Of a stretch of DNA of 64,000 nt, positions 1 through 64,000 are shown piece after piece. The translations under genes and the position numbers were made by a program. The stretch is taken from sequence record MW812343.1. One strand, 5' to 3'. The notes beneath the pieces are model-generated. The model saw only the letters and a program-made list of their open reading frames with translations. It did not search any database and was not told where the DNA came from. Numbering within the stretch: the first letter of the stretch is position 1; each line of letters begins with the position of its first letter.

Positions 1-177
1 ACGTGGGGTCTGTCTGGTGCCGAGATTCTGTCTATCGGCGCGAACGATGCGACCACCATGCCGACCAACGGCAAGTACCAGAAAGTGTTGAGGCTGAAAA
101 TGCCTGCTACCAACACAGCGGTCGTAGGTACCATGTATCTGCAATTCAATAAACCTGATGACCCGAACGAGGTGTAA
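1..177 (+). CDS. 3' end (partial) of a virion structural protein, phiKZ gp131-like paralog family
   Basis: Frame 1 is open from base 1 to TAA at 175-177 (TWGLSGAEIL...PTNGKYQKVLRL...GTMYLQFNKPDDPNEV*). The C-terminus resembles that of the next ORF (...DRVVIQT...GVAYYHYNS). Confidence 0.65.
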   Translation, partial: TWGLSGAEILSIGANDATTMPTNGKYQKVLRLKMPATNTAVVGTMYLQFNKPDDPNEV

Positions 178-180
178 TCC

Positions 181-1023
181 ATGTCACTGAACTATGGTAA
201 AATCTCTGACCTTCTGGTTTTTGATTTGATTAACCGCGACAACCCGAATCTGCCGTACCCTATCGATGCGAGCAACGTTATCATCGAGAAGATTACGCAG
301 GTGACGCCGAACGCGGCAAACAACAACCGTAACACCTCTGCCCGTTTACGCGGGCAGCAGCAAGCCGGTTTCCGCGATACCATTACCCTGTATTACGACC
401 GTATCAACATCGATCGTATTCTGCCGTGGTGGAAACTTGGTAGTACCACGCGTGTTGCGACCGCTATCACCAACTTCACTGCGGCGTCTATACACGAGTT
501 GCTGCCTTCGTTCCTGGATAAATACGGGATTAACCTCCAGCCGAAGGACATCCAGAACGGCAGCTTGCCGTACGTGAGCCAACCGAATCAGGCGTATGGC
601 TACAACATCAACATCCTTGCGACTTCGCCAGCCTACATGGGGACGTCGACAGGATACCTGAAACGTGGATTGCCTGTACTGGATACGTCGATTGTGGTTG
701 ATACCTTATCGGAGCTGAATCACCCGATTGCGGTCACCAATCAGAAGTGTGTGGATTTACACACCTTCGGTATCGACTTTACGGCGTACAAAAACCTGTT
801 GAACGTCACCTCGGCTGGACTGCCGAACTGGGATGGTCTGCGTGCAGTATTGGACTCGTTAGGTGTTCCGACGTATTCTGCGCCGCTGAACAGCAACTAT
901 GTGTCTGATGTGGCAACCAGCTCAGCGCAGTTTGCGAATAAGGACTTTGACCGCGTGGTGATACAAACCGGTATCGATGAAACCGGTGCGAAGGGTGTCG
1001 CTTACTACCACTATAACAGCTAA
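181..1023 (+). CDS. Virion structural protein, phiKZ gp131-like / SPN3US paralog family B-like
   Basis: 280 aa. N-terminal domain (DLINRDNPNL...RNT...YYDRI...YGINL..D) is shared with ORFs 1081, 4473, 8477 and 9081. Family name is from recalled motif resemblance. Confidence 0.65.
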   Translation: MSLNYGKISDLLVFDLINRDNPNLPYPIDASNVIIEKITQVTPNAANNNRNTSARLRGQQQAGFRDTITLYYDRINIDRILPWWKLGSTTRVATAITNFTAASIHELLPSFLDKYGINLQPKDIQNGSLPYVSQPNQAYGYNINILATSPAYMGTSTGYLKRGLPVLDTSIVVDTLSELNHPIAVTNQKCVDLHTFGIDFTAYKNLLNVTSAGLPNWDGLRAVLDSLGVPTYSAPLNSNYVSDVATSSAQFANKDFDRVVIQTGIDETGAKGVAYYHYNS

Positions 1024-1027
1024 AACG

Positions 1028-1054
1028 GAAGGGCCGCTTGGCCCTTCTTTTTTT
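1028..1054 (+). terminator. Rho-independent terminator
   Basis: GAAGGGCC-GCTT-GGCCCTTC followed by T7, just after the 1023 stop. Confidence 0.85.
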
Positions 1055-1080
1055 GTTCGCGGTGGTCTTTAGGAGTCCTT

Positions 1081-2505
1081 ATGCAATTTTATTCCGAAGC
1101 GGCACTACAGCTTATTTATCGGCAGGTGAACCGCGACAATCCAACGTTACCCGTTCCAGTCAGTAAAGATACCGTGGCGTTATTCGGTACGGTGAAAGCG
1201 GCTAACAGCCAAGGGCGTAATAGCACGGTAACGGTCGTGGGGATTCCGGGAAAGGGGTACTACGGGAAATCGGTGCTGTACTTCGATCGTGTCCAATTAC
1301 CGTACATGTTCTTCTCGACCCTTCGTCCGTTGATTTATTTGCCAAAAACCGTTACCAAGGTGAGTGATGCGTTACCGTACATCAACGAGGCGTTAGGATT
1401 AACCCTGACGGTAGAAGACCTCGCTAGTCCGAACGTTGCTATCACCCCCACCGCCACAAAGACGGATGTCTCCATCGGGATTGCGAGCACCTCAGCCGGT
1501 TTTCTCGGCCCTCTTCATTTCAGTTACCAACTTGAACGGGGTACGTATTACGGATGGTCTGGACCAGGGCCAAAATATTTACTCTTAGGTGATGAGAACT
1601 TTGGATATTTCGGCAAAGTCGACGCCACGGAGATGTACACGAACCTCGAGTTGTGGAACCTGACGTTTGCAGGAAAAGGAACCACGGCAACCCGTCAACT
1701 GTTCTTAGAAGGCTGGTTTAAGTTCTTCTACAAGGGCAGCGTGATATTCATGCCACAGGGTCCGGTAGCAAGCAGTATGAGTTGGAACGACCTGTACAAT
1801 CTCGGGTTCATGTACGGGATTGATGGTGTGGGTAAGTACCCGACGGCTACCCCCGTCAGTCAGTACAAACAGCTTACGTTGAAGAAAGCCGGGAAAACAA
1901 CCTATTTCAAAATCAGGACACCTCGGGCGTCATTGACAGAACCGGATGCGTACTTTGTTGGCAGACCGGGACAGGGTAACTACGCGGGGTCTGAACTTGA
2001 TCTGTTAGTCCACTTGTACTCGGGCGGACAATGGGGATCGGAAAACGGCTCCCAATGGGGTCAGTGGTGTATCATGCAGGACACCATCTCAAACAATCCC
2101 ACAACCAGCTTCCGTGTTTCTACCATGACCGGGGCGAACTGGACAGTCGGAACGAAGTCCGGCTCAGGGACAGGTTGGTACTGGTGGCCGGTGTTGGAGC
2201 TACTCGACCTGAACAATACGGTTGTGCCGCTTGAGAGTGTGAACGCTAAGCTTGAGAACACGCTGATTACCCTGCCTGCGGTCAGTTCGGTTACCGAGAC
2301 ATTGTCGCCTGTCACGCTGGGTGTGCCTAAGACAGTGCTCTATACGCCGATAGTCGCTACCCCTGCGGAGTCGTTTGTATTATCCCCAGTGGCGCTGGGT
2401 ATCCCGAAAACTGTCGATTATAAACCGATAGCAGCAACTGCTGTTAATCGTGCCATTCAGAAAACTGACCTTTCCTCCGCCGACGGTGAACTGGATGGGT
2501 TTTAA
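1081..2505 (+). CDS. Virion structural protein: family-B anchor domain + inserted domain X + C-terminal KTDLS..DGELDGF
   Basis: 474 aa; AGGAG RBS; paralog of 4473..5870. Confidence 0.65.
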   Translation: MQFYSEAALQLIYRQVNRDNPTLPVPVSKDTVALFGTVKAANSQGRNSTVTVVGIPGKGYYGKSVLYFDRVQLPYMFFSTLRPLIYLPKTVTKVSDALPYINEALGLTLTVEDLASPNVAITPTATKTDVSIGIASTSAGFLGPLHFSYQLERGTYYGWSGPGPKYLLLGDENFGYFGKVDATEMYTNLELWNLTFAGKGTTATRQLFLEGWFKFFYKGSVIFMPQGPVASSMSWNDLYNLGFMYGIDGVGKYPTATPVSQYKQLTLKKAGKTTYFKIRTPRASLTEPDAYFVGRPGQGNYAGSELDLLVHLYSGGQWGSENGSQWGQWCIMQDTISNNPTTSFRVSTMTGANWTVGTKSGSGTGWYWWPVLELLDLNNTVVPLESVNAKLENTLITLPAVSSVTETLSPVTLGVPKTVLYTPIVATPAESFVLSPVALGIPKTVDYKPIAATAVNRAIQKTDLSSADGELDGF

Positions 2506-2517
2506 GAGGTAATACAC

Positions 2518-3516
2518 ATGGCGTTTATCTTACGTTGGACGAACCCTAATAAGCTCGCCACCACCGTGAACATTTATCGCGACACCAAAGCGTTAGTGGC
2601 GGGTTCATTACCCGCACCTATTGTCACCCTGACCAACGGGGAAACACAGTGGCGTGATACCACCGCGGTGAAAGGCGGGACGTACTATTATCTGCTTTCC
2701 GTTACAGCAAACGGAAAAACCGTTTACGGGGCACAGCAAAGCTACACCATCGAAGTGAAACGCGGCATCGGCCCCACCACGTTCCTGTGGGGTAATGATG
2801 AATACGGCTACATGGGTACCGTACCTTATGCCGAGCAAATGGACGCCTCGCAGTTTCCGGCTGCGTTCAATGCTATTAACGGCACCGCCTTTACTGATCG
2901 TGTGCCAATGATGAAGTTCTCTTATCGCGGTAAGATTCTTTATCTGCTTGACCGCACACCGATTTACCCAGCGGACGTGGCATGGAACACCTTGTACACC
3001 GGGGGTCTCATTTACGGTGTCGATGGTCCGGGGCCGGATGGTTGTTGGGGTGACTCCGCACCAACTGACCAAGGCGGAAAGATTCTGCACAACAGCGACA
3101 CATACCGCTTGCGTGTACCGCGCGGTCTCCAGACGTTCGAGCAGTCGTTGATGTTCCCGTTTGATAACACGCTGGATAAAACCAACCACGATGCGCTGAA
3201 AACTCAGCCGGAGTATAACGAGTTCAACGACTTGATTTATACCTACGTGTTGGGCTTCCCGGCAAACCGTCGTGCGCCATTAAACCGCGTGAACGCCACC
3301 ATTAACCTAGGCAACATCGCTTTCTCGTCAAGCAACACTGCCTTTAACGGGGGTGTGGCCTGTCAGGAACGGGATACGTTAACCAAGCGCGCGCTGGCGC
3401 GTGGGTGGTTTACCTCAGGGTCAAAAGAGACCAACGTCGATATGATGCAGAAGATTAACTACGTTGCGCCGACGCAAGGTTGCCGTTATATCCCCATCAT
3501 TGAGTTGCAGGAATAG
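2518..3516 (+). CDS. Putative virion protein: FN3/Ig-like N-terminal domain (type A) + domain X
   Basis: 332 aa; LRWTNPN...IYR...YYYLLS pattern is typical of FN3; paralog of 5879..6931. Confidence 0.6.
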   Translation: MAFILRWTNPNKLATTVNIYRDTKALVAGSLPAPIVTLTNGETQWRDTTAVKGGTYYYLLSVTANGKTVYGAQQSYTIEVKRGIGPTTFLWGNDEYGYMGTVPYAEQMDASQFPAAFNAINGTAFTDRVPMMKFSYRGKILYLLDRTPIYPADVAWNTLYTGGLIYGVDGPGPDGCWGDSAPTDQGGKILHNSDTYRLRVPRGLQTFEQSLMFPFDNTLDKTNHDALKTQPEYNEFNDLIYTYVLGFPANRRAPLNRVNATINLGNIAFSSSNTAFNGGVACQERDTLTKRALARGWFTSGSKETNVDMMQKINYVAPTQGCRYIPIIELQE

Positions 3517-3524
3517 GAGCGGCT

Positions 3525-4460
3525 ATGACTATCCAAATCAAATGGCCGTCACAGGCTTCTAAGGGCTTAACAAGCATTGAGCTATACCGTAAGGTGGGTT
3601 GGAACGCTACACTCGATGTAGTGAATCCTGGGACGCCTTATAAGGTGTTAGACCCGTCCGCAACATCGTTCACGGAGAGCCTCAGTGATCTGACCGAGAA
3701 AACCGTGTATTCTTACTGGGTGGCTGCGGTGAAAGGCGACGAGCGGCTTATCGGTGCGAAAATCGTCCAACCTTTCTATCTGGACACGGGTCCAGGTGCG
3801 CAAGCGCCGATTCGTGGCGACTGGATTTGCGGATACTTCGGCCGGTTAACGAAAGATGAATTCTTTAACCGTCAGGAAGTGCTGGCGCAATTAACCGCCG
3901 CGCAACAGGGCGTTTACCAAGTCGAGTCACAATACTGGCACAAATTCGTGTACCGTGGAAAAATTCTGTTCTTCCCGGAAACCCATCAGGGTTATGCCAG
4001 TTATGCGAGCGTGTACAACGCGGGGCTAATGTCAGGTGATGTCGAACTGGCTATCATTCCGAACGGTAGCACCAAGACACCCCAGAACACTCGTGTGCAA
4101 AAAGATGGCCGTCAGTACATCTTACGTATGCCGTGGGGGAATACGCCAGGCGAAGCCAACGGTTGGGGTCCGAAAGGCGAATGGTTCAACACCATGGGCC
4201 GTATGTTCGGGGGCTCAGGCAGTAACGCTGCGGACAACTTGGTCGCGGAACTGGGGGTGAGTCAACCGTTTTGGAATGACATCCCGGTCCTGTCGAGTTC
4301 CAGTTCCAACACAGACATCGGTGCGGTAGGGTTGATTCCTTTGTACGCGGCCAATGGCTTCTACTACGCGTATCCGTACCGGCCAATGGCCTTTACGTCT
4401 ATGACCGGCGTAACGACCAGCATGTACATGCGTTACGTCTTTGAACTTGTCTTACCATAA
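3525..4460 (+). CDS. Putative virion protein: FN3/Ig-like N-terminal domain (type B) + domain X
   Basis: 311 aa; IKWPSQASKGL..IELYR...YSYWVAAVKG; paralog of 6938..7822. Confidence 0.6.
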   Translation: MTIQIKWPSQASKGLTSIELYRKVGWNATLDVVNPGTPYKVLDPSATSFTESLSDLTEKTVYSYWVAAVKGDERLIGAKIVQPFYLDTGPGAQAPIRGDWICGYFGRLTKDEFFNRQEVLAQLTAAQQGVYQVESQYWHKFVYRGKILFFPETHQGYASYASVYNAGLMSGDVELAIIPNGSTKTPQNTRVQKDGRQYILRMPWGNTPGEANGWGPKGEWFNTMGRMFGGSGSNAADNLVAELGVSQPFWNDIPVLSSSSSNTDIGAVGLIPLYAANGFYYAYPYRPMAFTSMTGVTTSMYMRYVFELVLP

Positions 4461-4472
4461 CGGAGAGTCACC

Positions 4473-5870
4473 ATGGGGCTTTATGCTGCAAACTCACTGA
4501 GTTTAGTGTGCCAGCAAATCCTCCGTGATAACCCCGACCTCCCCTTTCCGCTGACCAAAGATAATATCCTTGTGCTCGGCGGACCTTTCACTACGAACCT
4601 TGGGACAAGCGGGCGAAAAACCCGCCTTGTCTTAAACGGGAAAGCCGGTGCTGGGTTTACGGGGCGCAGAGAGTTTTTCTACGACAGGATTGATTTGTCG
4701 AAACTCTTTAAGGGTATCACGGTGGTATTCGAGGCCGATGGAGCAGCTGCGACAATCGCAGATCTGTTACCGGCGTTGAATAAACAGTATGGATTGGGAT
4801 TAGAACCCGCGGATATTTCCAACGGGGATACCAAACTCGGTTACGCGTATGAGCCGACCCTTGTTGCTATCACAATAGCTGCGAGTTCTCTGGCTTATAC
4901 CGGGTCGTTGTCGGTAACATGGACACGTAAGCCTTCCGGCGTGTACCCTGACTCGGGTCCGGGTTCGAAAACGATGCTCATCGGGGATATGACTGCGGGG
5001 TACTTCGGTACCGTTACGCAGGCCGACCTTATGACGGCATCAGACTTATACGACAGTGACCGTACAACCCTCGGTAGTTATACACCGGTGCTGGACAACA
5101 GTCTTTTCTGGATTAAGTTTGCCTTGGACGGAGAAATCTATTTCTTCCCAAGCAACACACTGATGACCGGTGTGACGTGGGCGAGTCTGAACGCAATTGG
5201 TGCGGTGAAGGGCGACAGCCAATACCCGTGGGTGGTGAAGACGGGCGATGGAGAGAATACTTTCTTTGACCTGACGTTACCGCGTTCGAACACGGATGAC
5301 CCCATGGGGCCGGTACGTAACGAAGCGGGGAGTGTGTCGGCACGTATCTTCAATAAGCTGCACACCAGCGCCTACGGTACCAAGGAATGGGATACCCTGA
5401 CGTTTAACCTCGGGAATCTTTTCCTGTGGATGAACCACTACGATAACGGAACGACCGATTCGGTGTTCGTCAGTCAGATGAACCAAGCTACCGTTACCAG
5501 CACCAAAGAAACTACGGCGTATAACTGGCGACCGATGTTGAAACTGGTACAAGGTAAAGCGGTGGTCATCCCGATACGCAATGTGCAGGGTGAACCCTTC
5601 GGCCGTATTGTCCCGCCTGCGATGACGATTGACCGGTCGCGTGATCCGTCGATGCCGGTGCGGATGATTAACATCTTGGGTACGTATCTGCGCACGATTA
5701 CCGCGCCTACGATGCAACTCAAAAAACCGACGGCGGACGACATGACTCAGTCACCAAAAGCGGTTAGAGGTAGCGTAGTGGTGAAGCCGATTCTCATGCG
5801 GATTACCACAGAGTTTACGAAGAAGACGCCATTGAGCAGCCTCGATGGTGAACTCCCTGAATTTCAATAG
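4473..5870 (+). CDS. Virion structural protein: family-B anchor domain + inserted domain X + C-terminal DGELPEF
   Basis: 465 aa; GGAG RBS; paralog of 1081..2505. Confidence 0.65.
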   Translation: MGLYAANSLSLVCQQILRDNPDLPFPLTKDNILVLGGPFTTNLGTSGRKTRLVLNGKAGAGFTGRREFFYDRIDLSKLFKGITVVFEADGAAATIADLLPALNKQYGLGLEPADISNGDTKLGYAYEPTLVAITIAASSLAYTGSLSVTWTRKPSGVYPDSGPGSKTMLIGDMTAGYFGTVTQADLMTASDLYDSDRTTLGSYTPVLDNSLFWIKFALDGEIYFFPSNTLMTGVTWASLNAIGAVKGDSQYPWVVKTGDGENTFFDLTLPRSNTDDPMGPVRNEAGSVSARIFNKLHTSAYGTKEWDTLTFNLGNLFLWMNHYDNGTTDSVFVSQMNQATVTSTKETTAYNWRPMLKLVQGKAVVIPIRNVQGEPFGRIVPPAMTIDRSRDPSMPVRMINILGTYLRTITAPTMQLKKPTADDMTQSPKAVRGSVVVKPILMRITTEFTKKTPLSSLDGELPEFQ

Positions 5871-5878
5871 GTGAAATC

Positions 5879-6931
5879 ATGGCTTTAAGATTAAAATGGG
5901 ATAACCCCAACGTCGTCACCACCAAGACGACGATTTACCGTGGTGATGCACCGCTGGATAATGCGAATCTACCCGCACCTCTGGTTACGTTGGAGGCCGG
6001 GGTAAAAGAGTGGGTAGATAACGATGCCAAGTTCGGCAACACGTATTACTACATCCTCGGCAGTAAAACCGACGTCGATGAAGTATTGACACCAAACCAA
6101 AAGATTCTGGTCGCCGATAACCGGGGTGTAGGACCGTCTACGCTGGTTTTGGGTGACGACAGTTTAGGTTTCTTTGGTCAAGTGTTGTCTTCTGACTTCG
6201 TGAACTCCACACACATCCTCGCGGCGTCTGCGAACCCAACCGGTTTGCCGTCTGGGACATACACACCGACGTGGAACAAGTTTATCCGTAAGGGTAAAAT
6301 CATCTATGTTCCTGACCGGACTTTCGGGGTTTGTGCTTGGACGGCTATCTATAACTCCGGGTTAGTATACGGTGTGGATTCTACGGGGCCTGCGGATGCT
6401 AACCTGACTGGCCTTACTCCTACCAACCAGAAATCCATTATCGATTTCAAAGGGTTCAAGTATAAGGTCCGGTTGTTACGTGGGATTACGGATCGTCCAC
6501 TAACGGCGGATATTTGGAACGCCCAAAAGGGTAACCAAGAGCAGTTAACCGTTGCCGAAGACAACGAGTTTAACGACCTGATGTATCCGTTGATGTGGCC
6601 AGTGCCCGTGAAATACCAACGGTTGCCGAACATCTTTGAAGATGCGCCGGACGCGTACTTGGGGGCACCGTGGAACGCGTATGATAGCACAACGGCAAAC
6701 AACTTGACACTGACGAACCGTATTTGGTGCCAAGAACGTAACCCGGCAGCGAACGCGGCAGCATCAACGATTTGCGTACGGGGGGTGCGCTCTGCGGTGT
6801 ATGGTGCTACTTCATACCCGTACACAGCGGATCATTTGTCGGCGATGCAGTTTAATGCCGCTAACTTGTCCTGCTACTGGTTGCCGGTGTTAGAGTTGGT
6901 TGAAGAAACCGCTACTGTGGTTAAGGGGTAA
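5879..6931 (+). CDS. Putative virion protein: FN3-like (type A) + domain X
   Basis: 350 aa; MALRLKWDNPN...IYR; paralog of 2518..3516. Confidence 0.6.
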   Translation: MALRLKWDNPNVVTTKTTIYRGDAPLDNANLPAPLVTLEAGVKEWVDNDAKFGNTYYYILGSKTDVDEVLTPNQKILVADNRGVGPSTLVLGDDSLGFFGQVLSSDFVNSTHILAASANPTGLPSGTYTPTWNKFIRKGKIIYVPDRTFGVCAWTAIYNSGLVYGVDSTGPADANLTGLTPTNQKSIIDFKGFKYKVRLLRGITDRPLTADIWNAQKGNQEQLTVAEDNEFNDLMYPLMWPVPVKYQRLPNIFEDAPDAYLGAPWNAYDSTTANNLTLTNRIWCQERNPAANAAASTICVRGVRSAVYGATSYPYTADHLSAMQFNAANLSCYWLPVLELVEETATVVKG

Positions 6932-6937
6932 TAAAAG

Positions 6938-7822
6938 ATGGGTGTTAAAATCAGCTGGGACAGCCAAGCAGGGAAAGGATTGGATGCGATTGAGGTCTAC
7001 CGCAGTAAGGCCAAAATTGACCCGCAGAATCCGGGTAGCCCGTTGGCGTCACTTGACCCGAGCCTGACGTCGTATGAAGACTTCACGGCGGTCAACAAAA
7101 ACCTGTACTATTACTGCTTAGCCGCGAAGAAGGGAAACGAGCGTTCTTTTGGTACCAACCAACTGACGGGATACTTCTCGGAAACTGGGCCGGGTAACGC
7201 AACCGTGGTGCGTGGTAGCTGGAACTCCGGTTTCATGGATAAGGTGCCAAGTGCCTCGTTCATCACGGGTGCGGACTTAGCTGCCAAGTTGTCTGGCTTG
7301 GTCTACAGCGGTAATCCGGGTGTGCCAAATAACTGGTACAAGATGGCATGTAAAGGTAAAGTGCTGTTCTTCCCAGACGCGGCGATGTTCAACACAACGT
7401 GGAACCGTTTCTACGATGCCGGGATGGTGTTCGGTACAGACGACTTTGGTAAAACTCCATCGGGGACACCGGGTTCCGTCAACCAGAAGCGTGTTGTGGA
7501 AATCAACGGTTTGCAATATATTGCACGCCTAGCGAAACTCTCTGAAATCGGTCTGGATAAATACCTGACCGTGCAAGATGACACCATTGCCAGTGAGTAT
7601 CGCTCTACTCTCACGCGCATGGTACGGGCCACGATAGAGCCGCAAAACGGGGCACTGCGTCGTTTGGGCGACTTCACATCGGTACCAATCATGCTGGGAC
7701 AACACTTAGCAACCGCTACGCAGGCAGCATACGCGCCAGCGGGGGCACCTGCAACTTTGACTAACGTTGCAATCACCACCAACATCGCTACCGCCATCGT
7801 GTTAGAGTTGATCATGCCTTAA
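6938..7822 (+). CDS. Putative virion protein: FN3-like (type B) + domain X
   Basis: 294 aa; ISWDSQAGKGL..IEVYR; paralog of 3525..4460. Confidence 0.6.
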   Translation: MGVKISWDSQAGKGLDAIEVYRSKAKIDPQNPGSPLASLDPSLTSYEDFTAVNKNLYYYCLAAKKGNERSFGTNQLTGYFSETGPGNATVVRGSWNSGFMDKVPSASFITGADLAAKLSGLVYSGNPGVPNNWYKMACKGKVLFFPDAAMFNTTWNRFYDAGMVFGTDDFGKTPSGTPGSVNQKRVVEINGLQYIARLAKLSEIGLDKYLTVQDDTIASEYRSTLTRMVRATIEPQNGALRRLGDFTSVPIMLGQHLATATQAAYAPAGAPATLTNVAITTNIATAIVLELIMP

Positions 7823-7871
7823 AAAATAAAGACCCTACTCTCCCGTAAAGGAGAGTAGGACTTTTTTATTT
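7821..7871. terminator. Bidirectional intrinsic terminator (CCTAC/GTAGG family)
   Basis: A-tract, CCTACTCTCC-CGTAAA-GGAGAGTAGG, T-tract, between convergent genes. Confidence 0.85.
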
Positions 7872-8348
7872 CGTGACCAGCAACCCGGTACTGTTTAACG
7901 AGGGCTGACCTTCGGTGACGCACTGGAAGAATGTCATTCCTTCGCCGTTACCGGTGGCCGGGTCGACGTTTGAATAGGAGTATGTGGCATTCTTACCTTG
8001 GCTGCCGTGCAATCGGTAATAACGGGTACCGGTGAGCAACTCGATGCTGCCGTCGATTTTACCGAGCAGGTCTTTATACAGTTGCGGAGATTGAATACCA
8101 CCACCCGGATAACTGGCGTGCCATGTGGCACCATTATCCACCACGGTGGCTGAGAACGGCAACAGTTCCAGCTTACCAATCTGGGGCTGGTACTTCACGA
8201 AAGTTTCTTTCGCCGCGCTACATTGGTACACGGTGAAATCGGTTGCGGCGACTGGAATAGTGCCGAATTGACCGGTTGTGTTTGGTGCGAGCGCACAGCC
8301 AGACAGCAGCATTACGCAGGCAATGATCATCATTGCGAATTGACGCAT
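7866..8348 (-). CDS. Lipoprotein of unknown function (weakly MliC-like)
   Basis: 160 aa; MRQ + hydrophobic stretch + lipobox LSGC; AAGGA RBS; two further Cys. Confidence 0.7.
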   Translation of the reverse strand: MRQFAMMIIACVMLLSGCALAPNTTGQFGTIPVAATDFTVYQCSAAKETFVKYQPQIGKLELLPFSATVVDNGATWHASYPGGGIQSPQLYKDLLGKIDGSIELLTGTRYYRLHGSQGKNATYSYSNVDPATGNGEGMTFFQCVTEGQPSLNSTGLLVTK

Positions 8349-8476
8349 TTTTCCTTACCTCATTCATCATTTAGATTTATCGACGCAAACCGTCATATAA
8401 CAGGGCTCGGTCGTAAGAAAGTGTTTTTCTGTACTATTTTCTATGCACCACATGTTAACTCTAAAAGGAACACACG

Positions 8477-9007
8477 ATGGCTACCATCACTCCACAGGCG
8501 CAACTGGTTGCCCTGTTCAATGCAAAAAACTCAAGTCTGCCTCAGGCGCTGGCCGTGTCCGATGTTACATTCGGTGCGGTTGCCGAATACACACCCGGTG
8601 ACGGAAGCGATACTCGCAACTCTAAGCTGACCATCACGGCTGCCAGTGAGAGCGAACACTTCACCGGCTCGAAAGAGCTGCACTACACCCGTCTGTCTTC
8701 GGGTATCGTAGGTACAAAAGCCGTCACTGCCGATCAGGCTGACTGGGATACCGACGAAGAAGTATTGGCGAAACTGAACGCCGATGTTATCGCTGCCGGT
8801 AAAACCAGCGATGCGTTCGCGGCATCTGACCTGACCATCACCCGTTCTGATGGCGACAACGGCGCGAAAGTGATCGACATCCGCATCAACGCGGGCCACA
8901 TCAAATACCTGCCGGGTCAAGTTGCGACGTACACCATCACTGAAGAAATTCAGAAGACGGACATGAGTACCACCAACGGTGAGTTGGATGGTTTTACCAC
9001 CTCTTAA
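8477..9007 (+). CDS. Virion structural protein, minimal family-B anchor domain
   Basis: 176 aa; AAGGA RBS; ends KTDMSTTNGELDGF. Confidence 0.65.
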   Translation: MATITPQAQLVALFNAKNSSLPQALAVSDVTFGAVAEYTPGDGSDTRNSKLTITAASESEHFTGSKELHYTRLSSGIVGTKAVTADQADWDTDEEVLAKLNADVIAAGKTSDAFAASDLTITRSDGDNGAKVIDIRINAGHIKYLPGQVATYTITEEIQKTDMSTTNGELDGFTTS

Positions 9008-9021
9008 TAGGGTAGGTATTA

Positions 9022-9054
9022 AGGGGGGCGAAAGCCCCCCTGTTTCTTTTTTTT
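9022..9054 (+). terminator. Rho-independent terminator (GAAA tetraloop)
   Basis: AGGGGGGC-GAAA-GCCCCCCT followed by GTTTC and a T run. Confidence 0.85.
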
Positions 9055-9080
9055 AATGACCACAACAAAGGAGAACAAAT

Positions 9081-9611
9081 GTGGCAATTGTAACCGCGGA
9101 ACAACAACTATGCGACTTGTATAATGCTGCTAACCCAGGGTTACCACATCCTCTAACGCCAGATGATGTTACTTTCGGTTCTCGTGGGCCTTACACCCCT
9201 GAAAATACTGAAGGGTTGGAATTTATCCCCAATTACGCTTTGAGCCTGACAGCATCACCAGATAGCCCGTATTTCAAAGAAAGTATTACCGTACATTATC
9301 GCCGTGTACCGACCGGTTTCATGTATGGCAGTGAGGAGCATGTAGATGGCACCGTCGAGGAGTGGAATGATGATGAGCATGTACTCGCATTCCTGAACGA
9401 ACGCACCCAAATGCAGTACACCCGCGACGCGTTTCTTATTGATGATATCGTCATCACTCGCACTGATAACGACGATACGATGGACGTTAACGTCACCGTT
9501 AACAACCACATCAAGTTTATTGACGATGGTGTTACGTGGAAGATCGCAAAATCAGCAACGAAGACTGACCTCAGCACGGCCGACGGTGAGTTAGACGGTT
9601 TTAGCCAATAA
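9081..9611 (+). CDS. Virion structural protein, tandem paralog of 8477..9007
   Basis: 176 aa; GTG start after AGGAG; ends KTDLSTADGELDGF. Confidence 0.65.
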   Translation: MAIVTAEQQLCDLYNAANPGLPHPLTPDDVTFGSRGPYTPENTEGLEFIPNYALSLTASPDSPYFKESITVHYRRVPTGFMYGSEEHVDGTVEEWNDDEHVLAFLNERTQMQYTRDAFLIDDIVITRTDNDDTMDVNVTVNNHIKFIDDGVTWKIAKSATKTDLSTADGELDGFSQ

Positions 9612-9661
9612 AAGAAAAAAGCCTACTACCCTAATCGGTAGTAGGCTGCTTTTATTTTTTT
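9610..9661. terminator. Bidirectional intrinsic terminator (CCTAC/GTAGG family)
   Basis: A-tract, GCCTACTACC-CTAATC-GGTAGTAGGC, T-tract, between convergent genes. Confidence 0.85.
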
Positions 9662-9663
9662 GT

Positions 9664-10311
9664 TCACACTAAGCTGAGTGCGATAAACGGCCGTTTGATA
9701 TTCAGATACGTCACATTGACATTCTTTTTATCTAAAAGATTCAACCGTTCATGGTCAGGAATCGCCGGTTCTAACTGTTCTCGGAAGAACAGGTAGTTAC
9801 GATTGTAATTAAGCGTTTGGTCGACCGGCACTTTATACACTACCGAGGAATTGTCATCCGTATAGCTCGGCCACCCGAAACGGTGTACCGCTTCGTAGAA
9901 CGAATTACGAATGAACTCATCCACACCTGAGGCTTCCATAATGCGCAGGAACATCAGGTCAGCGAAGTCTTTATCAACTGCACGCGAGAGATTACCGGCC
10001 GGGGTATCAGGGTAGACGCCAATACTTGGCTTCTTCTGGTACATCAGGTCGTGTATACACGCCGCAGCGGCCCATGGGCCGTCGGGATGCAATAAGGGCT
10101 TCAATGCATCAGGGATACTCGCTAAGTCCGTTACAAATCCTCTGGGGGCCTCTACGAACATCTGTACGTCAGGATGGATTCCTGTCAGTGAAACCATCTT
10201 GTCCATACCGGGGTGGTTACGGTATAACGTGCGCAAACTGAACGCAAAACAAAAGTCGTCGGTTAAGACAAACCACGGCGCTTGCAATACTTTATAATTC
10301 AGTCGTTGCAT
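9664..10311 (-). CDS. DUF1353 family protein
   Basis: Motifs GFVTDLASIP, AAACIHDLMY, AD..FL..M and Y.AV..FG are characteristic of DUF1353. Confidence 0.8.
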   Translation of the reverse strand: MQRLNYKVLQAPWFVLTDDFCFAFSLRTLYRNHPGMDKMVSLTGIHPDVQMFVEAPRGFVTDLASIPDALKPLLHPDGPWAAAACIHDLMYQKKPSIGVYPDTPAGNLSRAVDKDFADLMFLRIMEASGVDEFIRNSFYEAVHRFGWPSYTDDNSSVVYKVPVDQTLNYNRNYLFFREQLEPAIPDHERLNLLDKKNVNVTYLNIKRPFIALSLV

Positions 10312-10320
10312 ACGCTTTCC

Positions 10321-10920
10321 TTACTTGCTGCACACGCCAACTTTAATGGCGTAGTCACCCATCTCACGGTAGACACGGTCGTACCAGCCGTAAGTGAACT
10401 CTTCGTTCTGCACGCGCTTCTCAGAAATCTCAGTGTAGTAGGCTACCTGATGGGAAGTCAGTGCGAACATCAGACGGTTGAAACCATCCAGACCGCGGGC
10501 TTTCAGGAAGCCTTCCAGTGCAGTCATGGTTGCAGGGCCAATACCACCGTCTGCGGAGATGTCCGCATACAGTTTACCCTGACGGTTCAACACGTTCAGA
10601 ATACGCTGGAGGGACTTGATACAGTTTGCACGACCGGCGTTGATACCGAAGTCGAACATACGGTCAGCCAAAAGCGGATTCCAAGCGAGAATCCGGTCAA
10701 GGCGCATACGATCCCACCACCCTTTCTTGTAGATGTCGAGCGCCATCTGACGGGTCAGATTACGCATGTCACCGGTGTATCCGTTCTCACGCGCCGTCGC
10801 TTGTGTAATGCCGAAGTTGGTTGGGCCGCCGAGGTCGTTAGGGTTATTCACATAACCCGCTTCGATGTTAACTTTGGCAGCAATGATACCTTCCATACTC
10901 CAACGATCTACAGTTGTCAT
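10321..10920 (-). CDS. Endolysin, glycoside hydrolase family 108 + PG_binding_3 domain
   Basis: EAGYVNNPNDLGGPTNFGIT matches the GH108 EGGY..D.GG.T..GIT motif; also FDFGINAG, DGGIGPAT and FTYGW..RV. Start moved to the ATG at 10920 after GAGGA. Confidence 0.9.
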   Translation of the reverse strand: MTTVDRWSMEGIIAAKVNIEAGYVNNPNDLGGPTNFGITQATARENGYTGDMRNLTRQMALDIYKKGWWDRMRLDRILAWNPLLADRMFDFGINAGRANCIKSLQRILNVLNRQGKLYADISADGGIGPATMTALEGFLKARGLDGFNRLMFALTSHQVAYYTEISEKRVQNEEFTYGWYDRVYREMGDYAIKVGVCSK

Positions 10921-10960
10921 AACGTTTCCTCTTATAAAGAACAACAGTCATAACAACCGT

Positions 10961-11004
10961 AAGAAAAAAAAAGAAAAGTGACCCACCCCCGAGGGAGTGG
11001 GCAC
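10961..11004 (-). terminator. Intrinsic terminator closing the RiPP-like operon
   Basis: Minus strand reads GTGCCCACTCC-CTCG-GGGGTGGGTCAC followed by TTTTCTTTTTTTTT. Confidence 0.8.
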
Positions 11005-11007
11005 ACC

Positions 11008-11664
11008 TTAGGCTACACCATTTTCTTCAGCAAGCTGCTTAATCGCGGTGAAGTCTTTTTGTTCCGTCAGAATACGGATGCGCTGCTTCAACACCGACAT
11101 GACCATATGGAGTTCGTTGTCACGAGTGATGATGGTAGCATACAGCTCTTTCACATCCTCAACTGACCACGGCTCAATCTGTTCATTATTCAGTGTTGTC
11201 CAGTACAGGGGATCAACCTCTGACTGGATATAGCTTTGCATGGTATCGCGGGCTTTCTGATCCGCCTGGAACGTTTTATCGCGGAACGTAATGGGAGCAA
11301 ATCGCTCCGCATTATACTTGTCGTTCAGCTTCGGATAAATCGCATTCACTTCCTGATAGAGGTAGTTATCCGTCGAGGTCAACGCTGAGCGGACTTGATC
11401 TAAATCAATCCCTAACACATCGTTGATGAACTCTTTGGTTTTCTTCATCAGGAACGTAATTTCGACCGGCGACAGGTCAAAGCTTTTGAGTTTCTCAATG
11501 GCTTTCTTGTCACTCATCCCGTTAATCAGTTGGTAATGCAGTAACAGGCAGAAGCCGATACGGTTTTCCAACTGGTCTTGGTATTCTTCTACGAAGTTAC
11601 CGTAGCGGTCGATGCGTGTACCCCGTTCGAAATAGCGGGCTTTTATTTCGTCGTTACTAAGCAT
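11008..11664 (-). CDS. DUF4376-like protein (tail-fibre-associated chaperone-like C-terminal domain)
   Basis: C-terminal half ITFRDKTFQADQKARD...YWTTLNNEQ...VEDVKELY resembles DUF4376 (F..D..S/R...W...DN...L...L). Overlaps the upstream gene by 22 nt. Confidence 0.6.
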   Translation of the reverse strand: MLSNDEIKARYFERGTRIDRYGNFVEEYQDQLENRIGFCLLLHYQLINGMSDKKAIEKLKSFDLSPVEITFLMKKTKEFINDVLGIDLDQVRSALTSTDNYLYQEVNAIYPKLNDKYNAERFAPITFRDKTFQADQKARDTMQSYIQSEVDPLYWTTLNNEQIEPWSVEDVKELYATIITRDNELHMVMSVLKQRIRILTEQKDFTAIKQLAEENGVA

Positions 11665-12200
11665 CCGGATTCTCCTACAATCCCAAGGTCATCCAGCAGA
11701 CCGAAGTCAATGAACTGGAAATCGTTTTCCAACTCTTCACCCCAGAGCAGTTTGGCCTCTTCTGCTTCGTCGCCCATCTCTTCCAGCGTCTTACGCACGA
11801 CTTCGTATTCGTGGTAGAACGCATCGGTCAAGTGCGTACCGCGCAAGGCACGGATGGTCACACCGGGGAAGTTCAGGGCCAGACCTAACACGTTGGTTGC
11901 ATCGGATTCACCGGTAGAGCGGCGCAATACCTGCAACTTGTGTTTAGGGAACTTCGCCACACGTTCTTCGAAACCGGGATTACGCTTCTCGATTTCAACC
12001 ACAGACTGGTGCGAGTCTTCCACGCCCTGAAGAGGTATGATGACATTCAGGCCATAACGGTTCAACAGACGAATAACGTCATCGTTGAAATCTTCACCCG
12101 GCACGATCGCATGGACGTTGAACAGCTTGTGTTTACGAATGAACGCATCCACAAGGTGCACATTACGCCGAGTAAAATTGTGAATCAGCAATGACTTCAT
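11643..12200 (-). CDS. Hypothetical protein, probable degenerate radical-SAM barrel fragment without CxxxCxxC
   Basis: 185 aa; AIVPGEDFNDDVIRLLNRYGLNVIIPLQGVEDSH parallels the rSAM segment STNGTLF...LSIGVSIDGLPEVH of the adjacent enzyme. Overlaps both neighbours. Confidence 0.45.
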   Translation of the reverse strand: MKSLLIHNFTRRNVHLVDAFIRKHKLFNVHAIVPGEDFNDDVIRLLNRYGLNVIIPLQGVEDSHQSVVEIEKRNPGFEERVAKFPKHKLQVLRRSTGESDATNVLGLALNFPGVTIRALRGTHLTDAFYHEYEVVRKTLEEMGDEAEEAKLLWGEELENDFQFIDFGLLDDLGIVGESGCLVTTK

Positions 12201-13509
12201 TCGAGGCTCCGAGTTCTAATTTAAGTTTATCCTGCTGCATACGTTCGCGTACGCAGCTCGCACAGTAGCACATAGACTTATCGTGCAGGTCTGCGACATT
12301 CGTGGTACCGGTCTTCTGATACCAGTATTCAGCCACAAGCAGTTTTGCGGTTGTCCAGCCACACTGGCGACGCTCAGCGTGGTACTCTTTACGCGCTTCC
12401 AGCTCACCATCACCGTTCTCGTAAGAAGCAGCCGCACAGCTACCACACGAGTGTTTCATCGGGCAGCCTAAGCAGGTAGACGGGTAGTTGGTGTACTGCG
12501 TCTGGATTTCGTTTAACAGCTTGTTGCCGTCGATATTCACAATCTCACGTCCACGCAGTTCAGCCACCGCTGAACGGGTCGTTACGGTTGACATGAAGCG
12601 GTTACAGCCGTAGATTTTACGGTCGAAGCCGAGGCAGGTCATGTGTGTTAACGTACCGCAGTAAGGACGTACGCGGTCTGGGTGCAGGCGGGTTTGTTCG
12701 TCATCCAGCAACTTCTGACGCCAGTCCGGGTCCCACGTTGCCATGAAGTCCAGCCCATCAGGAATGATGTGGGTCAGGATATTACGCGGTGATTTGTGGT
12801 AGCCGTTATCTACCCAATAGTCGATAACGTCCATCATCTGGTTAGCGATACCCAGAGACATATCACGCGTTAGGATATCTTCGTACGTGACGTTACCGGA
12901 GATGGTACCGCCGCCCGTTTCTTTAATCAGGTGAATCATGCTCTCGCCGTAGCGCGGCAGGGTTTCACCGGTAAAGGTGGCTTTGATACCGAGTTCAGCA
13001 ATACCCACGGATTTGAGGTATTGGTAACCACGCATCGCTTGGTCGTAAGAACCTTCACGCGACGTGGTGAAGATACGATAGCGGTCATGCACTTCTGGCA
13101 GACCATCGATAGACACACCGATGGACAGGCGGTCTTTCCAGCGTTCGATGATTTCTTTACTGATAGGGCGATCGAACAGCGTCCCGTTGGTCGAGATAGA
13201 GAAGACGTACTGGCGGTTGTCGCGCGCCGCTAACTCTTCAGCAGTCTCAAAGACGGCTTTCAGAATCTTCGGCTGCATAAACGGCTCACCCCCGATGATG
13301 TCGATAATGATTTCGGCATCTTCGATGTGGCGATCGCGGTCAAAACACGCATGAATAAAATCGACAGCATCATCCACTTTGTTGTTACGTGGATATTTGC
13401 GCTCGTAGCAATACGAGCAGTCGAGATTACACGACAGGTTAGTCACAACCTGATACGTGAGTGTCGCGCGCTGTTTACGCGTCTGCGATGTAGACTTTTC
13501 TTCGCTCAT
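12163..13509 (-). CDS. Radical SAM/SPASM peptide maturase (CXXX-repeat target family-like)
   Basis: CNLDCSYC (CxxxCxxC), IIGGEP, STNG, SIDG..HD..R and GSYD. SPASM cysteines: C-x7-C...GC, CLGCPMKHSCGSC and RRQC. Extra C-terminal CYCASC. Confidence 0.92.
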   Translation of the reverse strand: MSEEKSTSQTRKQRATLTYQVVTNLSCNLDCSYCYERKYPRNNKVDDAVDFIHACFDRDRHIEDAEIIIDIIGGEPFMQPKILKAVFETAEELAARDNRQYVFSISTNGTLFDRPISKEIIERWKDRLSIGVSIDGLPEVHDRYRIFTTSREGSYDQAMRGYQYLKSVGIAELGIKATFTGETLPRYGESMIHLIKETGGGTISGNVTYEDILTRDMSLGIANQMMDVIDYWVDNGYHKSPRNILTHIIPDGLDFMATWDPDWRQKLLDDEQTRLHPDRVRPYCGTLTHMTCLGFDRKIYGCNRFMSTVTTRSAVAELRGREIVNIDGNKLLNEIQTQYTNYPSTCLGCPMKHSCGSCAAASYENGDGELEARKEYHAERRQCGWTTAKLLVAEYWYQKTGTTNVADLHDKSMCYCASCVRERMQQDKLKLELGASNEVIADSQFYSA

Positions 13510-14399
13510 TTGATTACCTCGTTGCGATGTTTACGAGCATGGATCGTGCGGTTGATGTAACGGTAGGCGTCTTGCCCAATGACTTTAGCCAGCATGTTAC
13601 AACCGCTATCGATTTCCATATCCACATCAAGCGTATAGCCGACGGAGGCATCTGAATCCAGACGAACCAAAGCACTGCACGCATTACACGACTGCTCAAA
13701 GAACTTACTGATAGAAAAACCGGTATGGCCATTGTTCATGACGTTCAGACGCTCAATCTGGTCTTCCATCTTGTTGTAGCCATACATGAAATTCATCACC
13801 AAATCTTGGTTCAGAGGTTTCTTCATGCGGTTGTCCAACAGCAGGGTCATGTCTTTGAACCCGTAGTGGTACAGCGCACGGTGCAAGTCCAGCAGGTCAA
13901 GATGCCAATACTTCTCGGCCAGTTGCTCACGAGTCACCACGGCCCACGTATGGACGTTGTTCAATGCAGCCATCACCTCAAAGGCTTCGAATGCATCATC
14001 TTCAACGACACGCCAGAGCGGACGTTCGCTCTTTTTGTATCCATCGAACGATACGCAGATACGGTTGAACTGTTGCAGCATCGGAAGGTGCTCCAAGCGC
14101 ATTTTCAGACCGTTCGTGTACAGTTCGTGAGTGAGATGTGGATAACGGGCTTTGACTTCTGCCAGCAACGGCTCAATCTTACGGGTTGCCATTAACGGCT
14201 CACCGCCCGTCCAGTTCATCCCTTGTAAAGTCGGGTATTTCTCCAGTTGTTCAAACAGCGCTTCACGCTGAATTTCCCGACCAACATCTTTTGTGTCCAT
14301 GTAATACGCTCCGCCGCAGAAACTACAATCCAAATTACACTTGGACGTCGTCACTATCGACAGCTCGGTAGGGGGACGTATTTGTGGTGCATCGGTCAT
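13506..14399 (-). CDS. Radical SAM protein with short C-terminal Cys motif (Twitch-like)
   Basis: CNLDCSFC, WTGGEP, YTNG and VSFDG; C-terminal CNAC...GC. ATGA overlap with the downstream rSAM gene. Confidence 0.88.
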   Translation of the reverse strand: MTDAPQIRPPTELSIVTTSKCNLDCSFCGGAYYMDTKDVGREIQREALFEQLEKYPTLQGMNWTGGEPLMATRKIEPLLAEVKARYPHLTHELYTNGLKMRLEHLPMLQQFNRICVSFDGYKKSERPLWRVVEDDAFEAFEVMAALNNVHTWAVVTREQLAEKYWHLDLLDLHRALYHYGFKDMTLLLDNRMKKPLNQDLVMNFMYGYNKMEDQIERLNVMNNGHTGFSISKFFEQSCNACSALVRLDSDASVGYTLDVDMEIDSGCNMLAKVIGQDAYRYINRTIHARKHRNEVIK

Positions 14400-14417
14400 T
14401 GCAGATTGCTCCAGTTT

Positions 14418-15296
14418 TTAATAGATCGCGAACAGCGGATCGTCTTCAAACTTCGAACCCACATCCAGAATGAAATCGGAGTGGTAGGCTTCGAGAATCT
14501 GATTCAGAATCGCATGGCGCTCGTTAATCCGGTTAAGGTCATCGAGGGTCACAATTCGCGACTTGATGTTTGAAACCGCCTTTTCTTCGTCAGCCGTTAA
14601 GGAGACCTTCGTCAGAAGGAAACTTACCAGCTTGCTCAGGTCAGCTTCGGTACCCGGCATTTCACCAAAGCGCCACTGCACCAGAAACTGCATCCACGGT
14701 TTGCGGATACGGCGACTGATTTCATGCGGGTCAGTGATCGCTTCAAATTGTTCATCTGCTGCATTCCAACGGAACTTGTAGCTGTACGCCAGCAAGTCTG
14801 CCAGACAGTGGATGCCGAGGGTTTCATATCCTAAGATGTGGTGGTATTTTTCCACCCCTTGGTATTCTTTCGTACCCGTAGGAACCAGGGTATACCAGAA
14901 CACGTTAGAGGAAGGATAGTCCCAACTCCATTCGCGGCGAACCATGGGAATAACGTCCAAATCCGCAAAAGGCGTGAAGATCAGTTCCAAATCCATCGAA
15001 TGGTTGAGGACGGAGTCGGTGAAGAAATACTTACCGTCAATCAACCGGCCGCTGCAACTCAGCTCGCTTTGTTCGAACTTCACATGCTGAACGCTATGCT
15101 TGCCGATGGTGTAGGTGTTCTCTTCGGTGTACTGCTTACGCACAATATCCCGCCCACGCACCTTAGGCCATTCGCCCGGCAGCATCGAAATAAGGCGGAC
15201 ATCATCCGCGACATGCGCACGCACACTGTCGAGTGATGAAATCTGTAACGGAAAGTTTTGCGTCGTGCGGTACGCCAAATGGAGGTCGTTCTTCAT
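14418..15296 (-). CDS. Hypothetical protein within the RiPP-like operon
   Basis: 292 aa; AAGGA RBS; lies between the precursors and the rSAM genes; no motif recognised. Confidence 0.8.
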   Translation of the reverse strand: MKNDLHLAYRTTQNFPLQISSLDSVRAHVADDVRLISMLPGEWPKVRGRDIVRKQYTEENTYTIGKHSVQHVKFEQSELSCSGRLIDGKYFFTDSVLNHSMDLELIFTPFADLDVIPMVRREWSWDYPSSNVFWYTLVPTGTKEYQGVEKYHHILGYETLGIHCLADLLAYSYKFRWNAADEQFEAITDPHEISRRIRKPWMQFLVQWRFGEMPGTEADLSKLVSFLLTKVSLTADEEKAVSNIKSRIVTLDDLNRINERHAILNQILEAYHSDFILDVGSKFEDDPLFAIY

Positions 15297-15313
15297 GGTG
15301 TCTTTTCCTTACA

Positions 15314-15523
15314 CTATCGGTTACCCGCCCCGTAGCTACATCCCCCGCTGCATGTCCAGCTACAGCTCCCGCCGCAGTTGTAATGAGAGAGTGGAAGACC
15401 AGCGAGGTTATTGGTCGAACTGACCGTACCGCGGGTAGCGATGTAATTGTTAGCCTGTGCGGTCGAGATATAACCTTCGACGTTTTGCACTCGATCGCGA
15501 ATGTTTTTCAATGAGATAGCCAT
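15314..15523 (-). CDS. Cys-rich RiPP-like precursor C (short core, 4 Cys)
   Basis: 69 aa; leader MAISLKNIRDRVQNVE; core CGGSCSWTCSGGCSYGAGNR; GAGGA RBS. Confidence 0.8.
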   Translation of the reverse strand: MAISLKNIRDRVQNVEGYISTAQANNYIATRGTVSSTNNLAGLPLSHYNCGGSCSWTCSGGCSYGAGNR

Positions 15524-15544
15524 AGGTCCTCACTCGATAGATTT

Positions 15545-15937
15545 CTATCGACTGCCTGAACAGCCAGAGCATCCCGTACAACTAGAACTACAGGAACCAG
15601 AGCAGTTACCTGAACACGTACCCGAACAACCCGAGCACCCGCCAGAACACGACCCAGAGCATCCTGAGCACCCGCTGGTACACCCAGAGGTACAGCTCGA
15701 CGAACAGGAAGAACCACAGCCCCCTGAGGCCGAACCGGAACAGCCACCTGAACAGCTAGAGCAACCCCAGCTACAAGTTCCGCCGCAATCGTAGTGAACA
15801 CGTCCTTGGCCGCCGAATAAGTCGACGTTATTGGTTGCTTTACCGCGAATGTATGTTTGTACGCCGCCTTCGGTTTTTAATGCGTTGGCTTCGACAACCG
15901 CAATACGGTCAGCAAGGTTTCGCAAATTGATAGCCAT
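15545..15937 (-). CDS. Cys-rich RiPP-like precursor B (CxxxC repeats, 20 Cys)
   Basis: 130 aa; leader MAINLRNLADRIAVVE; core begins CGGTCSWGC; AGGGG RBS. Confidence 0.85.
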   Translation of the reverse strand: MAINLRNLADRIAVVEANALKTEGGVQTYIRGKATNNVDLFGGQGRVHYDCGGTCSWGCSSCSGGCSGSASGGCGSSCSSSCTSGCTSGCSGCSGSCSGGCSGCSGTCSGNCSGSCSSSCTGCSGCSGSR

Positions 15938-15946
15938 AATTGCCCC

Positions 15947-16336
15947 TTAATTCGGCCCAGAGCACGCAGAGCATCCGGTACAGCTGGAAGAACACGATCC
16001 AGAACAACCGGATGTGCATTTCCCGCTACAGGATGAAGAACATGAGCCGGAGCAGCCAGAACAACCGGAACACCCGCCACCGCAGTTAGAAGAACAGCTA
16101 CCCACGCACGTAGAAGTACAGGTTCCTGAGCAGCTAGTACAGCTTGCAGAACACCCGTTCGAGCACGACCAGCTACAACTGCCACCACAGTCTAGTCGGG
16201 AGGGAGACCACCCACTAAACGAGTCCGCAGCGTTGTATGCTTTCGATGCTACCTGACCGTCTACACGAGGCCCGGTTGCATAGTTTGCTTCTACATTGTT
16301 AACGCGGTCGCGTATGTTTTTCATTGAAATTGCCAT
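15947..16336 (-). CDS. Cys-rich RiPP-like precursor A (CxxxC repeats, 21 Cys)
   Basis: 129 aa; leader MAISMKNIRDRVNNVE; core begins CGGSCSWSC; AAGGA RBS. Confidence 0.85.
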   Translation of the reverse strand: MAISMKNIRDRVNNVEANYATGPRVDGQVASKAYNAADSFSGWSPSRLDCGGSCSWSCSNGCSASCTSCSGTCTSTCVGSCSSNCGGGCSGCSGCSGSCSSSCSGKCTSGCSGSCSSSCTGCSACSGPN

Positions 16337-16350
16337 ACGTTTCCTTTGTC

Positions 16351-16391
16351 AATAAAAAAATGAGGACGCTGCCATAATGACAGCCCCTCAT
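16351..16391 (-). terminator. Intrinsic terminator/attenuator between the fibre gene and the precursor genes
   Basis: Minus strand reads ATGAGGG-GCTGTCA-TTA-TGGCAGC-GT-CCTCAT followed by TTTTTTATT. Confidence 0.65.
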
Positions 16392-16401
16392 GTAATAAGT
16401 G

Positions 16402-17601
16402 TTATCTTGTACCCGCTTCAGCTTGTACGTCGTCGCGAGAAGTCAGGCTGCTGTTGACGTGTACTGCCGCCTGAACCACACCACCGTACTGCTTGTGGAG
16501 GTAGTTCGGGTGCGGGTTGTCCGCGTTAATGTGGTTTTGCAGGTTCTGAGACAGCGTGTTGATGGAGTTCTGCAACCCAGCCACTTGCTGTTTCAGTGCG
16601 TTGACCTCACCGGAGAGATCCTGAATCTGCTGCTGCGTATCCGACCCGGCTGCTTCCAAATCACTGATGCGCTGTTTCAACCCATTGATGACTTGGTTCT
16701 GGTCATTCACTAACTTTTGAAGTTGAAGTACCAGAGAGTTAAGGTCAGCTTGTTGCAGGGCAGCTTTCTGGTAATTCAGCGCCACCGAGTTCAGCTGGTC
16801 ATTCCACGAACCAAGCGCGCTGACCACTGCATCAATACGTGCACCCAGTGCCGTGTCTGCGGCTTTCAGGTTACCGATATCCGCGAGCACCGCATTAATA
16901 GCCGTCTGCACGCTTTGAATCAGCGCACGGATTTCCGTTTCAGTCAGGCCGTTCGCTTGGTGAATATCCAGCGAGTGGACGTTCCCCTTCGAATCAATGT
17001 GCGATTGCAGCGCGGTCATCAACTGGGTCTGCATGTCAGACATGGCAGTCAGAATCTGTTGCAGCTGAACTTCGTTACCGGAGTTAATCGCATCGGTCAT
17101 CAGCGCTAACTGCGTGATGATGTACTCGAAACCAAACAGGTCACCAAGGTCTTTAAAACCCGGTGCTGATGCAAAGGTATCAGGCACGTTACGCAGGTCA
17201 GCAAAGTCCACCTTACGGTCTTCAAGGTTCGCATCGGCTAACGCTTGTTTAATCGCGGTGATGACCGCTGACTGAGGCCCGCCGACCACTTGAGCCGTAC
17301 AGACAATATCGGTTGGAATCGCACTGTTGGTGACAACGACCGCCATACAGACTTCGCGGTTCTTTGTGAGTTTCATGTACGCCGGATGGACGTAAATCAG
17401 CTCGTAGTCGGTGCCGCGGGTATAAATGGTGTTCGGTTGGTTGGCCGGACGCATACGGAACGTGTCTGCGTAGAACGGCCCTGCTGGAAAGGCGAACGCG
17501 CGGTTAACCTTTCCCCCACCTAACACAACTGGGACATTGACCGCGTTACTGGACGCGGAACCCGTCAGGTCAAGTGGGTATTGAAATAGAATATCTGGCA
17601 T
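16402..17601 (-). CDS. Short tail-fibre-like virion protein with long coiled coil
   Basis: N-terminal YPLDLTG...GPFY...GTDY domain is shared with the three large fibres. Heptad-rich middle contains RISDLE; HINADNPHPNYL fibre motif near the C-terminus. ATG at 17601 follows GGGAG. Confidence 0.7.
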   Translation of the reverse strand: MPDILFQYPLDLTGSASSNAVNVPVVLGGGKVNRAFAFPAGPFYADTFRMRPANQPNTIYTRGTDYELIYVHPAYMKLTKNREVCMAVVVTNSAIPTDIVCTAQVVGGPQSAVITAIKQALADANLEDRKVDFADLRNVPDTFASAPGFKDLGDLFGFEYIITQLALMTDAINSGNEVQLQQILTAMSDMQTQLMTALQSHIDSKGNVHSLDIHQANGLTETEIRALIQSVQTAINAVLADIGNLKAADTALGARIDAVVSALGSWNDQLNSVALNYQKAALQQADLNSLVLQLQKLVNDQNQVINGLKQRISDLEAAGSDTQQQIQDLSGEVNALKQQVAGLQNSINTLSQNLQNHINADNPHPNYLHKQYGGVVQAAVHVNSSLTSRDDVQAEAGTR

Positions 17602-17648
17602 GGCCAAACTCCCTTAGCGAGACGTCCTTGTCTCATCGTGTTAGATGG

Positions 17649-20600
17649 TTACAGCAACTTAGGCATAAGATTGACCGACAGCTTGGAAGCCGCAGAGGTT
17701 CCACCGTAGTAGTTTGCCCCTTTCCCGACATAGAGAGCGTTATCTTCAATCAAGTACATGATAGGCTCAACGGTCGCGTATTCAGCCATGATAACCGGGA
17801 AGTAATCACTCAGCGAAATACCCGCTGGCATATCGACCCGATAAACTTCGCGTACACCTTGCGTCAGTCTGCCGTTGCTAGGCCCGGATACGTTCGTGGT
17901 TGCCCGAATCAGAACGGTATCGGCATCGGACAGGTAGAACGGGGTCTCTGTGCCGTCGGTATCAATGTTAGAGAGGCTAAACGCCGCAAACATAGAAGCC
18001 TTACTGGCCGAGTTTCCACTGATTGTGAATACGTTCTTCACACCCACCTGCGCGGTCAGAACAGCAGAGTTGTTACCGGAGAGAATACTCGCAGCGTTTC
18101 CTGTGGTTTCATTCCGAACCGAGATAGAACCAGATGAAAAACTGTACCCGGCACCCACTTTGACACGTACCGTCGGTGTCGAAGGTGTAACTTCCACAAT
18201 CATCGTCCAAATCAACGACGTAATCGCAGACATCCCTTCAATACCAACCCACTTCGCTCCATCAATCGCAGACTGTGCTGCACCATTCACCCCTTTTACC
18301 GTAAAGTGTTTGAAGTCTTTAGGTAGCGTTGTGATGTCTACATCGCGAAGCAGCTCAATCGGTGCGCCGTGGTTTTGTGCGGAGAAAATCGAACCTACCT
18401 GATTGACGTCCAAGTACGTCCCGCCGGTTGCGGAAGGTGCAGCAATGGGTTGTTTACGCAACAGCCCCAAACGGGAAAGCCTCGCTTCGGTATCGACATT
18501 CACATCGTGACTGTAGATCGTTTCTGCGTGCTCTGTCAGTTGTTTCAACTCACCTAAACGCTTCACCTTGGTGAACTCCGATGACAGGATACGTTTGTCA
18601 TCTGTCACCACCGTGCCCAGATACAGGCGACTGTTGGTGTCGGGTAACTTCGTTGTCAACAGCTGGTATTCTGCCACACCGTTAGTGACCACTGCGTGCA
18701 TGTAGAACGTACGGTTCTGGTATGCCCCAGGGAACAGTGTCCGAATGTCTGCACTGTATTCCGGTAACGTGTAATACGAGGAACCGAAACGCAACGCTTC
18801 TTCTTCGGTGACGTACAGCTGCCACCCTTCTGCCGTTTTCACCCCTGCGAGAATCGCATCTTCTGACGTTGTGGACTGGAACGTTCTGCTGAGATTCGGA
18901 TACAGGGCTGCCCCGTAGTACATACCGGAATAGAACCACTTCGTGATACCGAGGTAACCCGTTTCAGGATGAATGAACAGATCCTGTTCGCCCACTTGCG
19001 GGTTGACGCGGAAGAAGGTGTTCGTCCAGTCTGACCATGAGGTGTCGCAGGTCAGTAAGAAGCTGGCCCAACGTGAGTCACCCACCACGCCATGGCGGTA
19101 CACACCACCCAACAGCAGCACGTAGCCGTCGTTACGGTACACCAATTTGGAGTTGATGTATTGGTCGCGAGTTAAACTGATAGCGGCATTGTTGTCGTAG
19201 TACGCATCCACAACCAACGCACGGGAACCCAGCGTCAGAGAGATGTTTCCTACTGCATCCACCGCCATCGGGACACGCCACACCCACGTACGGTTATACG
19301 CACGGACTTTGCTGTCGTTTTCCCACGTACGCGTAGTCAGGTACATCATCGCAAGGTTAGTCCCCCCGATATCAAACACCTGCAACGCGATCTGCTTGTC
19401 GACGGTCAGTGGATTATCGTAATACGCCACCTCTCCCTGCACAGCAGCATTCATGCTATCGAACAACGCCTGACTGGCTGTAATACGGTCAGCCGTCAAC
19501 ACCGTTGTTCCCGCCACGTTTTTATACGCGTAGGTACCCGGACTGTTAATGGTGCGACCATTAAGGGTAAGGGCGTTATTCTTCCAGACGTTCGGTATCA
19601 TCGCAATTTCTTGCGCGACAGCAGCGTCGACCGAGACACGGTCATTGTCCGGGCCGTATCCATACGCAGAGTAACCGTCGAAATACTGGCTACCCGTGAC
19701 ATACTTCGCCACTGCGTATTTCGTTGTGGCCAGATAACGGAAAAGAATCTTCTGCTCACTACCCCCAAGGTGGATACCCATGCGCATGTACTGCTGGTAA
19801 ACAGAACCTTCCGCGCCTTTACCGGTCATGCTGCTGATGATACCAATCCGTGGGGAGCCCGCTAACAGGTCGTAATACTCTTTCCCGCCCAGCGAACCAA
19901 TGTCGTAATACGGCGGATTGTTGCTGTACACGTCACAGATAATCCCGACCAGATATCCCGCAGTCGCGAAATAGTTGGTAAGCAACGCTACGCCAAAGTT
20001 ACGGTTTGATACCGACGTTGGCGGTTGACCATTCGGGAACTCCAACTTGTTCTCGGTAATCGCCAATGGGAAGATGTTGGTTTCCAGCGTGACCTTGCCG
20101 GTATCCACATCGATGTTGTACACGGTTGCCCACGCGTCAGACCATGTGGCATTATAGGCGTTGCTGTAGTAACCGTGCGACTCACTGCGCAACCGAACGT
20201 TCTCACCGCGTGCAGCACTCAGGAAGGACGGGCGATAGTTCGCCACGTTTCTTGACCCTGTCCACTTCTCACGACCGGCTGCTGTGGTGTAAGCAATCCG
20301 CTTCGTGGCTGTGTTGTCGTCCTCAGGGCCGCCGTCTTCTACAAAATGAATCGCATCCCCATCTTTACTCGGATAGGTCAGCGACATCACGGCGAAGTTG
20401 GCTACCGTTTGGCCGGTCAGTGCCGTACGTGCTACCTTCCATGCCGCGACGTAGAACGTCGAGTTGGTCAGGTAGTTGTACGCAATCATGATCGCTTTCG
20501 CAGTCAGAGTGATGGTACAGTACGTTATGTTTTTCACCGGATTAAGGCTGCCGGTAGAACGCGCCGCATCGGGAAGGTTTACCTGATACACCTGCGTGTG

Positions 20601-22592
20601 CTTGGCTTGGTTCATGGAACCGCCATACACAACCAGATACGTTTTACTGTCCGACCCGGTAAACAGAGCCAAACCATCGCCAGCTAACAGCACCTTCGTT
20701 AGCGTCACGCCAGGGAAGTTAACCATCCCCGCGGGGTGATACTTCTGTGTGGTCGGAACAGCCCCGAGCAGCTTCCCATCGTTACCCACCTTCGAATACC
20801 AATAATAGATACCGTCGGTTTCGGTCGGACCATCCGTCCCGTTTCGCAGGATGTAAAGCTTATCACCTTCAATCCCAGCAGAACCTAAAGCAGACGAACG
20901 GAAGAAACCGAAGCCTGCGTAGTTACTGACCGTTGGGATATTCAGGAATCCGCTGTTCCCGTAGGATGCACCACCTGTTGTCCACGACGGTAGCAGGGTA
21001 TCCAGTACGCCTTTATACGTGTTAAGACGCTGCTGAACGTTGTAGCCCTGTTTAGACGTCACAACCTTATCGGTGGTGGTGTCAATGGCATCCCAGAGTT
21101 GCAGCAAACCTGCGGTAGTATCAGACGCCGTTGGTACGGCGGTCAGATCCGCAAAGGTGTGCGTGTGGTTCGCCAATGCTTTATTCGCCAATACCGCACG
21201 AATGGCTGTTGTCAACGGTTTTTCAGACGGGGCTGTGTTGTTGAGGTTACCTACACCCACGTCGGATGCAGACAGGGACAACGTCTGGGTTGACCCGTCA
21301 TCCACAAACTTCTTACCGTTGATGGTGTACGTGTTGTCCACGTAGTTATCCAGCGTTTTCTTCAACACGTTAACTGCGTATTGGGAAATCGCTGTACCGG
21401 AAGTCAGGTTCGCCGACAGGTTAGTGATGGCAAACAGACCCGGCACCGTATCCGTTGCGGTAGGCAGTTGGGCGTTCATGGTCAGCGGCGATGACTCACG
21501 CGCCGTACCGAACGTTTTGATTGAATCGGTCGAGGCGAAGTACGCATTCCCCGGCAGGAGTTTCACTTCCGCCAGATACAGCGATACCATGTCGGGCGTT
21601 ACCAGATACGCACCGTTGAAAATCGGCGCAACAGCGCCGTTCAGGACGTACGCGGTATTCAGACCGGAGCCCAGTTCAACCCCCACGCCTTTTTCGTTAT
21701 TATCTGCATCCGCGGTGACATTAATGGCACGCGTGGTCGTGATGAGGAACTTCTCACCTTGCAGAGTAATGACATGACTGGAGTCTGCCGTACGGAACGT
21801 CAATGCGCCGTTGTTCAGCACTTTCAAACGGCCACGCAGTTCTCCGAGCACCACAGGCATCAGGGTATCGATGTGTGCTTGCTGAATCCCATTGGTCTTC
21901 ATGATAGCCACTAACTCATCCAGCGTCTTTCCGAACGCTTTGGTTGAGTCAACGGCTTTGGTCAGCACTTTCAATGCACCGATTTCGTCAGTGGTGTACT
22001 GGTGGGCATTCTTGATACGATGATGGCTATACAGGTTGTCATCAAAGATTTTCTTGCCGTTAGCAAAAATCAAATCGGTGACTTCACTGTACGCGGCATC
22101 CATTTCTCCGGCGCGCTTAATCAATCCCAGACGGATATCATCCAGCGCTTTTACCACCTCATCGCGAAGCAGGGCTTCGTCGAGGTTAGCCGGGGGGTCG
22201 ATGGCAGGAATCACTGGCGCATAGCGCATCAGTTCCGACCAGTCAACGTTACGCGGATCGGCAATGTCCTCCTTTACGAGGAACTTACCAATCTCGGTCT
22301 GTGGAACGCGGTATTCGCGCCCAATCGAACTGATGGTGTAATCAACGGAGGTGTCCCCGTTAATCAACATAATCCCGCCGTAGATTTGGTCTTTCATTGC
22401 GACAGCGGCTTCTTTGTAATAGTAGCCGAGGTAGTAATCCAGACCCTCAATGAGCTTTGTGCCTGCGCTGTTTTTCAGCTCAAGCCCGGTACGGAAGAAC
22501 GGCCCCTCAGGAGGGATGACCACATTGTATTTGTTTGGATACGTGGTCGTCAGTAGCGTACCGGTAAATTTGGCTACGTTCGTGCTCGCCAT
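17649..22592 (-). CDS. Large tail fibre / baseplate fibre protein (1647 aa)
   Basis: Shared N-terminal GPFF...G.DY domain; fibre shaft motifs (DVGVGNLNNT, HTHTFADL, AS.T.AG..QL); large beta-rich insert. Confidence 0.75.
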   Translation of the reverse strand: MASTNVAKFTGTLLTTTYPNKYNVVIPPEGPFFRTGLELKNSAGTKLIEGLDYYLGYYYKEAAVAMKDQIYGGIMLINGDTSVDYTISSIGREYRVPQTEIGKFLVKEDIADPRNVDWSELMRYAPVIPAIDPPANLDEALLRDEVVKALDDIRLGLIKRAGEMDAAYSEVTDLIFANGKKIFDDNLYSHHRIKNAHQYTTDEIGALKVLTKAVDSTKAFGKTLDELVAIMKTNGIQQAHIDTLMPVVLGELRGRLKVLNNGALTFRTADSSHVITLQGEKFLITTTRAINVTADADNNEKGVGVELGSGLNTAYVLNGAVAPIFNGAYLVTPDMVSLYLAEVKLLPGNAYFASTDSIKTFGTARESSPLTMNAQLPTATDTVPGLFAITNLSANLTSGTAISQYAVNVLKKTLDNYVDNTYTINGKKFVDDGSTQTLSLSASDVGVGNLNNTAPSEKPLTTAIRAVLANKALANHTHTFADLTAVPTASDTTAGLLQLWDAIDTTTDKVVTSKQGYNVQQRLNTYKGVLDTLLPSWTTGGASYGNSGFLNIPTVSNYAGFGFFRSSALGSAGIEGDKLYILRNGTDGPTETDGIYYWYSKVGNDGKLLGAVPTTQKYHPAGMVNFPGVTLTKVLLAGDGLALFTGSDSKTYLVVYGGSMNQAKHTQVYQVNLPDAARSTGSLNPVKNITYCTITLTAKAIMIAYNYLTNSTFYVAAWKVARTALTGQTVANFAVMSLTYPSKDGDAIHFVEDGGPEDDNTATKRIAYTTAAGREKWTGSRNVANYRPSFLSAARGENVRLRSESHGYYSNAYNATWSDAWATVYNIDVDTGKVTLETNIFPLAITENKLEFPNGQPPTSVSNRNFGVALLTNYFATAGYLVGIICDVYSNNPPYYDIGSLGGKEYYDLLAGSPRIGIISSMTGKGAEGSVYQQYMRMGIHLGGSEQKILFRYLATTKYAVAKYVTGSQYFDGYSAYGYGPDNDRVSVDAAVAQEIAMIPNVWKNNALTLNGRTINSPGTYAYKNVAGTTVLTADRITASQALFDSMNAAVQGEVAYYDNPLTVDKQIALQVFDIGGTNLAMMYLTTRTWENDSKVRAYNRTWVWRVPMAVDAVGNISLTLGSRALVVDAYYDNNAAISLTRDQYINSKLVYRNDGYVLLLGGVYRHGVVGDSRWASFLLTCDTSWSDWTNTFFRVNPQVGEQDLFIHPETGYLGITKWFYSGMYYGAALYPNLSRTFQSTTSEDAILAGVKTAEGWQLYVTEEEALRFGSSYYTLPEYSADIRTLFPGAYQNRTFYMHAVVTNGVAEYQLLTTKLPDTNSRLYLGTVVTDDKRILSSEFTKVKRLGELKQLTEHAETIYSHDVNVDTEARLSRLGLLRKQPIAAPSATGGTYLDVNQVGSIFSAQNHGAPIELLRDVDITTLPKDFKHFTVKGVNGAAQSAIDGAKWVGIEGMSAITSLIWTMIVEVTPSTPTVRVKVGAGYSFSSGSISVRNETTGNAASILSGNNSAVLTAQVGVKNVFTISGNSASKASMFAAFSLSNIDTDGTETPFYLSDADTVLIRATTNVSGPSNGRLTQGVREVYRVDMPAGISLSDYFPVIMAEYATVEPIMYLIEDNALYVGKGANYYGGTSAASKLSVNLMPKLL

Positions 22593-22623
22593 GAAAAAAC
22601 ACTCCTACGTATTGATAAAAGGT

Positions 22624-22668
22624 TACCGCCCTTTCGGGCGGTAGCTTGCGGGTAACACGCCCGCAAGC
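22624..22668. other. Two back-to-back hairpins between fibre genes
   Basis: TACCGCCC-TTTC-GGGCGGTA is immediately followed by GCTTGCGGG-TAACACG-CCCGCAAGC. On the minus strand the pair is followed by ACCTTTTAT. Confidence 0.75.
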
Positions 22669-22678
22669 GTGTACCCTC

Positions 22679-25600
22679 TTACACCCACTGTCCTAAGTCA
22701 GTTCCATCTGTCGTCCGTTCGGCCAGCATCTTGTCTTGCAACACTTTCCACAACTTCATGGTCATGTGCAGCGGATTGATGCGTTTCGCGAGATAACGAT
22801 CGGTGACGTACCAAGACGCATCGTACGCACTTGCCTCCGTAATGGTTGTCAGCAGGTTATTGTCACTGTCGTAGACTTCGTAAGTGAATTCCAATTTAAT
22901 GGCTTCACCTTTGTTGCCCGGCAGGTAAAATAACTGGAGCTTTAAACCGCCACGACGGTAGTGCGCAGGTATCGTGAGTTCCCCCGATGCCGTAGCTGCA
23001 TAATCGGCATTAATGACTTGGTTACCGACGGCAATCTGACGGATGGCATTGACTGGCGAACCCTTAACAACCTTCACCTTGGCGGCCTTAGACGCCTGTG
23101 GGAGATTGTATTCGAACAACAACCCCGTCATTAAGAATTTCGTGCCATCAGTACCGCCGTACTTACCGAACCAGTCACCGTTGGTGAGAGCTGCGGTAGC
23201 CGACTGTATAGCCGCTCCCCGATTAAACGCCAACGGAAGGTAACCGTCCTGCGAGCTATAGTGGCCCCGCAACCCCGCGTTTATCCCCACGAATTCCGTA
23301 TAGCGTGAGTCCGTGTAATAAGCACTGGCTGGGGAAAGAACGGTTGTATTTTTCACAGGTGTGCTTGGAAGAACACCCGAATCGGCATACGACTCAAAGA
23401 GCGAACGCAGGTATTGATATTTACCTTCATCCAGCCCAATGCCGTCGAGTGGGGCAACGGTACCTAACAGGGTGCAGGTGCTCGCCCCGCCGGACAATGG
23501 CGGCAGCTCCAACCCAACAAAACCGCCCATGAGCCCACGAACATCAACGCTGAACTGAATTTCCAGTTCGTTAACTACCAGTGGGATATCTGCATCCGTG
23601 TTGTTACCGGGGAAGTAGACACTGAACACCGACAGCTTGCGTTGTGTGACGTTGTACGTGTAGCGCACCGCCAAGCGTGGAGAACCTGCTGCTAACGAAA
23701 GTAAGTCCATCACCCCCTGCACAGAGACCGCCTCATTCTTCCGAAGCGATGTCGTTTTGGAGTACAGCGTGTAGGACTCAAACGTCGGTAGCGTAGTGGA
23801 AACCCCATTATGCGACGCAATGGCAGTCACATAACCGTAGTCCGGTTCTGCTGATCCATCCAACGGAACGCGCAGGTAACGGTTGCGGTAATCTGCACTC
23901 GCATCTCCAAGCGTTGGGCTGGCGAACAGCAACTTCGGCAACGGTTGGGCGTATAACCCACTGGTTTGATATTCATCGTAAACCAGCCCGCCTTGGTACG
24001 TGGCCTCACCATTAACTTTTGGATTGGACGGCGTAAACCACCACTGTGGGGTTTGTTCCGTCGTCTCCAACAGCATGTACGCGTTCTTCGTGGTGCTGTT
24101 ACGCGCCATCTGGGTTAGCCCATAGACGGTGGTAGCGCCCGCAGTCAGTTCTCCATACAAGGCAGAGGGAGAATTAAACCGCAATTTACCAATGGGGAGT
24201 AACGCAGCATTATCTGACAACCGCCAGTCCCGCGGATCGGGGATGTGCTGTTTCAAACTGGCGATATGTGCTGACAGTTCGCTGGTCACACCGTAGTCGT
24301 GCATCATGGGGAAGCTGATGGTCGAGGACTTGATACCACCCGCCGGAACATCAATCACCCCAATCAATGCCGTTTCTGGTGCCACCTCGGTTGTCAACTG
24401 CGGCTCCGCGCGACTGTACATGGATTGGGTTACCATGTTCAGATAAAGGAAATGGCGGTTACCGAACGTTGGGGTCATGAACTCCCCAAGTTGCGCGATA
24501 GGCGTGCCCACATCACTGCGATAAATCGGCAAGTCTTCGTCGTAGATCTCGAAGGCCATTGCTGCGGCCTTCGTGCTGTCGTTGCAGTCTACGCGAATCC
24601 CCACACAGGCAGACTGTTTCGCGGAGTCCACATCGACTTCCAAGAAGTACGGCGAGTTGCCGGTACCGACGGATTGACCATCCAGATAGACCGTGACCTT
24701 ACCCCCCGCCACGATATACAGTCTCAGCGTCCCTGTGTACGATTTTAAGCGTAGTTTGGTCAACAGTGAGATAACGGACAGGTCACCCATCCCCGTGGCA
24801 CTGAGGCCAATAGGTACGGCTTTGAGGGCAAATTTCGGTTTGGATGAAATCGCAGAGAAGTCAAAGTTAGCCGCGGTGTTTTTCACACCACCCGCCCAGC
24901 TTTTCTCCATGGTGTTGTTCGGACTGAACCAGTTGAACATCGGGGTGGTTTCGAGGTTAATCGAACCGCTTACCTTGCCCTGGGCACGGTCATTTCCACG
25001 CAGGTAGAAATACTGGAGGTCTTTGACTTGCAGAATACGGCCTGATGCCACTGACCACGTCGACGCGTCGATAATTGAGAAGTCCGTTGCCATACCCGTT
25101 TTCACGGTGTTCAACGAATCCCCAATCGCATCCAGACGGTCAGACAGGCGTTTGAGCAGGTTTGGTGTCACACCCTTACTGCCACTCAGCCCGTCATCCA
25201 GATCAGTGTAGCGTCCCAACCCTTCTGTCAGGTTGGTAGCCAGCGGCAAGTTTAACGACGCAAACGTATGCGTGTGTCCCTTGTCGCTCAGGTCATCCAT
25301 CGCCGCAGCTTGGTCAACCGATACCGGCTTGTTCACGTCAGCCGTGTTATCCGCCTGGCTCAGACCGATATCCGATTTGGTCATGGTACGCGAACCATCA
25401 TCCATCGGTTTGGAGTTCAGCATGGTGGTTTTGGCGACATAACCGGACGCTTTTCCTTCATACGGCGCGAGGGAGTTTGGCGTAGCAGCAACACCACTCG
25501 TTTCATCCCCAGCACCGGATTTCAGTTTGGCTGTTCCTTTTACTGCGGTAGTAGCAGTGGGTAACGCCAGCGTCGGTTTGACTGGGTCAGCCTTTGAGCC

Positions 25601-26758
25601 TTTACCCGTGACGGAGATGCCGTTCTTCCCTTCAACGTAAATCTTCTGGTCGTCAGGGTCGTTAGACTGTCCGCCGTCAGTCGGTTGGTATTTCATCAAC
25701 AATGTCGTGGTGAGCAAGACTTTCCCGTTCAGGGTCAGTTTGTCCATTCCGAGTTTGTTGCCCGACGATTCAATACGCAGGGTATTGGTGCCCGAAGTCC
25801 ACTCCATGAAGCGGGTCGTGGTATCGGCTGCATCGTAGCCCGCGGCCAGAATCACAGCGCCGTTACTTTTGATGGTAAACGCCGTGTCCGTAAACGTAAT
25901 CTCTGACGACCCGTTTTTGGACTTGAACAGTGAGCGGTTCGCCGCCAGTTGCTGAATAAAGACACCGGAGACATCTTTACACGCCCACTTCTCGATATAC
26001 TTATCGATATCGCTCTGCTGGAGGCCCAAGGCACGGATTTCAGCAGTCAGGGTACGTAAGGTCTTCCCATAGGCTAAAAACGTGTCAGGGGTCTTTAGGT
26101 TAGCAGGATGGGCGTTCGCCTGTGCAGGCGTTGTACCGTGTGGATTGTGCGCGGCGATATGTCCAGGGTAGTTAAACGCTGCAATCTCTTTGGCCAATCC
26201 GTTTACCGTAACCTTGAGCGCATCAAGCTTGGCACGAATGGCATTATTTGCCGTTTCGGAATCCAGTTCGACGTCATGTACTGCGGAGGCAACGTACTTT
26301 TTGTTCAACAGGTCATGCCACGAGGTGGCAGCCGGTTTCGGTGGGAAGAAGGTAGGACGGTTTTCAACCTTGAACCAATCGGCATCCACCGGGTTATTCA
26401 GATATTTAACCAGTTCATCAAGAATGTCGATGAACGGTGAATAGAACGTATCCCCCAACGCCTGACCGTTGAAGGTCAGTGACCCACCCACTTTCGGGTT
26501 AATGAGCTGGATACCACACGCAACGGGTGTAGCAACTGACTCATTCAATTCCGGCATCTGGTAAGTAATTTCATAATCGACACCGCGGGTAAGCGGTGTC
26601 GTACTGCCTGACGCAGTCACCACCAAACTGTTTTCAAAGAACGGGCGGTTTTTAAGAATCACCACCCGGTCGTTTGTCAGTTCGTTTGTGATGATGCGTT
26701 CTTCCGTGAACGCATTTGCGGGGCTAGTACCCTTCCAGTCGTAAGGATACGAAACCAT
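22679..26758 (-). CDS. Large tail fibre / baseplate fibre protein (1359 aa)
   Basis: YPYDWKG...PFF...G.DY N-terminal domain; HIAAHNPHG, DIGLSQADNTAD.NKPVS and HTHTF motifs. Confidence 0.75.
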   Translation of the reverse strand: MVSYPYDWKGTSPANAFTEERIITNELTNDRVVILKNRPFFENSLVVTASGSTTPLTRGVDYEITYQMPELNESVATPVACGIQLINPKVGGSLTFNGQALGDTFYSPFIDILDELVKYLNNPVDADWFKVENRPTFFPPKPAATSWHDLLNKKYVASAVHDVELDSETANNAIRAKLDALKVTVNGLAKEIAAFNYPGHIAAHNPHGTTPAQANAHPANLKTPDTFLAYGKTLRTLTAEIRALGLQQSDIDKYIEKWACKDVSGVFIQQLAANRSLFKSKNGSSEITFTDTAFTIKSNGAVILAAGYDAADTTTRFMEWTSGTNTLRIESSGNKLGMDKLTLNGKVLLTTTLLMKYQPTDGGQSNDPDDQKIYVEGKNGISVTGKGSKADPVKPTLALPTATTAVKGTAKLKSGAGDETSGVAATPNSLAPYEGKASGYVAKTTMLNSKPMDDGSRTMTKSDIGLSQADNTADVNKPVSVDQAAAMDDLSDKGHTHTFASLNLPLATNLTEGLGRYTDLDDGLSGSKGVTPNLLKRLSDRLDAIGDSLNTVKTGMATDFSIIDASTWSVASGRILQVKDLQYFYLRGNDRAQGKVSGSINLETTPMFNWFSPNNTMEKSWAGGVKNTAANFDFSAISSKPKFALKAVPIGLSATGMGDLSVISLLTKLRLKSYTGTLRLYIVAGGKVTVYLDGQSVGTGNSPYFLEVDVDSAKQSACVGIRVDCNDSTKAAAMAFEIYDEDLPIYRSDVGTPIAQLGEFMTPTFGNRHFLYLNMVTQSMYSRAEPQLTTEVAPETALIGVIDVPAGGIKSSTISFPMMHDYGVTSELSAHIASLKQHIPDPRDWRLSDNAALLPIGKLRFNSPSALYGELTAGATTVYGLTQMARNSTTKNAYMLLETTEQTPQWWFTPSNPKVNGEATYQGGLVYDEYQTSGLYAQPLPKLLFASPTLGDASADYRNRYLRVPLDGSAEPDYGYVTAIASHNGVSTTLPTFESYTLYSKTTSLRKNEAVSVQGVMDLLSLAAGSPRLAVRYTYNVTQRKLSVFSVYFPGNNTDADIPLVVNELEIQFSVDVRGLMGGFVGLELPPLSGGASTCTLLGTVAPLDGIGLDEGKYQYLRSLFESYADSGVLPSTPVKNTTVLSPASAYYTDSRYTEFVGINAGLRGHYSSQDGYLPLAFNRGAAIQSATAALTNGDWFGKYGGTDGTKFLMTGLLFEYNLPQASKAAKVKVVKGSPVNAIRQIAVGNQVINADYAATASGELTIPAHYRRGGLKLQLFYLPGNKGEAIKLEFTYEVYDSDNNLLTTITEASAYDASWYVTDRYLAKRINPLHMTMKLWKVLQDKMLAERTTDGTDLGQWV

Positions 26759-26768
26759 TTGTTTCTCC

Positions 26769-29700
26769 TCAATCTCTAATCACGAGAGCTTTATAATTGC
26801 TACCACTCTGTTTAAGCTCCATTCCCGAGAAGTTAATGTAGCCCGGAAGCCCATCGCCTACTCCGACCGCACCAGCGTTGTTATCAGCAATAACCTTCTT
26901 CTTGAGTTCCGTTGTGCCACTGCCTGCAAACGCACCCTCGTAAAGACGAACCCTGCCCAACTCACTGTAGTTGTTCAGGTAGTCCATTGCGGAGGTGTAC
27001 CGGTGTTGAGCGGTAAATTGCCCTGCGGTATAACTCACCTTCAGCTGAATGGCCTTATTCAACATAGCACCCACGCCGAAATACACCGGGGTAGCCGGTG
27101 AGTTCAATAGCGTCGCGATATCGATATCCGCATCCGCTAAACGGCTGGTGATGTCGATTGTGCTGGTCTCACTCGTGTCTGTGCGTGTAATCGCCAGAGT
27201 TGATGCCGCGGCACCGAGAGTGAGGGTATAGTTGATGGTATAGCCGAGCAGGGTGGCAGTTCCGTTAATAACAATGTTGCTACCTCGGGTGAGGTTGTAC
27301 GTTATTTTCGGATTCAGCTTATCAAACGAAGACGCGGTAGTGTAACGTGATTCGTTGATACCCAACGTGAAGCTGTTGATTTTTGAAGTGACTTTTCGCC
27401 AGTTACCGTAAAGCGCAAGGTTTACACGGTTACCGGCTGGGCTGTTCACCCCAGACGTGGTTGCACCTAAGGACAGCGTGCGGAACTGATCACCCTTACG
27501 GTACACTAACAGGTGCACGACTGCATCACCTGACGGCGCATCGTTGTTGGTTGGGAATTCAACATTCACACCCTTCACGGTGGACAACGGGGTGACGTTA
27601 AGCCAGTTCGCCACACCTGCACCGAGCGTGGTTTGGAACCCGCCACTGATAGGTATACCCGCCACGTTAGCCGTCAAGCCATCGGGCAAGAACTCGCGCC
27701 AGTCACTTCCTACGTTATTAACTGCACCTGAACCACCCACCCATGACACCCCATCGGGGTTGTACGTGTAGCCAAAGTCCGCCTGCGAGACAATACGCGG
27801 GGTGTGGGCGCTGACGTCAGCTGCGTGGTCAGACAGTTCACGGTAGTCACCAAGACGGGTCACGTTACGCACCGAAGCGCTCACGATACCGTCCTCTTCC
27901 GTAAAGATATCACCGATATGCGTCATCGTTTCCGACTCTGCAACGTCTGTGTTGTCTTTAATGACGTAGACCGCTTTGTTATCCACGATATCCACGTAGA
28001 TACCCAGCGTGACATCTTCATGGTTTGCTGGGAACAGTTCTGCCACGTTGTACGTCGCCAATGGAACGGCATAATCGTGACCGGCGAAATAGTTGTTCGC
28101 TTTTACCGTGACCATCCAGCCCGTAAAGGTAACGCCCGCCTGAATCTCACCGTTACCACTCTCCCCGTAACGCAGAATGTCAATCACCGCATTCGGATCA
28201 CTGTCGTTCTTAGCGGACTCAAGCGTCGCAACGTCTTTGAGTTGCTGAACCACATACGACCCATCGAGGGCGAGCGTCGCATCGTTGACCAAACCACCAT
28301 AGCGAATCAGACCGGCTTTGGCTGTTGTGGCTGAGCCGATACCGAATGCTGATGCGTCGTGCGTGTGACCCACCTGTGCGTACTTGGCAAACTCGGTCGC
28401 TTGCGCGTCCGATACCGGCAATGCCGCGTCACTGACGTTTTCCACTTTACCGAGGTTCAGGGTGTACTTATCGATGGTCACCGATGAGGCCAGTGATACG
28501 CCATTGATGTACGCACGCGCCTTCTCCAGTTTTCCGGTAAATGTCTGCGCCAGCTTCTTAATCAGTGCCGGTGTAGCGGCGAGCGATTCAGAGTCGCCGA
28601 AGTCATTTGTCAGCAACCGTAACGCCAACGTATTCACGTTAGAGTCATCAGGCGGTGTAAACGTCAGGATAAACGGCTGGGCTTCGATCCCGTTACCAGT
28701 AATAGTCACCGTTGTGGTATTGGCACCGTAGTAGATGCCGTCACCACCCCCACTGTTCCCCGGCAGGTACTGACCGACAGTTGTCGGGTCGAGTATGATT
28801 TTGTTATTCCAGCGCAGACCACGCGAGTCTGGATAGAGCACAAAACTGTTCCCGCCTGCTTTGAACGTGATGGGTTGGTTGCCTGCGGAGACCGTGATAT
28901 TGTCACGCGCCAATGCACGAACCGCTTTGTCATCGACTTGCAAGTTGGTACCAACACCTTTGGACTCGTTGTCCTTCGATGAAGTTACCGACGCCAAACC
29001 GGGCATCATGGTGAACGTTCCGGTAATTGTCCGGTCAGCGCCAGTGCGCAGCATTTTATCGGTAAAGTCCGATGCCTTCGCACTGAGGCCATTCACGTAG
29101 GTCGCTAATTGCGCCTGTGTACGACCGTAGACGAGTGTCGCATCGTCCGCAATCCCGTTAGTCTCAATAGCCCGCATTCGTCCGTAAGAGTCATCCCCAT
29201 GCGGGTTATTCTTATCGGTAACGTGAGCAATCGCTGGCGCATTACGGTATAAGCCATCAACCAGCTCATGGTACTTTTTGAGGATGGTTAAGACATCGCT
29301 ACCGTCCGGCTTCTCCACATTTGCACCGGGCATTGTGTCTACCGAGAATGTATCGCCAACGTCTCCGTAGAACCAATAACGGATATCGGTTGTACGCTTA
29401 GACAAGCGCACGCCGATGGATTGTGATGCCCACAAAGCTGTTAACGATGCCGGGGGGTTTTTGAAGTCCAGTGTGGTGTCGAGAATTGTGGCATTATCTT
29501 GAACGACACGGATGGTCATTGTATCGTTTGTCCAGCTGTTGTCAACGAACACCTTAAACGGTTTCGCAAAGAAAGCAGCGGTCGAAATTGCCACGGATGC
29601 GAATGGTGTATTCAGGTAGTCGTATCTCCCGCCATTAGGATCGCGACAATATAGAATAGCCTGAAGCTCACCACTGACGTACCTTAAATGAATACCCGCA

Positions 29701-30458
29701 AAACCATTCCCCCAGTAACTACGTAGCGATAGTTCAAAATTATCGACAGATGACATGACTTGCGAAGGAAGATTAAATGTCATTGCCAGCGTATAATCTT
29801 TCAGGTAACTGTTGGTGCCCTGAATGATGTAAAACGGGCTACTTGGCTTTTTGGCAAATTTCCAACTGGCATCATTCTGATACACAACTTCACCACGGCT
29901 ATAGTTACCTTCGTAGTTAGTGAAGCCGTACGTATTAATAACAATTGGATCTGGGATAGGTGGCAACTCAGTCAGCTTTTTACCAATGGCCGCGATTGCG
30001 GTCATCAGCTCACGCTCACCTTTCCAATTCTCCCAATCGAACTGAATATCGACCGGCGGGAAATACACATCCCCAATGACCATTTCCCATTGGCAATCAG
30101 AAGGAAACGCGTCTTTATTACGCTCACGCTCAGCTGTTATCTGTGCTGTGGTTCCCACGCCGATACCGACCGCATGGTAATCGAGTGTGAAGTTTTGCGT
30201 GTAGTTGGGGTTGACAATCCAAATCATGCCATGCGTGGCGCGACCGGTGCGCTGCATGGATGTCATGTATGGATGTGTAATGACATAGTCCGCGGCCAGC
30301 TTTAAAATCTTACCGCCACTTTTGACGACCAATGATCCGGTGTAAAAAGGGCCATTCTTCGGGACCAGCATACGGTACTTCGTACCAATGACGGTTCCCG
30401 GCTCACCGGTAATTTTATTACCCGGTAATTTTTGATGCGGGTCAAAGACGACAGCCAT
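26769..30458 (-). CDS. Large tail fibre / baseplate fibre protein (1229 aa)
   Basis: Homologous N-terminal domain; HVTDKNNPHG, LNLGKVENVSD..LPVS and HTHD motifs. Confidence 0.75.
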   Translation of the reverse strand: MAVVFDPHQKLPGNKITGEPGTVIGTKYRMLVPKNGPFYTGSLVVKSGGKILKLAADYVITHPYMTSMQRTGRATHGMIWIVNPNYTQNFTLDYHAVGIGVGTTAQITAERERNKDAFPSDCQWEMVIGDVYFPPVDIQFDWENWKGERELMTAIAAIGKKLTELPPIPDPIVINTYGFTNYEGNYSRGEVVYQNDASWKFAKKPSSPFYIIQGTNSYLKDYTLAMTFNLPSQVMSSVDNFELSLRSYWGNGFAGIHLRYVSGELQAILYCRDPNGGRYDYLNTPFASVAISTAAFFAKPFKVFVDNSWTNDTMTIRVVQDNATILDTTLDFKNPPASLTALWASQSIGVRLSKRTTDIRYWFYGDVGDTFSVDTMPGANVEKPDGSDVLTILKKYHELVDGLYRNAPAIAHVTDKNNPHGDDSYGRMRAIETNGIADDATLVYGRTQAQLATYVNGLSAKASDFTDKMLRTGADRTITGTFTMMPGLASVTSSKDNESKGVGTNLQVDDKAVRALARDNITVSAGNQPITFKAGGNSFVLYPDSRGLRWNNKIILDPTTVGQYLPGNSGGGDGIYYGANTTTVTITGNGIEAQPFILTFTPPDDSNVNTLALRLLTNDFGDSESLAATPALIKKLAQTFTGKLEKARAYINGVSLASSVTIDKYTLNLGKVENVSDAALPVSDAQATEFAKYAQVGHTHDASAFGIGSATTAKAGLIRYGGLVNDATLALDGSYVVQQLKDVATLESAKNDSDPNAVIDILRYGESGNGEIQAGVTFTGWMVTVKANNYFAGHDYAVPLATYNVAELFPANHEDVTLGIYVDIVDNKAVYVIKDNTDVAESETMTHIGDIFTEEDGIVSASVRNVTRLGDYRELSDHAADVSAHTPRIVSQADFGYTYNPDGVSWVGGSGAVNNVGSDWREFLPDGLTANVAGIPISGGFQTTLGAGVANWLNVTPLSTVKGVNVEFPTNNDAPSGDAVVHLLVYRKGDQFRTLSLGATTSGVNSPAGNRVNLALYGNWRKVTSKINSFTLGINESRYTTASSFDKLNPKITYNLTRGSNIVINGTATLLGYTINYTLTLGAAASTLAITRTDTSETSTIDITSRLADADIDIATLLNSPATPVYFGVGAMLNKAIQLKVSYTAGQFTAQHRYTSAMDYLNNYSELGRVRLYEGAFAGSGTTELKKKVIADNNAGAVGVGDGLPGYINFSGMELKQSGSNYKALVIRD

Positions 30459-30490
30459 TTTCTACTCCTTAATATCCAAGTCGTCGAGTT

Positions 30491-30499
30491 CATACTATG
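30491..30499. promoter_or_regulatory. Candidate back-to-back late promoters (CATA-C-TATG)
   Basis: TATG occurs on both strands in the 66-nt gap between divergent virion genes. TATG is the phiKZ late-promoter consensus, but it is only 4 nt long. Confidence 0.35.
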
Positions 30500-30524
30500 A
30501 CCTGAACCCTTAGAGGAATCGCTT

Positions 30525-31784
30525 GTGGATGCTATTTATCAAGTGCGGGGCGACTGTGCATTTGGCTTCTCCAGAGACACCCGGACTTGGGTTGCCATCG
30601 ACGTTTCCCAGCCATTAAAAACACTCTGTGGGAATTACCACACTTTCGAAGTGGGGTTAGAATCCCTTGGACGCGAGTTCACCTTATTCAGTCTTTATTA
30701 CTTAGGCGAACTCCAGCAACGTTCCGATACGTTGCAAGACTGGTTAAACACCAAAGCGGGGGTAGCCTTATCCACGCTAAAAGATGGTTTGCCTAAGCTT
30801 GAGTTCGTGGAAGGCCATTATCAGTGCCTGAGCGCGCCTGTGGGGCCAGAAGCCTATCTCTGCCCACCGAACTATCATTACAGCCAAGACTTCGCCATAG
30901 ACGACGCCAGCGACGTTGTGGTGCTGGCGACTGGCGACAACCGCACCATCTTGGCCACCAATGCGTTGTTCAACGTGAACGGTCAGTGGGTACCTCACAA
31001 GCAAGACACTGTGGGTGTGCGCTTACAAGGTGCGGGGAATGTTGTCCGTCGAAGTGGGCAAGTGGATATCGGGTGCTGGTTCTTTGATGATATCGGCTCG
31101 GTTGAAACCTATCCGTTAAAAGACCTGACCCTGAACAAACTCGACACCTCCCGTGACTACCATTCTACGCTGATGGTCACACTCCCGACGAGCATTACCG
31201 GGAAAACGGTTGGGTATGTGATTGGCGGCATTCTGCATTGGTTGAAGCCAGAGTTCTATTTCAGCGACAAAGCAATTATGTTGAGTCTGCCGAACATGAG
31301 CCTGATTAAGACCATGATGGAAACGCGCGAGTATTACGACTGGGAGAAAATCGGTTTAGGTGATTTGTCTACACCGACTGCGGTGAACGCACTCAAGAAC
31401 CCGGAGAACTTCAAGGCATTACTCCAACATGAGTCAAGTTTCATCTTCCTCGTGGACAATCCGTATCTGGAGTTTGAAGAACTCGGTTTGAACCATGGAG
31501 CATCGTACGGACGCTTCCACCTACGTGACCCGAAAGACATCGACAGCGAAAAACCATTAGGTCCGCTGTTCAACCAATTCGGGAAATGTATTGGGTATTG
31601 GCCGACGTGGGAAGAAGGGGAGTGGACTTTCCACACCGGAGAACTGACCCGTCCTAATTGGCTGTTTAACCACAGCAAGTGGCAGAATCAGAATCTGGTG
31701 AATGATGCTATCCCGATCCACAGCCATCAGCCGTACCGTGTCATCAACGCGTCCATGAAACGTGTTAAGGCACGAAAAAAATAA
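30525..31784 (+). CDS. Putative virion structural protein (conserved in phiKZ-like phages)
   Basis: 419 aa; GTG start after GAGGA; function inferred from position next to the fibre cluster only. Confidence 0.55.
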   Translation: MDAIYQVRGDCAFGFSRDTRTWVAIDVSQPLKTLCGNYHTFEVGLESLGREFTLFSLYYLGELQQRSDTLQDWLNTKAGVALSTLKDGLPKLEFVEGHYQCLSAPVGPEAYLCPPNYHYSQDFAIDDASDVVVLATGDNRTILATNALFNVNGQWVPHKQDTVGVRLQGAGNVVRRSGQVDIGCWFFDDIGSVETYPLKDLTLNKLDTSRDYHSTLMVTLPTSITGKTVGYVIGGILHWLKPEFYFSDKAIMLSLPNMSLIKTMMETREYYDWEKIGLGDLSTPTAVNALKNPENFKALLQHESSFIFLVDNPYLEFEELGLNHGASYGRFHLRDPKDIDSEKPLGPLFNQFGKCIGYWPTWEEGEWTFHTGELTRPNWLFNHSKWQNQNLVNDAIPIHSHQPYRVINASMKRVKARKK

Positions 31785-31831
31785 CCGAGCTACCTCTCCT
31801 TCACGGGAGAGGTAGTGGTTTTACTTTTTTT
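31781..31831. terminator. Bidirectional intrinsic terminator (CTAC/GTAG family)
   Basis: CTACCTCTCC-TTCACG-GGAGAGGTAG with flanking A/T tracts, between convergent genes. Confidence 0.8.
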
Positions 31832-31833
31832 GC

Positions 31834-32043
31834 TTATTCAGCTTTGTAGACGATAGCGTCGCCGTGCTGGGTATTGTTACCGGAAATACCAATCACTTTG
31901 AACGCGTCGCCGCCTGCTTCTTCGGCTTTCTTAGCCAGCGCGGCAGTTACGTCATCAACAGTCGAACCGGTAGCACTGACGTTACCGATTTTCTTGTAGT
32001 TGGACGGAATGGTTTCTGCGCTTGCAAACTCTTTAATACTCAT
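31834..32043 (-). CDS. DUF1471 (BhsA/McbA/YdgH-like) domain protein lacking a signal peptide
   Basis: KIGNVSATGSTVDDVTAALAKKAEEAGGDAFKVIGISGNNTQHGDAIVYK matches the DUF1471 pattern. ATG at 32043 follows GAGGA. Confidence 0.8.
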   Translation of the reverse strand: MSIKEFASAETIPSNYKKIGNVSATGSTVDDVTAALAKKAEEAGGDAFKVIGISGNNTQHGDAIVYKAE

Positions 32044-32106
32044 TAGAAAAATCCTCTTTCTGATTAAAGGCACAATGCCATCTAGCATATTAACGAGCCG
32101 GTATGT

Positions 32107-32144
32107 AAAAAAGAAAAGTACCCTACTCCGAAGAGTAGGGTTTT
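32107..32144 (-). terminator. Intrinsic terminator (CCTAC/GTAGG family)
   Basis: ACCCTACTC-CGAA-GAGTAGGGT with an A-tract on the left, which is a U-tract on the minus strand. Confidence 0.75.
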
Positions 32145-32175
32145 CCCATGACTTTAATTTAGACCGAGGTCTGTC

Positions 32176-32226
32176 ATGCCTATTGTGAACATCTTCAAAT
32201 TAGCGCTGAAAAAAGTGGCTGCTTAA
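32176..32226 (+). CDS. Possible 16-aa peptide MPIVNIFKLALKKVAA
   Basis: GAGGT SD 5 nt before ATG; below the size cutoff of the ORF track. Confidence 0.3.
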   Translation: MPIVNIFKLALKKVAA

Positions 32227-32296
32227 CAAGACGGGGTTTAATGTCGTCGAGTATTCGACAGCTTGACGTTTGTCATAATAGACAGTCGTCATGTAA

Positions 32297-32551
32297 TTAA
32301 TGTTTCTGTTCAGCCCGCTTGGTGTGGAATACCATATCACGCTTAGCCGGGGTCAGTATCGGATAGTCAACGAAACCCGGTTGGTTGCGGTTCTTTTCTT
32401 TGGCTTCTTTCGAGGCCCAGAAAGGAACATCCAGCACAAACACCAGTTCCCCACGCGCCACAGGACCAGCGTAACCCTGCTGGCCTACGACTGAGCTGTC
32501 GATAATACCGGGTTGTCTCGTAGGAATAATCATTCTGTCTTTGATACCCAT
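32297..32551 (-). CDS. Hypothetical protein downstream of the spike gene
   Basis: 84 aa; AAGGA RBS 11 nt after the spike gene stop. Confidence 0.6.
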   Translation of the reverse strand: MGIKDRMIIPTRQPGIIDSSVVGQQGYAGPVARGELVFVLDVPFWASKEAKEKNRNQPGFVDYPILTPAKRDMVFHTKRAEQKH

Positions 32552-32562
32552 CGTTCTGTCCT

Positions 32563-33510
32563 TTATTGCGGTTTCGATACCAGCTGACCATCACCTTGTT
32601 CGCGGTGTGTGTGAACGGAGAACGTGATGTTCGCAATCTTCGCATCGGTCACAGTAAACAGTCCTTTACCTTCACCTGTTCCACCGTACAGGAAGTCTTT
32701 CACCACCTCCACATTACCGGTGAACTTGGACTTCGGTGAATCAACCAGCCAGTCTTGTGTTTTGAAGGTGGCAGACTTACCAGCCGTCACGTCCCACACC
32801 TCACATTTCCCTTTGATGGTTTTGGTTTCCATGTTTATCGATTTCTTCGAGAACATGAAGATGTCTTCTTTGTTCATGTTGATTTTCGATAGCATGGCAT
32901 TCTCAAACCCAAGGTCATATTCCAGTGAGTTCATGTAATACTGGTTGCCGAGGTGGTCACGGCATATCCACGTACCGTCACGGGTGTTGAACTGGTGAAT
33001 GTATGCGGCTTTCTCCCCGTTCATCATTGATGTACGGAGTGTGATGTGCCCGTCCATCGGCGAGTAGTTCACCACATAGGCATTCGACAGGTCATCGGCC
33101 ATCATGTTATTCGGGTCAGCGGAGAACGCAAAGATAGCATCCTCTAACCGTTTCACGTTTGCGGTGTTCAGGTCAACCCAAAAGAAGATGTCCGTTTCGC
33201 CCAGTTGGTAGATTAACACTTGGTCTTCTTTACGGACATTCGGAGAGTTGACCCGGTTGGAGTTGAATTTCCACCACCGTGCGGTGATGGTGTTCCCCTC
33301 TTTGACTTTCAGGTTATCGGTTGCGGTGCCCGTGGAGTGGGTTTTTTCTGTTTCCATCTCTTGGACAGCAACCTTGGTCGGTTCCATGAAGCTGACTTCA
33401 ATGGGAATGATTCTCACGATATCGGTTTTGCGTGCCTTGTCCTCGGCAACGATACCCAGAGAATAGAAATGGACTTGAGACTTTTCCACGTTTACCTCCT
33501 CGGTTCTCAT
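32563..33510 (-). CDS. Baseplate central spike (gpV/gp138-like: OB-fold, beta-helix, apical HxH)
   Basis: N-terminal SLGIVAED...V.IIP...RVNSPNVRK.DQV.IY; short beta-repeat middle; C-terminal VHTHREQGDG..VSKPQ. Confidence 0.7.
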   Translation of the reverse strand: MRTEEVNVEKSQVHFYSLGIVAEDKARKTDIVRIIPIEVSFMEPTKVAVQEMETEKTHSTGTATDNLKVKEGNTITARWWKFNSNRVNSPNVRKEDQVLIYQLGETDIFFWVDLNTANVKRLEDAIFAFSADPNNMMADDLSNAYVVNYSPMDGHITLRTSMMNGEKAAYIHQFNTRDGTWICRDHLGNQYYMNSLEYDLGFENAMLSKINMNKEDIFMFSKKSINMETKTIKGKCEVWDVTAGKSATFKTQDWLVDSPKSKFTGNVEVVKDFLYGGTGEGKGLFTVTDAKIANITFSVHTHREQGDGQLVSKPQ

Positions 33511-33782
33511 ATTACTCCCTTTTTTACAGATCAGTGCCTTCTTGTGCCAAAGGGATACCTGCGGGGGAAAGGGGGGATTTGTGAGACTATTCCATAGATC
33601 AGCGGAGGTAGCGTCCCTGCTACCGACACCCTTTATTCTTTTATTCTTTTTGTCTTGACGTTGACCTATTCTTTTTTACAGCAGCAAACAGTCGTATGGC
33701 AATACGCCATACGGATACCGTGTTCGTTTCCCGGTTGTGGAACCGTCGGTTATTCTTTCTTCCTTTTTCAGAGGTATTAGAA

Positions 33783-34490
33783 ATGAGCAGAATCAATTAC
33801 GACTTCGACTTTAAGTTAGGTGCTAAGCTCTTAGAAGAGAATGTTCTTCGCACCCCAAATTCTCATTGGCGTGTGAAATTTGGGAAACTCCTTGCGGAAT
33901 CTGGCTTACGGGCTATCGCGTCTCCGTACTACAACATTCGCGATTTGGTTCCCGTTCAGCCCTGCGAAGACCGTGAAGGGGGTGAGGTGATTCTCGAATT
34001 CAAAAATAACGAATACCTTCGCCAATTAGAGAACCACTACGCGAAGATGCTCATGACCGCGTATGCAGCGGTTGATAAAGGCGTCACGGTTAGCATAACG
34101 GCACCTACACTGACTATTCGACGGCATGGTAACTCTAACACAAGCGTTGTGTTAGAACTGTGGGTGAAAGGTAACATTAACGATGGTCATCCGCAAGGCG
34201 TGAAGCCGTTTACGGAATGCTTTGTCTTTGAAGCGCAAATGACGCGTGATCCCTACCCTACCGGCACCACGGAGTTTGGCACGGACGAAGAACGGATACC
34301 GGACGTAGCGGAGCGCAGCATCAACTCCCCGGTTTATCTGGTGCAGGCACAGAACGTGAAGACAACCTTTGGTGTCACCGCCAAAGAGAACCCGGAGCGT
34401 ATCTACCTGATGGCCCGTTGGGCAGGCTGGAGTGAAGTGAAATTCTACGGCGGTCAGGTGTTATTGATTGCAAGACTGTCTATCGGTTAA
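33783..34490 (+). CDS. Hypothetical protein
   Basis: ATG at 33783 after GAGG is preferred to the 33696 start in the ORF track. Confidence 0.75.
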   Translation: MSRINYDFDFKLGAKLLEENVLRTPNSHWRVKFGKLLAESGLRAIASPYYNIRDLVPVQPCEDREGGEVILEFKNNEYLRQLENHYAKMLMTAYAAVDKGVTVSITAPTLTIRRHGNSNTSVVLELWVKGNINDGHPQGVKPFTECFVFEAQMTRDPYPTGTTEFGTDEERIPDVAERSINSPVYLVQAQNVKTTFGVTAKENPERIYLMARWAGWSEVKFYGGQVLLIARLSIG

Positions 34491-34494
34491 CACG

Positions 34495-34527
34495 GTGGGG
34501 CTTCGGCCCCACTCTGATTATATTTTT
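34495..34527 (+). terminator. Intrinsic terminator (cUUCGg tetraloop)
   Basis: GTGGGGC-TTCG-GCCCCAC followed by an AT/T-rich tract. Confidence 0.7.
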
Positions 34528-34545
34528 TCTCAGATATATATTACC
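34528..34545 (+). promoter_or_regulatory. Early (virion RNAP) promoter motif, copy 1
   Basis: TCTCAGATATATATTACC contains the phiKZ early consensus TATATTAC and is identical to 37519..37536. Confidence 0.7.
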
Positions 34546-34598
34546 TGAGTGAGATTGCATTCGTAATCTTTAACCTTACTGACTATCGAGGAACACGT

Positions 34599-35138
34599 AT
34601 GTTCATTTTACAGACCCACCACGAACTAATGACTGACGCTAAGTACCACCACTGCGACGCGGCGAAAGAGTATCGCTTTCCTGTAAGCCTAGACCATTTA
34701 CTGTACCTAAAGAAGCTGACGTACCTCGTGACGCTGGACGGCGATAAAGCCACACACGTTCAACCACTGACCATGGTGGGGGATACCTGTTATCTTTACG
34801 TCGACAAAATCAGCATCGGTGCGCTAAGCGCGCTACGTTTACTGTTAGGCCCATTCAGGAATACACATAAGGCGTTGTTTCAAATCGTCTGCAAGCCAGA
34901 AGGTCGTGATGTGGCAATCCCAGCACGTTATTACGGGTTTGCAGTTCCTAAAGAAATGGCCACACTGGAGCATCTTTCTAAAGTCATGGCTGAAGAAGTT
35001 GCACGCATCCAGTTGGAAACTATCGCGGAGTTACCAGAAGGGCAGGAACTGGTCATGCAGTGGTCACCCGATGAGGATTTGGCTGAATACCTTATCGATA
35101 ACGGTTTTACGTTTGCAAACGTTGTTTACGATTTATAG
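34599..35138 (+). CDS. Hypothetical protein (probably early)
   Basis: 179 aa; GAGG RBS within GACTATCGAGG. Confidence 0.75.
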   Translation: MFILQTHHELMTDAKYHHCDAAKEYRFPVSLDHLLYLKKLTYLVTLDGDKATHVQPLTMVGDTCYLYVDKISIGALSALRLLLGPFRNTHKALFQIVCKPEGRDVAIPARYYGFAVPKEMATLEHLSKVMAEEVARIQLETIAELPEGQELVMQWSPDEDLAEYLIDNGFTFANVVYDL

Positions 35139-35156
35139 ACTATCGAGGAAGCTACT

Positions 35157-35762
35157 ATGTGTCAATTTCCAGATTTTAAAGATATCCTGAATGAACTTGA
35201 GCAGGATGCAGACAGTGTTGAGTACGCAGAGTTAGCGCGGTTCTTACCCAACGACACGTCTAACCTCTACGATATCGTAGATCCCGAAGCAGTATTAAGT
35301 GTCAGCCTTATCCGGGCGCAGAACACGGGGTTCGCAAAGAACCTGTTTGGTGATCTGTTCAATGGTCTGAATCGTGACATGCTCATCAGTTCCTCACAAC
35401 TTCGAGTGGAAGCTTCGACGATACGCATTCGTCGCTGGGGCAGAAGCGTTCGGGTCATGGGGGTGTCCTTGTTTTACAAACCCAATCTGTTCCCGGACGA
35501 CAGAGGTCCAATCGAAATACACCTCGCGCTTCGGGACGGATGGGAAGATACGTGGATGGCGGTCGAGCATGATAAGTTTCCTGACCCAAACGATGTTACA
35601 GCCAACGAACCGATGCGGTTACTTTCCGCGAACGACCTGCGCGCTATTTGCAGTCCTTTAATCCCGCGCGAACACCACCCCCGCGTTATTGCCGCATTAG
35701 CTAACCAATATGGTTGGCGCAGGGCAGTTCCAGCAGGTAACCAAGTATGCTTAATCGGATGA
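35157..35762 (+). CDS. Hypothetical protein
   Basis: 201 aa; GAGG RBS within GACTATCGAGG. Confidence 0.75.
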   Translation: MCQFPDFKDILNELEQDADSVEYAELARFLPNDTSNLYDIVDPEAVLSVSLIRAQNTGFAKNLFGDLFNGLNRDMLISSSQLRVEASTIRIRRWGRSVRVMGVSLFYKPNLFPDDRGPIEIHLALRDGWEDTWMAVEHDKFPDPNDVTANEPMRLLSANDLRAICSPLIPREHHPRVIAALANQYGWRRAVPAGNQVCLIG

Positions 35763-36304
35763 ACACGAAAATGATTACAAGACAATTAACCAGCGGCGAA
35801 GTGATGTTCAATTACGGGAAGGAGTTTCCTTCCCTGCAAAAGTTACCTATTACCGGGGAGTACATCGTTTTTGAAGACGTCAACAAACCAGCTCTGATTT
35901 GTAAGTACGCGGTGTTGTCGACTTCCAAGGTTATTCTGCTGGAGTCCGTCTTTACCACCAAAAGCGAAATCCCGCTGCGGGAACTCCAAGGGTTCTGTCC
36001 CGGTGGTCCGAAACAGTTAGCTTTTATCTTCGTGTTCCCGCTCTCACTCACGGTAAACGGTAAGCCGCCATCTGGGCTTATCTGTGCCCCGAACGGGGAA
36101 GAAGGGTACACTGGTATCAGCGATGCGTTGATACTGTCTGACGCCCACCACTTCTCGATGAGAGACATTGATAAACTGCTGGTAAACACAGACGGGCGTA
36201 ATGTCGCTGTCTGTTATTCCAGCGAGGTCGAACGTACAAAAGCCCTTCGCCATCTGGCGGAGCAACACAACTATTGTGTAGCAAAACACATTTATTCATT
36301 CTAA
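35747..36304 (+). CDS. Hypothetical protein
   Basis: 185 aa; the exact start is uncertain among several ATGs. Confidence 0.7.
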   Translation: MLNRMNTKMITRQLTSGEVMFNYGKEFPSLQKLPITGEYIVFEDVNKPALICKYAVLSTSKVILLESVFTTKSEIPLRELQGFCPGGPKQLAFIFVFPLSLTVNGKPPSGLICAPNGEEGYTGISDALILSDAHHFSMRDIDKLLVNTDGRNVAVCYSSEVERTKALRHLAEQHNYCVAKHIYSF

Positions 36305-36314
36305 GGAGCACGAC

Positions 36315-36878
36315 ATGCGCTATGAAGCGTTTCACATTTGCAAACCTTCTACCTTCATTGAGTCTCTGAAAGCGATGGAGGGCACCACCCTTGTAGAGAT
36401 GCGCCCCACGTTCTACACCGCAACTCGTGAAGGGGCGCAAGCAATCGCTAAACAGTACGGCAGTGTGACCATCATTCCTGTAACGTTGAGTTTGTCGCGT
36501 CCGTTCATTAATGCGCCTGACGCGTCACGGATTACACTCGACTGGTTCTATGAGTTCTTCCCAGCCTATAAGGTGCTCGCCATTGCAGGACGGTTTGAGC
36601 ACCTTTTAGTCAACACCAGTCGCTGGCAGGAACTCGAAGCCAGTCATGGGACTGAGCTGACATTAACCTCTCTTTACGACCGAAGCCTTCAGGACTTCCT
36701 GACCTTACCTTTAGAAATCTGTGCGATTGCCGAAGACGGCGCGATGCGGAACATGGTAGCGTCAATGGGGTACGACGGCTTCATCTATAGCGGTTCAGGT
36801 GATGCAGAAGGGGAGGTTATCTACTACCCTCTGAACACCGGCAGCATTCGCTATGGTAGTGAAGAAGCGGTTCATTAA
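36315..36878 (+). CDS. Putative ADP-ribosyltransferase-like protein (ART-PolyVal-like, degenerate)
   Basis: FYTATREGAQAIA...V.LSL.RPF...GYDGFIY...EVIYYP...SI resembles the ART-PolyVal pattern; the N-terminal HG motif is degenerate (FHIC). Confidence 0.4.
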   Translation: MRYEAFHICKPSTFIESLKAMEGTTLVEMRPTFYTATREGAQAIAKQYGSVTIIPVTLSLSRPFINAPDASRITLDWFYEFFPAYKVLAIAGRFEHLLVNTSRWQELEASHGTELTLTSLYDRSLQDFLTLPLEICAIAEDGAMRNMVASMGYDGFIYSGSGDAEGEVIYYPLNTGSIRYGSEEAVH

Positions 36879-36883
36879 GCGAC

Positions 36884-36907
36884 GAGGGGCGTTGTCCCCT
36901 CTTTTTT
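36884..36907 (+). terminator. Intrinsic terminator
   Basis: GAGGGG-CGTTGT-CCCCTC followed by T6. Confidence 0.75.
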
Positions 36908-36939
36908 ACAACAGCAATCTATATTTTTAGGATAACATC

Positions 36940-37512
36940 ATGCTACAAATGCACAGCTATTTTGACACGGCTGAATTAGAACGTCTAAACCGCGAAGGGA
37001 AACTTCCTGTTGGGCTTTCGCTAGGCAGTGTCCAACATTGCATGAGCAAAGGGGACGGGGTGCTGATGCTTTTCCGTTGCGACCGTTCATGGGACATCAA
37101 AGCAGTATTCATCTCGCTGCCAATCGATGAGGCTAAGAATAAGCGTAAGCTACTCTCAGCATTCTGCTCGGTCAGTGAGTTGCCTTCGGATGCATTCTAT
37201 CACCATCTGGAGTCCAACCATTTCACCTCGGCTGAAATACACGTTCCATCATCGTCATGTCTTTCTGACGACTTCCCAGAGGAGGTCGTGTACCGTCACG
37301 TTCGCCAAGCACCGGGTGTGCCGGATACGCTGCGGATTATTGAACCGGGTCTCGTCGATGAGGTCTTGGCTAAATTAGAAGCCAACGACCGCCGTGAACG
37401 TATGGAGATTTACGTCGAACGTAAAGCCATTAAAGACGTCGGTAACAATTTACGTGGGCTGATTAAACTCGGCTTCCTTACACGTAAGTTCATTTATCGC
37501 ATCACGCAATAG
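36940..37512 (+). CDS. Hypothetical protein
   Basis: 190 aa; AGGA RBS. Confidence 0.75.
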   Translation: MLQMHSYFDTAELERLNREGKLPVGLSLGSVQHCMSKGDGVLMLFRCDRSWDIKAVFISLPIDEAKNKRKLLSAFCSVSELPSDAFYHHLESNHFTSAEIHVPSSSCLSDDFPEEVVYRHVRQAPGVPDTLRIIEPGLVDEVLAKLEANDRRERMEIYVERKAIKDVGNNLRGLIKLGFLTRKFIYRITQ

Positions 37513-37518
37513 AAATAA

Positions 37519-37536
37519 TCTCAGATATATATTACC
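37519..37536 (+). promoter_or_regulatory. Early promoter motif, copy 2
   Basis: TCTCAGATATATATTACC, intergenic. Confidence 0.7.
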
Positions 37537-37592
37537 TAGGTGAGAGTTAGCTATTAACTCTTGCCTTTCTTTCATTTACAAGGACTAACATC

Positions 37593-38057
37593 GTGGATAA
37601 ATCAACCGTTATTGCCGTTCGTAAAGTGCTGGCCAACCGCAACACAATTATTAACCGCTTTGAAGGCTTCAAAGATAAGCTGGATGAATTGTGGAAAGTA
37701 GTACGTGAAGCCAACGGCGACAATGAGCATCTTACCTCTGATACCCCAGCGGTGGTGTTTGCGCTGAACCTGCCAATGTCTGTCCGTATCGCAATTATGG
37801 ACAAGTTCTGCAATTGGGCAGACGGTCGTGCTCGTAATGTTCTTGGTGATCTCGAACTGAAAGAAAACGACGTCGAAATTGAAAACTATATTCGTTGTGC
37901 GGTTGAACGTGTCGCTGACAGCGTCTTTATCAAGTTTATTGAAGACCTGAGCGGGATCGAGCACCGTATCGAAATCGCTTATTCTGAGCTGGCCGGGATG
38001 ATTGCAGGTGGGTACAACTTCAATGAAGAATCCCGTCTCTTCTTTACTGTCCGCTGA
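37593..38057 (+). CDS. Hypothetical protein
   Basis: 154 aa; GTG start after AAGGA. Confidence 0.7.
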   Translation: MDKSTVIAVRKVLANRNTIINRFEGFKDKLDELWKVVREANGDNEHLTSDTPAVVFALNLPMSVRIAIMDKFCNWADGRARNVLGDLELKENDVEIENYIRCAVERVADSVFIKFIEDLSGIEHRIEIAYSELAGMIAGGYNFNEESRLFFTVR

Positions 38058-38114
38058 TTCCTTGTGGTGGCCCTCGTGGCCGCCGCATCTTTAACTTTTT
38101 TAAGAGAATAAAAA

Positions 38115-38498
38115 ATGCGCAAGCTCTTATCGACTATCGCGGTGGTTTGTTTTGTACTGGCAGGTCTGTCTAAAGTGGTGGAAGCGAACGATGTCACGTT
38201 CGATAAATTCAAACCGGCGGACGATACGTATCCGATGGCTCCCGATGAACATGCCGAGATGCTTCGATTTCAAGGAGACATCTACGTGTACAAGTTGGTG
38301 GGCATGGATGGCAGCTGTCGCGGAGTGGCCGTTGCAAACAGTAATACCCGTTTCTATCAGCGACTCGAAGATATCGGATGTGACCCCGACATCGACCATG
38401 TGTCCTTTGCCCCTTCTGAATTAGAAGGGTACCAGACGTTGAACTTCTACAGTAAAACGATCGCCGTTGGGCGAATCACTATTAAAGCTCAGGAGTAA
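38115..38498 (+). CDS. Secreted/periplasmic protein, paralog 1
   Basis: Sec signal MRKLLSTIAVVCFVLAGLSKVVEA; G.C...N...GCDP motif. Confidence 0.7.
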   Translation: MRKLLSTIAVVCFVLAGLSKVVEANDVTFDKFKPADDTYPMAPDEHAEMLRFQGDIYVYKLVGMDGSCRGVAVANSNTRFYQRLEDIGCDPDIDHVSFAPSELEGYQTLNFYSKTIAVGRITIKAQE

Positions 38499-38502
38499 TA
38501 CC

Positions 38503-38904
38503 ATGAAAACTATCCTCACGTTACTGGCTCTGACCCTGATTAGTTTTGCCAATCTGACTTACGCAAACTCTGTACCACGGTATCCAGACCATATCACCTA
38601 CGAGAAGACCAAAGTCTCCTTCTGGTGTCAACGTGAGGATATCAAGTCAGGCGATTGCACTGTGGTAAGCATGACACCTGACCAAGAGTGGGTGTCCGTC
38701 ACCGGCACACCGGGCACGGCTTGTGAAGATACCCCAATTGGTATCGTTAACATGCGTACCGGTAAAGCGCGCGATATCGATTACGACGGTGGCTGCCAAA
38801 CGCAGACTCGTCCGCAGTTTGTTCGTCTGGACAACGGCAAGATAGGCTTGCAGGTTGTCGACATTAAAGCCGATTGGGCTATCACCACCGTTCCCGTGAA
38901 CTAA
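38503..38904 (+). CDS. Secreted/periplasmic protein, paralog 2
   Basis: ATG at 38503 after AGGAG; Sec signal ending LTYA; 4 Cys. Confidence 0.7.
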   Translation: MKTILTLLALTLISFANLTYANSVPRYPDHITYEKTKVSFWCQREDIKSGDCTVVSMTPDQEWVSVTGTPGTACEDTPIGIVNMRTGKARDIDYDGGCQTQTRPQFVRLDNGKIGLQVVDIKADWAITTVPVN

Positions 38905-38914
38905 GGAAAGTCAA

Positions 38915-39304
38915 ATGCGCCACACCATCGCAGTTATCACCGGTTTCGTTTTCGCCTTAGCCGTTTCGCTTATTCCCACCGCTTCCGCGTCTACGGACAT
39001 CGGTGCTATCTTGCAGGAAATCCAGTACCAGTATAACCCGCCTGACTTCGGCGTGTGTGCAAACGGTACCGTGGCGTGTAAAGAGGTTGGCAAGAAGGAC
39101 GAGTTCATTCTCGTCCATGCTGACGGTGGTAACCACTGCCCTGCGGGTTACTATTTCATCCTGAATTCTAAAGAGGGTGTCATCGAACCGGTCATTGCAC
39201 CGACTTGTGACCCTTCGTTGAAAATCGGATTCGCACACAGTAGCCGTGCAATCGAACTCGCCATGTTTGGTAAAGTGGCGGGTACGGTTCCGCTCGACCG
39301 CTAA
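38915..39304 (+). CDS. Secreted/periplasmic protein, paralog 3
   Basis: Sec signal ending ASA; 4 Cys; TCDP motif. Confidence 0.7.
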   Translation: MRHTIAVITGFVFALAVSLIPTASASTDIGAILQEIQYQYNPPDFGVCANGTVACKEVGKKDEFILVHADGGNHCPAGYYFILNSKEGVIEPVIAPTCDPSLKIGFAHSSRAIELAMFGKVAGTVPLDR

Positions 39305-39310
39305 CAGTTT

Positions 39311-39363
39311 GGCCCTGCGACGTTTTCCCCCTAAGATGTTATCCTGGTTGCAGGGTCCTTTTT
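39311..39363 (+). terminator. Large-loop hairpin followed by a T-tract
   Basis: GGCCCTGCGAC-N24-GTTGCAGGGTC followed by CTTTTTA. Confidence 0.45.
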
Positions 39364-39388
39364 ATTCTTGACTATCGAGGTTTATATC

Positions 39389-39934
39389 ATGATTGAAGCT
39401 ATCACAGGTGTTGTTGCAACTGCCCGCCGTTACTTTGAAGTGAAAACAGCGTACAACATTGACCGGTTCCGTTTCCAGTCAATGGTCTCCACAGCGCACA
39501 AACTGCTGACCTTATCCGACGCCATCAAACGTGATGGGGATGAGCAGGCTGTCGCGTTGGCGGAGAGTATCAGCCACCATTGGTTTACGAAGACGTTAGG
39601 TTCAAGCCTGTTCGCGGAGCACAAAGATGCGTTCTTAGCGGTACAGTCTTGGGTCTACGCTTCGGGCCATCATTTCGACGTGTCGCAGAACCAATACGCG
39701 ACCGATGAGTATTGCCAATACATTCTGGTCTTACCACCTGCTACCTCGACGCCTAAAATTCTGAACCTGACCAATTCAGAAATGGCGTTACCGGATTTTG
39801 TTCGCTCGGAGCGTGACAAAAAGGCAAACGGTGTGCTGCAAATTGGTAAGCGCCGTTTACCTATCTTTGATTTTACTCGCCGTGAGTCAGGACCATCGTA
39901 CAATATCGTGAGCGGATATTGGCCGACGGTCTAA
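39389..39934 (+). CDS. Hypothetical protein
   Basis: ATG at 39389 follows GACTATCGAGG. Confidence 0.75.
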   Translation: MIEAITGVVATARRYFEVKTAYNIDRFRFQSMVSTAHKLLTLSDAIKRDGDEQAVALAESISHHWFTKTLGSSLFAEHKDAFLAVQSWVYASGHHFDVSQNQYATDEYCQYILVLPPATSTPKILNLTNSEMALPDFVRSERDKKANGVLQIGKRRLPIFDFTRRESGPSYNIVSGYWPTV

Positions 39935-39940
39935 GTCGCA

Positions 39941-39973
39941 GGGGGTGGGGGCTATTGCCCACCCTCTTTTTTT
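39941..39973 (+). terminator. Intrinsic terminator
   Basis: GGGGGTGGG-N8-CCCACCCTC followed by T7. Confidence 0.75.
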
Positions 39974-39991
39974 GCCCAAAAAGGAACCATT

Positions 39992-40567
39992 ATGATTGAC
40001 CAACAGTTGTTGAATGCTATTCGTGTACTGGATATCCAAGAGTCGCTGAAAAACGGCACCAGTGCGTTTATGATGGGATGCTCGAAAGAGACGTTCGATC
40101 TTTTCCGCGCACATCCAACGCTCGGGCCATGGTTAGAGAAAACCTACCCGCTGACACTGGCGGCGATTGATGCGTACTTCGAAGAACCCGAAGAAGAACG
40201 TAACATGCACGAAGACCCGTTCCGTTATCTGACCAATTCAGAAATGCCTGTGCGTGTTATGCTCGTCAGCGACACCGAGAATGGTGTGCGTTGTGAATTC
40301 CCTGAATGGGAAGGCGGCAAATCCCATGTGGTCATTATCCGAAACGCAGCAGGTTATCAAAAGGTGGGGCCTGCTGGTACCCTGTACGATTTCCAAAATC
40401 CACACACCCCCTATATCGTGCCGGTCTTCCTCGGTGAAAAAGCCCCACTCTATACCCACGCCCTTGCGGTGATGATGACACAGGTTACACTGGACCTGTT
40501 ACAGTCAGAGCGTGGTGTCGAATGGAGTAACGTTTTAGCAGAGCGTTCAAAGCAGGCACATGCCTGA
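39992..40567 (+). CDS. Hypothetical protein
   Basis: 191 aa; AAGGA RBS. Confidence 0.75.
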   Translation: MIDQQLLNAIRVLDIQESLKNGTSAFMMGCSKETFDLFRAHPTLGPWLEKTYPLTLAAIDAYFEEPEEERNMHEDPFRYLTNSEMPVRVMLVSDTENGVRCEFPEWEGGKSHVVIIRNAAGYQKVGPAGTLYDFQNPHTPYIVPVFLGEKAPLYTHALAVMMTQVTLDLLQSERGVEWSNVLAERSKQAHA

Positions 40568-40570
40568 TAC

Positions 40571-40603
40571 GGTGGCCTTCGGGCCACCTCCTTTAATTTT
40601 TTT
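40571..40603 (+). terminator. Intrinsic terminator (cUUCGg tetraloop)
   Basis: GGTGGCC-TTCG-GGCCACC followed by a T-rich tract. Confidence 0.7.
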
Positions 40604-40657
40604 ACGTGAGTATTAGTGATTATGAAAGAACTACAACTAATTCATTAGGACCTCACG

Positions 40658-43171
40658 ATGCTGAAGGTTGAGCGCATTATTCTAAAAGGTTTTACGGGCA
40701 TGGGATTGCACGAAATCGAAACCTTTGATTTCACCATCATGTCCGACGTAACAATTATCCTTGGGGGAAATGGTTGCGGGAAAACCAGTTTGTTAAATGT
40801 CTTCTTCCCCATTGCACCACCGAAAACCGATTTCATCGACGGTGGGGTGTACACCAATATCGCTATCTGCGGTGATGACCGTTACGAGTTCAAAGTGAAA
40901 CGTGACGGGAACAGCTTGGTTTGCTTTATTAAGAACCTGAGCAAAGATTTAGTGGTGTTGGATCACGCCAATGCCAAAGTGTACAATTCCCGTGTCTTTG
41001 AATTGACCGGAATTGACAAAGAAGTTAAAGAGCTGATTAATGGCGAAGCGTTACTGACCAACGGTAATACCGAGCAGCGCCGCAAATGGTTCACCCGTAT
41101 GTCAACGTCTGATTTGAACTACGCCTTAGACTTCTACAAGAAGCTGCGTAAACAGGCCAGTCTGATGAACGGGGCCATCGACCACACGGCAAAGAAAATT
41201 GCGGATTTGCAGGTGCGGGTGTTGCACGATGAGGATGAGCGTAAACAGTTAAGTGCCCGCCTTGTCGAAATGGAAACTGAACTGCGTACGCTTGATGAAG
41301 CTATCGGTCTGCTTCCTCACTTTGATGGGTCAGCGAACAAAGAGAAGATTGTAGCGTTCTTAAAGAGCCTTGAGAGCCAAGTGGCCAAAGTGCTTAACGA
41401 GCGGACACTGCCAACCGATTTGGATATCAGTGTTGCTGAGCAAAATCTTTCTATTTGGAAAGAGTCAGCCGCATCAGCAGACGCTACCGCTGAAGCGTAC
41501 AGTCGTGAACTGTCTATTTTGATGGATGAGTCGACGCGTCAGGAATACCTGATGAAGAACCACAGTGGGCTTAAAGACACGATCGAACGCCAGACGGCTA
41601 CGTTAAACGAAATCTCCAAACATCTCGTTGCATGGGATATCTTGGCAACCGATGAATCGCTTCATACGCAGATGCTCGTAAACGCGCAGAACGACCTCTC
41701 TCAGTGGTCTTACAGTTTGTCTGCGTCGTTGGATGAGATTAACCATCCGTCGCGTCTACGTGAGGCTGAGGAGCGTTTAGCGGGTCATGACACCGTGTCT
41801 GCGGGGTTGCGTGAGAAGCTTCAACGTGCAGAGTCGGTACTGAGTGGTTTGGAATATGACCGCACACATTTCCTCGACACGCAGGAGGTCACATGTCCAC
41901 GTTGTACCCATGTGTTCCGACCGGGCGTAAATGACAGTCTTGAAAATATCGAGCGTGCCATTGCAAATGAAGTCAGGATATGTGCGGAGTTTCGTACAAC
42001 GATTGAGGTACATCACTCCAGTCGTGGCGATATAGAAACCGACGTCGTGGCGAAGCGACGTATACGTGACATTATCATGACGTACACGAAAGACCCGGTC
42101 GTTGGTCTCTTCTTCAAACGGTTGATTGAAGAAGAAGTCTTTACCGTAAACCGTGACCGTTACAACATGTTATCGATGCAGTTCTTTGACGAACTGAAAC
42201 AAGCGATTGAATACCGCCGGGTGTTTGATGCGTTAGTGAAGTCGAAAAAGGATTGGGATGAGGCGATTAATGCAGTGGGGAATATTGACGGGGCACTCAA
42301 CTCGAAGATAGACCGCATTCGTGCGTTATTGGCCGAGTCTTCTCAGAAGCGCTCAGACGCGCAACGTGAGGTCGTGAAATGGCGTGAAGCGTTACACCGT
42401 TTAAACGACATACGCACGACAGTGGAGTTCCTGAGCCGCGCATTTACGGTTCTGGATACCATGATTGAAACTTCCACAACCAACGTGATGGTGAGCTGCT
42501 TACAAACCAAACGACAATCGTTACTCGACACGTATGCTGTGGCGCGTGACCGTTTTCGTCAAATGGACAGTGAGTTGTCAAACCTTGCCACGTTGGTTGC
42601 GGAGCAGAAGGAACTGCAAACACGACAGAAGAACATTCGTCTCATGATTACTGCGTGGTCGCCGGAGAAAGGGGTACTGAAAAAGTACATCTACAATTCG
42701 GTGGTGCGTATTACGGAGATGATGAACAAGTACATCGGGGCGGTGTGGCAATACCCGATGAACGTGCTGCCGTGTGATGTCAGTGAAGGCGATTTGGATT
42801 ACACGTTCCCGTACACGCTAAAAAACAACCCGGACCCTGTGGTGGATGTTGTTAAGGGTTCCAAAGCACAAAAGAACATCTTCAACCTGAGCTACCGCTT
42901 GACCGCGTACAAAGGACTGAACTTACGTCAGTACCCTTTGCTATTGGACGAGCCGTCAGAAGGGATGGATGAGGAACACAAGCAAGCGCTCGTGGCCTTT
43001 ATCAAGATGTTGGCTGAATCGGGGGAATTCTCTCAGGTGATTGTGGTCTCACACGAACCTGAAGTGCATTCCAAGTTGAACGAAGCGACGTACTGTGTTG
43101 TTGAGCCGACCGGGGTGACACTCCCGCCAGTTTACAACGTGGGCGTGAAAATCAAATACGCAGGTCAGTGA
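40658..43171 (+). CDS. sbcC: SbcC/Rad50-like SMC ATPase
   Basis: Walker A GGNGCGKT, long coiled coils, zinc hook CPRC, degenerate signature GSKAQ, Walker B/D-loop LLLDEPSEGMD and H-loop VSHE. Confidence 0.93.
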   Translation: MLKVERIILKGFTGMGLHEIETFDFTIMSDVTIILGGNGCGKTSLLNVFFPIAPPKTDFIDGGVYTNIAICGDDRYEFKVKRDGNSLVCFIKNLSKDLVVLDHANAKVYNSRVFELTGIDKEVKELINGEALLTNGNTEQRRKWFTRMSTSDLNYALDFYKKLRKQASLMNGAIDHTAKKIADLQVRVLHDEDERKQLSARLVEMETELRTLDEAIGLLPHFDGSANKEKIVAFLKSLESQVAKVLNERTLPTDLDISVAEQNLSIWKESAASADATAEAYSRELSILMDESTRQEYLMKNHSGLKDTIERQTATLNEISKHLVAWDILATDESLHTQMLVNAQNDLSQWSYSLSASLDEINHPSRLREAEERLAGHDTVSAGLREKLQRAESVLSGLEYDRTHFLDTQEVTCPRCTHVFRPGVNDSLENIERAIANEVRICAEFRTTIEVHHSSRGDIETDVVAKRRIRDIIMTYTKDPVVGLFFKRLIEEEVFTVNRDRYNMLSMQFFDELKQAIEYRRVFDALVKSKKDWDEAINAVGNIDGALNSKIDRIRALLAESSQKRSDAQREVVKWREALHRLNDIRTTVEFLSRAFTVLDTMIETSTTNVMVSCLQTKRQSLLDTYAVARDRFRQMDSELSNLATLVAEQKELQTRQKNIRLMITAWSPEKGVLKKYIYNSVVRITEMMNKYIGAVWQYPMNVLPCDVSEGDLDYTFPYTLKNNPDPVVDVVKGSKAQKNIFNLSYRLTAYKGLNLRQYPLLLDEPSEGMDEEHKQALVAFIKMLAESGEFSQVIVVSHEPEVHSKLNEATYCVVEPTGVTLPPVYNVGVKIKYAGQ

Positions 43172-43344
43172 TGTATAATGCCACGGTAACAGTAGTTGGT
43201 TGGATATGGACGGTGCTCTACATCGTCTTCGGGGCAGGTTGGGCGGTCGGGATTGCGACCGCTTCACTGTTCATGATTGCATGGCCGATGCCTTTGCGTT
43301 TTGCTAAACGGGTGAAAACCAAAATCAAAGGAGACAAGCCGTGA
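43171..43344 (+). CDS. Small membrane protein (57 aa)
   Basis: TGATG coupling to the sbcC stop; MYNATVTVVGWIWTVLYIVFGAGWAVGIATASLFMIAWPMPLRFAKRVK... Confidence 0.6.
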   Translation: MYNATVTVVGWIWTVLYIVFGAGWAVGIATASLFMIAWPMPLRFAKRVKTKIKGDKP

Positions 43345-43448
43345 TTTTCGATATGTTGTTTACGTTGGGTTGTTTGTACCTTATTGCACGTTCTCTGAAC
43401 TGGGTGCTGAAGCGTGCGAAATTTAAAGGAGCCTTCGATGAATTGTAA
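43341..43448 (+). CDS. Small membrane protein (35 aa)
   Basis: GTGA overlap; AAGGAG RBS; MIFDMLFTLGCLYLIARSLNWVLKRAKFKGAFDEL. Confidence 0.5.
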   Translation: MIFDMLFTLGCLYLIARSLNWVLKRAKFKGAFDEL

Positions 43449-43635
43449 GAACAAATCGTGCACGCGCACGATTACGTGGTGGGATGGGGTCGCCATCATC
43501 GGGATGTTGTTGATAGTCCTTTTTTTGAAGTGGGATTGGTTCACCATCGCCATCGTGTCGCTTGAGTCGTTTGTTGTCGGAATGCGTTTCGGTCGAAACC
43601 CGTCGTATTTCAAACCGCTGCTGTTCTGGCGGTAG
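43438..43635 (+). CDS. Small membrane protein (65 aa)
   Basis: AAGGAG RBS; two hydrophobic segments. Confidence 0.6.
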   Translation: MNCKNKSCTRTITWWDGVAIIGMLLIVLFLKWDWFTIAIVSLESFVVGMRFGRNPSYFKPLLFWR

Positions 43636-43639
43636 AATA

Positions 43640-43744
43640 ATGAAAATATTGAAACGTTTATTTTGCTCCACCATTTACTTCGTTACGGGTACAAGCGCAT
43701 TTGCCTTTGGGGCGGTGTATTCCTTGTGCATGGGATTGTTCTGA
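43640..43744 (+). CDS. Small membrane protein (34 aa)
   Basis: MKILKRLFCSTIYFVTGTSAFAFGAVYSLCMGLF; starts 4 nt after the previous stop. Confidence 0.45.
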   Translation: MKILKRLFCSTIYFVTGTSAFAFGAVYSLCMGLF

Positions 43745-43758
43745 AATAGGACCAATTC

Positions 43759-44010
43759 ATGAATAAAGAAAATCCACCTGAGGCTGAGGACATCGAGGAC
43801 AGGGTACGAAAGATTGTGGTTATCGGTTTGGGTATGACCGGCATCCCTGTTGGACGGCCTATTGATGACTTCGCCCAGGAAGTAAAACTGGAGAACGTGA
43901 AGTTGGAGCGGCGTTTCGGGGAAGACTGGCGGGGAAACCAGAGAAGCCACGATCGGCGTGTGGGGAAACACGCCGCGATGACTCGACTTTGGAAAAGTCA
44001 ACGACGCTGA
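43759..44010 (+). CDS. Hypothetical protein with a Rossmann-like KIVVIGLGMTG strand-loop and Arg-rich tail
   Basis: 83 aa; AGGA RBS. Confidence 0.6.
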   Translation: MNKENPPEAEDIEDRVRKIVVIGLGMTGIPVGRPIDDFAQEVKLENVKLERRFGEDWRGNQRSHDRRVGKHAAMTRLWKSQRR

Positions 44011-44085
44011 TAGCAACAATGCTATGCGTGCCTACGCAACCAACTTCACTAACCGTGTAACAGCGGTCTCACTCAGGATAAAAAG

Positions 44086-44571
44086 ATGATTGAAGCAGCG
44101 ATTCTTAAAGACTCGACTGAGCTGACACAAGATCAGCAGAAACAGTTGTTAGGTTTACATTATGCTTTTTTGAATTACCAGCGCACCACGCTGGATGTAA
44201 AATTAGATGTTCCTGAACTTGCCATTAGCACGCTGTTCCGGGGCAACCGTATTGCGGTTGCACTTGTCGCAGGCCGTGTGATTGGCTACTGCATTTACCG
44301 GGTTATCTCCGGGGTGCTCAAACTTCGCACGCTCTATGTCGCTGAAGAGTACCGTCGTTCCGGTACCATGACTGCACTCATCGAGCTGATTAACAGCCGC
44401 GAAGTGTACGCAAACGCACAACTGACAATCCACCAGAAATGCCGTCCTGCGTACAACCTCTTTACACGTCTCGGGTACGTGGCCAGTGAGTTAGATGGCT
44501 GGTTAAACCTGTTCTTTGATAAACACGCCAGTTTGGCCAATAACAAGACCACACAGTCAGTCGTTGTTTAA
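44086..44571 (+). CDS. GNAT family acetyltransferase
   Basis: Motif A LYVAEEYRRSG; motif B ..AYNLFTRLGY. Confidence 0.85.
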   Translation: MIEAAILKDSTELTQDQQKQLLGLHYAFLNYQRTTLDVKLDVPELAISTLFRGNRIAVALVAGRVIGYCIYRVISGVLKLRTLYVAEEYRRSGTMTALIELINSREVYANAQLTIHQKCRPAYNLFTRLGYVASELDGWLNLFFDKHASLANNKTTQSVVV

Positions 44572-44576
44572 AGCGG

Positions 44577-44634
44577 TAGCTCTCCTTACGAATCACCTCA
44601 CTATGAGTGAAGTGTTTTTACGTGAGGAGAGCTA
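44577..44634 (+). promoter_or_regulatory. 58-nt imperfect hairpin sequestering the Shine-Dalgarno of the next ORF
   Basis: TAGCTCTCCTTACG...CAC-C-TCACT-ATG-AGTGA-A-GTG...CGTGAGGAGAGCTA; SD GAGGAG (44624-44629) lies in the 3' arm. Confidence 0.65.
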
Positions 44635-44637
44635 TTT

Positions 44638-44970
44638 ATGTTTAACCCTAAAATTTCGTTTATCCCGGAAGCCGTCTGTACGCAAGAATACGCGCGGGTG
44701 ATTCCCTTCTTAAAGGACACACTTATGGCACAGCCTAAGCATGTTAACGTCGGTACCATTGGTCATGTTGACCATCAGCGTTCGGGGATCTCTGCGTGCA
44801 TCTCTGGTGCTCTGGGAACTCTACCGAAGACAACCACCTCGTGGGATATTGTCGCAGTCAAACCGCAACAGCCACTGAATGCAATGAATGCTTCCGTCGC
44901 TGAGTTGATTGAAGATGCGGTGCTAAACGGACGTGACGTCTACGTGGCCCACGTTCACCCTGAGGTGTAG
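44638..44970 (+). CDS. Small protein carrying an EF-Tu beta1/P-loop/alphaA-derived segment
   Basis: [12 protein letters not shown] is identical to EF-Tu, then [13 protein letters not shown] aligns to [13 protein letters not shown]. Alternative start at ATG 44725 after AAGGA (81 aa). Confidence 0.7.
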   Translation: [110 protein letters not shown]

Positions 44971-44972
44971 CG

Positions 44973-45485
44973 ATGAGCCAGGTGGATATCTACGGTGAAG
45001 AACATACGGTCGATGAACGCAATCGCGTCGAGTGGGCGATACTGGATAACCACCGTCGTAAACCGTACCAGTTCTTGCTGTGTGAAGAGTTAGGCCCGTA
45101 CGCATGGCACACACCCAAACAAATCGAACAGGCCAACAAAGACCGGATGTGGAGCATTTCGCCACGCGGTTTGGAACTTGCCCTGCGGCTGAAGATACCA
45201 GCGATTGGTATCGATCTGTGGGACGATGATGTTTTTGCCAAAGACATCAAAGACAAAAACGGCTACGCTGTCAATTTTAGCCGGAGTTTCTTCTTACGCG
45301 AAACCAAGATGGTTGAGACGATAGAGGAGTACCGATCGAAAGGTCGGTTGGCGGTCATGTTAGGTGACTCGCATTTACGCACCATTGCCACCAAAGAGTT
45401 GGGGGAGCCATCCCTCCTTTGGCAACGGTATCGCAGAGATAAGCAAGTGGTAATCTACCGTAGCCCTTGCAAAGAAATTGACTAA
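44973..45485 (+). CDS. Putative Tiki/TraB/ChaN/EreA-superfamily hydrolase-like protein
   Basis: IYGEEH, LLCEE, RETKM and VMLGDSH reproduce the GExH / E / RxxxM / GxxH motif set. Confidence 0.55.
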   Translation: MSQVDIYGEEHTVDERNRVEWAILDNHRRKPYQFLLCEELGPYAWHTPKQIEQANKDRMWSISPRGLELALRLKIPAIGIDLWDDDVFAKDIKDKNGYAVNFSRSFFLRETKMVETIEEYRSKGRLAVMLGDSHLRTIATKELGEPSLLWQRYRRDKQVVIYRSPCKEID

Positions 45486-45497
45486 GGATAACAGGCC

Positions 45498-45890
45498 ATG
45501 ACTTTCAGACCCGCCATTCAGACCGTGTACGACAAAGAAGACGAAGTGGTGAAAGAATTACCGTTCATTCACGAAATGATGCTTCGTTGGAAGTGCACCC
45601 AAATCGGTAACACGATGCTGACCCGTCTTAACTTCCTGCTGCGTTTAGAGCCGGTGATAGAGGCGTCGAATATCACGCCGAAATATCTACGACCTTCACT
45701 GTTCCGTGAAGTGAAGATGCTCACCCACGTTGGCGTGGATGTGCGGAAAGTCTGGCCTGCTATGATGGACGCACAGAAGTGCGAACAAATTACGTCAACC
45801 ATCAATCTTGTGTCTTGCCTTCGCCGTAGTGGAATACACCACGAAGGGTTGGAAGCCGCATTCGCTTCCTGGGTAAGGAAAAATAAATGA
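45498..45890 (+). CDS. Hypothetical protein
   Basis: 130 aa; AAGGA RBS. Confidence 0.7.
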   Translation: MTFRPAIQTVYDKEDEVVKELPFIHEMMLRWKCTQIGNTMLTRLNFLLRLEPVIEASNITPKYLRPSLFREVKMLTHVGVDVRKVWPAMMDAQKCEQITSTINLVSCLRRSGIHHEGLEAAFASWVRKNK

Positions 45891-46135
45891 CCAAAGTAAT
45901 ACCGGAGCATGTCTCCGAAGCCTTAAAAGAGTTGTCGGGTGTTCACCGACCACTCATCAGTGTGTGCAGTGAGTACGAACGCATCTATCTGCATTCGACA
46001 TTAGCCATTGCACTGCGGTGGTACGAGAAAGACCTTCGTCCGGTAGAGGAGGGCTATAAACGTACCTTCTACTACACCCGTAAAGAAGAGTTCCCACACA
46101 CAGTCGTCTTTACGCATGTCGATGAGGTTATCTAA
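45887..46135 (+). CDS. Hypothetical protein
   Basis: 82 aa; overlaps the previous stop; AAGGA RBS. Confidence 0.7.
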   Translation: MTKVIPEHVSEALKELSGVHRPLISVCSEYERIYLHSTLAIALRWYEKDLRPVEEGYKRTFYYTRKEEFPHTVVFTHVDEVI

Positions 46136-46136
46136 C

Positions 46137-46385
46137 ATGGTACAGTTTCGTGGTGATGGTTTTGTTGAGGTTCCGCGTCGTTGGAACCCGAAATCTATGG
46201 CAGCCCTCTGCGTAGCAAGCGCATTGAAGTGGCCGCAGACCTTGCGTACAGAAGCGGAGTTCATTGCGGTTCATCCACAGACTGACGGTGATTCTGTGTT
46301 GCGTCCGGCGATGACGGCGGCAATCGTGGCGCATGTTGAGAAAGGTGTACAGAGCGCGTGGTCACATGCTCGTCTTTCGCGATGA
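46137..46385 (+). CDS. Hypothetical protein
   Basis: ATG at 46137 after GAGGT. Confidence 0.55.
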   Translation: MVQFRGDGFVEVPRRWNPKSMAALCVASALKWPQTLRTEAEFIAVHPQTDGDSVLRPAMTAAIVAHVEKGVQSAWSHARLSR

Positions 46386-46851
46386 ACGTCATGTAGACGG
46401 CGACTTGTTTAATGCCCCGGAGACCTATAAGGTCATCACGATAAACTGTGTCGGGGCAATGGGCAAGGGTATTGCTTTAGCATGCCGTGAACGTTACCCC
46501 GATTTGTATGAAAACTATCGCGCGCGTTGCCGTGCCGGTGAAATCACCATCGGGCATGTCTACCTCTACGAAGAGGAGAAAATTATTCTGCTGCCAACCA
46601 AGACCCATTTTAAGATGCGGTCTGAGTTGTCATTCGTCACCTCGGGGATTGATGCGTTAGCCGACCTCGGACGTGACTTAAACGATTCCATTGCGATCCC
46701 TCCGTTAGGGATGGTTAATGGGTGGATGAAATGGAAAGAACGTGTAGAGGTGTATCACCACCTGTACAACCGGCTACAACCTGGAGAAACGAACTATCGC
46801 GTATACTTGCCTTTAGCATTAATCACAGAGGCAAAGAAAGCCTTAATCTAA
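46333..46851 (+). CDS. Macro domain protein (Appr-1-p processing / DarG-like ADP-ribosyl hydrolase)
   Basis: GDLF...INCVGAMGKGIA...YP...LPTK.HF...S...AIPPLG..NG. The start could be 46366. Confidence 0.88.
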   Translation: MLRKVYRARGHMLVFRDERHVDGDLFNAPETYKVITINCVGAMGKGIALACRERYPDLYENYRARCRAGEITIGHVYLYEEEKIILLPTKTHFKMRSELSFVTSGIDALADLGRDLNDSIAIPPLGMVNGWMKWKERVEVYHHLYNRLQPGETNYRVYLPLALITEAKKALI

Positions 46852-46855
46852 ACTT

Positions 46856-46873
46856 TCTTAAATAGATATTATC
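46856..46873 (+). promoter_or_regulatory. Early-promoter-like motif, variant copy
   Basis: TCTTAAATAGATATTATC, intergenic, same register as copies 1 and 2. Confidence 0.5.
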
Positions 46874-46966
46874 ACATGGGCACGTACCAAGGAGTCATTG
46901 CTGTCCGCGCCGTTATTCATGTTGGATAACGGAAAAGTATAAAGAACACCAACGGAGTATACGACG

Positions 46967-47731
46967 ATGTTACGTTTCATTCTTATTTGTTTGGCGACTA
47001 TGCTATCGTTCAACGCAGCAGCCATCACCTCGAGTCCAAAGAAGGACTACGCAACAGAGTTTAAAATGATTGAGGGCCGGTTTGAAAAGGTTCGCCCTCT
47101 CATCGTAAAAATCAGTAACGAGCAGGGTGTCCATTCGGGCCTTATGACCACGCTGATTTATAAGGAATCCACGTTCAACCGCATGGCGGTGAATAAACAA
47201 GGTAGTAGTGCAAAAGGGCTCGTCGGTATGACTGACCCCACCAAGCGAGCGATGCTCAAAATGTACGGTAAGCAGCTTGGTCTTGCTCGCAATGCAGACA
47301 TTCACAATTCGCGCGTGGCCATTAAATTAGCCTCGGCCTATCTTAACCATGTCGAAAACGATATGACCAAACGCTTGAAGCGTCCTGTGTCTAACGGAGA
47401 AATTTATCTGGGCTACAAATTCGGCCCTGCGGGTGCTATCGCTATGCTCAAAAAGAAACCGTCTAAGGCGGCTCGTGAGCTTCGCTCCTACAAACGGGAT
47501 GCGGCCTTCTATGGCGCGTTGGTTAAGCCTATCGATGCATCTGAACCTGTAAAAGAAACTGCCGCAGTGAAACCTGACGACAGTGAGAAAGTCGCTGAAC
47601 TCCAAGAGATTTGGCATACCTTGTACGGCGCATACGCGCCAGTAACCCGCACGACATTGCTGGCGTCTACATTGACTATAGGAGCACCACTTGAACATCG
47701 TCCAACAACCTTGGTATCCCGCACTATGTAA
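46967..47731 (+). CDS. Lytic transglycosylase (SLT domain) with Sec signal peptide
   Basis: Signal ...FNAAA; LIYKESTFN (catalytic Glu), SSAKGLVGMT, N..LASAYL and YLGYKFGP. Confidence 0.82.
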   Translation: MLRFILICLATMLSFNAAAITSSPKKDYATEFKMIEGRFEKVRPLIVKISNEQGVHSGLMTTLIYKESTFNRMAVNKQGSSAKGLVGMTDPTKRAMLKMYGKQLGLARNADIHNSRVAIKLASAYLNHVENDMTKRLKRPVSNGEIYLGYKFGPAGAIAMLKKKPSKAARELRSYKRDAAFYGALVKPIDASEPVKETAAVKPDDSEKVAELQEIWHTLYGAYAPVTRTTLLASTLTIGAPLEHRPTTLVSRTM

Positions 47732-48203
47732 AGCAGCGCAATTGACAGCCGAAGATATTCTGTCAATTGCCTTAGGGGCCGATACCATCGACCCTCTGAA
47801 GCCGTTTACTCGTGAAGAGTTTGCGGAACGTCACAACTTCTGGGATGCGTTTGACAATGCCTTCGGCGATACCGAAGACGCGGAGTTCGACTGGAATGCA
47901 AACCAAGCGGTGATGTGGATTTGCGGCATGCGTCCGTATGTTGACGAAACGGAAGCAGGGCACGTTCTGACGTGGCGTCAGAATCAGCCGTACAACCGTG
48001 GCCTGAGCTTCACCGAAGCGTATATGGAAGCGTCTGTTGCCTTACAGAACCTCTTCTGGGGTGAGTCAGCCTACGTCCAGCGTTCCTTCCTGACCATTCT
48101 GGAAAAGCTCAAGCAGACGCACAAAATCTGGCGCAGTGATACCGCCCCAGAGCATCTGTTTGTGTTGGAATACCAAGTGGTGCCTAACCAGCCGTTAGTG
48201 TAA
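47691..48203 (+). CDS. Hypothetical protein
   Basis: 170 aa; AGGAG RBS; overlaps the SLT tail. Confidence 0.7.
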   Translation: MNIVQQPWYPALCKAAQLTAEDILSIALGADTIDPLKPFTREEFAERHNFWDAFDNAFGDTEDAEFDWNANQAVMWICGMRPYVDETEAGHVLTWRQNQPYNRGLSFTEAYMEASVALQNLFWGESAYVQRSFLTILEKLKQTHKIWRSDTAPEHLFVLEYQVVPNQPLV

Positions 48204-48211
48204 CCGAAAAC

Positions 48212-48248
48212 GCCAGACCTTTCGGGGTCTGGCTGCTTTATTTTATTT
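48212..48248 (+). terminator. Intrinsic terminator
   Basis: GCCAGACC(T)-TTCG-(G)GGTCTGGC followed by TGCTTTATTTTATTT. Confidence 0.75.
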
Positions 48249-48269
48249 ACCCCCACAAGGAGAATCATT

Positions 48270-48758
48270 ATGTTTGCACGCTATCAACGCTGGGGACACA
48301 ACGATCCCTATGCCTACTTCATGTTGAATAGTCTGGTTGTTTGTTTCTTTATTTACTTGTACGGTATCTACGTGCTAGACCAAGACCCGGCAGGGGCTTT
48401 CCTGTTTGTCTTTATCGGCATGTGGGCCATCTGCTGTAGCATCATGGCTATCTTGTACCGCTTGACCATGGTAGAGCACTGGATAGACCGTTCAGGTTAC
48501 ACGTTAGAAGAATTGGCATGGTTGAAACGTCTGGCGGCGAACGAAGTCCGGGGTCTGTACAAAACCGCAGACTGGGAAGACTTACGGCGTGCTGCGAAAG
48601 CGGTTCATCGCGAATTACCGAACCTCGATTTCGACTATGTTCTCATGGCCGTTGTTTGGGCACAGAGTGACAGAAACAAACCGGTTAAGGTCTGCGAAGA
48701 GGCCACCGACTTTGCTGCATTCAACCCGAAAATTTGGCACATCATCAATTACGTTTAA
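48270..48758 (+). CDS. Membrane protein (2 TM)
   Basis: Two hydrophobic segments; AAGGAG RBS. Confidence 0.7.
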   Translation: MFARYQRWGHNDPYAYFMLNSLVVCFFIYLYGIYVLDQDPAGAFLFVFIGMWAICCSIMAILYRLTMVEHWIDRSGYTLEELAWLKRLAANEVRGLYKTADWEDLRRAAKAVHRELPNLDFDYVLMAVVWAQSDRNKPVKVCEEATDFAAFNPKIWHIINYV

Positions 48759-48770
48759 GGAAAAATAATA

Positions 48771-49334
48771 ATGAGTAATACTTCTTTGGTTAAATTGGCA
48801 GAAATCAGGAAACCGGTACACCCCTTTCGGTTATACGTTCTCACACGCTGGCGTTTCGCTTCCACCTATATGGTTCTGGTAATTCTTTGTCTTATTTCCT
48901 CGGTCATCTTGTCCGCGTTAACGACGTGGGAAGCGTTCGATTTGTTGGTTGTCGAGTCGTTCATTGTTCCGGCATTGGGTACGCTTTGTGTGACCGGTTA
49001 TTTAAAACGTCGTTGGGTTCAGAAGTCCCCACTCACCATGGATGACGTTTATGAATTGACCGGTTACGGAACGTGGCTAATCCGCAAGTATGGCAAGCGG
49101 ATATCTTGGCCTGCTATTTGTGCAGCTGCGTCTAATCCAGAACCGAAGGTGCCGCCCACTGAACACCACGCTGGTGCTCCACGCTTTGACCGTGACTTTC
49201 CGCAAGAAGCGGTCTTAGGGGGTATCCTCTGTGCCTTAGTTCGCGAAGCCGGTTGGGATGCATTGCCGCAAGAAGCCGTAAACGCTATGTATTACTATCC
49301 GAGTATCTACAAGCCGTTCTACGGCCGCTACTGA
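48771..49334 (+). CDS. Membrane protein (2 TM), probable paralog of 48270..48758
   Basis: After the TM segments, RWVQKSPLTMDDV aligns with HWIDRSGYTLEEL. Confidence 0.65.
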   Translation: MSNTSLVKLAEIRKPVHPFRLYVLTRWRFASTYMVLVILCLISSVILSALTTWEAFDLLVVESFIVPALGTLCVTGYLKRRWVQKSPLTMDDVYELTGYGTWLIRKYGKRISWPAICAAASNPEPKVPPTEHHAGAPRFDRDFPQEAVLGGILCALVREAGWDALPQEAVNAMYYYPSIYKPFYGRY

Positions 49335-49388
49335 TTTATTACACAACCTCTCTATTTAATGACTATCTAAACCACAAGGAATAACACC

Positions 49389-50270
49389 ATGTTTCATGCG
49401 TCCGTAATCGAAGCCCTCGTTACCCGTATCCAGTCCCGTGATTTTGCTTATCCACTGAATGCGCTGAATGCACTCAGTAATCTGGTTGTTCTGCGTAACG
49501 CGGGGCTGAATACTGTCACCGTACAAGAACTCGACGCGCTGCTTCACTGCGAACTGGAAAAGGTCTTCCCACTCCCAGCCATGCAAATTACCGTCGATGG
49601 CGTCGAAAATACGGTGAGTATTAACGGTCACAAATTCCACCACCCGGACGAAGAAGCGATGAAGTTGACGTGGCGTCCGCATCCAGCGTGGGGTGTTGTG
49701 GTCAAAGACGAAGCCGGTGTGTATCAACTCATCGCTTCGGCTGATCCGTACCGTATTCCGCGCGGCCAGCTGTCTATCCCGTTCGACTACGCAGAATACG
49801 AAACGTCGATGGGCGCAATCAAGCAAGACAACATGCTGATTTCTCGTGGGCAGGTTATCTGGGAAATTCGCAGCTGGCAGGATGTGTCTAAAATTCTGAA
49901 CAGTCACGAATACTTCGAAATGGGCATTAGCCGTCGTCAGCCGCAGTTATCCGATGAATCCCCTACCCTGCTCGGCAACGAAGACGATCTGAAAACCACC
50001 TTCGTTGACGTTGCTCTGCTGGAAGAACGCGGTCTGGTAATCGGGCCTTACGGTAACTCGGTGCTGGAACTGGTTGACCGTCTGATTAAAGTCGAAGATG
50101 AAACCGTGAAGGTGGATATCGACGAAGAACAGATGGCTATCACAGCGATGATTCACAAAGCGCTGGACTGGGACGGTCTGCTTGCCAAACTGCAAGCGTT
50201 GCCCGCTAAGAAGCGCACCCGTGCTCAAGTCCGTAACGCCCTGACTGCTTTCCTAGCCCAAGGCAAATAA
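49389..50270 (+). CDS. Hypothetical protein
   Basis: 293 aa; AAGGA RBS. Confidence 0.8.
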   Translation: MFHASVIEALVTRIQSRDFAYPLNALNALSNLVVLRNAGLNTVTVQELDALLHCELEKVFPLPAMQITVDGVENTVSINGHKFHHPDEEAMKLTWRPHPAWGVVVKDEAGVYQLIASADPYRIPRGQLSIPFDYAEYETSMGAIKQDNMLISRGQVIWEIRSWQDVSKILNSHEYFEMGISRRQPQLSDESPTLLGNEDDLKTTFVDVALLEERGLVIGPYGNSVLELVDRLIKVEDETVKVDIDEEQMAITAMIHKALDWDGLLAKLQALPAKKRTRAQVRNALTAFLAQGK

Positions 50271-50316
50271 ATAAAAAGCCTACCTACCCCGTCGGGGTAG
50301 GTAGCTTTATTTTTTT
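50268..50316. terminator. Bidirectional intrinsic terminator (CCTAC/GTAGG family)
   Basis: A-tract, CTACCTACCCC-GTC-GGGGTAGGTAG, CTTTATTTTTT. Confidence 0.85.
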
Positions 50317-50932
50317 AGTTTGTTAAGCCCGCGTCTTTGATAATTTTCAACATGTTGTCGTTCATTACCTGTAGCTCGTTAGCCCGTTGCGTTTCGGCTG
50401 CCAGTTGCTCCGTCAGAGGTGCAGTTTGGCGAATGGTCGCTTTGCGTCTCGCCTCCATCTTGATATGGTCTTCTTCAGTGACTGTCCCCTCGTATTGCAG
50501 GACGGTTAATTCACCGGTCGTTTCCACACCCACTTGGGATTTGATTAACGCAACGATGTCATCGTTCAACTTACTGACATCCACATAGCTCGGCGTCAGA
50601 CCCAAATCAAACACATACACGTTGCGTGTGTACGCAATCGAGTTTTGTCCGGGGTAATCTGCCAAGAACGTGTTCGGGACATAACGGACTTCACCGTCGG
50701 TTGACTCAAAGGTTAAGATTGCAGCCTTAACATCTGCGTCGTCGAGGTAGTCCTGCCGTGTTAGCCCGTACGGCTCGTAATACTTGAGATAGACATCTTC
50801 TCCATCACGAACCAGTTCAGGAAACGTACGAATCGCTTCCAGCTTGAACACCACGTTATTGGGCATTTCAAACGGGGTATTCGCCGTGAACAACCCGGCA
50901 AGGTTTACCTCTGGTGTCAAAGGTATCCGCAT
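50315..50932 (-). CDS. Putative virion structural protein
   Basis: 205 aa; AAGGAG RBS; function inferred from synteny in phiKZ-like phages. Confidence 0.55.
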   Translation of the reverse strand: MRIPLTPEVNLAGLFTANTPFEMPNNVVFKLEAIRTFPELVRDGEDVYLKYYEPYGLTRQDYLDDADVKAAILTFESTDGEVRYVPNTFLADYPGQNSIAYTRNVYVFDLGLTPSYVDVSKLNDDIVALIKSQVGVETTGELTVLQYEGTVTEEDHIKMEARRKATIRQTAPLTEQLAAETQRANELQVMNDNMLKIIKDAGLTN

Positions 50933-50942
50933 TTACGACTCC

Positions 50943-52301
50943 TTACTGCCAAACAGCGCTACGTGCCAGAACACGGAACTCGATGTTGTCGAACTCAAAG
51001 ACCCAGAAGGTTAAACCGCCGTGGTCTTCATCTTCCATTTTCACTACGTTCAGGGACGAGTTATATGGATGGTACTCTTCGGCCGCAATGAGGGCTTCGA
51101 GGTATAAGCTCAACCACTCGGTGGTCGGTTTTGACACGCGAGAGATATCCGGGTTGCTGCTGCCAATCAACGCATAGTCTGGAATGACGTCAACCAAAGA
51201 GGCTTTCTTCTTGTCATTCTCAGGACCAGCGATAGCGATAGCATTGAGCGATTTATAAATGCTCGGCAGGTCAGAAACTTCGGTAGTCGGCAACGGGATA
51301 GTTCCGTTATTTTTCTCAGCGGCCGTTAGTGCCTGCCACTCCCCGAACTTGGAAATGGCCTTTACCTGGAGATCATATGGGAACAGGGGCAAATATAGCG
51401 CCGCAACATCTTCTTGGTTTGGAATCCCTCGGATAGACCAGCCAGGAATAATGGTGAATTTGGTGGTGGTGAAGATTTCCGGGAAGACCGGCACCCAATC
51501 CTTAACGCCGTAATCCGAGTTCGCCAGAATATAATCACGGAGCGCCTGCTTCTGGCGAGTGGGGTTCAAACCTGCCCGACCGTAGATTATGAGGGTCATC
51601 GGAATGACCAACGTAGCCTCATAATCTTCGCGATCGTGCCAGGTATAGTTGTGCGTTAAACGCGCCGTAAATGGATAACCGTCAGCGAGTACGTTGACTT
51701 TATCATCGTGGTCGGGTAAGTTGAAAGATTCCATCGCTTTTGCGACAACCGTTTTGACAGCTTGGAAAGTGTCAACCGGCATGATGGGCATCTGAACTTC
51801 AATTTCCCAACCGAGATAGTCTTGATCAAAATCAGCGTCTGAGAACCAAACCATAATTTGGTTATCAACATCCGAAGGACTTTCTACCTTATCCTTCGTG
51901 GTTTCGAATTTCCAGCTCACCCAGCGTGGGAACCAGTTACCGTTTGCCTGAATCATGGCACCCGTCTGCACATTGCTGATTGTGGTTTGGAATTGTCCCA
52001 CTAACAAACGCTGAAACTCTGACTCGTCGTTTTTCGTGTTGCCCAGTATCGCTTGGTTATAAATCCACTGGGACAACGTCAGGACGTGGTCAGTAAAGAT
52101 TGCCGGTACTTTTACCTTCTTTTCATCTCGAAGGTACGTGAACGCCACTAATTCAACCTGAAGGTTAGACTTAGCGAATTTCTGTTTGTTCTTCGCAAAA
52201 GACCAACTTTGATCGGATAACTCACCTACTGGAGCAACTGCACCTTCAGGAGCGTTATCGATTAGTGCCGGTATTTCAATGAAGCCTTGTAAATTGAACA
52301 T
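50943..52301 (-). CDS. Putative virion structural protein (452 aa)
   Basis: Start moved to ATG 52301 (MFNLQGF) after GGAG; function inferred from synteny. Confidence 0.55.
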   Translation of the reverse strand: MFNLQGFIEIPALIDNAPEGAVAPVGELSDQSWSFAKNKQKFAKSNLQVELVAFTYLRDEKKVKVPAIFTDHVLTLSQWIYNQAILGNTKNDESEFQRLLVGQFQTTISNVQTGAMIQANGNWFPRWVSWKFETTKDKVESPSDVDNQIMVWFSDADFDQDYLGWEIEVQMPIMPVDTFQAVKTVVAKAMESFNLPDHDDKVNVLADGYPFTARLTHNYTWHDREDYEATLVIPMTLIIYGRAGLNPTRQKQALRDYILANSDYGVKDWVPVFPEIFTTTKFTIIPGWSIRGIPNQEDVAALYLPLFPYDLQVKAISKFGEWQALTAAEKNNGTIPLPTTEVSDLPSIYKSLNAIAIAGPENDKKKASLVDVIPDYALIGSSNPDISRVSKPTTEWLSLYLEALIAAEEYHPYNSSLNVVKMEDEDHGGLTFWVFEFDNIEFRVLARSAVWQ

Positions 52302-52323
52302 AAAAATAAACTCCGAGGTGAGC

Positions 52324-52812
52324 ATGATAGCTGCAATTATTAAACTGCTTCCTTTTCTCCAACTGCTTTTAGAAGCATTCAAACCGGGTGAAGGAGAAAA
52401 GGTAACCCGAGCCAATAAAATCACAGCACTCGCAATCGTTTTACTTCTGACGTATTCACTCTTTGTGTCATACGCCTACGTTGACCAGTTTCATAAATTG
52501 GTTCAGATTCGAGAACACGACCAGTACATCGCTCGTCAAAACGACGAACGTGGGGAGACCATCAAAACCCAGGCTGATGAGTTAAGAACGCTCTACAGCC
52601 GTATTTTCGAATGCTTGAGCAATCGACCATATGATGGCGCGAAGGGCGCAGCGGCGATTCCACCCCCTGCCCCAGTAGCGGTGCCCCAGACACCGGTTCA
52701 CACTGAAACCAAAGGATCTGACAACAAGCGTGAAGCTGCCGCGAAGCCGGTAGGTGTAGTAGATATGAGTCAGTTCCGTCAAGAGCTACTCAGGAACTTA
52801 AACGAGGAGTGA
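52324..52812 (+). CDS. Candidate inner-membrane spanin (i-spanin)
   Basis: Single TM (ITALAIVLLLTYSLFVSYAYV), then a helical region with Cys and a Pro-rich linker; adjacent to a lipoprotein gene. Confidence 0.5.
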   Translation: MIAAIIKLLPFLQLLLEAFKPGEGEKVTRANKITALAIVLLLTYSLFVSYAYVDQFHKLVQIREHDQYIARQNDERGETIKTQADELRTLYSRIFECLSNRPYDGAKGAAAIPPPAPVAVPQTPVHTETKGSDNKREAAAKPVGVVDMSQFRQELLRNLNEE

Positions 52813-52814
52813 AA

Positions 52815-53282
52815 ATGAGGGTCATGCTAATTTGCTTAACGCTGTTGCTCGCAGCGTGTAGCAGCTGGGCACCCGTCAATAAACCGGCCCCTGTGAACAC
52901 AGAGTGGTCGGTGCGTGAGCTTGGACCTCCCCCAACTTACCCACAGGGAGTGGTGAGTATGGATGACCCACGATATCGTTCGTGGGTAGCAGATGTTAAT
53001 GCGTATGCTTACTACGTATTTGTGTATGCTCGTAATCTTAATGATTACGCCAAGGTTCACGGTTGGCGGCCACCGCAAGTTGCGCCTATCTGTGAGAAGT
53101 TTGACCTGTGGGTGGTTCATCCCATCCCACAACGGATTACTTTGGACGAGCGTTCGCGTCGTCCTGAGGATATCTCACGCGATTTGGCAACGCAACTCAA
53201 GCGAATCCTATTGAACTACCGTGAAGATCGTAAGTCTTTCCAGAAAGCGTACGAAGCCCACCTTAGCACATGCCTTAACTAA
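52815..53282 (+). CDS. Lipoprotein, candidate outer-membrane spanin (o-spanin)
   Basis: Lipobox LAAC-S; Pro-rich mature N-terminus. ATG at 52815 (alternative GTG at 52809). Confidence 0.55.
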   Translation: MRVMLICLTLLLAACSSWAPVNKPAPVNTEWSVRELGPPPTYPQGVVSMDDPRYRSWVADVNAYAYYVFVYARNLNDYAKVHGWRPPQVAPICEKFDLWVVHPIPQRITLDERSRRPEDISRDLATQLKRILLNYREDRKSFQKAYEAHLSTCLN

Positions 53283-53285
53283 ACA

Positions 53286-53325
53286 CGACACCTATTCCTT
53301 CGGGGGTAGGTGTCGCTTTATTTTT
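53286..53325 (+). terminator. Intrinsic terminator
   Basis: CGACACCTATTCC-TTCG-GGGGTAGGTGTCG followed by CTTTATTTTT. Confidence 0.85.
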
Positions 53326-53369
53326 ACACGACCAACCCATCTAATGTATACCCACAGGAGAGTTTAACC

Positions 53370-54125
53370 ATGACCGAAGTCACCCCAACCAAACGCACAC
53401 CGAACATCTTCGATGCGCCTGATATCCGTCTTCCTAACATCATCATTGGTGTGGATGCTGAAACCAAATCAACCCGTGCAGACGCCTATGTCGTGGCCGT
53501 GGGTGCCGCCGCTTACGACGTAGCAACCATGCGCATGATTGCCTGCCATTATCAGACCATCGATCCGAATGATGAGAAGGCGAAGGCCCTCTTCCATGAA
53601 GACCCTTACACGATGGCGTGGTGGCGTGGCGAAGGGGACAACCCAGACTATGCCCCATCGCGTGAAGCGTTTACTGAGGCGTTCTCAGGCACGATGAAAA
53701 TGCCCGAAGCGCTCTGGGGTCTGCATAACTTCCTTGAGAAGTTCAAAACGCACAAGGTCGCCCTGTCTATGCGCGGGCCAGAGTTTGACCAGCCGATTCT
53801 GATGAACGCTTATGCGCAGTGTGATGTTCCGCAGGGCTTATTGAAGCGCTTCTCCATGCTGGACTCTGACCGAACTGCCGAGCGTATTATGCACGCCTTT
53901 AACCTGACGCCAGATTACCGTGCGGAATCGCACAACTGGACACGCGGCAAAGATGCGTTCTTACACCACGCAGGTTTTGACTCGGCGCGGGAAGGTTACA
54001 TTACTGCCCGTATTTACCACTTAGCAATGATTGCTCGTCTGCATGGTTTTGACCGTATGCTGGAAGCGCACAATCAGATGATGACCGGTGAGTACACGGC
54101 TGTGGATTATTTGAGAGAGGAATAA
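53370..54125 (+). CDS. DEDD 3'-5' exonuclease (DnaQ/RNase T-like)
   Basis: GVDAET (ExoI), GPEFD (ExoII) and HHAGFDS (ExoIII); ATG at 53370 after AGGAG. Confidence 0.85.
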   Translation: MTEVTPTKRTPNIFDAPDIRLPNIIIGVDAETKSTRADAYVVAVGAAAYDVATMRMIACHYQTIDPNDEKAKALFHEDPYTMAWWRGEGDNPDYAPSREAFTEAFSGTMKMPEALWGLHNFLEKFKTHKVALSMRGPEFDQPILMNAYAQCDVPQGLLKRFSMLDSDRTAERIMHAFNLTPDYRAESHNWTRGKDAFLHHAGFDSAREGYITARIYHLAMIARLHGFDRMLEAHNQMMTGEYTAVDYLREE

Positions 54126-55645
54126 TGGACGTTAAAGAGTATGATCATGTCGTCGTCTATACGGACGGTAGTCGTGTCGGCCCCCCGGTAGGTACGGGGG
54201 GTGGTATTCACGGATACGCTTTCAACACCGGGGTGTTAAATGAGAACACACCTTACAGCTTACCGGACGTAGAGGAGTCTGTCACGACCAACGGGTACAA
54301 AAAGTTCCCGAAGGACATTAAGAAACCCACCGTACCCGAGACTGTCGATTTCTTCGACTGTGTAATTCCTGTTCAGGCGGAATATTGGTCGGATGTGGCG
54401 GAATTGATGGCATTCATCAGTCTCTTTGAAAACTCCCCCATTCTCGCCAAGAACTATACCGTTTACATCGATGCGTCTTACGTGGTTAATGCGTGGAACG
54501 AATGGATGGACGGTTGGCGTAAGCGTGGCTGGACGAAAGCAGACGGGACACCGATTGCTAACGTCAATCTTATCAAGAAGATGGATGAGATTAAAGCCCG
54601 CCTGCGTCAGGAAGGTCGTTCTATCCGTGTGATTAAAATCAAAGGTCACGCTGGGTTCTACGGCAACGAGCGTGCAGACACCATGGCGCGTAAAGCATCT
54701 GCGATGGTGGCGGCATCTCAAGGGGTGGAGTACCGTCCGTATTGGAGCGTCTCCGGTGAGTTACCGTCCGAACCCGAATCGGAAGTCTTGGGTGGTGACG
54801 GGGGCTTACTGAATATGCCGAAGGTAACTAACACGAAGTTCTGTTATCCGTTGGTGAACGAAGAACACCCGACCATGACCATTAACGGCGAAAGCTGGAA
54901 ATATATGTTCGGTGGCAACCACGCAAAGAACAAGGAAGATATTGTGTTTATCGGGAAGATGATTCCTGATGCACAATTCGCCGTGTTCCTCAGCAAAGAG
55001 GGTTGGGACAACGTTTATCAGTTGATCAACAAACACAATGAGTTGGCATGGGACAGCGTACCGTTGATGAAACGGTACGATCCGATAGCGATTGTGTATA
55101 ACGCCATGATTAAGCGTAAGAAGTTCCAAGATGCGGCGAAAGAAGGGTTGCCGGTCAATCTCATGAAGTTCAGTGAGGATGGCAACCTGTGGATGTACGA
55201 AGACCTCGCGATTACGCGTGTCGTGCGTCCTGCACTGCTTTCTTACCGCGCGTTAGAAATCCGTGATGAGTTAGCGGCCTTCTTGCGTGACGGCGTTGAA
55301 GGTCGTGCCAGTGTGGTGTTGAACGACATCACCGATTTGCTGTTCGATGAGAAAGGGAAGCCGGTTAAGACGTTCTACCGTAACGTTGACGTCAGCTTTA
55401 ACGTGAAAGTTAATTACCCTGAATCCGACAAGCAGATTCCTATCATCCTGACCCGTAATATCGACATGCCGGATCGTACCGACATGAACCGTATCATGGA
55501 ACCGGGGGGTAAGTGGTACGTGGCCTGTCGTCGTCCTCAGAAGCGTTGTGTGGAGTTTGCGGTGGTTTACGTGGGCAAAGAGTACCATGGTCTTTGGTGC
55601 GGCTACTACGCGAACAAACGCATCCTGAGAGAAGAGGAGTTGTAA
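54125..55645 (+). CDS. rnhA: Ribonuclease HI with long C-terminal extension
   Basis: YTDGS, AELMA, IDASYV, IKGHAG and GNERAD..A give a complete RNase HI catalytic set. Confidence 0.92.
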   Translation: MDVKEYDHVVVYTDGSRVGPPVGTGGGIHGYAFNTGVLNENTPYSLPDVEESVTTNGYKKFPKDIKKPTVPETVDFFDCVIPVQAEYWSDVAELMAFISLFENSPILAKNYTVYIDASYVVNAWNEWMDGWRKRGWTKADGTPIANVNLIKKMDEIKARLRQEGRSIRVIKIKGHAGFYGNERADTMARKASAMVAASQGVEYRPYWSVSGELPSEPESEVLGGDGGLLNMPKVTNTKFCYPLVNEEHPTMTINGESWKYMFGGNHAKNKEDIVFIGKMIPDAQFAVFLSKEGWDNVYQLINKHNELAWDSVPLMKRYDPIAIVYNAMIKRKKFQDAAKEGLPVNLMKFSEDGNLWMYEDLAITRVVRPALLSYRALEIRDELAAFLRDGVEGRASVVLNDITDLLFDEKGKPVKTFYRNVDVSFNVKVNYPESDKQIPIILTRNIDMPDRTDMNRIMEPGGKWYVACRRPQKRCVEFAVVYVGKEYHGLWCGYYANKRILREEEL

Positions 55646-56400
55646 TGCGCAAGGTATTCAGTGAAATCTTAACGATGCACACGGATAGCCTGATGCGGGG
55701 GTTGTGTGATTACGCATACATGACCTACATCAAAGGGCGTGCCGAGGTGGGGATTGGTGACGCAGTACCGAATTTCGATTGCGCGACAATCAGTCGTAAA
55801 GCGATGGCGGAGGTGGTAGCCCAGTTATTGATAGATGCAATTGCTTCCATCAACGGTAACGCTGGATACGATTTCCATCAACGTTTGATGATTCCTCGTG
55901 TTCCAACTGCCAAATACAAAGCGTGGCGGGAATCAGGGAACTGCGGGATGTTCACCATCGAAGAGATGTTTGACGCCCACTGCCGTGAACTCCCTGCATC
56001 TGAGTTAGTTATCGGCGCAATGAAATGGTACACCACCCGCTTCGTGAATGAGATTTACAACCTCTTCGGTGGGGATGACCAAATCGGTTGGGAAGGCACG
56101 GCAGTTATCTTTACGCAACGCGATATGTTGGTGCAGCAGATACTGGATGACCGCGTTTGTCTGGCATTGTTGGAGCAAGGCGATTACGAGTTTGCTGCCG
56201 AGGTGGAGGACATTACAGACCTGCGTGATGAACTGTTCCAGTGGCCGTTCTCTTTTGTGATGCAGGACGACATTCGGGCGCTGCAAGAAAGTATCCCGAC
56301 GTATATCCTGCCCGCAGAAGACCAAGACTCTGAGGAGAAACTGGGGGTCGAACTCTACGTCTTAAAACCGGGGGTTATTGATAAAATCAAAAAACTCTGA
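55645..56400 (+). CDS. Hypothetical protein
   Basis: TAATG coupling to the RNase H stop; GAGGAG RBS. Confidence 0.75.
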   Translation: MRKVFSEILTMHTDSLMRGLCDYAYMTYIKGRAEVGIGDAVPNFDCATISRKAMAEVVAQLLIDAIASINGNAGYDFHQRLMIPRVPTAKYKAWRESGNCGMFTIEEMFDAHCRELPASELVIGAMKWYTTRFVNEIYNLFGGDDQIGWEGTAVIFTQRDMLVQQILDDRVCLALLEQGDYEFAAEVEDITDLRDELFQWPFSFVMQDDIRALQESIPTYILPAEDQDSEEKLGVELYVLKPGVIDKIKKL

Positions 56401-56413
56401 GATAGATATTATC
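56396..56413 (+). promoter_or_regulatory. Early-promoter-like motif, variant copy
   Basis: TCTGAGATAGATATTATC followed by TTGGTGAG, in the same register as copies 1 and 2. Confidence 0.55.
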
Positions 56414-56442
56414 TTGGTGAGTAGTCTATAAGGAGTATCAAA

Positions 56443-57177
56443 ATGCTTCGTGTCAATACCCCCGAACTCCTGCTCTTTAACCCCTCGCTCGTCGAGGGGT
56501 TATTCGACAAGATGTGGGATAGGTACTTTCGTGAGGAGCTGCAATCCAATCCGTGGTGGGATAAATACCGCGGTGATTTCTTTCTTGACTCGTCGCAAAT
56601 CACGCTTGACGTATTCAGCCGCTGTGTTGAAGAAGTGGTGCAGGCTGCGAATCTGCGCAGACCAATGGACTTTAGTTACATCACGTTTGATTTTTCATGG
56701 TACATGGACAATTACAATTACGAATGTGACTTAGGGATTGATGACCAAGAAAAGATTGAGAACAAAATGTTCGACTTCTTTCACTTCGCCATCAATCAAC
56801 TGGTCTCCACTGAGTTCCTCGAAGCGGCACAAAAACGCTTGGAACCCACATGGGAAGCGTTGACCGAACTTGTCGGTCAACGAAGCATTGTGGGATTCTG
56901 GTACGAGCCGGTGGAAGGGCAGATGAAAATGGACAGCGGACGCGACCACGTCTGGGCTGTGCAGGAAGGGGATTACGACTGCGAGCTGTATGCAGAATGG
57001 CAAGGTGCCCGCGCTGGCACACTCTTTTACCACGCCACTGTTGGCGATGGTAATGAATTTTATTTATTTAATGGATCGCTTATCCAAGACGGGCAATCAC
57101 TTGACCATATCCCATACGGGGAGATGGTGACGTTGTGTCGCCTGACTGAACAAGCACAAACTATCATTGACCTTTAA
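56443..57177 (+). CDS. Hypothetical protein (acidic)
   Basis: 244 aa; AAGGAG RBS. Confidence 0.78.
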   Translation: MLRVNTPELLLFNPSLVEGLFDKMWDRYFREELQSNPWWDKYRGDFFLDSSQITLDVFSRCVEEVVQAANLRRPMDFSYITFDFSWYMDNYNYECDLGIDDQEKIENKMFDFFHFAINQLVSTEFLEAAQKRLEPTWEALTELVGQRSIVGFWYEPVEGQMKMDSGRDHVWAVQEGDYDCELYAEWQGARAGTLFYHATVGDGNEFYLFNGSLIQDGQSLDHIPYGEMVTLCRLTEQAQTIIDL

Positions 57178-57188
57178 GGAGAATCTAC

Positions 57189-57557
57189 ATGAAACTTGAA
57201 CAAGCTATCCAGAATTATGTTACCCAGTTTGACCGTCACGGTCTGTTCCTGCTGCGTTTTACTAACGAAGCACAACTGCTCGAGCATAACCCAAAAACCT
57301 TTGCGGTCGTGTACGAAAACGACGGCATCGGTGAAGCTGAGCGTAAGACCCTGCGTGAGCTGCGTCAGAACGCTATTGAAGCCAGCGTTGTGCACGTTCA
57401 ACCGGTGGTTTGTGCCGAAGGTTGGCCGGGTAAGCTGGATACCGAAGCGGATGTGGTGTTAGAAGTCGTTCACACTGACGACACCCACCAACTGGTGCCA
57501 GTTAAATGGCGTGCACTCGACACCCTGCCAGCGCCGGTGGACTTTACGGAGCTGTAA
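57189..57557 (+). CDS. Hypothetical protein
   Basis: 122 aa; AAGGAG RBS. Confidence 0.78.
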   Translation: MKLEQAIQNYVTQFDRHGLFLLRFTNEAQLLEHNPKTFAVVYENDGIGEAERKTLRELRQNAIEASVVHVQPVVCAEGWPGKLDTEADVVLEVVHTDDTHQLVPVKWRALDTLPAPVDFTEL

Positions 57558-57559
57558 GT

Positions 57560-58300
57560 ATGGATATGCGTCCAGTAAGGTTATACCTGCTGACGGCGCT
57601 TCACGATCATTTGATGCGTCTCGGTGAGGCGCGTCATATCGCGAAGACAGCGTATCTGATGATTGCGCGAGAAATCGCGCGGTCAGACTTACGTAGCCGC
57701 CACACTTGGCTACTAAAGGACATTTGTGAACGTTTAAAGTTCCAAGTGTACGAAGGTGGCTCACTTAACCACGCTCTGTCTTACGTCTGGGTATACGACG
57801 ACGTTCGTGGGGAGATGTACAAGGATAACGCGGAACGTGTTGTGAAGCTAATCGAGCGGGTGACTAACGATTACTACTCGACTATGGGTGGGTTGACAAC
57901 TGAGATGAATATCCAAAGCACCATCTTGGATTCGCTTCATGAGACAGCCAGTCATATCGACGCCCCCATTCTTTTTTCTACCGACTACGACCTATTGCGT
58001 TTTCGCATCTGGTTCACCGGGGAAATGGATGATGTCGATATGCACGAATTGTGGTGTCACAACGTGCACAGCATGGATGAATGGGAGACGTTGCTTACCA
58101 CCTATCCATCCGACAAGTATCTATGGCGACAGGATCATGAACCGATTATCCCAGAACGTTTGTTCGATGAAGGCTATGACATCGAAGCTTTCTGGAAAAA
58201 CATCTCGATACTCAGTTTAGACAAACTCTACGTCATGGCGAGGGAGCGTCTTTGTTCCGAGGATGATGACCGATGCGAACTGTACACAGCTACGCACTGA
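57560..58300 (+). CDS. Hypothetical protein
   Basis: ATG at 57560 is preferred to the 57506 start in the ORF track. Confidence 0.72.
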   Translation: MDMRPVRLYLLTALHDHLMRLGEARHIAKTAYLMIAREIARSDLRSRHTWLLKDICERLKFQVYEGGSLNHALSYVWVYDDVRGEMYKDNAERVVKLIERVTNDYYSTMGGLTTEMNIQSTILDSLHETASHIDAPILFSTDYDLLRFRIWFTGEMDDVDMHELWCHNVHSMDEWETLLTTYPSDKYLWRQDHEPIIPERLFDEGYDIEAFWKNISILSLDKLYVMARERLCSEDDDRCELYTATH

Positions 58301-58689
58301 TGATGTTCCAATCATGGTGGCCAAAGCTCACTGTGGGGGTGAACGGTATCTCCGGCTGGGAATATGTGCTCGTGACCTCGTACTTGATTGAGTGTGCGAA
58401 GAACGGCCTTATTCTCCCCAGTGAACGACGGCAGATGATGCTTATGGAGAAACTTGATGCGATGTATCCCGCGGCGATGTACCATCACCGTAAGCATTTG
58501 TTTCATGCCGCATTAGCGGAGCTGGGTGAAGAACGTACCGCTATCATCGTAAAGAAAATACGCGATGAGATGGTTAATGTGTCACGCGAACTTAATCTGG
58601 TTTGGGCGGGAGTGTCTTATACCCCGCTCGATGTGGTTCGTTGTCGTTACCAAGTTAATTTCGCAGCTACTACCCGAGGTGTTGCATGA
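58273..58689 (+). CDS. Hypothetical protein
   Basis: 138 aa; start uncertain (58273 or 58300). Confidence 0.68.
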   Translation: MRTVHSYALMMFQSWWPKLTVGVNGISGWEYVLVTSYLIECAKNGLILPSERRQMMLMEKLDAMYPAAMYHHRKHLFHAALAELGEERTAIIVKKIRDEMVNVSRELNLVWAGVSYTPLDVVRCRYQVNFAATTRGVA

Positions 58690-59225
58690 AAGTATTAATG
58701 GACTTCTCGTTGTCGGAATCGCGGGCAAAGCTCGACGCGATACTGTTAGCGATGAAGAAATCGTTGGAGTTTGAAGTCCACAACGCGCTTGCCGAATATG
58801 AGCGAACGTTAAAGGTGGAAACGGGCGATACCTATTGTCTGGTTGATGCGGAGGGGATTGTAAAAACCACCGTGGATGCGATGATTGATAAAGTCCGTGT
58901 TGTGCTCAGCACCCCGATACCTGTGATGGTCGCGCACTGGGACGATGGGGCGGATGTACTCGACCTGATTCGTGACGCCTTTGAGAAAGGGTCAGCGAAC
59001 ATGGAAAATATGGCGCTGGGTGATGCCACCGAAGTGTACGTAACCGTCCCCATGAGGGAAGGCGGTAACAACTTTGAGATGGTGTCACTACATGAGGTAC
59101 TGAACACCGCCAACGCACAAGCAATTGATAAGATACTGGATGATGCGTGCATGAAAGTGCGTGACATCTGTATCAAAGAGATTGTTTACATCCAAGAAAA
59201 ACTCTTGAAGGGAGCCGCCTGGTGA
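58686..59225 (+). CDS. Hypothetical helical protein
   Basis: ATGA overlap; GAGGT RBS. Confidence 0.75.
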   Translation: MKVLMDFSLSESRAKLDAILLAMKKSLEFEVHNALAEYERTLKVETGDTYCLVDAEGIVKTTVDAMIDKVRVVLSTPIPVMVAHWDDGADVLDLIRDAFEKGSANMENMALGDATEVYVTVPMREGGNNFEMVSLHEVLNTANAQAIDKILDDACMKVRDICIKEIVYIQEKLLKGAAW

Positions 59226-59824
59226 AACTCCACATTAACCTGACCCCCAGTAACTTCGAAAAGCACTGGCCTGAAATGATGATGCAAATCCGTGAATCCA
59301 TGGATGCGTTTATTCACGAGTTTACTGGCCTACCAGTGGAAGACAACAAGTTACTCACCCTACCGCTCTGGTCTGTCCTGTTTGATCCGATATCCCGGCT
59401 GTCTAACTCCATGCTGACGTTTGAATTCGACAAGACCGACGTTGAAGACAAACGCATCGAGAAGAACATCGAGATTATCACCCTCGATACCAAACTCGAC
59501 AGCGTGTTAGAAGACATTCGTGATGCGGTCAACTATGAGCTGAATGAGTTCAAGACCGCTAAGGTGGTGAATGAGGCACTCGACGCGTGGTTAAAAGGGA
59601 TGACTGACGAAACCCGTGGTAAGTTGCGGGATGAGTTGGTGGGGCTGGTACACCGCCACATCTCTACGCTGCTCGATGTGCTGTTTGCACAACTGACGGC
59701 CGAAATCATCGAAATCTCATTCCGTTTTCGTCCCCGTCCGGTAATGGTGGCAACGGACGGCGGTAAGCAGATGGTGGGGCGGATTTCGGATATGATTCAG
59801 GACGTACCTGACGAACCGGCCTAA
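59222..59824 (+). CDS. Hypothetical helical protein
   Basis: GTGA overlap; GGGAG RBS. Confidence 0.75.
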   Translation: MKLHINLTPSNFEKHWPEMMMQIRESMDAFIHEFTGLPVEDNKLLTLPLWSVLFDPISRLSNSMLTFEFDKTDVEDKRIEKNIEIITLDTKLDSVLEDIRDAVNYELNEFKTAKVVNEALDAWLKGMTDETRGKLRDELVGLVHRHISTLLDVLFAQLTAEIIEISFRFRPRPVMVATDGGKQMVGRISDMIQDVPDEPA

Positions 59825-59826
59825 GC

Positions 59827-60306
59827 ATGAACGTTTATTTCGATTACAACGACAGCCATATCCGGCAGATGTGGGTTGATGCTTTCGACAGTATTCGTAT
59901 CGACCTGCAAGAGTACCTGCGTGAACAAATGCGTAGTGACGACCACGTCCAGTCTGTCGTCCTTGCGCAAACGTTATTGCAGCCTACTTATCAGGTGTTC
60001 TACAAACAGCACGATACCGTGTTTCGTACAATCATCGAAAAGGATGATTTGGATGCGGCGGACTATACTTTCGAGATTGACGATGAGGCGTACCGTAAAC
60101 TTGTCAGCCAATCAATCGAAGAGTCAGTAGCAGAAACGAAAAAGGCATGGAACGTCAGGACGTTGCCGGTAGTTTTTGACCGTGATACAGTCTGTCAAAA
60201 AATCGAAGCCATCCTCTTTGAGCATTTGGATGAGTTTGTCATGGAGTTGATTGGGTACATGGAAGCCTTTGTCAACGAACAGATAGAACAGCGTCGAAAT
60301 AAATAA
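59827..60306 (+). CDS. Hypothetical helical protein
   Basis: 159 aa; starts 2 nt after the previous stop. Confidence 0.75.
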   Translation: MNVYFDYNDSHIRQMWVDAFDSIRIDLQEYLREQMRSDDHVQSVVLAQTLLQPTYQVFYKQHDTVFRTIIEKDDLDAADYTFEIDDEAYRKLVSQSIEESVAETKKAWNVRTLPVVFDRDTVCQKIEAILFEHLDEFVMELIGYMEAFVNEQIEQRRNK

Positions 60307-60350
60307 AAAGACTACCTACTCCCGAAGGAGTAGGTAGCTTTATTTTTTTT
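60301..60350. terminator. Bidirectional intrinsic terminator (CCTAC/GTAGG family)
   Basis: A-tract, CTACCTACTCC-CGAA-GGAGTAGGTAG, CTTTATTTTTTT. Confidence 0.88.
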
Positions 60351-61104
60351 ATTTTGAATTGGCCTTTAAGGCTTTCAAACGATCCCCGGTCTGGCTTAAT
60401 GCTTGAATCAGCTCGTTGTTCTGTTTCATGAACAGACCAAACAACTCAACCCAATCTGAGGCCATGTCCAGCATCTTGACAATCTCAGCGGCGCACTGCG
60501 GGTTAACCGGCGTTTCTGCTAAGTCATCGGTGCTGGCTGAAATACTGGCAATCAGTTTGTCGACGTTGCGCTTGAGCTTTTCAGTAATCTCTTTGCTCAG
60601 TGCTTTGCTGCGGTTAAACGCCACATCAATCTCACCGGCACTGTGGAAGACCTTCTCGATCGGGCGCTGGTCAACGGACGTCGTGGTGTAGGAAGCTGCT
60701 AACTTCTTCACGAGGTCTTTGGGGTCGACGTTCTTGAGCGGGTACTTCAAATCTTTGAAGCGGAACCCAACGGGTACAGTCAACATCCCTTTGTCGTGGG
60801 TAAACGCCGCCAGTTGACGGTTAACTGGTTCCAGCACACCATCAATCAGGTTATCCAGTACAGACCAGACCGATTCCAGACGCTGGATATGGTCAATCAT
60901 GTAGACGTTCAATCCCGGCGGTACGGTGACAAGCATTCCTGAGAAATGCAGGAACTTCTCTTGCTGCATCCATTTGGACATCGCAGACATGTCATCGTAG
61001 TTTGCCGGTTTAATTTCTTGTTCGCTTCCGTTGAACGATTTAGGAAGCACAGCCGTCACTTTCGAGGCAAAAGTAGAAAGCGCGGCAATCGGGTTCAGGT
61101 TCAT
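60349..61104 (-). CDS. Putative virion (head) protein
   Basis: ATG at 61104 after GAGGTG; position divergent from the uvsX region as in phiKZ-like phages (synteny inference). Confidence 0.5.
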   Translation of the reverse strand: MNLNPIAALSTFASKVTAVLPKSFNGSEQEIKPANYDDMSAMSKWMQQEKFLHFSGMLVTVPPGLNVYMIDHIQRLESVWSVLDNLIDGVLEPVNRQLAAFTHDKGMLTVPVGFRFKDLKYPLKNVDPKDLVKKLAASYTTTSVDQRPIEKVFHSAGEIDVAFNRSKALSKEITEKLKRNVDKLIASISASTDDLAETPVNPQCAAEIVKMLDMASDWVELFGLFMKQNNELIQALSQTGDRLKALKANSK

Positions 61105-61196
61105 TTTCACCTCGGTGGAAGGATAGGCTACATACTAAGTCTTTTTACGGTTAAGCCCTGTGTTATGTAGACGACTAACCCCCTGAGGAATTCAAG

Positions 61197-61472
61197 ATGC
61201 AAATCAAAATGTTTACGCGTGCCTTGTCCGCGAAATTCGAACCTGAGATCTATTTTACCCCGCTGCGTAAAGACAACGAGGGCAATCGTCTGGTGGTTGG
61301 CCGCGTGCTTAAATCTGAAACGTTGGCAGACGGTAAGCGTCAGTTGACGATTGAAATTGACGACCGTAACAAAAACCGTTTCAAGGACGTAGGCGAGGAA
61401 GCCTGGGTTGAACAACACTTCGAAATCAATAACAAGCGTCGTCTGATGCTGCCTACCAAAAAACGCAGCTAA
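61197..61472 (+). CDS. Hypothetical protein
   Basis: 91 aa; GAGGA RBS. Confidence 0.75.
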   Translation: MQIKMFTRALSAKFEPEIYFTPLRKDNEGNRLVVGRVLKSETLADGKRQLTIEIDDRNKNRFKDVGEEAWVEQHFEINNKRRLMLPTKKRS

Positions 61473-61484
61473 CGGAGCATCGAC

Positions 61485-62984
61485 ATGGCAGGTCCAGCAA
61501 AACAAGTTATGGGTGAAGTGATTCGCCCACGCTTTAACGTCTATACCATCATGGATCACGCACTCGGTACGTACGTGAAAGGTGAAGACGGTCTCTACTA
61601 CCTGAACGGTGGTTTTGCCCACATCATGGGCTTTGCGGGTCGCGGTAACACCTTTAAGTCGACGCTGATGGATTTCTGTATCTTCCAGATGATGATACGC
61701 TACCGTGCTGCATGGGGGTCGAAGTTCGATACCGAAGTCTCCGCTGCGCTCGACCGTTTGGAACAGGGTTATATCTCTGCCCAAAACGCTAACGGTATTC
61801 ACGATGGGTCGTCTGTTCTGAGTCTTATCGAAGAAGAACGTTATAACCTCGTCGGTTCTGACGTGATGCCGGGTGAGGAGTATTACGCCAGTTATATCCG
61901 CGATGAAGTGGAAGGCCGCTTCAAAGCGTACATGGGCGGTAAGGGTGTGCGTGAAACGCCATTCCCTGATCCGGTGCGTAAACGCAATAAGACCATGAAT
62001 GACCCGTGGTATTATTCCATCGACTCCCTGTCTGAGTGGCACTCGTCTAAGATTGAAGACAAGCACTCTGAAACCAAGGTCGGTGACTCTGAGCAGAACG
62101 CCCTGAACATGCGTGACTCACTGGAGAAATCCAACATGATGTCTCGCTGGCCGTCTGCACTGGCGCGTGGTGGTTTCTTCTTAGCCTTCGTTGCACAGCT
62201 TGCCGATGATTCCGGTAAAGCGATGTCACAGGGTGGCAGCAAAGCGAAACCGGCTAACGCCAAACTGCTGGATGATGCAGGTGACGATCTGAAATTCGCC
62301 GGTATCCCACGTCGTCAGATTTCCTTCCTGACCAACTCCCTGCTGGTAGCCACCAAGTCCGGCGAGCTGAAACATGAAGGTAGCTACGACGCGAAGACGG
62401 GCGTCAACGAAGAGTTGTACCCAACCAAACGTTCGAAAGCAATGAACGCGTCGGTGAACGACCTGAAAGAAATCGTCTTCACGCAGTATCGCGCGAAGGG
62501 CGGCCATACCGGTGTGAAATTCCGTATGGTGTTCTCTCAGGAGATGGGTCTGCTGTATCACCTGTCACTGTGGCATTACCTCGATAAGGTACTGAAAACC
62601 GAATACGGTTACACCAGTGCCGGTTCCGGTGGTGCGATTAAAGAACTGGCAATTCTGCCGGGTCTCAAGTTCGGCCGTACCACGGTTCGTGACCTGTGTG
62701 ACGAGAACGTCCGTCTGCGTCGTGCGCTGGAAATTACAGCCGCGCTGGCGTACATGCAGAACAACTACCATCGTCTGGAAATGAAGTACCACATCTCTCC
62801 TCAGGAATTGTATGAGAAGATCAACGAGAAGTGGGACTGGGACGAGATTCTGGATAACACCGTTGAGTATTGGATGTTCAAAGACCAGGAAGTCAAAGGT
62901 GGTAAACGCACACTGACAGCAATGAGCTTGCTGGCAATGGCGGTGGATGGTCTGGAACCGAAGTTCTTAACCAAGAAAAAGTAA
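61485..62984 (+). CDS. uvsX: RecA/UvsX-like recombinase
   Basis: Walker A GRGNTFKST, DTE and Walker B SIDSLS; size and context match phiKZ-like UvsX. Confidence 0.85.
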   Translation: MAGPAKQVMGEVIRPRFNVYTIMDHALGTYVKGEDGLYYLNGGFAHIMGFAGRGNTFKSTLMDFCIFQMMIRYRAAWGSKFDTEVSAALDRLEQGYISAQNANGIHDGSSVLSLIEEERYNLVGSDVMPGEEYYASYIRDEVEGRFKAYMGGKGVRETPFPDPVRKRNKTMNDPWYYSIDSLSEWHSSKIEDKHSETKVGDSEQNALNMRDSLEKSNMMSRWPSALARGGFFLAFVAQLADDSGKAMSQGGSKAKPANAKLLDDAGDDLKFAGIPRRQISFLTNSLLVATKSGELKHEGSYDAKTGVNEELYPTKRSKAMNASVNDLKEIVFTQYRAKGGHTGVKFRMVFSQEMGLLYHLSLWHYLDKVLKTEYGYTSAGSGGAIKELAILPGLKFGRTTVRDLCDENVRLRRALEITAALAYMQNNYHRLEMKYHISPQELYEKINEKWDWDEILDNTVEYWMFKDQEVKGGKRTLTAMSLLAMAVDGLEPKFLTKKK

Positions 62985-63024
62985 TCTGTTGTGGCGGGGA
63001 AACCCGCCACTTGAGGAGCAACCC

Positions 63025-63306
63025 ATGCGTTATCAAACTGATATTGTTGAGCGGTTGCGTCAAGGTATTGCAGCAGTCAATCGAGATGTGAGTAATCAGC
63101 TGGTTGTTGAGCTGAGTAAACCACACCATAATCTCACTGACTTTGCCAAGTGTACGAATCAATTCTACACGAAGCTGCTCGGTGCCAATGGCGCGAACCA
63201 AAGCACGTTCAGTATTCCTGAGAATACGGACGCCATCCCTTTCTGGATTGAAGATCTGGAATCCGCTGTACTCCCTGTCCTGCGTGTTGCGGGGGCAATG
63301 AAATGA
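63025..63306 (+). CDS. Hypothetical protein
   Basis: ATG at 63025 after GAGGAG. Confidence 0.72.
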   Translation: MRYQTDIVERLRQGIAAVNRDVSNQLVVELSKPHHNLTDFAKCTNQFYTKLLGANGANQSTFSIPENTDAIPFWIEDLESAVLPVLRVAGAMK

Positions 63307-63971
63307 AATTAGATCCTGCACGCCGTAAGAAAGCCGAAGCATTTATTTATCAGCTATTAACACTCGTTGACCCGTCAGGGATTAATACCGCCGCCGCGAA
63401 AGCGTCGATTCCGGGGTTAAGCGATGAAGACTTTAATAAGCTGCGCCACGGCATTCCGATTTATAACCCGGCGGGCAGTAAGGTGCAAATCGACCACATG
63501 CGTAACGTCGAAATTTGTCGTGCGCTCGGGTTAGAGTTGTGCCAGCGTCTGTACTTTACGGAACCGAAGACGGGCTTATTGCACCGAACTCGTTGGCCGC
63601 ATATTGTCGTACCGCTTCCGGTACGTCGACAGACGCAGATGCGAGAAAAGAAAATTGCTGTTGCGAAGAACGACCGTGTTCGCGACAAACTCTCTGGCCA
63701 AGTGGTCGGCCCATCCAAAGCGTCTGGGGTATCGTTCCCTGAGTCGTACATTATGTTCTCGGATGGTCTGGACAATAGCTTGGAAGAGTTCTTGCATGCG
63801 CGTGGAGGTAATGAAGCACTGCAACGTGCGTTCTACCAATCCATCCGACAAACTGGCCAAGGCCGTATCAAGATACCCGGTGCCGAACGCACCTCCAGTA
63901 AAGCCACTCGTACGTGGAGTGCCTATTACAAAGCCATGGGTATCGGTAACAACATAGGTTCCCCGCAATGA
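63303..63971 (+). CDS. Virion RNA polymerase beta subunit, C-terminal part (phiKZ gp149-like)
   Basis: PLPVRRQTQ...KKIAV...D.LSGQV.G.SK...SFPE...LEEFLHARGG resembles the beta C-terminal RR.Q...Q...GE.E...L.E region. Confidence 0.78.
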   Translation: MKLDPARRKKAEAFIYQLLTLVDPSGINTAAAKASIPGLSDEDFNKLRHGIPIYNPAGSKVQIDHMRNVEICRALGLELCQRLYFTEPKTGLLHRTRWPHIVVPLPVRRQTQMREKKIAVAKNDRVRDKLSGQVVGPSKASGVSFPESYIMFSDGLDNSLEEFLHARGGNEALQRAFYQSIRQTGQGRIKIPGAERTSSKATRTWSAYYKAMGIGNNIGSPQ

Positions 63972-64000
63972 GAACAGGTCGTCGCTATCTGGTAGATATA
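63968..64000 (+). CDS. Possible 5' end of the next CDS (truncated by the window)
   Basis: ATGA overlap with the previous stop; MRTGRRYLVDI... Confidence 0.45.
   Translation, partial: MRTGRRYLVDI

Follow-up and report, generated by a model that had tools for sequence, protein, structure and literature searches.

Eight closely spaced minus-strand ORFs occupy positions 11008-16336 of the window analysed here, a 64,000-nucleotide stretch of sequence record MW812343.1 from the Erwinia jumbo phage pEa_SNUABM_6. Two terminator-like hairpins flank them, and every ORF starts with ATG preceded by a purine-rich, SD-like motif. The first four gene boundaries, counted from gene A, are gaps of 9, 21, 17, and 18 nt; at the other three the genes overlap, by 4 (ATGA), 38, and 22 nt. 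A preliminary description of the locus had reported eight co-oriented, packed genes between hairpins, and its coordinates, cysteine counts, ATGA overlap, and folds were all confirmed; for the hairpin at 16351-16391, none of 200 shuffled sequences folds equally well. The cluster and its neighbours comprise the following features, given as positions in the window:

9664-10311, minus strand: DUF1353 protein, annotated 'tail assembly chaperone' (annotations of phages Huxley and pSal-SNUABM-04)
10321-10944, minus strand: GH108-type endolysin, the downstream neighbour (phrog_315; annotations of Huxley and pSal-SNUABM-04)
10961-11004, minus strand: terminator-like hairpin with U-run at the cluster end (-23.4 kcal/mol, z -4.41)
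11008-11664, minus strand: DUF4376 protein, 218 aa (PF14301, 35.2 bits, cutoff 25)
11643-12200, minus strand: 185-aa partial (beta/alpha)-barrel protein (phrog_7988; AF2 pLDDT 88.7)
12163-13509, minus strand: radical SAM/SPASM-type enzyme, 448 aa, presumed cross-linking maturase (TIGR04115 129 bits, PapB 126.8 bits)
13506-14399, minus strand: short radical SAM enzyme rSAM2, 297 aa, lacking a full SPASM domain (Pfam Radical_SAM, 44.3 bits)
14418-15296, minus strand: module-specific accessory protein, 292 aa (phrog_8030, E 4e-153)
15314-15523, minus strand: short paralogue C, 69 aa, 4 Cys (phrog_6085, E 8e-29, profile positions 1-67)
15545-15937, minus strand: Cys-repeat protein B, 130 aa, 20 Cys (phrog_6085, E 1e-49)
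15947-16336, minus strand: Cys-repeat protein A, 129 aa, 21 Cys (phrog_6085, E 2e-48)
16351-16391, minus strand: terminator-like hairpin with U-run between the tail gene and gene A (-18.7 kcal/mol, z -4.06)
16402-17607, minus strand: 401-aa coiled-coil tail protein, homologue of SPN3US gp167 (phrog_2163, E 1e-107)

A, B, and C are paralogues that have in common a non-repetitive N-terminal homology of about 50 residues; the N-terminal 50 residues of B are present in 62 phage records. In A, roughly 49 N-terminal residues are followed by an 80-residue tract that holds the 21 cysteines, mostly at spacing 4. The tracts carry cysteine at every fourth (at times every third) residue amid glycine, serine, and threonine, the proteins being 16% Cys in a Gly/Ser/Thr matrix, and in an alignment of relatives the cysteine register is kept while the intervening residues vary among Gly, Ser, and Thr. 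Protein C has the N-terminal part and junction motif of A and B, and its Wellingtonvirus copy retains just two of the four cysteines. No conserved cleavage-type motif lies between the N-terminal part and the Cys tract; the second half of the supposed leader, together with the start of the core, is instead the motif that joins the fibre shaft to a C-terminal Cys-repeat in other phages. Records of SPN3US-like phages mostly miss the two long Cys-rich genes or annotate them wrongly: the gene B region carries no annotation in MW812343.1, and gene A in relatives either lacks annotation or is annotated on the wrong strand.

That the cluster encodes two radical SAM enzymes, one of them SPASM-type, is borne out by cysteine motifs and homology. 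The relatives alignment of the 448-aa enzyme reveals the three cysteines of a radical SAM motif and, towards the C-terminus, seven further cysteines that never vary and one that seldom does (C27, C31, C34, C284, C302, C346, C349, C355, C358, and C383 are invariant; C292 is kept in at least 90% of relatives), and its C-terminal extension adds C414, C416, and C419. Its top library matches are the CXXX-repeat maturase family TIGR04115 and PapB, the latter with a cutoff of 340, and both scores are under cutoff. A comparison with the CXXX-repeat models, suggested in the preliminary description, gave 129 bits against a curated cutoff of 350, which rejects membership of the enzyme in TIGR04115, and 14.7 bits for protein A against the TIGR04114 cutoff of 20. 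The best solved relative is PDB 5wgg/5why (E 5e-13), deposited as 'Radical SAM domain protein', which we take to be CteB. The nearest characterised relatives of the enzyme all modify Cys-containing peptides or proteins encoded alongside them. A GGEP motif and the cysteines C21, C25, C28, C241, and C267 never vary among relatives of rSAM2, and most of them also have C238; the best matches of rSAM2, all weak, are to PapB, HxsC, twitch-type, and viperin-type enzymes.

The 292-aa protein is rare, with only 49 representatives among 1.84 billion proteins. Its AF2 model (pLDDT 89) has no significant PDB match, and a viral structure library returned its own orthologue only. Homologues adjoin Cys-repeat fibre proteins at loci L008 (BLASTP 3e-11), L096 (1e-18), and L097 (1e-5), and at L173-L176 proteins of similar length occupy the same position and have a C-terminal sequence that, judged by eye, is like that of the 292-aa protein. 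The 185-aa protein is confined to the jumbo-phage clade, with just 20 homologues, all phage-type. It had been described as a degenerate radical SAM barrel, and this holds at the level of fold compatibility (Foldseek matches to TIM 1b9b, E 5e-4; SuiB 5v1s, E 1e-3, TM 0.46; QueE, TM 0.44) but not in profile comparison, where hhalign against radical SAM families gave 4% and 0.2%. The DUF4376 assignment of the last gene stands; the protein also has a weak match to phrog_1807, 'tail fiber protein', and a DUF4376 protein likewise follows the radical SAM pair at L175 and L176.

A strict association of the enzyme with Cys-rich proteins is evident from the survey of homologous loci. The eight-gene cluster is kept in all 62 deposited SPN3US-like jumbo phages, and the possibility that such radical SAM pairs commonly occur without Cys-rich ORFs was not borne out: a Cys-rich protein and the radical SAM/SPASM enzyme co-occur in 62 of 62 jumbo-phage records and in 80 of 80 viral loci, counting an interrupted tract in L127. 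Outside jumbo phages the closest relatives of the enzyme are all in phages or prophages, and at most of these loci the Cys-repeat domain either ends a fibre-type tail protein, at its C-terminus, or is a small gene abutting a fibre gene, with the Cys-repeat then followed in most by a 292-aa homologue and the same enzyme pair. Fused forms include a 384-aa P2-type tail fibre with a Pfam Phage_tail_fib N-terminus and a Cys-repeat end (Campylobacter prophage), a 302-aa Deferribacter protein adjoining a GpJ-type tail protein (with a sub-threshold Pfam match to 'Phage tail repeat like', 16.7 bits vs 27), a 568-aa Cys-repeat-ended protein in a T4-like contig, a 247-aa protein adjoining a lambda-J-type gene (L096), and a 401-aa protein whose N-terminal part matches tail-fibre PHROGs (L097). 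These fused fibre-type proteins end in a Cys-repeat domain with the same junction motif as A, B, and C. In the split form, at L173 and L174, an uncalled Cys-repeat ORF of 76-79 aa overlaps or abuts the stop codon of a T7-type tail-fibre gene and is followed by a 274-291-aa protein (phrog_8030-like by eye) and then the enzymes, which is the gene order of the pEa_SNUABM_6 cluster.

The module recurs within tail or baseplate blocks of P2-like, lambda-like, T7-fibre-type, T4-like, siphovirus, and jumbo phages. At the Campylobacter prophage locus L009 a DUF1353 protein likewise follows the radical SAM pair. True TIGR04115 enzymes in gut-phage contigs (434-586 bits) adjoin baseplate, Dit, and tail-fibre genes, as well as Cys-repeat proteins of 100-800 aa, and at L013 a Phage_tail_fib protein lies directly upstream. 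Phage tail modules are a frequent setting of true TIGR04115 members, a point made nowhere in the literature searched. Small-peptide clusters of this family with a linked exporter were seen in only two bacterial genomes, one of which (L014) has an FtsX permease and a CAAX protease.

Immediately upstream of the cluster are homologues of SPN3US gp167-gp170, which proteomics assigned to the tail (PMC5694885, PMC10052503), so that the reported location downstream of tail-fibre genes has experimental backing for the upstream gene. Table S2 of PMC10052503 lists SPN3US gp167 under Tail, with 880 PSM in virions and 5 in heads without tails; a second study also finds it in virions (PMC5694885). The homologous 401-aa protein is the likely partner of the Cys-repeat cluster. 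SPN3US gp161-gp165, homologues of the enzymes and accessory proteins, were undetected in virions, with gp163 classed as non-virion (PMC5694885, PMC10052503), which fits maturation factors rather than structural parts. The same data are uninformative on the A, B, and C ORFs because the spectra were searched with Cys carbamidomethylation fixed and against either the deposited annotation or a local list of unstated content.

Taken together, these results lead us to lean towards a tail-associated product, a fibre or tip protein that the radical SAM enzymes would staple after translation. The fibre fusions, the split abutting ORFs, the gp167-gp170 homologues directly upstream, the presence of true TIGR04115 enzymes in tail modules with exporters only in two bacterial loci, and the strict co-occurrence of enzyme and Cys-repeat protein all argue for this, as does the precedent of CrpC and CrpA, in which a SPASM enzyme cross-links a large Cys-repeat protein and not a short peptide (PMC13692751). 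A, B, and C would then be small fibre-type proteins, presumably made late and together with the tail genes just upstream, in which the N-terminal part of about 50 residues probably serves oligomerisation or attachment and is followed by the conserved junction motif and a Cys tract that would form a rod. Since the characterised relatives include CteB, PapB, and CrpC, we propose by analogy that the radical SAM/SPASM enzyme uses S-adenosylmethionine-derived radicals to link Cys sulfurs to carbons of nearby residues, yielding a ladder of small thioether rings. rSAM2 may install a further modification of unspecified kind, and the 292-aa protein could serve the module as its own helper, folding the substrate or presenting it. 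The stapled protein would join the tail and there most likely attach to the gp167-type protein; the fibre protein of other phages itself ends, at its C-terminus, in this domain.

Several observations count against such tail maturation. The terminator-like hairpin parts the cluster from the upstream tail gene, tail markers were found by crude BLAST at only 34 of the 80 viral loci, L098, L123, and L167 yielded no annotatable tail context, and at L175 and L176 the module and a small stand-alone Cys-repeat protein lie beside S-AdoMet lyase and nuclease genes, with no recognisable tail genes. Structure searches revealed no recognisable chaperone fold in the 292-aa protein. The core of the Cys-repeat proteins is devoid of Asp and Glu, which rules out acceptor chemistry of the PapB type, and A, B, and C are short, with three paralogous leader-like N-termini as in RiPP precursors and CrpA/CrpB.

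Comparison with known systems places the cluster near several of them. The CXXX-repeat system of NCBIfam/TIGRFAMs, defined in silico and with an uncharacterised product, comprises a TIGR04114 target (Pfam PF27846), the TIGR04115 radical SAM/SPASM maturase, and a second maturase, TIGR04119. Like the cluster, it sets a radical SAM/SPASM enzyme beside proteins in which every fourth residue is Cys; the cluster enzyme has TIGR04115 as its top library match, and the family to which A, B, and C belong, phrog_6085, matches the Cys tracts adjoining true TIGR04115 enzymes as well. However, the PapB score is equally good, the enzyme falls in a sister clade to TIGR04115 with prophage enzymes from L008, L009, L011, L096, and L117 (129-190 bits), the place of a TIGR04119 partner is taken in the cluster by rSAM2 and the phrog_8030 protein, and the junction motifs are unlike. 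CrpC of Methanococcus voltae is a SPASM radical SAM enzyme that forms ranthionine thioether cross-links in the large Cys-repeat protein CrpA (PMC13692751, 2026). In both systems the substrate is a protein with repeated C-terminal Cys motifs, no exporter is needed, and paralogous substrates have a common N-terminal part (about 47 residues in Crp, about 50 in A, B, and C) (PMC13692751). The two differ in several respects: the Crp setting is archaeal and cellular and that of the cluster is a phage tail, CrpC has a predicted RRE domain whereas the radical SAM motif of the cluster enzyme begins at residue 27 and leaves no space for an N-terminal domain, and Crp repeats span 17-34 residues with acidic or amide acceptor motifs, in contrast to a period of 4 with only Gly, Ser, or Thr between cysteines (PMC13692751).

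PapB (freyrasin) and CteB (SCIFF) are the best library and structure matches, and the cluster enzyme has the three-Cys motif and a full C-terminal Cys set. It scores far under the family cutoffs (340 and 425) and lacks an N-terminal recognition domain, and its substrates are far longer, with about 20 Cys and a core without Asp/Glu acceptors. The His-Xaa-Ser system, itself uncharacterised, offers a parallel in composition, with a repeat substrate HxsA, a large SPASM-type HxsB, a small radical SAM HxsC, and a function-unassigned HxsD; the 448-aa enzyme scores 83 bits against HxsB and rSAM2-type enzymes 33-49 bits against HxsC, all far under cutoffs, and the repeat is of His and Ser rather than Cys. 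The gp38-type adhesins of T-even-like phages are fibre-tip proteins with glycine-rich domains, encoded just downstream of fibre genes. By analogy, A, B, and C resemble them in being small and encoded right behind a fibre gene, and in joining an N-terminal part for attachment to a low-complexity C-terminus rich in Gly, and gp38-type tip proteins and assembly factors, like the Cys-repeat, may be a separate subunit or part of the fibre. To our knowledge, neither these adhesins nor such assembly factors require enzymatic cross-linking.

The preliminary description had framed the cluster as a RiPP-like system, a reading that the radical SAM pair and its strict co-occurrence with Cys ORFs support in part. 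A, B, and C would then be leader-plus-core precursors of free peptides, cross-linked by both enzymes and kept in the cell or freed at lysis to act on the host or competing bacteria, rather than virion parts. The paralogous N-terminal parts followed by a Cys-rich core, the place of the enzyme in the peptide-maturase branch of SPASM enzymes, the genuine exporter-linked small-peptide clusters of CXXX-repeat family members in bacteria, the endolysin gene just downstream, and the setting of L175 and L176 all suit such peptides. The leader-plus-core framing fares poorly, however, against the fibre-type junction motif and the recurrence in tail blocks of so many phage types; as described earlier, neither profile libraries nor annotation reveal, in the cluster or on either side of it, a gene for a peptidase, a transporter, or immunity, and a bacteriocin freed with its own progeny would bring little gain to an obligately lytic jumbo phage. 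We therefore regard free peptides as unlikely.

Still less probable, in our estimate, is a transient assembly device, in which the cross-linked or metal-loaded Cys-repeat would nucleate or chaperone trimerisation of the neighbouring fibre protein and later be removed or left behind, like C-terminal intramolecular chaperones or downstream-encoded assembly chaperones. Fibre chaperone domains are characteristically C-terminal (endosialidase-type and T5-type fibres), the position immediately after a fibre gene is the usual site of fibre assembly chaperones, and DUF1353 and Phage_tail_APC proteins are encoded close by. Two dedicated radical SAM enzymes would, however, be a high cost for a disposable element, profile searches detected no protease or autocleavage domain, and the tracts are long (80-360 aa) with a strongly conserved Cys register.

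The cysteine-rich matrix devoid of acidic acceptor residues would also suit metallothionein-like proteins that bind metal or iron-sulfur clusters and are not cross-linked, the enzymes acting on, for example, the fibre protein or a small molecule; the cross-links are, after all, proposed from homology. We judge this very improbable given the strict pairing of Cys-repeat proteins with this enzyme clade, the adjacent-encoded Cys-containing substrates of its nearest characterised relatives, and a register that is conserved while the residues between vary.

Finally, the notion that low-complexity DNA has left the long Cys-rich frames open by chance and that the opposite-strand ORFs are the real genes draws on RefSeq annotation of opposite-strand or other-frame ORFs (Huxley gp176 and gp177; SPN3US gp166) and is already contradicted by the sequence comparisons. 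Substitutions relative to Huxley fall 17/5/102 at codon positions 1/2/3, a bias that alone cannot exclude antisense coding since one antisense frame has the same wobble position; but the sense frame is the sole frame open across the entire gene in 7 of 7 genomes compared, every Cys column is kept out to Wellingtonvirus, and ATG starts and SD-like motifs are in place. This openness, the N-terminal homology of A, B, and C (all three matching phrog_6085), and in-frame fusion to long fibre proteins elsewhere lead us to take these frames as real genes.

Of the three products first offered (virion-associated, intracellular, or released by lysis), the tail-module context favours the virion-associated one, and a free peptide is less favoured. 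The cluster probably represents an undescribed way to cross-link tail fibres chemically, and not the source of a secreted antibiotic-like peptide.

All eight minus-strand ORFs of the preliminary description are present in the window, which matches Erwinia phage pEa_SNUABM_6 (MW812343.1), a 240-kb Machinavirus and SPN3US-like jumbo phage, at 100% identity. In gene order the cluster comprises:

11008-16336, minus strand: the whole cluster
15545-16336, minus strand: A and B, the two long Cys-rich genes (129 and 130 aa)
following B, minus strand: C (69 aa), a paralogue of A and B, and then a 292-aa protein (phrog_8030)
13506-14399, minus strand: rSAM2, a 297-aa radical SAM enzyme
12163-13509, minus strand: rSAM/SPASM, a 448-aa radical SAM enzyme
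11643-12200, minus strand: a 185-aa protein
last in the cluster, minus strand: a DUF4376 protein

Each ORF starts with an ATG preceded by an SD-like motif; the first four intergenic spacers measure 9, 21, 17 and 18 nt, the three remaining junctions overlap by 4 nt (ATGA), 38 nt and 22 nt, and each border of the cluster has a hairpin with a U-run that is much more stable than shuffled sequence. Upstream, the same strand encodes the homologues of gp167-gp170 of the related jumbo phage SPN3US, one a coiled-coil protein of 401 aa and the other three very large; downstream are an endolysin of the GH108 type and a DUF1353 protein, which carries the annotation "tail assembly chaperone". Neither the eight cluster proteins nor the flanks include a leader peptidase, a dedicated exporter or an immunity gene, in agreement with the lack of protease and exporter remarked on from the sequence alone; the window contains no tRNA genes. 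The DUF1353 gene lies near the cluster in Machinavirus (9664-10311 in the window) and directly after the radical SAM pair in a Campylobacter P2-like prophage (L009, 7068-7433), and may belong to the module as one more recurrent component. The SPN3US gene next to the DUF4376 end of the cluster is gp160 (L007, 7084-7611), whose product is among the most abundant head proteins, with more than 300 copies per capsid (PMC5694885); since Machinavirus has the endolysin at this neighbouring position, the downstream border of the cluster has been rearranged between genera.

The cores of A and B are built from Ser, Gly, Cys and Thr over 80 aa, with 20-21 Cys and one basic residue; the Cys are spaced by 4 and sometimes by 3 (15 of 20 Cys-Cys intervals are 4 in A, and 13 of 19 in B), and Asp and Glu are missing from all three cores, that of C included. 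All three proteins have a common non-repetitive N-terminal part of ~50 aa (50-52 positions aligned, 17-19 of them identical) with no other match within the window. The profile of phrog_6085, a group of phage proteins of unknown function, matches A (2e-48), B (1e-49) and C (8e-29), as well as the Cys tracts in 9 of 10 other phage proteins tested. With the TIGR04114/PF27846 repeat model A reaches 14.7 bits, below the cutoff of 20, and B and C give no match; a Pfam search likewise returned no match for the Cys repeat. A related 568-aa protein of a T4-like contig (L011) scores 20.7 bits with the repeat model and carries a precomputed PF27846 label.

The two long Cys-rich genes are systematically mis-annotated. 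The RefSeq record of the related jumbo phage Huxley leaves both unannotated and calls the opposite-strand gp176 and gp177 instead (L001, 13495-14232), a wrong-frame ORF, gp166, is annotated over the Cys-rich genes of SPN3US (L006, 3130-3941; its three Cys-rich ORFs lie at 3130-3522, 3533-3937 and 3953-4159), and the window's own GenBank record has no feature over B; proteomics against annotations that lack these ORFs could not have detected their products. Substitutions relative to Huxley in the Cys-rich frame fall 17/5/102 on codon positions 1/2/3; we set this bias aside as a test of strand, since one antisense frame has the identical wobble position and bias, so that the bias alone is indecisive. 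The Cys-rich frame is the sole end-to-end open frame in 7 of the 7 genomes compared, and this openness, together with the common N-terminus, the phrog_6085 matches and in-frame fusions elsewhere, identifies the Cys-rich ORFs as genes.

The rSAM/SPASM enzyme carries the radical SAM three-Cys motif at residues 27-34, and C27, C31 and C34 are invariant, as are C284, C302, C346, C349, C355, C358 and C383, with C292 present in at least 90% (20 homologues, down to 31% identity). A motif that begins at residue 27 leaves no room for an N-terminal domain, and the RRE that precedes the motif in sactipeptide and SCIFF systems is absent; a fold search found none elsewhere or in the 292-aa protein. The Pfam SPASM model has no match in the enzyme at E up to 0.1. 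The score against TIGR04115 is 129 bits in two stretches, below the curated cutoff of 350, with true members among the fetched loci scoring 383-586 bits. The enzyme does adjoin proteins with a Cys at every fourth position, as expected of a TIGR04115-family enzyme. The kinship with the CXXX-repeat models that had been proposed is thus borne out by the motif, the C-terminal multi-Cys region and the adjacent repeats, and is not borne out by the TIGR04115 cutoff. The PapB score is 126.8 bits (cutoff 340, not reached), and the Cys-X3-Asp/Glu acceptor motifs of PapB-type ranthipeptides are missing from cores that have no Asp or Glu; the SCIFF/CteB-type family TIGR03974 gives 63.4 bits against a cutoff of 425. 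The best solved relatives are 5wgg/5why (E 5e-13) and an anaerobic sulfatase maturase. From these best family and structure matches, rSAM/SPASM is a SPASM enzyme of the peptide/protein-maturase type, yet one that lies outside every curated family. The jumbo-phage enzymes are ~60 aa longer than their prophage relatives and have a C-terminal extension with three close extra Cys (residues 414-419), which might bind a further metal site.

The second radical SAM enzyme, rSAM2, lacks a complete SPASM domain; two of its C-terminal Cys are invariant and a third is common. The second maturase TIGR04119 has no match in the eight proteins at E up to 0.1, nor did a looser limit of E 1 reveal one in the 292-aa or the 185-aa protein. 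A proposed link between rSAM2 and an invariant Trp at the start of the Cys tract was dropped, as L009 and the phage loci L173-L176 have rSAM2 and no Trp. T4-like contigs encode radical SAM-like fragments, of 56 aa with the Cys motif and of 156-157 aa (L012, 1507-2177; L011, 2325-2798), between the Cys-repeat fibre protein and the intact enzymes; these small ORFs may be remnants of a third or split radical SAM gene.

After the enzymes, the 292-aa protein is the module's most faithful companion in the clade of the window. It has no Pfam, NCBIfam or PDB sequence match and just 49 representatives among 1.84 billion proteins; its model (pLDDT 89) is a curved beta-sheet with a helical bundle that has no significant structural neighbour and contains no RRE, peptidase or known chaperone fold. 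The 185-aa protein, restricted to the jumbo clade, had been described as a degenerate radical SAM barrel. Its model is a partial (beta/alpha) barrel that is compatible with this description and matches TIM barrels and the SuiB and QueE radical SAM cores at modest TM-scores; a sequence-profile link to radical SAM enzymes was not found, the protein has no cluster-binding Cys, and BLASTP gives no more than a borderline match (E 0.04) with the long rSAM2 of L011. Because TIM barrels match as well as SuiB and QueE, the description is possible at most. The DUF4376 protein, which recurs after the radical SAM pair in two other phage contigs (L175 and L176), and the gp167 homologue have no informative solved relatives.

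The rSAM/SPASM gene is found in 67 deposited phage records. Five of them are distant gut contigs; the other 62, among them Machinavirus, Seoulvirus, Wellingtonvirus, CR5 and phiEaH2, are SPN3US-like jumbo phages, and the N-terminal part of B likewise maps to 62 records, exactly the jumbo clade. Conservation of the cluster across jumbo phages, a question raised by the preliminary description, was confirmed by a synteny survey, the whole cluster being kept out to Wellingtonvirus and SPN3US. Alignment of the rSAM/SPASM enzyme yielded 80 viral loci, 79 of which have a Cys-repeat ORF by a strict pattern and the 80th an interrupted one; their Cys-repeat proteins range from 48 to 809 aa with up to 126 Cys. 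The gut-type viral contig L161 encodes a protein of 522 aa with 126 Cys (24%; 5039-6607). Another gut-type viral contig, L167, has two adjacent Cys-repeat proteins (12441-14777); it also encodes a 364-aa protein with 81 Cys, preceded by a second ORF that has a radical SAM Cys motif. A search of genome contigs was dominated by generic SPASM enzymes, such as PqqE-like ones, and did not pick up the prophage relatives, its informative loci being L013-L015 and L048 only.

The nearest non-jumbo relatives of the enzyme (31-39% identity) belong to prophages or phage contigs rather than to typical bacterial gene clusters, and lie mostly in tail modules, as in the following loci.

Arrangement of the module in other phages
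L009, Campylobacter P2-like prophage: 384-aa tail fibre with a Phage_tail_fib (PF12571) N-terminus and a Cys-repeat end; then a 250-aa protein, two radical SAM enzymes, DUF1353 and a sheath gene
L008, Deferribacter: GpJ-type tail protein, 302-aa protein with a Cys-repeat end, 250-aa homologue of the 292-aa protein (E 3e-11), both enzymes
L011, T4-like contig: 568-aa protein with a Pfam CXXX-repeat label, the repeat at its end
L096: lambda-J-type fibre, 247-aa Cys-repeat protein, phrog_8030 protein, enzyme
L097: baseplate gene, 401-aa fibre-type Cys-repeat protein, rSAM2, phrog_8030 protein, rSAM/SPASM, sheath gene
L173 and L174: uncalled 76-79-aa Cys-repeat ORF overlapping or abutting the stop codon of a T7-type tail-fibre gene; then a 274-291-aa protein in the same position (phrog_8030-like by eye) and the enzymes

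A homologous Cys-repeat domain therefore occurs in proteins with recognised tail-fibre domains (L009 and L097); the N-terminal part of the 401-aa protein of L097 matches phrog_3904, phrog_4120 and phrog_15437, and the single Pfam signal in the 302-aa protein of L008 is a sub-threshold "Phage tail repeat like". The module lies within a tail or baseplate block in the window, after the gp167-gp170 homologues, and in L008, L009, L013, L096, L097, L099, L107, L111, L131, L139, L173 and L174. Crude BLAST tail markers were recognised in 34 of the 80 viral loci, and PHROG scans resolved further locus groups except L098, L123 and L167, in a survey that is a sample of loci and not a census. On contigs L175 and L176 (170 and 104 kb) the module is not in recognisable tail genes: it stands immediately after a pair of S-AdoMet lyase genes and an Endonuclease_NS gene (1234-4206 and 1269-4241), and consists of a small Cys-repeat protein, a 216-218-aa protein in the same position, two radical SAM enzymes and DUF4376, an arrangement in which SAM-degrading and SAM-consuming enzymes adjoin.

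The fibres also bear on how A, B and C are to be read. The small proteins of the window and the long fibres can be aligned over about 20 residues ahead of the tract and over the first Cys motifs, and the leader-core boundary that had been drawn in A, B and C is by this alignment a conserved shaft-to-repeat junction instead. The Cys-repeat domain is fused to fibres in some phages and is a small gene beside a fibre or tail gene in others, which argues that A, B and C act physically with the adjacent tail protein. We therefore predict, with slightly better than even confidence, that A, B and C are tail-associated proteins.

Published proteomics of SPN3US covers the neighbouring genes. The virion proteins gp167-gp171 and gp173 are assigned to the tail (PMC5694885 Supplementary Table 1; PMC10052503 Table S2), with 880 PSM for gp167 in virions against 5 in tailless heads (PMC10052503 Table S2). 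Products gp161-gp166 were undetected, and gp163, the rSAM/SPASM enzyme, is a non-virion protein (PMC5694885, PMC10052503); this absence fits enzymes or helpers that are active before or during assembly. The searches used annotated proteins and fixed Cys carbamidomethylation, and since the A-C ORFs lie outside the annotation they are uninformative on A-C. For the chemistry, the SPASM radical SAM enzyme CrpC was reported in 2026 to install ranthionine cross-links in CrpA, a large Cys-repeat protein (PMC13692751), and CrpA and its paralogue have their first 47 residues in common (PMC13692751), a direct precedent for protein-sized substrates with leader-like N-termini. A literature search returned no paper on this cluster, on the CXXX-repeat family in phages or on tail fibres as targets of radical SAM enzymes; the cluster goes unmentioned in a preprint on phage BGCs, and a cyanophage paper simply has a radical SAM gene in its list of "antibiotic synthesis" genes.

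Among the alternatives, a free RiPP-like peptide, the product envisaged at the outset, is unlikely, and bacterial relatives provide the comparison. In Clostridium sp. 19966 and a Bacillota MAG, a 58-65-aa peptide is encoded with a TIGR04115-TIGR04119 fusion and an ABC exporter (L014, 3212-12958; L015, 4423-12013); the TIGR04119 part of the L014 fusion scores 281.7 bits, and this Clostridium locus also has a second ABC/FtsX system and a CAAX protease. A DDE transposase adjoins the cluster in L015. In contrast to these bacterial CXXX-repeat clusters, the window has no exporter, protease or TIGR04119, and this counts against a free peptide; the module of L175 and L176, placed beside S-AdoMet lyase and nuclease genes, speaks for one and against a tail role. 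The enzymes of the viral loci include bona fide TIGR04115 members (434-586 bits), whose nameable neighbours are always baseplate wedge, Dit, minor tail or tail-fibre proteins; in a Ruminococcaceae MAG a Phage_tail_fib protein is directly upstream. With exporters in the bacterial loci and tail genes in these, the missing exporter and protease are what the phage tail form of the system typically shows. A role for A, B and C as a transient assembly element is a still less likely reading, and the remaining rivals carry smaller weights again.

By analogy with its characterised relatives, the SPASM enzyme would join Cys sulfur to carbon of neighbouring residues and so form a ladder of small rings along the Cys tract. 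Judging from the gene context, the product may be a stiff rod at or on the tail fibre, which in the jumbo phages would probably dock on the gp167-type protein through its N-terminal part. We propose more tentatively, at a little under an even chance, that in many phages, from P2-like prophages to 240-kb jumbo phages, the distal part of the tail fibre is a cysteine-ladder rod with covalent staples put in by the phage's own radical SAM enzymes; that the "CXXX-repeat RiPP maturase" family serves mainly in tail-fibre maturation, with the exporter-linked bacterial clusters as a side branch; and that in SPN3US-like phages the rod is split into the subunits A, B and C, which escaped annotation and proteomics.

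If true, this would be the first case of a phage receptor-binding or tail-fibre structure cross-linked by enzymes, and phage structural biology would gain a new kind of post-translational modification: viruses would use the radical SAM chemistry of antibiotic-like peptides to harden or shape the virion component that makes first contact with the host. The CXXX-repeat systems, an orphan family defined from databases, would acquire a function, the absence of exporters in these clusters would be explained, and the well-studied SPN3US model would gain unannotated components. The proposal would also flag tail-fibre tips that are systematically missed by structure prediction and standard proteomics, which assume free, alkylatable Cys. 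Even on the rival reading, it would be unusual for a RiPP-type pathway to be conserved throughout a lytic jumbo-phage clade.

Follow-up and report, generated by a model that had tools for sequence, protein, structure and literature searches.

Are the Cys-rich peptides encoded beside two radical-SAM enzymes in a jumbo phage classical precursors, whose leaders are removed after modification, or are they small structural-type proteins that keep their N-termini? This question is raised by a gene cluster in the window, the whole stretch of 64,000 nucleotides analysed here (record MW812343.1), the source of which is the Erwinia jumbo phage pEa_SNUABM_6. An initial annotation took the leaders of three peptides, A, B and C, for trimerisation and docking modules and proposed an A/B/C heterotrimer that displays cross-linked Cys-rich tips on the virion; this main idea is partly supported by the present analysis. 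The three peptide genes are as follows.

15947..16336, minus strand: peptide A gene, 129 aa; N-terminal helix, A-specific linker and a (C-S-G-x)n core with 21 Cys
15545..15937, minus strand: peptide B gene, 130 aa; N-terminal helix as in A, B-specific linker and a core with 20 Cys
15314..15523, minus strand: peptide C gene, 69 aa; N-terminal helix as in A, C-specific linker and a 20-residue core with 4 Cys

A Shine-Dalgarno-like site lies ahead of each gene, and the product of the A gene matches phrog_6085 with an E-value of 2e-48. Comparison with phage Parshik gives differences at codon positions 1/2/3 of 7/3/43 for A, 3/0/36 for B and 3/1/25 for C. A, B and C are real genes, and purifying selection acts on all three. 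The trio is kept in identical order in 10 phages belonging to several genera, and sequenced jumbo phages that share the cluster number about 70; their hosts are Salmonella, Erwinia, Escherichia, Cronobacter and Proteus, and SPN3US is one of them.

The cores of the three peptides begin with a conserved C-x-G-x-C-S-W nucleus, which is followed by (C-S-G-x)n repeats, and are about 80, 80 and 20 residues long in A, B and C, respectively. The Cys count of A is exactly 21 in 10 of 10 phages, and the core of C is 20 residues long in all ten. The linker between helix and core, of about 30 residues, is distinct for each paralogue, yet conserved between genera. The first core Cys is located at residue 50 in A, 51 in B and 50 in C, as first described, but this nearly equal register is not conserved, being 47/51/50 in the Derbicus clade and the Wellington clade. 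In some C-type relatives the Cys motif is followed by an added domain, in frame and 85 to 148 residues long, at the C-terminus; examples are P0053 (in L012) and P0063 (in L026). Searches with these two added domains gave no match, tblastn against 50,697 phage records gave nothing useful, and a single-chain model of P0053, the sole family member modelled, has a pLDDT of 32 and is unusable. Local alignment of the leaders with other window proteins has a best E of 0.16, and a resemblance of the linkers to a common phage-fibre motif is not supported.

The genes downstream of the peptide genes encode the two radical-SAM enzymes and three further proteins.

14418..15296, minus strand: 292-aa protein (phrog_8030), function unknown, invariably the next gene after peptide C
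13506..14399, minus strand: radical-SAM enzyme of 297 aa with CX3CX2C and no SPASM (PF04055, 2.8e-11; phrog_1802)
12163..13509, minus strand: radical-SAM/SPASM-type enzyme of 448 aa (PF04055) with a SPASM-like Cys pattern and without an N-terminal RRE
11643..12200, minus strand: conserved 185-aa protein of unknown function (phrog_7988), syntenic in all relatives
11008..11664, minus strand: 218-aa DUF4376 protein (PF14301, 1.9e-8; weak match to phrog_1807, tail fiber, 3e-4)

A Cys-rich core is encoded here beside a radical-SAM/SPASM maturase, and such a leader-plus-core layout next to two radical-SAM enzymes is suggestive of a classical RiPP system, in which a leader of 49 residues would carry a helix that the maturases or the 292-aa protein recognise, would be cleaved by a host protease or an unrecognised one, and the bioactive Cys-rich products would be freed at lysis. 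The best families of the 448-aa enzyme are thioether maturases: the best NCBIfam matches are the CXXX-repeat maturase TIGR04115 (2.9e-37) and PapB (1.1e-36), and the SCIFF and CcpM maturases are also matched. The closest solved structure is 5WGG, which we take to be CteB (5e-13), with residues 24-197 of the phage enzyme placed on residues 104-276 of 5WGG. The phage enzyme begins where the CteB radical-SAM domain begins, and so it is without the N-terminal 100 residues of CteB. Peptide A, alone of the three, matches the TIGR04114 repeat, weakly, at 14.7 bits against a cut-off of 20.

Several observations do not agree with a classical RiPP system. No curated RiPP family cut-off is reached, the 448-aa enzyme scoring 129 bits against 350 for TIGR04115, 126.8 against 340 for PapB and 61 against 525 for TIGR04463. 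No PqqD or RRE domain is found in any cluster protein with Pfam and NCBIfam, and no leader peptidase or exporter is found in the cluster with Pfam, NCBIfam and PHROGs, so that the absence of a protease, which the initial annotation had called consistent with a retained leader, holds for this cluster; an exporter would be unnecessary given lysis. The 292-aa protein has no Pfam or NCBIfam match, and its model is confident (pLDDT 89.4), yet a fold search with this model returns nothing below E 0.1, protease or other, except its own orthologue. PADLOC reports only generic radical-SAM (viperin-model) similarity. The cluster resembles the CXXX-repeat (TIGR04114/TIGR04115), PapB/freyrasin and CteB/SCIFF systems in having a Cys-repeat C-terminus encoded beside a SPASM-like radical-SAM enzyme. 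It differs from them in scoring far under their cut-offs, in lacking the RRE, protease and exporter, in having a second, SPASM-less radical-SAM enzyme together with a novel-fold 292-aa partner, and in the fibre-type nature of a 'leader' encoded in a phage tail-fibre operon. The paralogue-specific linkers with their conservation across genera, and the large domains that follow the Cys motif in C-type relatives, also argue against a simple leader and core.

The N-terminal helices of the three peptides occupy the following positions.

16277..16336, minus strand: residues 1-20 of A, heptad-patterned module, with RVNNVE at 16289-16306
15878..15937, minus strand: residues 1-20 of B, same module as A, with RIAVVE at 15890-15907
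15464..15523, minus strand: residues 1-20 of C, same module as A, with RVQNVE at 15476-15493

The ORF translations confirm the hexamer R-h-x-x-h-E that had been read at residues 11-16 of each peptide, its h residues lying at heptad a/d positions, as well as the heptad register, residues 5, 8, 12 and 15 being hydrophobic in A, B and C; residue 19 is Y in A, A in B and I in C. Arg-h-x-x-h-Glu is a trimerisation motif of coiled coils (Kammerer et al. 2005, according to PMC5940361 and PMC3653964), and it works only in the right context, within a trigger sequence (PMC3653964). The hexamer by itself is weak evidence, being low in information. Its strict form, R[ILMV]xx[ILMV]E, occurs nine times in the 74 ORFs (20,244 aa) of the window and 3.6 +/- 1.9 times in shuffled sequences, the three paralogues representing one ancestral event in such a count. 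Of 30 orthologues from 10 phages, 14 retain the strict motif, and only the window phage and Parshik have it in all three peptides; it is found in none of the CR5, EarlPhillipIV and Phobos peptides, in 0 of 9 peptides of the Derbicus (Derbicusvirus) clade and in 7 of 21 metagenomic representatives. The statement that all three leaders carry the motif is therefore true of one lineage, and the Arg/Glu pair has been lost in whole clades. Position 11 is Arg in 22 of 30 orthologues and position 16 is Glu in 22 of 30, and the Arg/Glu conservation expected of a functional salt bridge is not seen among these relatives. Positions 3, 5, 8, 12 and 15 are hydrophobic in 30 of 30, bar one Ala at position 15.

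The helix resembles Arg-h-x-x-h-Glu coiled coils in that the hexamer is present in 3 of 3 window peptides, and it differs from them in being very short; its length of only about 2.5 heptads and the loss of the Arg/Glu pair in half of the orthologues count against a structural role. The A and B helices do not exceed shuffled sequences in hydrophobic moment, in a test that does not discriminate, and a PDB search with the module profile gives coiled-coil matches only, all of them non-significant (E 0.14-1.5). Helix identity between the paralogues of one phage is up to 82%. Since only 6 of the 14 identical helix residues use the same codon, the similarity is kept at the protein level, and gene conversion is ruled out as its cause. 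One N-terminal helix for three substrates is reminiscent of multi-precursor RiPP systems, and a helix common to three substrates also fits a maturase-recognition element, which stands against the structural view.

When a profile of the leaders of A, B and C is compared with 1.84 billion proteins, it retrieves a protein, P0079, with an E-value of 9.7e-4, and the match is limited to the N-terminal 27 residues of P0079. This protein is encoded on an unrelated 250-kb phage contig (L010), of which 17 kb was examined, as one of 17 small proteins that form an array and have a common N-terminus. Several proteins of the array have Gp53-like_C or Collar domains and adjoin Peptidase_S74 fibres, and a second array of this kind is present in L066. 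The motif is located at residues 11-16 in 14 of the 17 small fibre-like proteins of L010, and R-h-x-x-h-E is a real feature of a wider N-terminal module. When a profile built from the N-termini of the 17 L010 proteins alone is compared with 1196 six-frame segments of the window, the top three matches are C (9.9e-6), A (2.7e-4) and B (0.089), and the next has an E-value of 6.3. All three matches begin at Met1, and the module alignment (A4) is ungapped. The N-terminal modules of A, B and C and of the L010 proteins are homologous.

In alignment A3, which combines three L010 array proteins with their relatives, the protein bodies match the trimeric head of AP22 gp53 (4MTM, E 0.0065) and the head of the R1-pyocin fibre (6CXB, E 0.0066), and these matches run from profile position 24. 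A trimeric coiled-coil 'handle' directly precedes the head in AP22 gp53. The module was equated with this handle by position, not by sequence. The window peptides are like the L010 and L066 proteins in that their module is aligned from Met1, where the gp53 handle sits, and in that they are encoded among tail-fibre genes. No trimeric receptor-binding-type head follows the helix in A, B and C: unlike in gp53, in the R-type pyocin tips (6CXB, 6CL5) and in the L010 and L066 arrays, the lectin-like head is replaced by a linker and Cys repeats, and the genes are accompanied by those of radical-SAM enzymes. Within the 17 kb of L010 there is neither a radical-SAM gene nor any similarity to proteins of the window. 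Because the L010 profile picks exactly A, B and C, and because the module is followed by fibre-tip-like heads where no radical-SAM gene was found nearby, these comparisons support the assignment of the N-terminal helix of A, B and C as a fibre-type module rather than a RiPP-specific leader. The proposal of the initial annotation that the leader is a structural module is upheld to that extent, its match being to the N-termini of small fibre-tip-like proteins. A family of exchangeable small fibre-tip proteins is defined by this common module. A strict-motif DNA scan of 185,579 bacterial and archaeal genomes (GTDB), with the first six residues as in C, finds no family member, which is a further point against the classical RiPP reading, as is the fixed position of the cluster within a fibre module. 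The classical RiPP reading is rather unlikely.

The genes upstream of peptide A place the cluster inside a conserved tail-fibre module.

16353..16391, minus strand: terminator-like hairpin with a 14-bp stem and U7, separating peptide A from the 401-aa gene
16402..17607, minus strand: 401-aa virion protein with an N-terminal domain, a coiled coil at about 180-365 and a short conserved C-terminus
17649..22592, minus strand: 1647-aa baseplate/fibre protein, homologue of SPN3US gp168 by synteny

Virion fibre genes flank the cluster on one side and fibre-associated genes on the other, and this synteny is found in ten phages. The 401-aa protein matches phrog_2163, a virion structural protein, as well as coiled-coil families, and its SPN3US homologue, gp167 (44.8 kDa), has been detected in virions. 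The RISDLE hexamer noted in this upstream fibre gene is indeed present, at residues 313-318 of the 401-aa protein (16654-16671). SPN3US gp168 is a tail protein of the baseplate/fibre (PMC5105663). The hairpin has a fold energy of -18.7 kcal/mol with a z-score of -3.4, and none of 200 shuffled sequences is as stable; it parts the fibre gene from peptide A, which speaks against the structural view.

The helices of A, B and C are alike within a phage, and no phage examined lacks any member of the A+B+C set. Both observations favour the specific proposal of a heterotrimer of one A, one B and one C chain, a parallel coiled coil docked at the C-terminal end of the 401-aa fibre protein and bearing cross-linked tips. 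In the Derbicus clade, A keeps the Arg and loses the Glu, whereas B and C keep the Glu and lose the Arg, so that an Arg-Glu bridge in this clade would require a mixed trimer, a pattern that reflects very few independent events. The 401-aa protein (matches with at least 80% coverage) and the peptides are found in similar numbers of phage records, 64 versus 73, but this co-distribution is confounded by shared ancestry. The unequal cores fit a symmetric heterotrimeric rod poorly, the register of the first Cys differs between clades, the fibre proteins that carry the module are expected to be homotrimeric through their heads, and the hairpin intervenes between the fibre gene and A. A docked A/B/C heterotrimer of this kind is highly doubtful.

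The virion proteome tables of SPN3US list gp160 and gp167-171, and mass-spectrometry data on this phage (PMC5105663, PMC5694885 and PMC10052503) cover whole particles as well as head-only or tail-only preparations. The products gp161-gp165, of which gp161 is the homologue of the 218-aa DUF4376 protein, are absent from the virion list, suggesting that part of the block is non-structural. The SPN3US papers do not mention gp161-gp166, and the pSal-SNUABM-04 paper contains no proteomics. The SPN3US counterparts of A, B and C are ORFs at 7001-7393, 7404-7808 and 7824-8030 of L003. Two of them are unannotated and the third has been given the wrong frame, and so the published virion proteomes of SPN3US could not have found the peptides. 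The missing gp161-gp165 would also suit a helper role in the infected cell and outside the finished particle, in which the Cys-repeat proteins would be metal-binding or Fe-S-handling partners, or transient scaffolds or chaperones of fibre assembly. The composition of the peptides, about 26% Cys together with Ser and Gly, resembles that of metal-binding proteins, and a role connected with metals is suggested in the study of CrpA, a Cys-rich protein modified by a radical-SAM enzyme (PMC13692751). A helper role is quite unlikely, as it leaves the fibre-type module, the invariant Cys count and the C-terminal domains of C-type relatives unexplained.

These observations lead to a plausible hypothesis, to which we assign a probability of roughly 0.45, that A, B and C are small structural-type proteins rather than classical leader-plus-core precursors. 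Each would be a three-part protein composed of a helix of about 17-20 residues with the heptad pattern 5/8/12/15, a linker and Cys repeats. The two adjacent radical-SAM enzymes would cross-link the Cys repeats, most likely by thioethers, like the relatives of the 448-aa enzyme. The N-terminal part would be retained and would oligomerise, probably as a three-stranded coiled coil, either as A3, B3 and C3 or in mixed form, and/or dock the product on the tail-fibre apparatus, where the most evident candidate for a partner is the 401-aa coiled-coil virion protein. Since the helix at the start of the peptides is common to small trimeric fibre-tip proteins, the peptides may be cross-linked parts of the tail fibre and not secreted products. 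A tentative extension of the structural-type reading, on the doubtful side, is that radical-SAM RiPP-type chemistry builds a virion part in SPN3US-like jumbo phages, in which cross-linked Cys-repeat polypeptides are mounted through a coiled-coil adaptor on the tail-fibre apparatus, possibly as rigid or protease-proof tips or rods.

There are precedents for radical-SAM modification of proteins. The gamma subunit of quinohaemoprotein amine dehydrogenase (QHNDH), with QhpD, is an example of radical-SAM thioethers in a polypeptide that stays in a protein complex; the subunit belongs to an enzyme and loses its leader. The window peptides are unrelated to it in sequence, and the gamma subunit is not a virion part. 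The pair is named as a parallel in the study of CrpA, CrpB and CrpC of Methanococcus voltae, where the thioethers made by a radical-SAM/SPASM enzyme are placed on a Cys-rich protein and not on a short peptide (PMC13692751). The Crp system is like the window cluster in having paralogous substrates with a common N-terminal region, and it has no known cleavage or export step (PMC13692751). It differs in that CrpC has an RRE and belongs to TIGR04463, in that Crp repeats of 17 or 34 residues contain C-x-x-Q/D whereas the window repeats are C-S-G-x, and in that the Crp context is cellular and the window context viral.

If the peptides are virion parts, they would be the first case found of radical-SAM peptide cross-linking for phage structure, of which a literature search found no description, and RiPP-like modification of proteins, an emerging class that includes CrpA and QHNDH, would extend to viruses. 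SPN3US is a genetic model phage with published virion proteomics, and the A, B and C ORFs are missing from its annotation.

The distribution of the module was also followed with other searches. Word-indexed protein searches return one protein for the leader of A and seven for an L010 N-terminus, and tblastn of an L010 small protein against the 50,697 phage records gave nothing useful. The large proteins P0060, P0068, P0075 and P0076, which match the leader profile, are repeat or coiled-coil artefacts, and the matches of the GTDB scan arise by chance, as in a protein of L057 that resembles the ATP-synthase gamma subunit. A scan for the module DNA pattern in IMG/VR yields only family members and chance matches, and the same scan of metagenomes yields family members together with two further proteins of the L010 type.

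The window is 100% identical to Erwinia phage pEa_SNUABM_6 (MW812343.1), a 240-kb Machinavirus, and three small Cys-repeat peptides, A, B and C, are encoded within the following gene order:

17649–22592, minus: fibre protein, 1647 aa, first in the gene order
16402–17607, minus: coiled-coil protein, 401 aa, preceding peptide A
15947–16336, minus: peptide A
15545–15937, minus: peptide B
15314–15523, minus: peptide C
14418–15296, minus: 292-aa protein, function not known, always next after peptide C
13506–14399, minus: radical-SAM enzyme, 297 aa
12163–13509, minus: radical-SAM enzyme, 448 aa, SPASM-like Cys pattern
after the 448-aa enzyme, minus: 185-aa protein, then DUF4376 protein, end of the gene order

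This order is common to Parshik, pEa_SNUABM_8, SPN3US, CR5, Wellington, EarlPhillipIV, Asesino, pEa_SNUABM_11 and Phobos, and each of the ten phages has a single copy of each peptide, arranged A-B-C. In the phage collection, matching records number 73 for the peptides, 67 for the larger enzyme and 64 for the full-length 401-aa protein, with identical host genera, and the similarity of these numbers is confounded by shared ancestry. The three peptide ORFs are genuine genes, each preceded by a ribosome-binding-like site, and substitutions between the window and Parshik fall overwhelmingly at third codon positions in the leader (the ~49 residues ahead of the first Cys) and core alike. Several frames of the Cys-repeat DNA, on either strand, are free of stop codons, which has misled annotators; the additional open frames in the window are:

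15501–15794, plus
15508–15801, minus
15877–16188, minus
16014–16256, plus

In SPN3US, the ORF annotated as gp166 (ACQ60_gp100) overlies peptide B' in the wrong frame, with A' and C' lacking annotation (L003, the SPN3US locus, 7001–8030), and Parshik gp178 (L001, 9904–10239) lies over A on the opposite strand. SPN3US virions contain gp167, the homologue of the 401-aa protein, and gp168–171, and gp161–166 are absent from the virion protein list. Since A' and C' are unannotated and gp166 is in the wrong frame, the SPN3US virion lists are uninformative on the peptides. A helper role of the peptides outside the virion is an unlikely reading.

The initial annotation proposed that the leaders, through an R-h-x-x-h-E motif, form a retained trimerization and docking module, with A, B and C possibly assembling into a heterotrimer on the virion fibre. 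The ORF translations bear out the hexamers of A, B and C (RVNNVE, RIAVVE and RVQNVE at residues 11–16), the heptad-like spacing of hydrophobic residues and the placement of the first Cys (residues 50, 51 and 50), and RISDLE is present in the 401-aa protein. The hexamer is not a rare pattern, occurring 9 times in the 20,244 residues of the window against 3.6 ± 1.9 expected, and its presence in three paralogues counts as a single ancestral event. The strict motif is found in 14 of the 30 peptides from the ten phages, the complete A, B and C set only in the window and Parshik, and none in the three Derbicus-type phages, which have Gln at position 11 or Ser/Gln at position 16. Within this clade (L004, L006, L009), A retains Arg-11 without Glu-16, and B and C retain Glu-16 without Arg-11; these losses are complementary, an Arg–Glu bridge being still possible only in a mixed oligomer, and the pattern rests on very few independent events.

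Helix positions 3, 5, 8, 12 and 15 are hydrophobic in all 30 peptides, with a single Ala at position 15. Helix identity reaches 82% between paralogues of one phage, compared with 45–49% for orthologues across genera, whereas the linker formed by the next ~30 residues shows the reverse, with 9–35% between paralogues and 54–61% between orthologues. The likeness of the paralogous helices is maintained at the protein level; recent gene conversion is rejected as its cause, since codons agree at only 6 of the 14 identical residues. Leader residues 19–48 weakly resemble part of the 80-residue repeat of the type-IX-secreted surface protein P0075 (8–11 bits per repeat, seven repeats), which may be due to chance; P0075 also matches a PHROG named virion structural protein.

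Searching 1.84 billion proteins with a profile built from the leaders of A, B and C gave 28 matches, mostly further family members. P0053 and P0063 are C-type proteins of two uncultured relatives, located in the same conserved cluster, with an added in-frame C-terminal domain:

L012, 8001–8633: C-type protein with extra domain
L026, 8001–8444: C-type protein with extra domain

This domain of 85 to 148 residues follows the Cys motif and appears strand-rich; it has no match in Pfam, PDB or the phage collection, and its single-sequence model was unusable. Another match to the leader profile, P0079, is similar only over its first 27 residues. Its locus, L010, is a 250-kb contig of 32% G+C with an array of 17 small proteins, nearly all with the same start, and R-h-x-x-h-E occupies residues 11–16 in 14 of them. 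L066 holds a second array of this kind, so that small-gene arrays with a common N-terminus, up to 17 tandem genes, are located at:

L010, 5131–13594
L066, 236–3585

Among the L010 array proteins are several with a Gp53-like_C or Collar domain, and genes for Peptidase_S74 fibres adjoin; the arrays resemble a set of cassettes that encode alternative fibre tips. Many array proteins have '...AIGY' in common at the C-terminus, in some cases with a conserved hydrophobic tail behind it, and P0079 comprises two array units in a single reading frame.

In the reverse test, a profile of the L010 N-termini only placed C, A and B as the top three of 1196 six-frame window segments, each match beginning at Met1. 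Across the 17 kb covered of L010 there is neither a radical-SAM gene nor any further similarity to the window. Three L010 array proteins and their relatives (alignment A3) have bodies that match the AP22 gp53 and R1-pyocin fibre heads, and gp53C is a trimer in which a coiled-coil handle directly precedes the head (10.1101/518761). We conclude that the A/B/C helix belongs to a module heading small trimeric fibre-tip proteins, independent of radical-SAM chemistry. That this helix would form a three-stranded coiled coil rests on its positional equivalence to the gp53 handle and on the motif literature, according to which the trimerization motif is functional only in the right context (PMC5940361, PMC3653964). 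The proposed structural fibre-type module, as opposed to a disposable leader, gains genuine comparative support. We favor, with a probability of about 0.45, an A/B/C product that is retained, fibre-associated and cross-linked.

The Cys count of peptide A is exactly 21 in 10 of 10 phages, with almost fixed spacing, the first five spacings (4,4,4,4,3) being invariant in its core (window 15950–16189) and in the orthologues of L001–L009, and the core of peptide C is 20 residues long in every phage. The cores repeat the unit C-S-G-[SGTN]. Such repeat DNA would be expected to grow and shrink readily, yet Cys count and core length are fixed, suggesting a constraint on one or the other. The exact A/B/C heterotrimer docked on the 401-aa protein fits poorly because the cores are unequal, and is improbable.

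The best family matches of the 448-aa enzyme are the CXXX-repeat maturase and PapB, followed by other thioether/cyclophane RiPP maturases, all far under their respective cut-offs. Its closest solved structure is 5WGG, presumably CteB; because the alignment covers 5WGG residues 104–276, the enzyme has no counterpart to the initial ~100 residues of 5WGG, which we take to be the CteB recognition (RRE) domain. Pfam and NCBIfam searches revealed no PqqD/RRE, peptidase or transporter signature in any protein of the cluster, in agreement with the protease absence noted initially. A classical RiPP is a possible but doubtful reading. The nearest published parallel is CrpA/CrpC, in which a radical-SAM/SPASM enzyme equips a Cys-rich protein with thioethers (PMC13692751). 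AlphaFold models the 292-aa protein with confidence (pLDDT 89.4, pTM 0.83), showing a curved sheet and a helical bundle; besides its own orthologue it has no significant PDB/BFVD match, the weak best matches being NTF2-like curved sheets (E ≥ 0.13).

A strong, terminator-like hairpin (16353–16391, minus; 14 bp followed by U7; −18.7 kcal/mol, z-score −3.4) sits immediately past the 401-aa gene's stop codon, with the peptide A start ~15 nt further downstream, and is absent from the list of the built-in terminator scan of the window. Over its N-terminal ~260 residues, the 401-aa protein matches portions of proteins, some annotated 'YomR', in many other jumbo phages of Serratia, Ralstonia, Pseudomonas, Klebsiella and other hosts, and a protein of Vibrio phage pVa-21 matches it in part, across residues 8–334. 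Only the peptide-bearing clade has the protein at full length, conserved C-terminus included.

Follow-up and report, generated by a model that had tools for sequence, protein, structure and literature searches.

The stretch of DNA analysed here, a window of 64,000 nt from record MW812343.1, comes from the Erwinia jumbo phage pEa_SNUABM_6, and all the features described below lie on its minus strand. Two giant baseplate/tail-fibre paralogs of 1647 and 1359 aa (17649..26758), recognized by homology to gp168 and gp169 of phage SPN3US, are followed by the gene (16402..17607) of a 401-aa virion structural protein with a coiled-coil region (phrog_2163, E 1e-107), whose SPN3US homolog gp167 is named 'putative virion structural protein 20' in GenBank. 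Previous work had listed SPN3US gp168-170 among baseplate/tail-fibre candidates missing from tailless particles (PMC5694885). Directly after these genes we find a unit of eight genes bounded by terminators at both ends. A hairpin with a U7 run at 16360..16391 (-18.7 kcal/mol, z -4.2) separates the gene of the 401-aa protein from gene A, whose ribosome-binding site, AAGGAAA, comes after it, and another hairpin at 10981..11002 (-23.1 kcal/mol, z -4.2) marks the end of the unit.

Three small genes head this unit: A (15947..16336), which encodes 129 aa divided into a 49-aa leader and an 80-aa core of Cxxx repeats with 21 Cys (phrog_6085, E 2e-48), B (15545..15937), which encodes 130 aa with 20 Cys and one further Cys slot filled by Ala, and C (15314..15523), which encodes only 69 aa, with a leader of the same kind but just four Cys in the core. 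They are followed by the gene of an accessory protein, p292 (14418..15296; phrog_8030), and by two genes for radical-SAM (rSAM) enzymes, a short one of 297 aa (13506..14399) with CxxxCxxC, GGEP and C-terminal CxxC...C motifs and without a SPASM domain, and a larger one of 448 aa (12163..13509) with a SPASM-type C-terminal domain of seven Cys and without an N-terminal RRE. The A and B genes are found about 1.8 kb upstream of the large enzyme within a single unit, which is completed by p185 (11643..12200; phrog_7988) and p218 (11008..11664), a DUF4376 protein (Pfam PF14301, E 2e-8) that also shows a weak match to the tail-fibre family phrog_1807. Searches with domain and family profiles found no protease or leader peptidase, exporter or transporter family in the unit. 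In the GenBank records inspected, those of pEa_SNUABM_6, of Huxley and of SPN3US, which is the most studied relative, A and B are either unannotated or called on the wrong strand, and the published virion proteomics of SPN3US could not detect them because its databases lacked these genes; in the SPN3US papers and supplements examined, gp163-gp167 are not mentioned. In jumbo phages, and likewise in a Campylobacter prophage described below, nearby genes bear the annotation tail assembly chaperone (DUF1353).

A, B and C are paralogs, and every core opens with (D/N)CGG(S/T)CSW. A first-pass annotation of this DNA, made from the letters alone, had advanced this common start, and a six-frame translation of the whole window has just three occurrences of C[GN]G[STG]CS[WF], each at a core start (CGGSCSW at 16169..16189 in A, CGGTCSW at 15767..15787 in B and CGGSCSW at 15356..15376 in C). 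Its other readings of the cores were equally borne out: A and B end almost identically in CSGSCSSSCTGCS(A/G)CSG, C carries four Cys only, and Cys residues are spaced by 3 or 2 residues (20 consecutive spacings of 2-3 residues in A and 19 in B), the sole exception being a gap of 7 in B that corresponds to the Ala in a Cys slot. The cores contain 25-26% Cys in CxxxC and CxxC spacing, the other residues being small ones only, with Asp, Glu and Gln absent; Lys and Arg are also very scarce in them, whereas the leaders would yield ordinary tryptic peptides. At the nucleotide level, A and B together have 28 CxxxC units, each encoded by a different 12-mer; all six Ser, four Gly and two Cys codons are in use, and TRF detected only weak arrays with fewer than 4 copies. 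At the N-terminus, the leaders of the three proteins have an amphipathic helix that bears R-h-x-x-h-E, a motif of trimer type, and a fibre-type junction (N-N-x-x-L-x-G ... Y-x-C) links this helix to the Cxxx 'cysteine ladder'. A, B and C themselves showed neither a fibre shaft nor an attachment domain.

Each of the 18 related jumbo-phage loci that we examined has the trio in the same order, and these loci come from Machinavirus, Seoulvirus, Derbicusvirus, Wellingtonvirus and further groups. Differences with respect to phage Huxley fall mostly at the third codon position (7, 3 and 31 at positions 1, 2 and 3 in the core of A; 1, 0 and 18 in the core of B; 1, 0 and 17 in the leader of C), and therefore the called frame is the true frame. 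Overall dN/dS values against Huxley are 0.01-0.07, and 0.03-0.07 for A, indicating strong purifying selection, so that the earlier view of synonymously scrambled repeats under selection on the protein is confirmed. A has 21 Cys in 18/18 orthologs, and the slot of B filled by Ala is a Cys in the CR5, Phobos and Kwan groups. Such an exact conservation of the number of Cys slots across genera suggests that the final structure is a defined one. C is shorter still in other phages, with just two core Cys in 8 of its 18 orthologs, and in the CR5, Phobos, Derbicus and Kwan groups its core is reduced to the CxxxCSW part.

As the first-pass annotation had also seen, two rSAM enzymes are encoded directly downstream of the trio. 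For the larger one, the best NCBIfam matches are TIGR04115 (129 bits, E 3e-37, for a cut-off of 350) and PapB (127 bits, for a cut-off of 340), and it stays below the cut-off of every named family tested; two of its relatives, from loci L021 and L019, reach 157 and 144 bits with TIGR04115. Among solved structures, the nearest by sequence is CteB (5WGG, E 5e-13). By this measure, the families and the structure closest to the 448-aa enzyme (TIGR04115, PapB, QhpD and SCIFF/CteB) are all thioether formers acting on Cys peptides, which agrees with the earlier idea that one of the two enzymes could make thioethers. The alignment with PapB begins at the N-terminus of the model, residue 24 of the phage protein is aligned with residue 104 of the CteB chain, and no RRE was seen in either enzyme or in the p292 model. 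Ten Cys are invariant in 19 homologs, namely 27, 31 and 34 of the CxxxCxxC motif and 284, 302, 346, 349, 355, 358 and 383 in the C-terminal domain, a domain that the Pfam SPASM model does not match even at E 10. The models of the His-Xaa-Ser system were also matched, HxsB by residues 6-372 of the large enzyme (83 bits) and HxsC by the short enzyme (33 bits).

A cassette composed of a Cxxx target, an accessory protein of about 250-290 aa, a short rSAM and a SPASM-type rSAM was found again in unrelated phages and prophages. There, relatives of the large enzyme with 30-39% identity sit in tail modules, each of which also encodes a Cxxx-tailed fibre protein, a short rSAM and an accessory that measures 224-263 aa. 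In a Campylobacter P2-like prophage (L019/L110) the target of the cassette carries the Pfam domain Phage_tail_fib (E 2e-40), in a Deferribacter prophage the cassette comes after a GpJ-like tail protein, in a T4-like contig after gp13, and in a series of viral contigs (L108-L113) the Cxxx tail is likewise borne by a fibre protein. In these genomes the repeat forms the C-terminal tail of tail-fibre proteins of 250-570 aa, often through a Y-x-C-x-G-C-S-W junction, and the last 70-100 residues of these proteins match phrog_6085, the family of A, B and C (E 3e-14, 4e-12 and 7e-6), although matches among tails so rich in Cys, Ser and Gly are partly compositional. In L021, the fibre protein reaches 20.7 bits with TIGR04114 (cut-off 20) and has PF27846 as well. 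Altogether, a related enzyme is encoded in 75 viral loci, 70 of which have a Cxxx-repeat ORF at a distance of no more than 6 kb, and in a second enzyme subfamily the repeat protein also follows tail genes. Standalone small Cxxx proteins adjoin rSAMs in four phage contigs (L164, L166, L175 and L177), and contig L112 has its two rSAMs joined in a single protein of 686 aa. The fibre proteins with fused tails were free of peptidase domains in a Pfam search. The 401-aa virion protein was considered as a detached fibre shaft, an idea left unsupported, as a comparison of this protein with the shaft of the fibre protein in L021 showed no resemblance.

On the basis of sequence and profile comparison, the accessory protein is homologous across cassette lineages, p292 being related to that of the Deferribacter prophage (BLASTP E 3e-11; phrog_8030, E 2e-11) and to that of the Campylobacter prophage (hhalign 94.9%, E 5e-8). 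Its AlphaFold2 model (pLDDT 86) gave no meaningful fold match (best Foldseek E 0.08, best VIA Z 4.4, none usable in the ESM Atlas and none in the PDB). The model of p185 (pLDDT 84.5) was matched by Foldseek and VIA to 3can (Z 9.2), SuiB (8.4) and CteB (8.1), and this protein is predicted to be a partial (beta/alpha) barrel resembling an rSAM core from which the cluster cysteines are missing. A profile of p185 gave no match with the rSAM of L021 (472 aa) when compared with its C-terminal half (hhalign probability 1.5%).

The Trp of the core start had been proposed as an invariant residue and as the site of a crosslink made by the second enzyme, in the manner of rSAM cyclophane maturases. The residue is present in the three copies of pEa_SNUABM_6, but its invariance does not extend to the family: Phe replaces it in 3 of the 18 B orthologs (SPN3US and two metagenomic phages), and Gly occupies the position in the Campylobacter P2-like prophage and in contig L112, both of which keep an intact short rSAM. 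That two lineages without this Trp keep both rSAMs argues against an enzyme dedicated to Trp crosslinking. Moreover, the scores with the cyclophane families are far under their cut-offs (YhhB 63.6 for 445 bits, GrrM/OscB 56.5 for 310 and AmcB <25 for 425), and this part of the early proposal is not supported.

Considering the whole picture, we favour, with a probability of roughly 0.55, that A, B and C are structural proteins of the tail-fibre module cross-linked by thioethers rather than sources of a diffusible peptide. The junction and the ladder would have been separated from the fibre protein as a module in the SPN3US-like jumbo phages and distributed over three genes. The SPASM-type rSAM would then add repeated thioether links from Cys sulfur to carbon along the ladder after translation, with p292 as the probable presenter of the substrate, since this enzyme has no RRE, and the short rSAM might perform a second radical step that does not depend on Trp. 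The acceptor chemistry is a guess, because the cores lack Asp, Glu and Gln, which are the acceptors of PapB, QhpD and CrpC. The product, uncleaved and non-reducible, would enter the fibre or baseplate apparatus of the virion, possibly as an A-B-C bundle to which C may give the junction motif only.

A first competitor is a phage RiPP, where A, B and C would be leader-core precursors of a polycyclic peptide linked by thioethers and perhaps also through Trp, released at lysis and directed against other cells or phages. Not only the leader-plus-core layout but also a maturase whose nearest relatives are RiPP thioether maturases speak for it, as do the standalone Cxxx proteins that adjoin rSAMs in four contigs, and RiPP clusters commonly hold three paralogous precursors. 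We nevertheless regard it as unlikely, given that the terminator-bounded unit includes neither a leader peptidase nor an exporter and its enzymes no RRE, that Trp is not conserved in lineages retaining both rSAMs, and that cores of 80 aa with 21 Cys far exceed in size, to our knowledge, any RiPP described so far. Moreover, the unit lies within a structural module, and in other phages the homologous tails belong to tail-fibre proteins 250-570 aa in length. C had been put forward as a distinct substrate, and this last observation weakens the idea: tails of the same kind, with the same junction motif, end the fibre proteins of other phages, and therefore C looks more like the short third member of a structural trio.

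Two other explanations were considered. In one, the Cxxx module, modified or not, would be a chaperone, intramolecular or detached, or a trimerisation clamp for the giant fibre proteins; the tails at the C-terminus of fibre proteins would then serve in assembly and be cut off or left behind, so that mature virions lack them. Cleaved-off chaperone domains of tail-spike and tail-fibre proteins are typically C-terminal, the leaders show a trimerisation-type motif, and DUF1353 genes lie close by in jumbo phages and in the Campylobacter prophage; on the other hand, two iron-sulfur enzymes and an accessory protein would be a heavy cost for a transient helper, the fused fibre proteins lack a peptidase domain, and the number of Cys slots is kept exactly across genera, which makes this explanation improbable as well. 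Phage fibres use bound metal ions, as in the gp37 and gp12 tips of T4, and a ladder with a quarter of Cys in CxxxC and CxxC spacing among otherwise small residues could resemble a metallothionein that binds Zn, Cu or Fe-S with no covalent modification, leaving the rSAMs with some other target. Such a reading, which we find very unlikely, is at odds with the association of Cxxx ORFs with relatives of the enzyme in 70/75 viral loci and with the fact that the nearest relatives of the 448-aa enzyme act on Cys peptides, and searches with family profiles gave no metallothionein match.

The thioether-linked structural proteins that we favour are best read as a variant, with two rSAMs and a structural role in the phage, of the CXXX-repeat rSAM family (TIGR04115 maturase; TIGR04114 target or 'tSAM_targ_Cxxx', PF27846), which is itself uncharacterised. 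In both cases a SPASM-type rSAM adjoins long C-x-x-x runs of small residues, and TIGR04115 is the top-scoring family for the phage enzyme, although at 129 bits for a cut-off of 350; unlike the family as defined, A, B and C give no TIGR04114 match at E 0.01, and the phage cassette adds a second rSAM, an accessory and the Y-x-C-x-G-C-S-W junction. For this family, literature searches found neither experimental work nor a description of the tail-fibre link, and no paper on a twin-rSAM cysteine-repeat phage system. PapB, the second-best family, puts repeated thioethers on a CxxxX motif, but it joins Cys to Asp, a residue that the phage cores lack together with Glu, and its product freyrasin, a ranthipeptide, is a short cleaved peptide. 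CteB, the SCIFF maturase, is also a thioether-forming SPASM enzyme, whose N-terminal RRE of ~100 residues has no counterpart in the phage protein, which scores 63 bits with SCIFF for a cut-off of 425.

A whole protein with cysteine repeats is the substrate in Methanococcus voltae, where the SPASM rSAM CrpC makes ranthionine links on CrpA, which also has a conserved N-terminal 'leader' and paralogs (PMC13692751). This system is archaeal and non-viral, however, with 17-residue repeats of C-x-x-Q/D, a predicted RRE in CrpC and one enzyme instead of two. The equally uncharacterised HxsB/HxsC system pairs two rSAMs with a short-period repeat target, and its models match the large and the short phage enzymes, but with scores far under the cut-offs and with an H-x-S repeat instead of C-x-x-x. 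The cyclophane maturases YhhB, GrrM/OscB and AmcB are SPASM rSAMs that act on aromatic residues of repeat peptides, and such a residue is dispensable in the related cassettes. On the structural side, tails cross-linked through cysteine are known from the disulfide network of phage Milano (PMC10811340) and from the disulfides of siphovirus tubes (PMC13576161); these are spontaneous bonds between few Cys, in contrast with a 20-Cys ladder accompanied by dedicated radical enzymes.

The rSAM chemistry of thioethers is known from small secreted peptides and only recently from a whole protein, an archaeal one. More tentatively, and with odds that we would place somewhat below even, rSAM enzymes might serve widely among tailed phages, including jumbo phages of 240 kb, P2-like prophages and siphoviruses of the gut, to form a 'cysteine ladder' stapled by non-reducible thioethers at the fibre tip. 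This would be an unrecognised class of enzymatic, post-translational cross-linking in the virion, of which the SPN3US-like ladder would be a detached, in-register A-B-C bundle with C as a CxxxCSW cap only. If so, the hardening or shaping of the receptor-binding end of the fibre by thioethers would represent a type of virion maturation not known before, with a bearing on host range, particle stability and phage engineering, and the orphan CXXX-repeat rSAM family would gain a biological role. The suggestion that C is a tractable substrate remains a sensible one, as it bears the minimal conserved motif, and both C and the two-Cys version of the CR5-type phages offer a convenient minimal substrate for studying the chemistry.

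The three Cxxx-repeat paralogs of the Erwinia jumbo phage pEa_SNUABM_6, each composed of a leader and a cysteine-rich core (the cysteine ladder), follow one another in tandem on the minus strand: A, of 129 aa, at 15947-16336; B, of 130 aa, at 15545-15937; and C, of 69 aa, at 15314-15523. A single PHROG with no assigned function, phrog_6085, takes in all of them. As pointed out in the first-pass annotation, every core starts with (D/N)CGG(S/T)CSWxCS, and a six-frame translation of the window gave only three sites for the pattern C[GN]G[STG]CS[WF], which are these core starts. The near-identical ends of A and B were confirmed, as were the four cysteines of C and a spacing of 3 or 2 residues between cysteines, with the Ala-filled slot of B as the exception. 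The codons are indeed scrambled: A and B together hold 28 CxxxC units, each encoded by a different 12-mer, every Ser, Gly and Cys codon is used, and DNA-level repeats in the region are weak and short. The 6.1 kb around the trio match pEa_SNUABM_6 (MW812343, Machinavirus, 240 kb) at 100% and show 89% identity to phages Huxley, Machina and Parshik. Differences from Huxley by codon position are 7/3/31 in the core of A, 1/0/18 in the core of B and 1/0/17 in the leader of C, and this third-position bias, together with a dN/dS of 0.01-0.07, establishes that the reading frame of the three genes is genuine. Only C is annotated in GenBank MW812343, where an antisense ORF (pEaSNUABM6_00178, 16014-16256, plus strand) was called across A. 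In the same line, gp176 and gp177 of Huxley are antisense ORFs over the A/B genes, gp166 of SPN3US is an out-of-frame ORF across B, and an automatic gene caller also missed both A and B. As unannotated proteins with putatively modified cysteines, they would have escaped published proteomics.

The trio occurs in the same order and with the same downstream genes in 18 of 18 related jumbo-phage loci, including SPN3US, phiEaH2, Caitlin, ChrisDB, CR5, Phobos, Derbicus, Kwan, Wellington and metagenomic contigs. A keeps exactly 21 cysteines in all of them, and B shows either 20 plus the Ala slot, 21 or 23. The core Trp, proposed as invariant, is so in A and C (18/18) but not in B, where Phe replaces it in three loci. 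C has four cysteines in 10 loci and only the CxxxCSW pair in the core of the other 8, where the gene is still under selection; these reduced cores and the Phe of B define C-x-G-x-C-S-(W/F) as the conserved minimum. The leaders share an amphipathic helix and a trimer motif, R-h-x-x-h-E, strict in 11/18 A, 6/18 B and 10/13 C sequences and present in a relaxed form in all. A and B of a given phage have similar tails (15947-16020 and 15545-15620 in the window), with 14-20 of 21 residues alike in 13/18 loci and the last four cysteine spacings (3322 or 3333) shared in 15/18; codon sharing is only at chance level, and the number of cysteine slots is equal (21) in 13/18. Such likeness would fit either in-register pairing or a common enzyme constraint, although it is only suggestive, as the loci are not independent.

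Downstream of C, the unit continues with p292 (phrog_8030), a short radical-SAM (rSAM) enzyme of 297 aa, a SPASM-type rSAM of 448 aa, p185 and p218 (DUF4376), for a total of eight genes. A is set apart from the upstream gene for a 401-aa virion protein by a hairpin bearing a U7 run (-18.7 kcal/mol), the unit closes after its eighth gene with a strong terminator (-23.1 kcal/mol), and overlaps of 4, 38 and 22 nt occur among the downstream genes. The upstream neighbours are homologs of SPN3US gp167 ('virion structural protein 20'), gp168 and gp169; gp168-170 of SPN3US are baseplate or tail-fibre candidates missing from tailless particles (PMC5694885). A DUF1353 gene, named 'tail assembly chaperone' by RefSeq in Huxley and SPN3US, is found near the jumbo-phage cassette (8199-8846 of locus L179, which maps to about 9664-10311 of the window, minus strand).

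The 448-aa enzyme carries CxxxCxxC and seven further cysteines in a SPASM-like pattern, invariant across 19 homologs, and gave no match to the Pfam SPASM model. Its best family is the CXXX-repeat maturase TIGR04115 (129 bits, cut-off 350), close to PapB (127 bits, cut-off 340) and followed by HxsB, QhpD and SCIFF, all scores being below cut-off. The nearest solved structure is the thioether-forming CteB, whose alignment begins at residue 104, so an RRE domain is absent. The jumbo-phage enzymes have an extra C-terminal CxCxxC (Cys 414, 416 and 419; 12163-12290), which shorter relatives of 375-400 aa lack. The 297-aa enzyme shows CxxxCxxC, GGEP and a conserved C-terminal CxxC...C, has no SPASM domain, and gives weak, generic matches to the PapB N-terminus, HxsC, MoaA and twitch proteins. 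The structure of p292 is confidently predicted (pLDDT 86), and a structure search with this model revealed no recognisable fold relative. For p185 (11643-12200, minus strand), a partial (beta/alpha) barrel is predicted (pLDDT 84.5), closest to rSAM cores (Z 9.2 to 3can, 8.4 to SuiB, 8.1 to CteB); it carries no cluster cysteines and could act as a third rSAM-like subunit devoid of a cluster.

When jumbo phages are set aside, the closest relatives of the SPASM-type enzyme (30-39% identity) are all encoded in tail modules, with accessories homologous to p292. Their fibre-protein tails resemble the A/B/C family (E 3e-14, 4e-12 and 7e-6), with part of the leader aligned as well. In a Campylobacter P2-like prophage (L019, L110), baseplate J and tail protein I precede a 384-aa target matching Pfam Phage_tail_fib (E 2e-40) with a Cxxx run at its end, followed by a 250-aa accessory, the SPASM and short rSAMs, DUF1353, sheath and tube. 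The DUF1353 gene lies there directly after both rSAMs (L019:7068-7433). In a Deferribacter prophage (L018), the target after a GpJ-like tail protein has 302 aa with fibre-type repeats and ends in YYRCSDCSWTC and 29 Cys; in a T4-like contig (L021), a 568-aa target after gp13, matching PF27846 ('tSAM_targ_Cxxx_rpt'), ends in FYTCGGSCSWSC and 29 further Cys. In both, the accessory and two rSAMs follow, and three viral contigs (L108, L111, L113) repeat this layout and junction. In a 284-kb viral contig, both rSAMs are fused in one 686-aa protein (L112:5134-7194) adjoining a 451-aa Cxxx-tailed protein and a 241-aa accessory.

Altogether, these sequence comparisons lead us to favour, with a probability of about 0.55, a reading in which A, B and C belong to the tail-fibre module and their ladder would be cross-linked by the two rSAMs, p292 serving to present the substrate. 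A released RiPP seems unlikely, and family searches across the eight-gene unit found neither peptidase nor transporter families. A transient aid to assembly is just as improbable. Least probable is an unmodified, metal-binding ladder; among 75 viral loci that encode an enzyme relative, 70 have a Cxxx-repeat ORF within 6 kb. Regarding the chemistry of such a cross-link, the initial guess of thioethers made by the SPASM enzyme is reasonable, but that of a Trp-centred crosslink made by the short rSAM is not supported, since Gly occupies the Trp position in the Campylobacter lineage and L112 with the short rSAM intact, and cyclophane-maturase models score very low. C, advanced as a possible distinct substrate, is a sensible one for experiments, but in its context it seems to be a third, short component of a structural trio and not the precursor of a separate product.

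A SPASM rSAM beside a CXXX-repeat target, as here, is a known kind of system, covered by the curated models TIGR04114/TIGR04115 and PF27846, and thioether cross-linking at protein scale has been demonstrated, in 2026, in an archaeal protein (PMC13692751). Our literature search found no paper linking the CXXX-repeat rSAM system to phage tail fibres, nor any on the twin-rSAM plus accessory cassette or the split trio of SPN3US-like phages. A second, larger subfamily in gut phages (L114-L177, IMG/VR contigs) has a single rSAM/SPASM enzyme of ~445 aa alongside 350-570-aa Cxxx proteins whose core starts resemble SSCRGACSGLC, again after tail genes. In genomes of Termititenax/Margulisiibacteriota (L023-L025), a related enzyme is encoded beside proteins about 660 aa long that contain about 120 Cys. 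Finally, contigs about 240 kb long and bearing the label Salmonella enterica or Escherichia coli encode the SPN3US-type enzyme, with one sequence present in 598 contigs, which indicates that SPN3US-like jumbo phages are common passengers of isolate assemblies.
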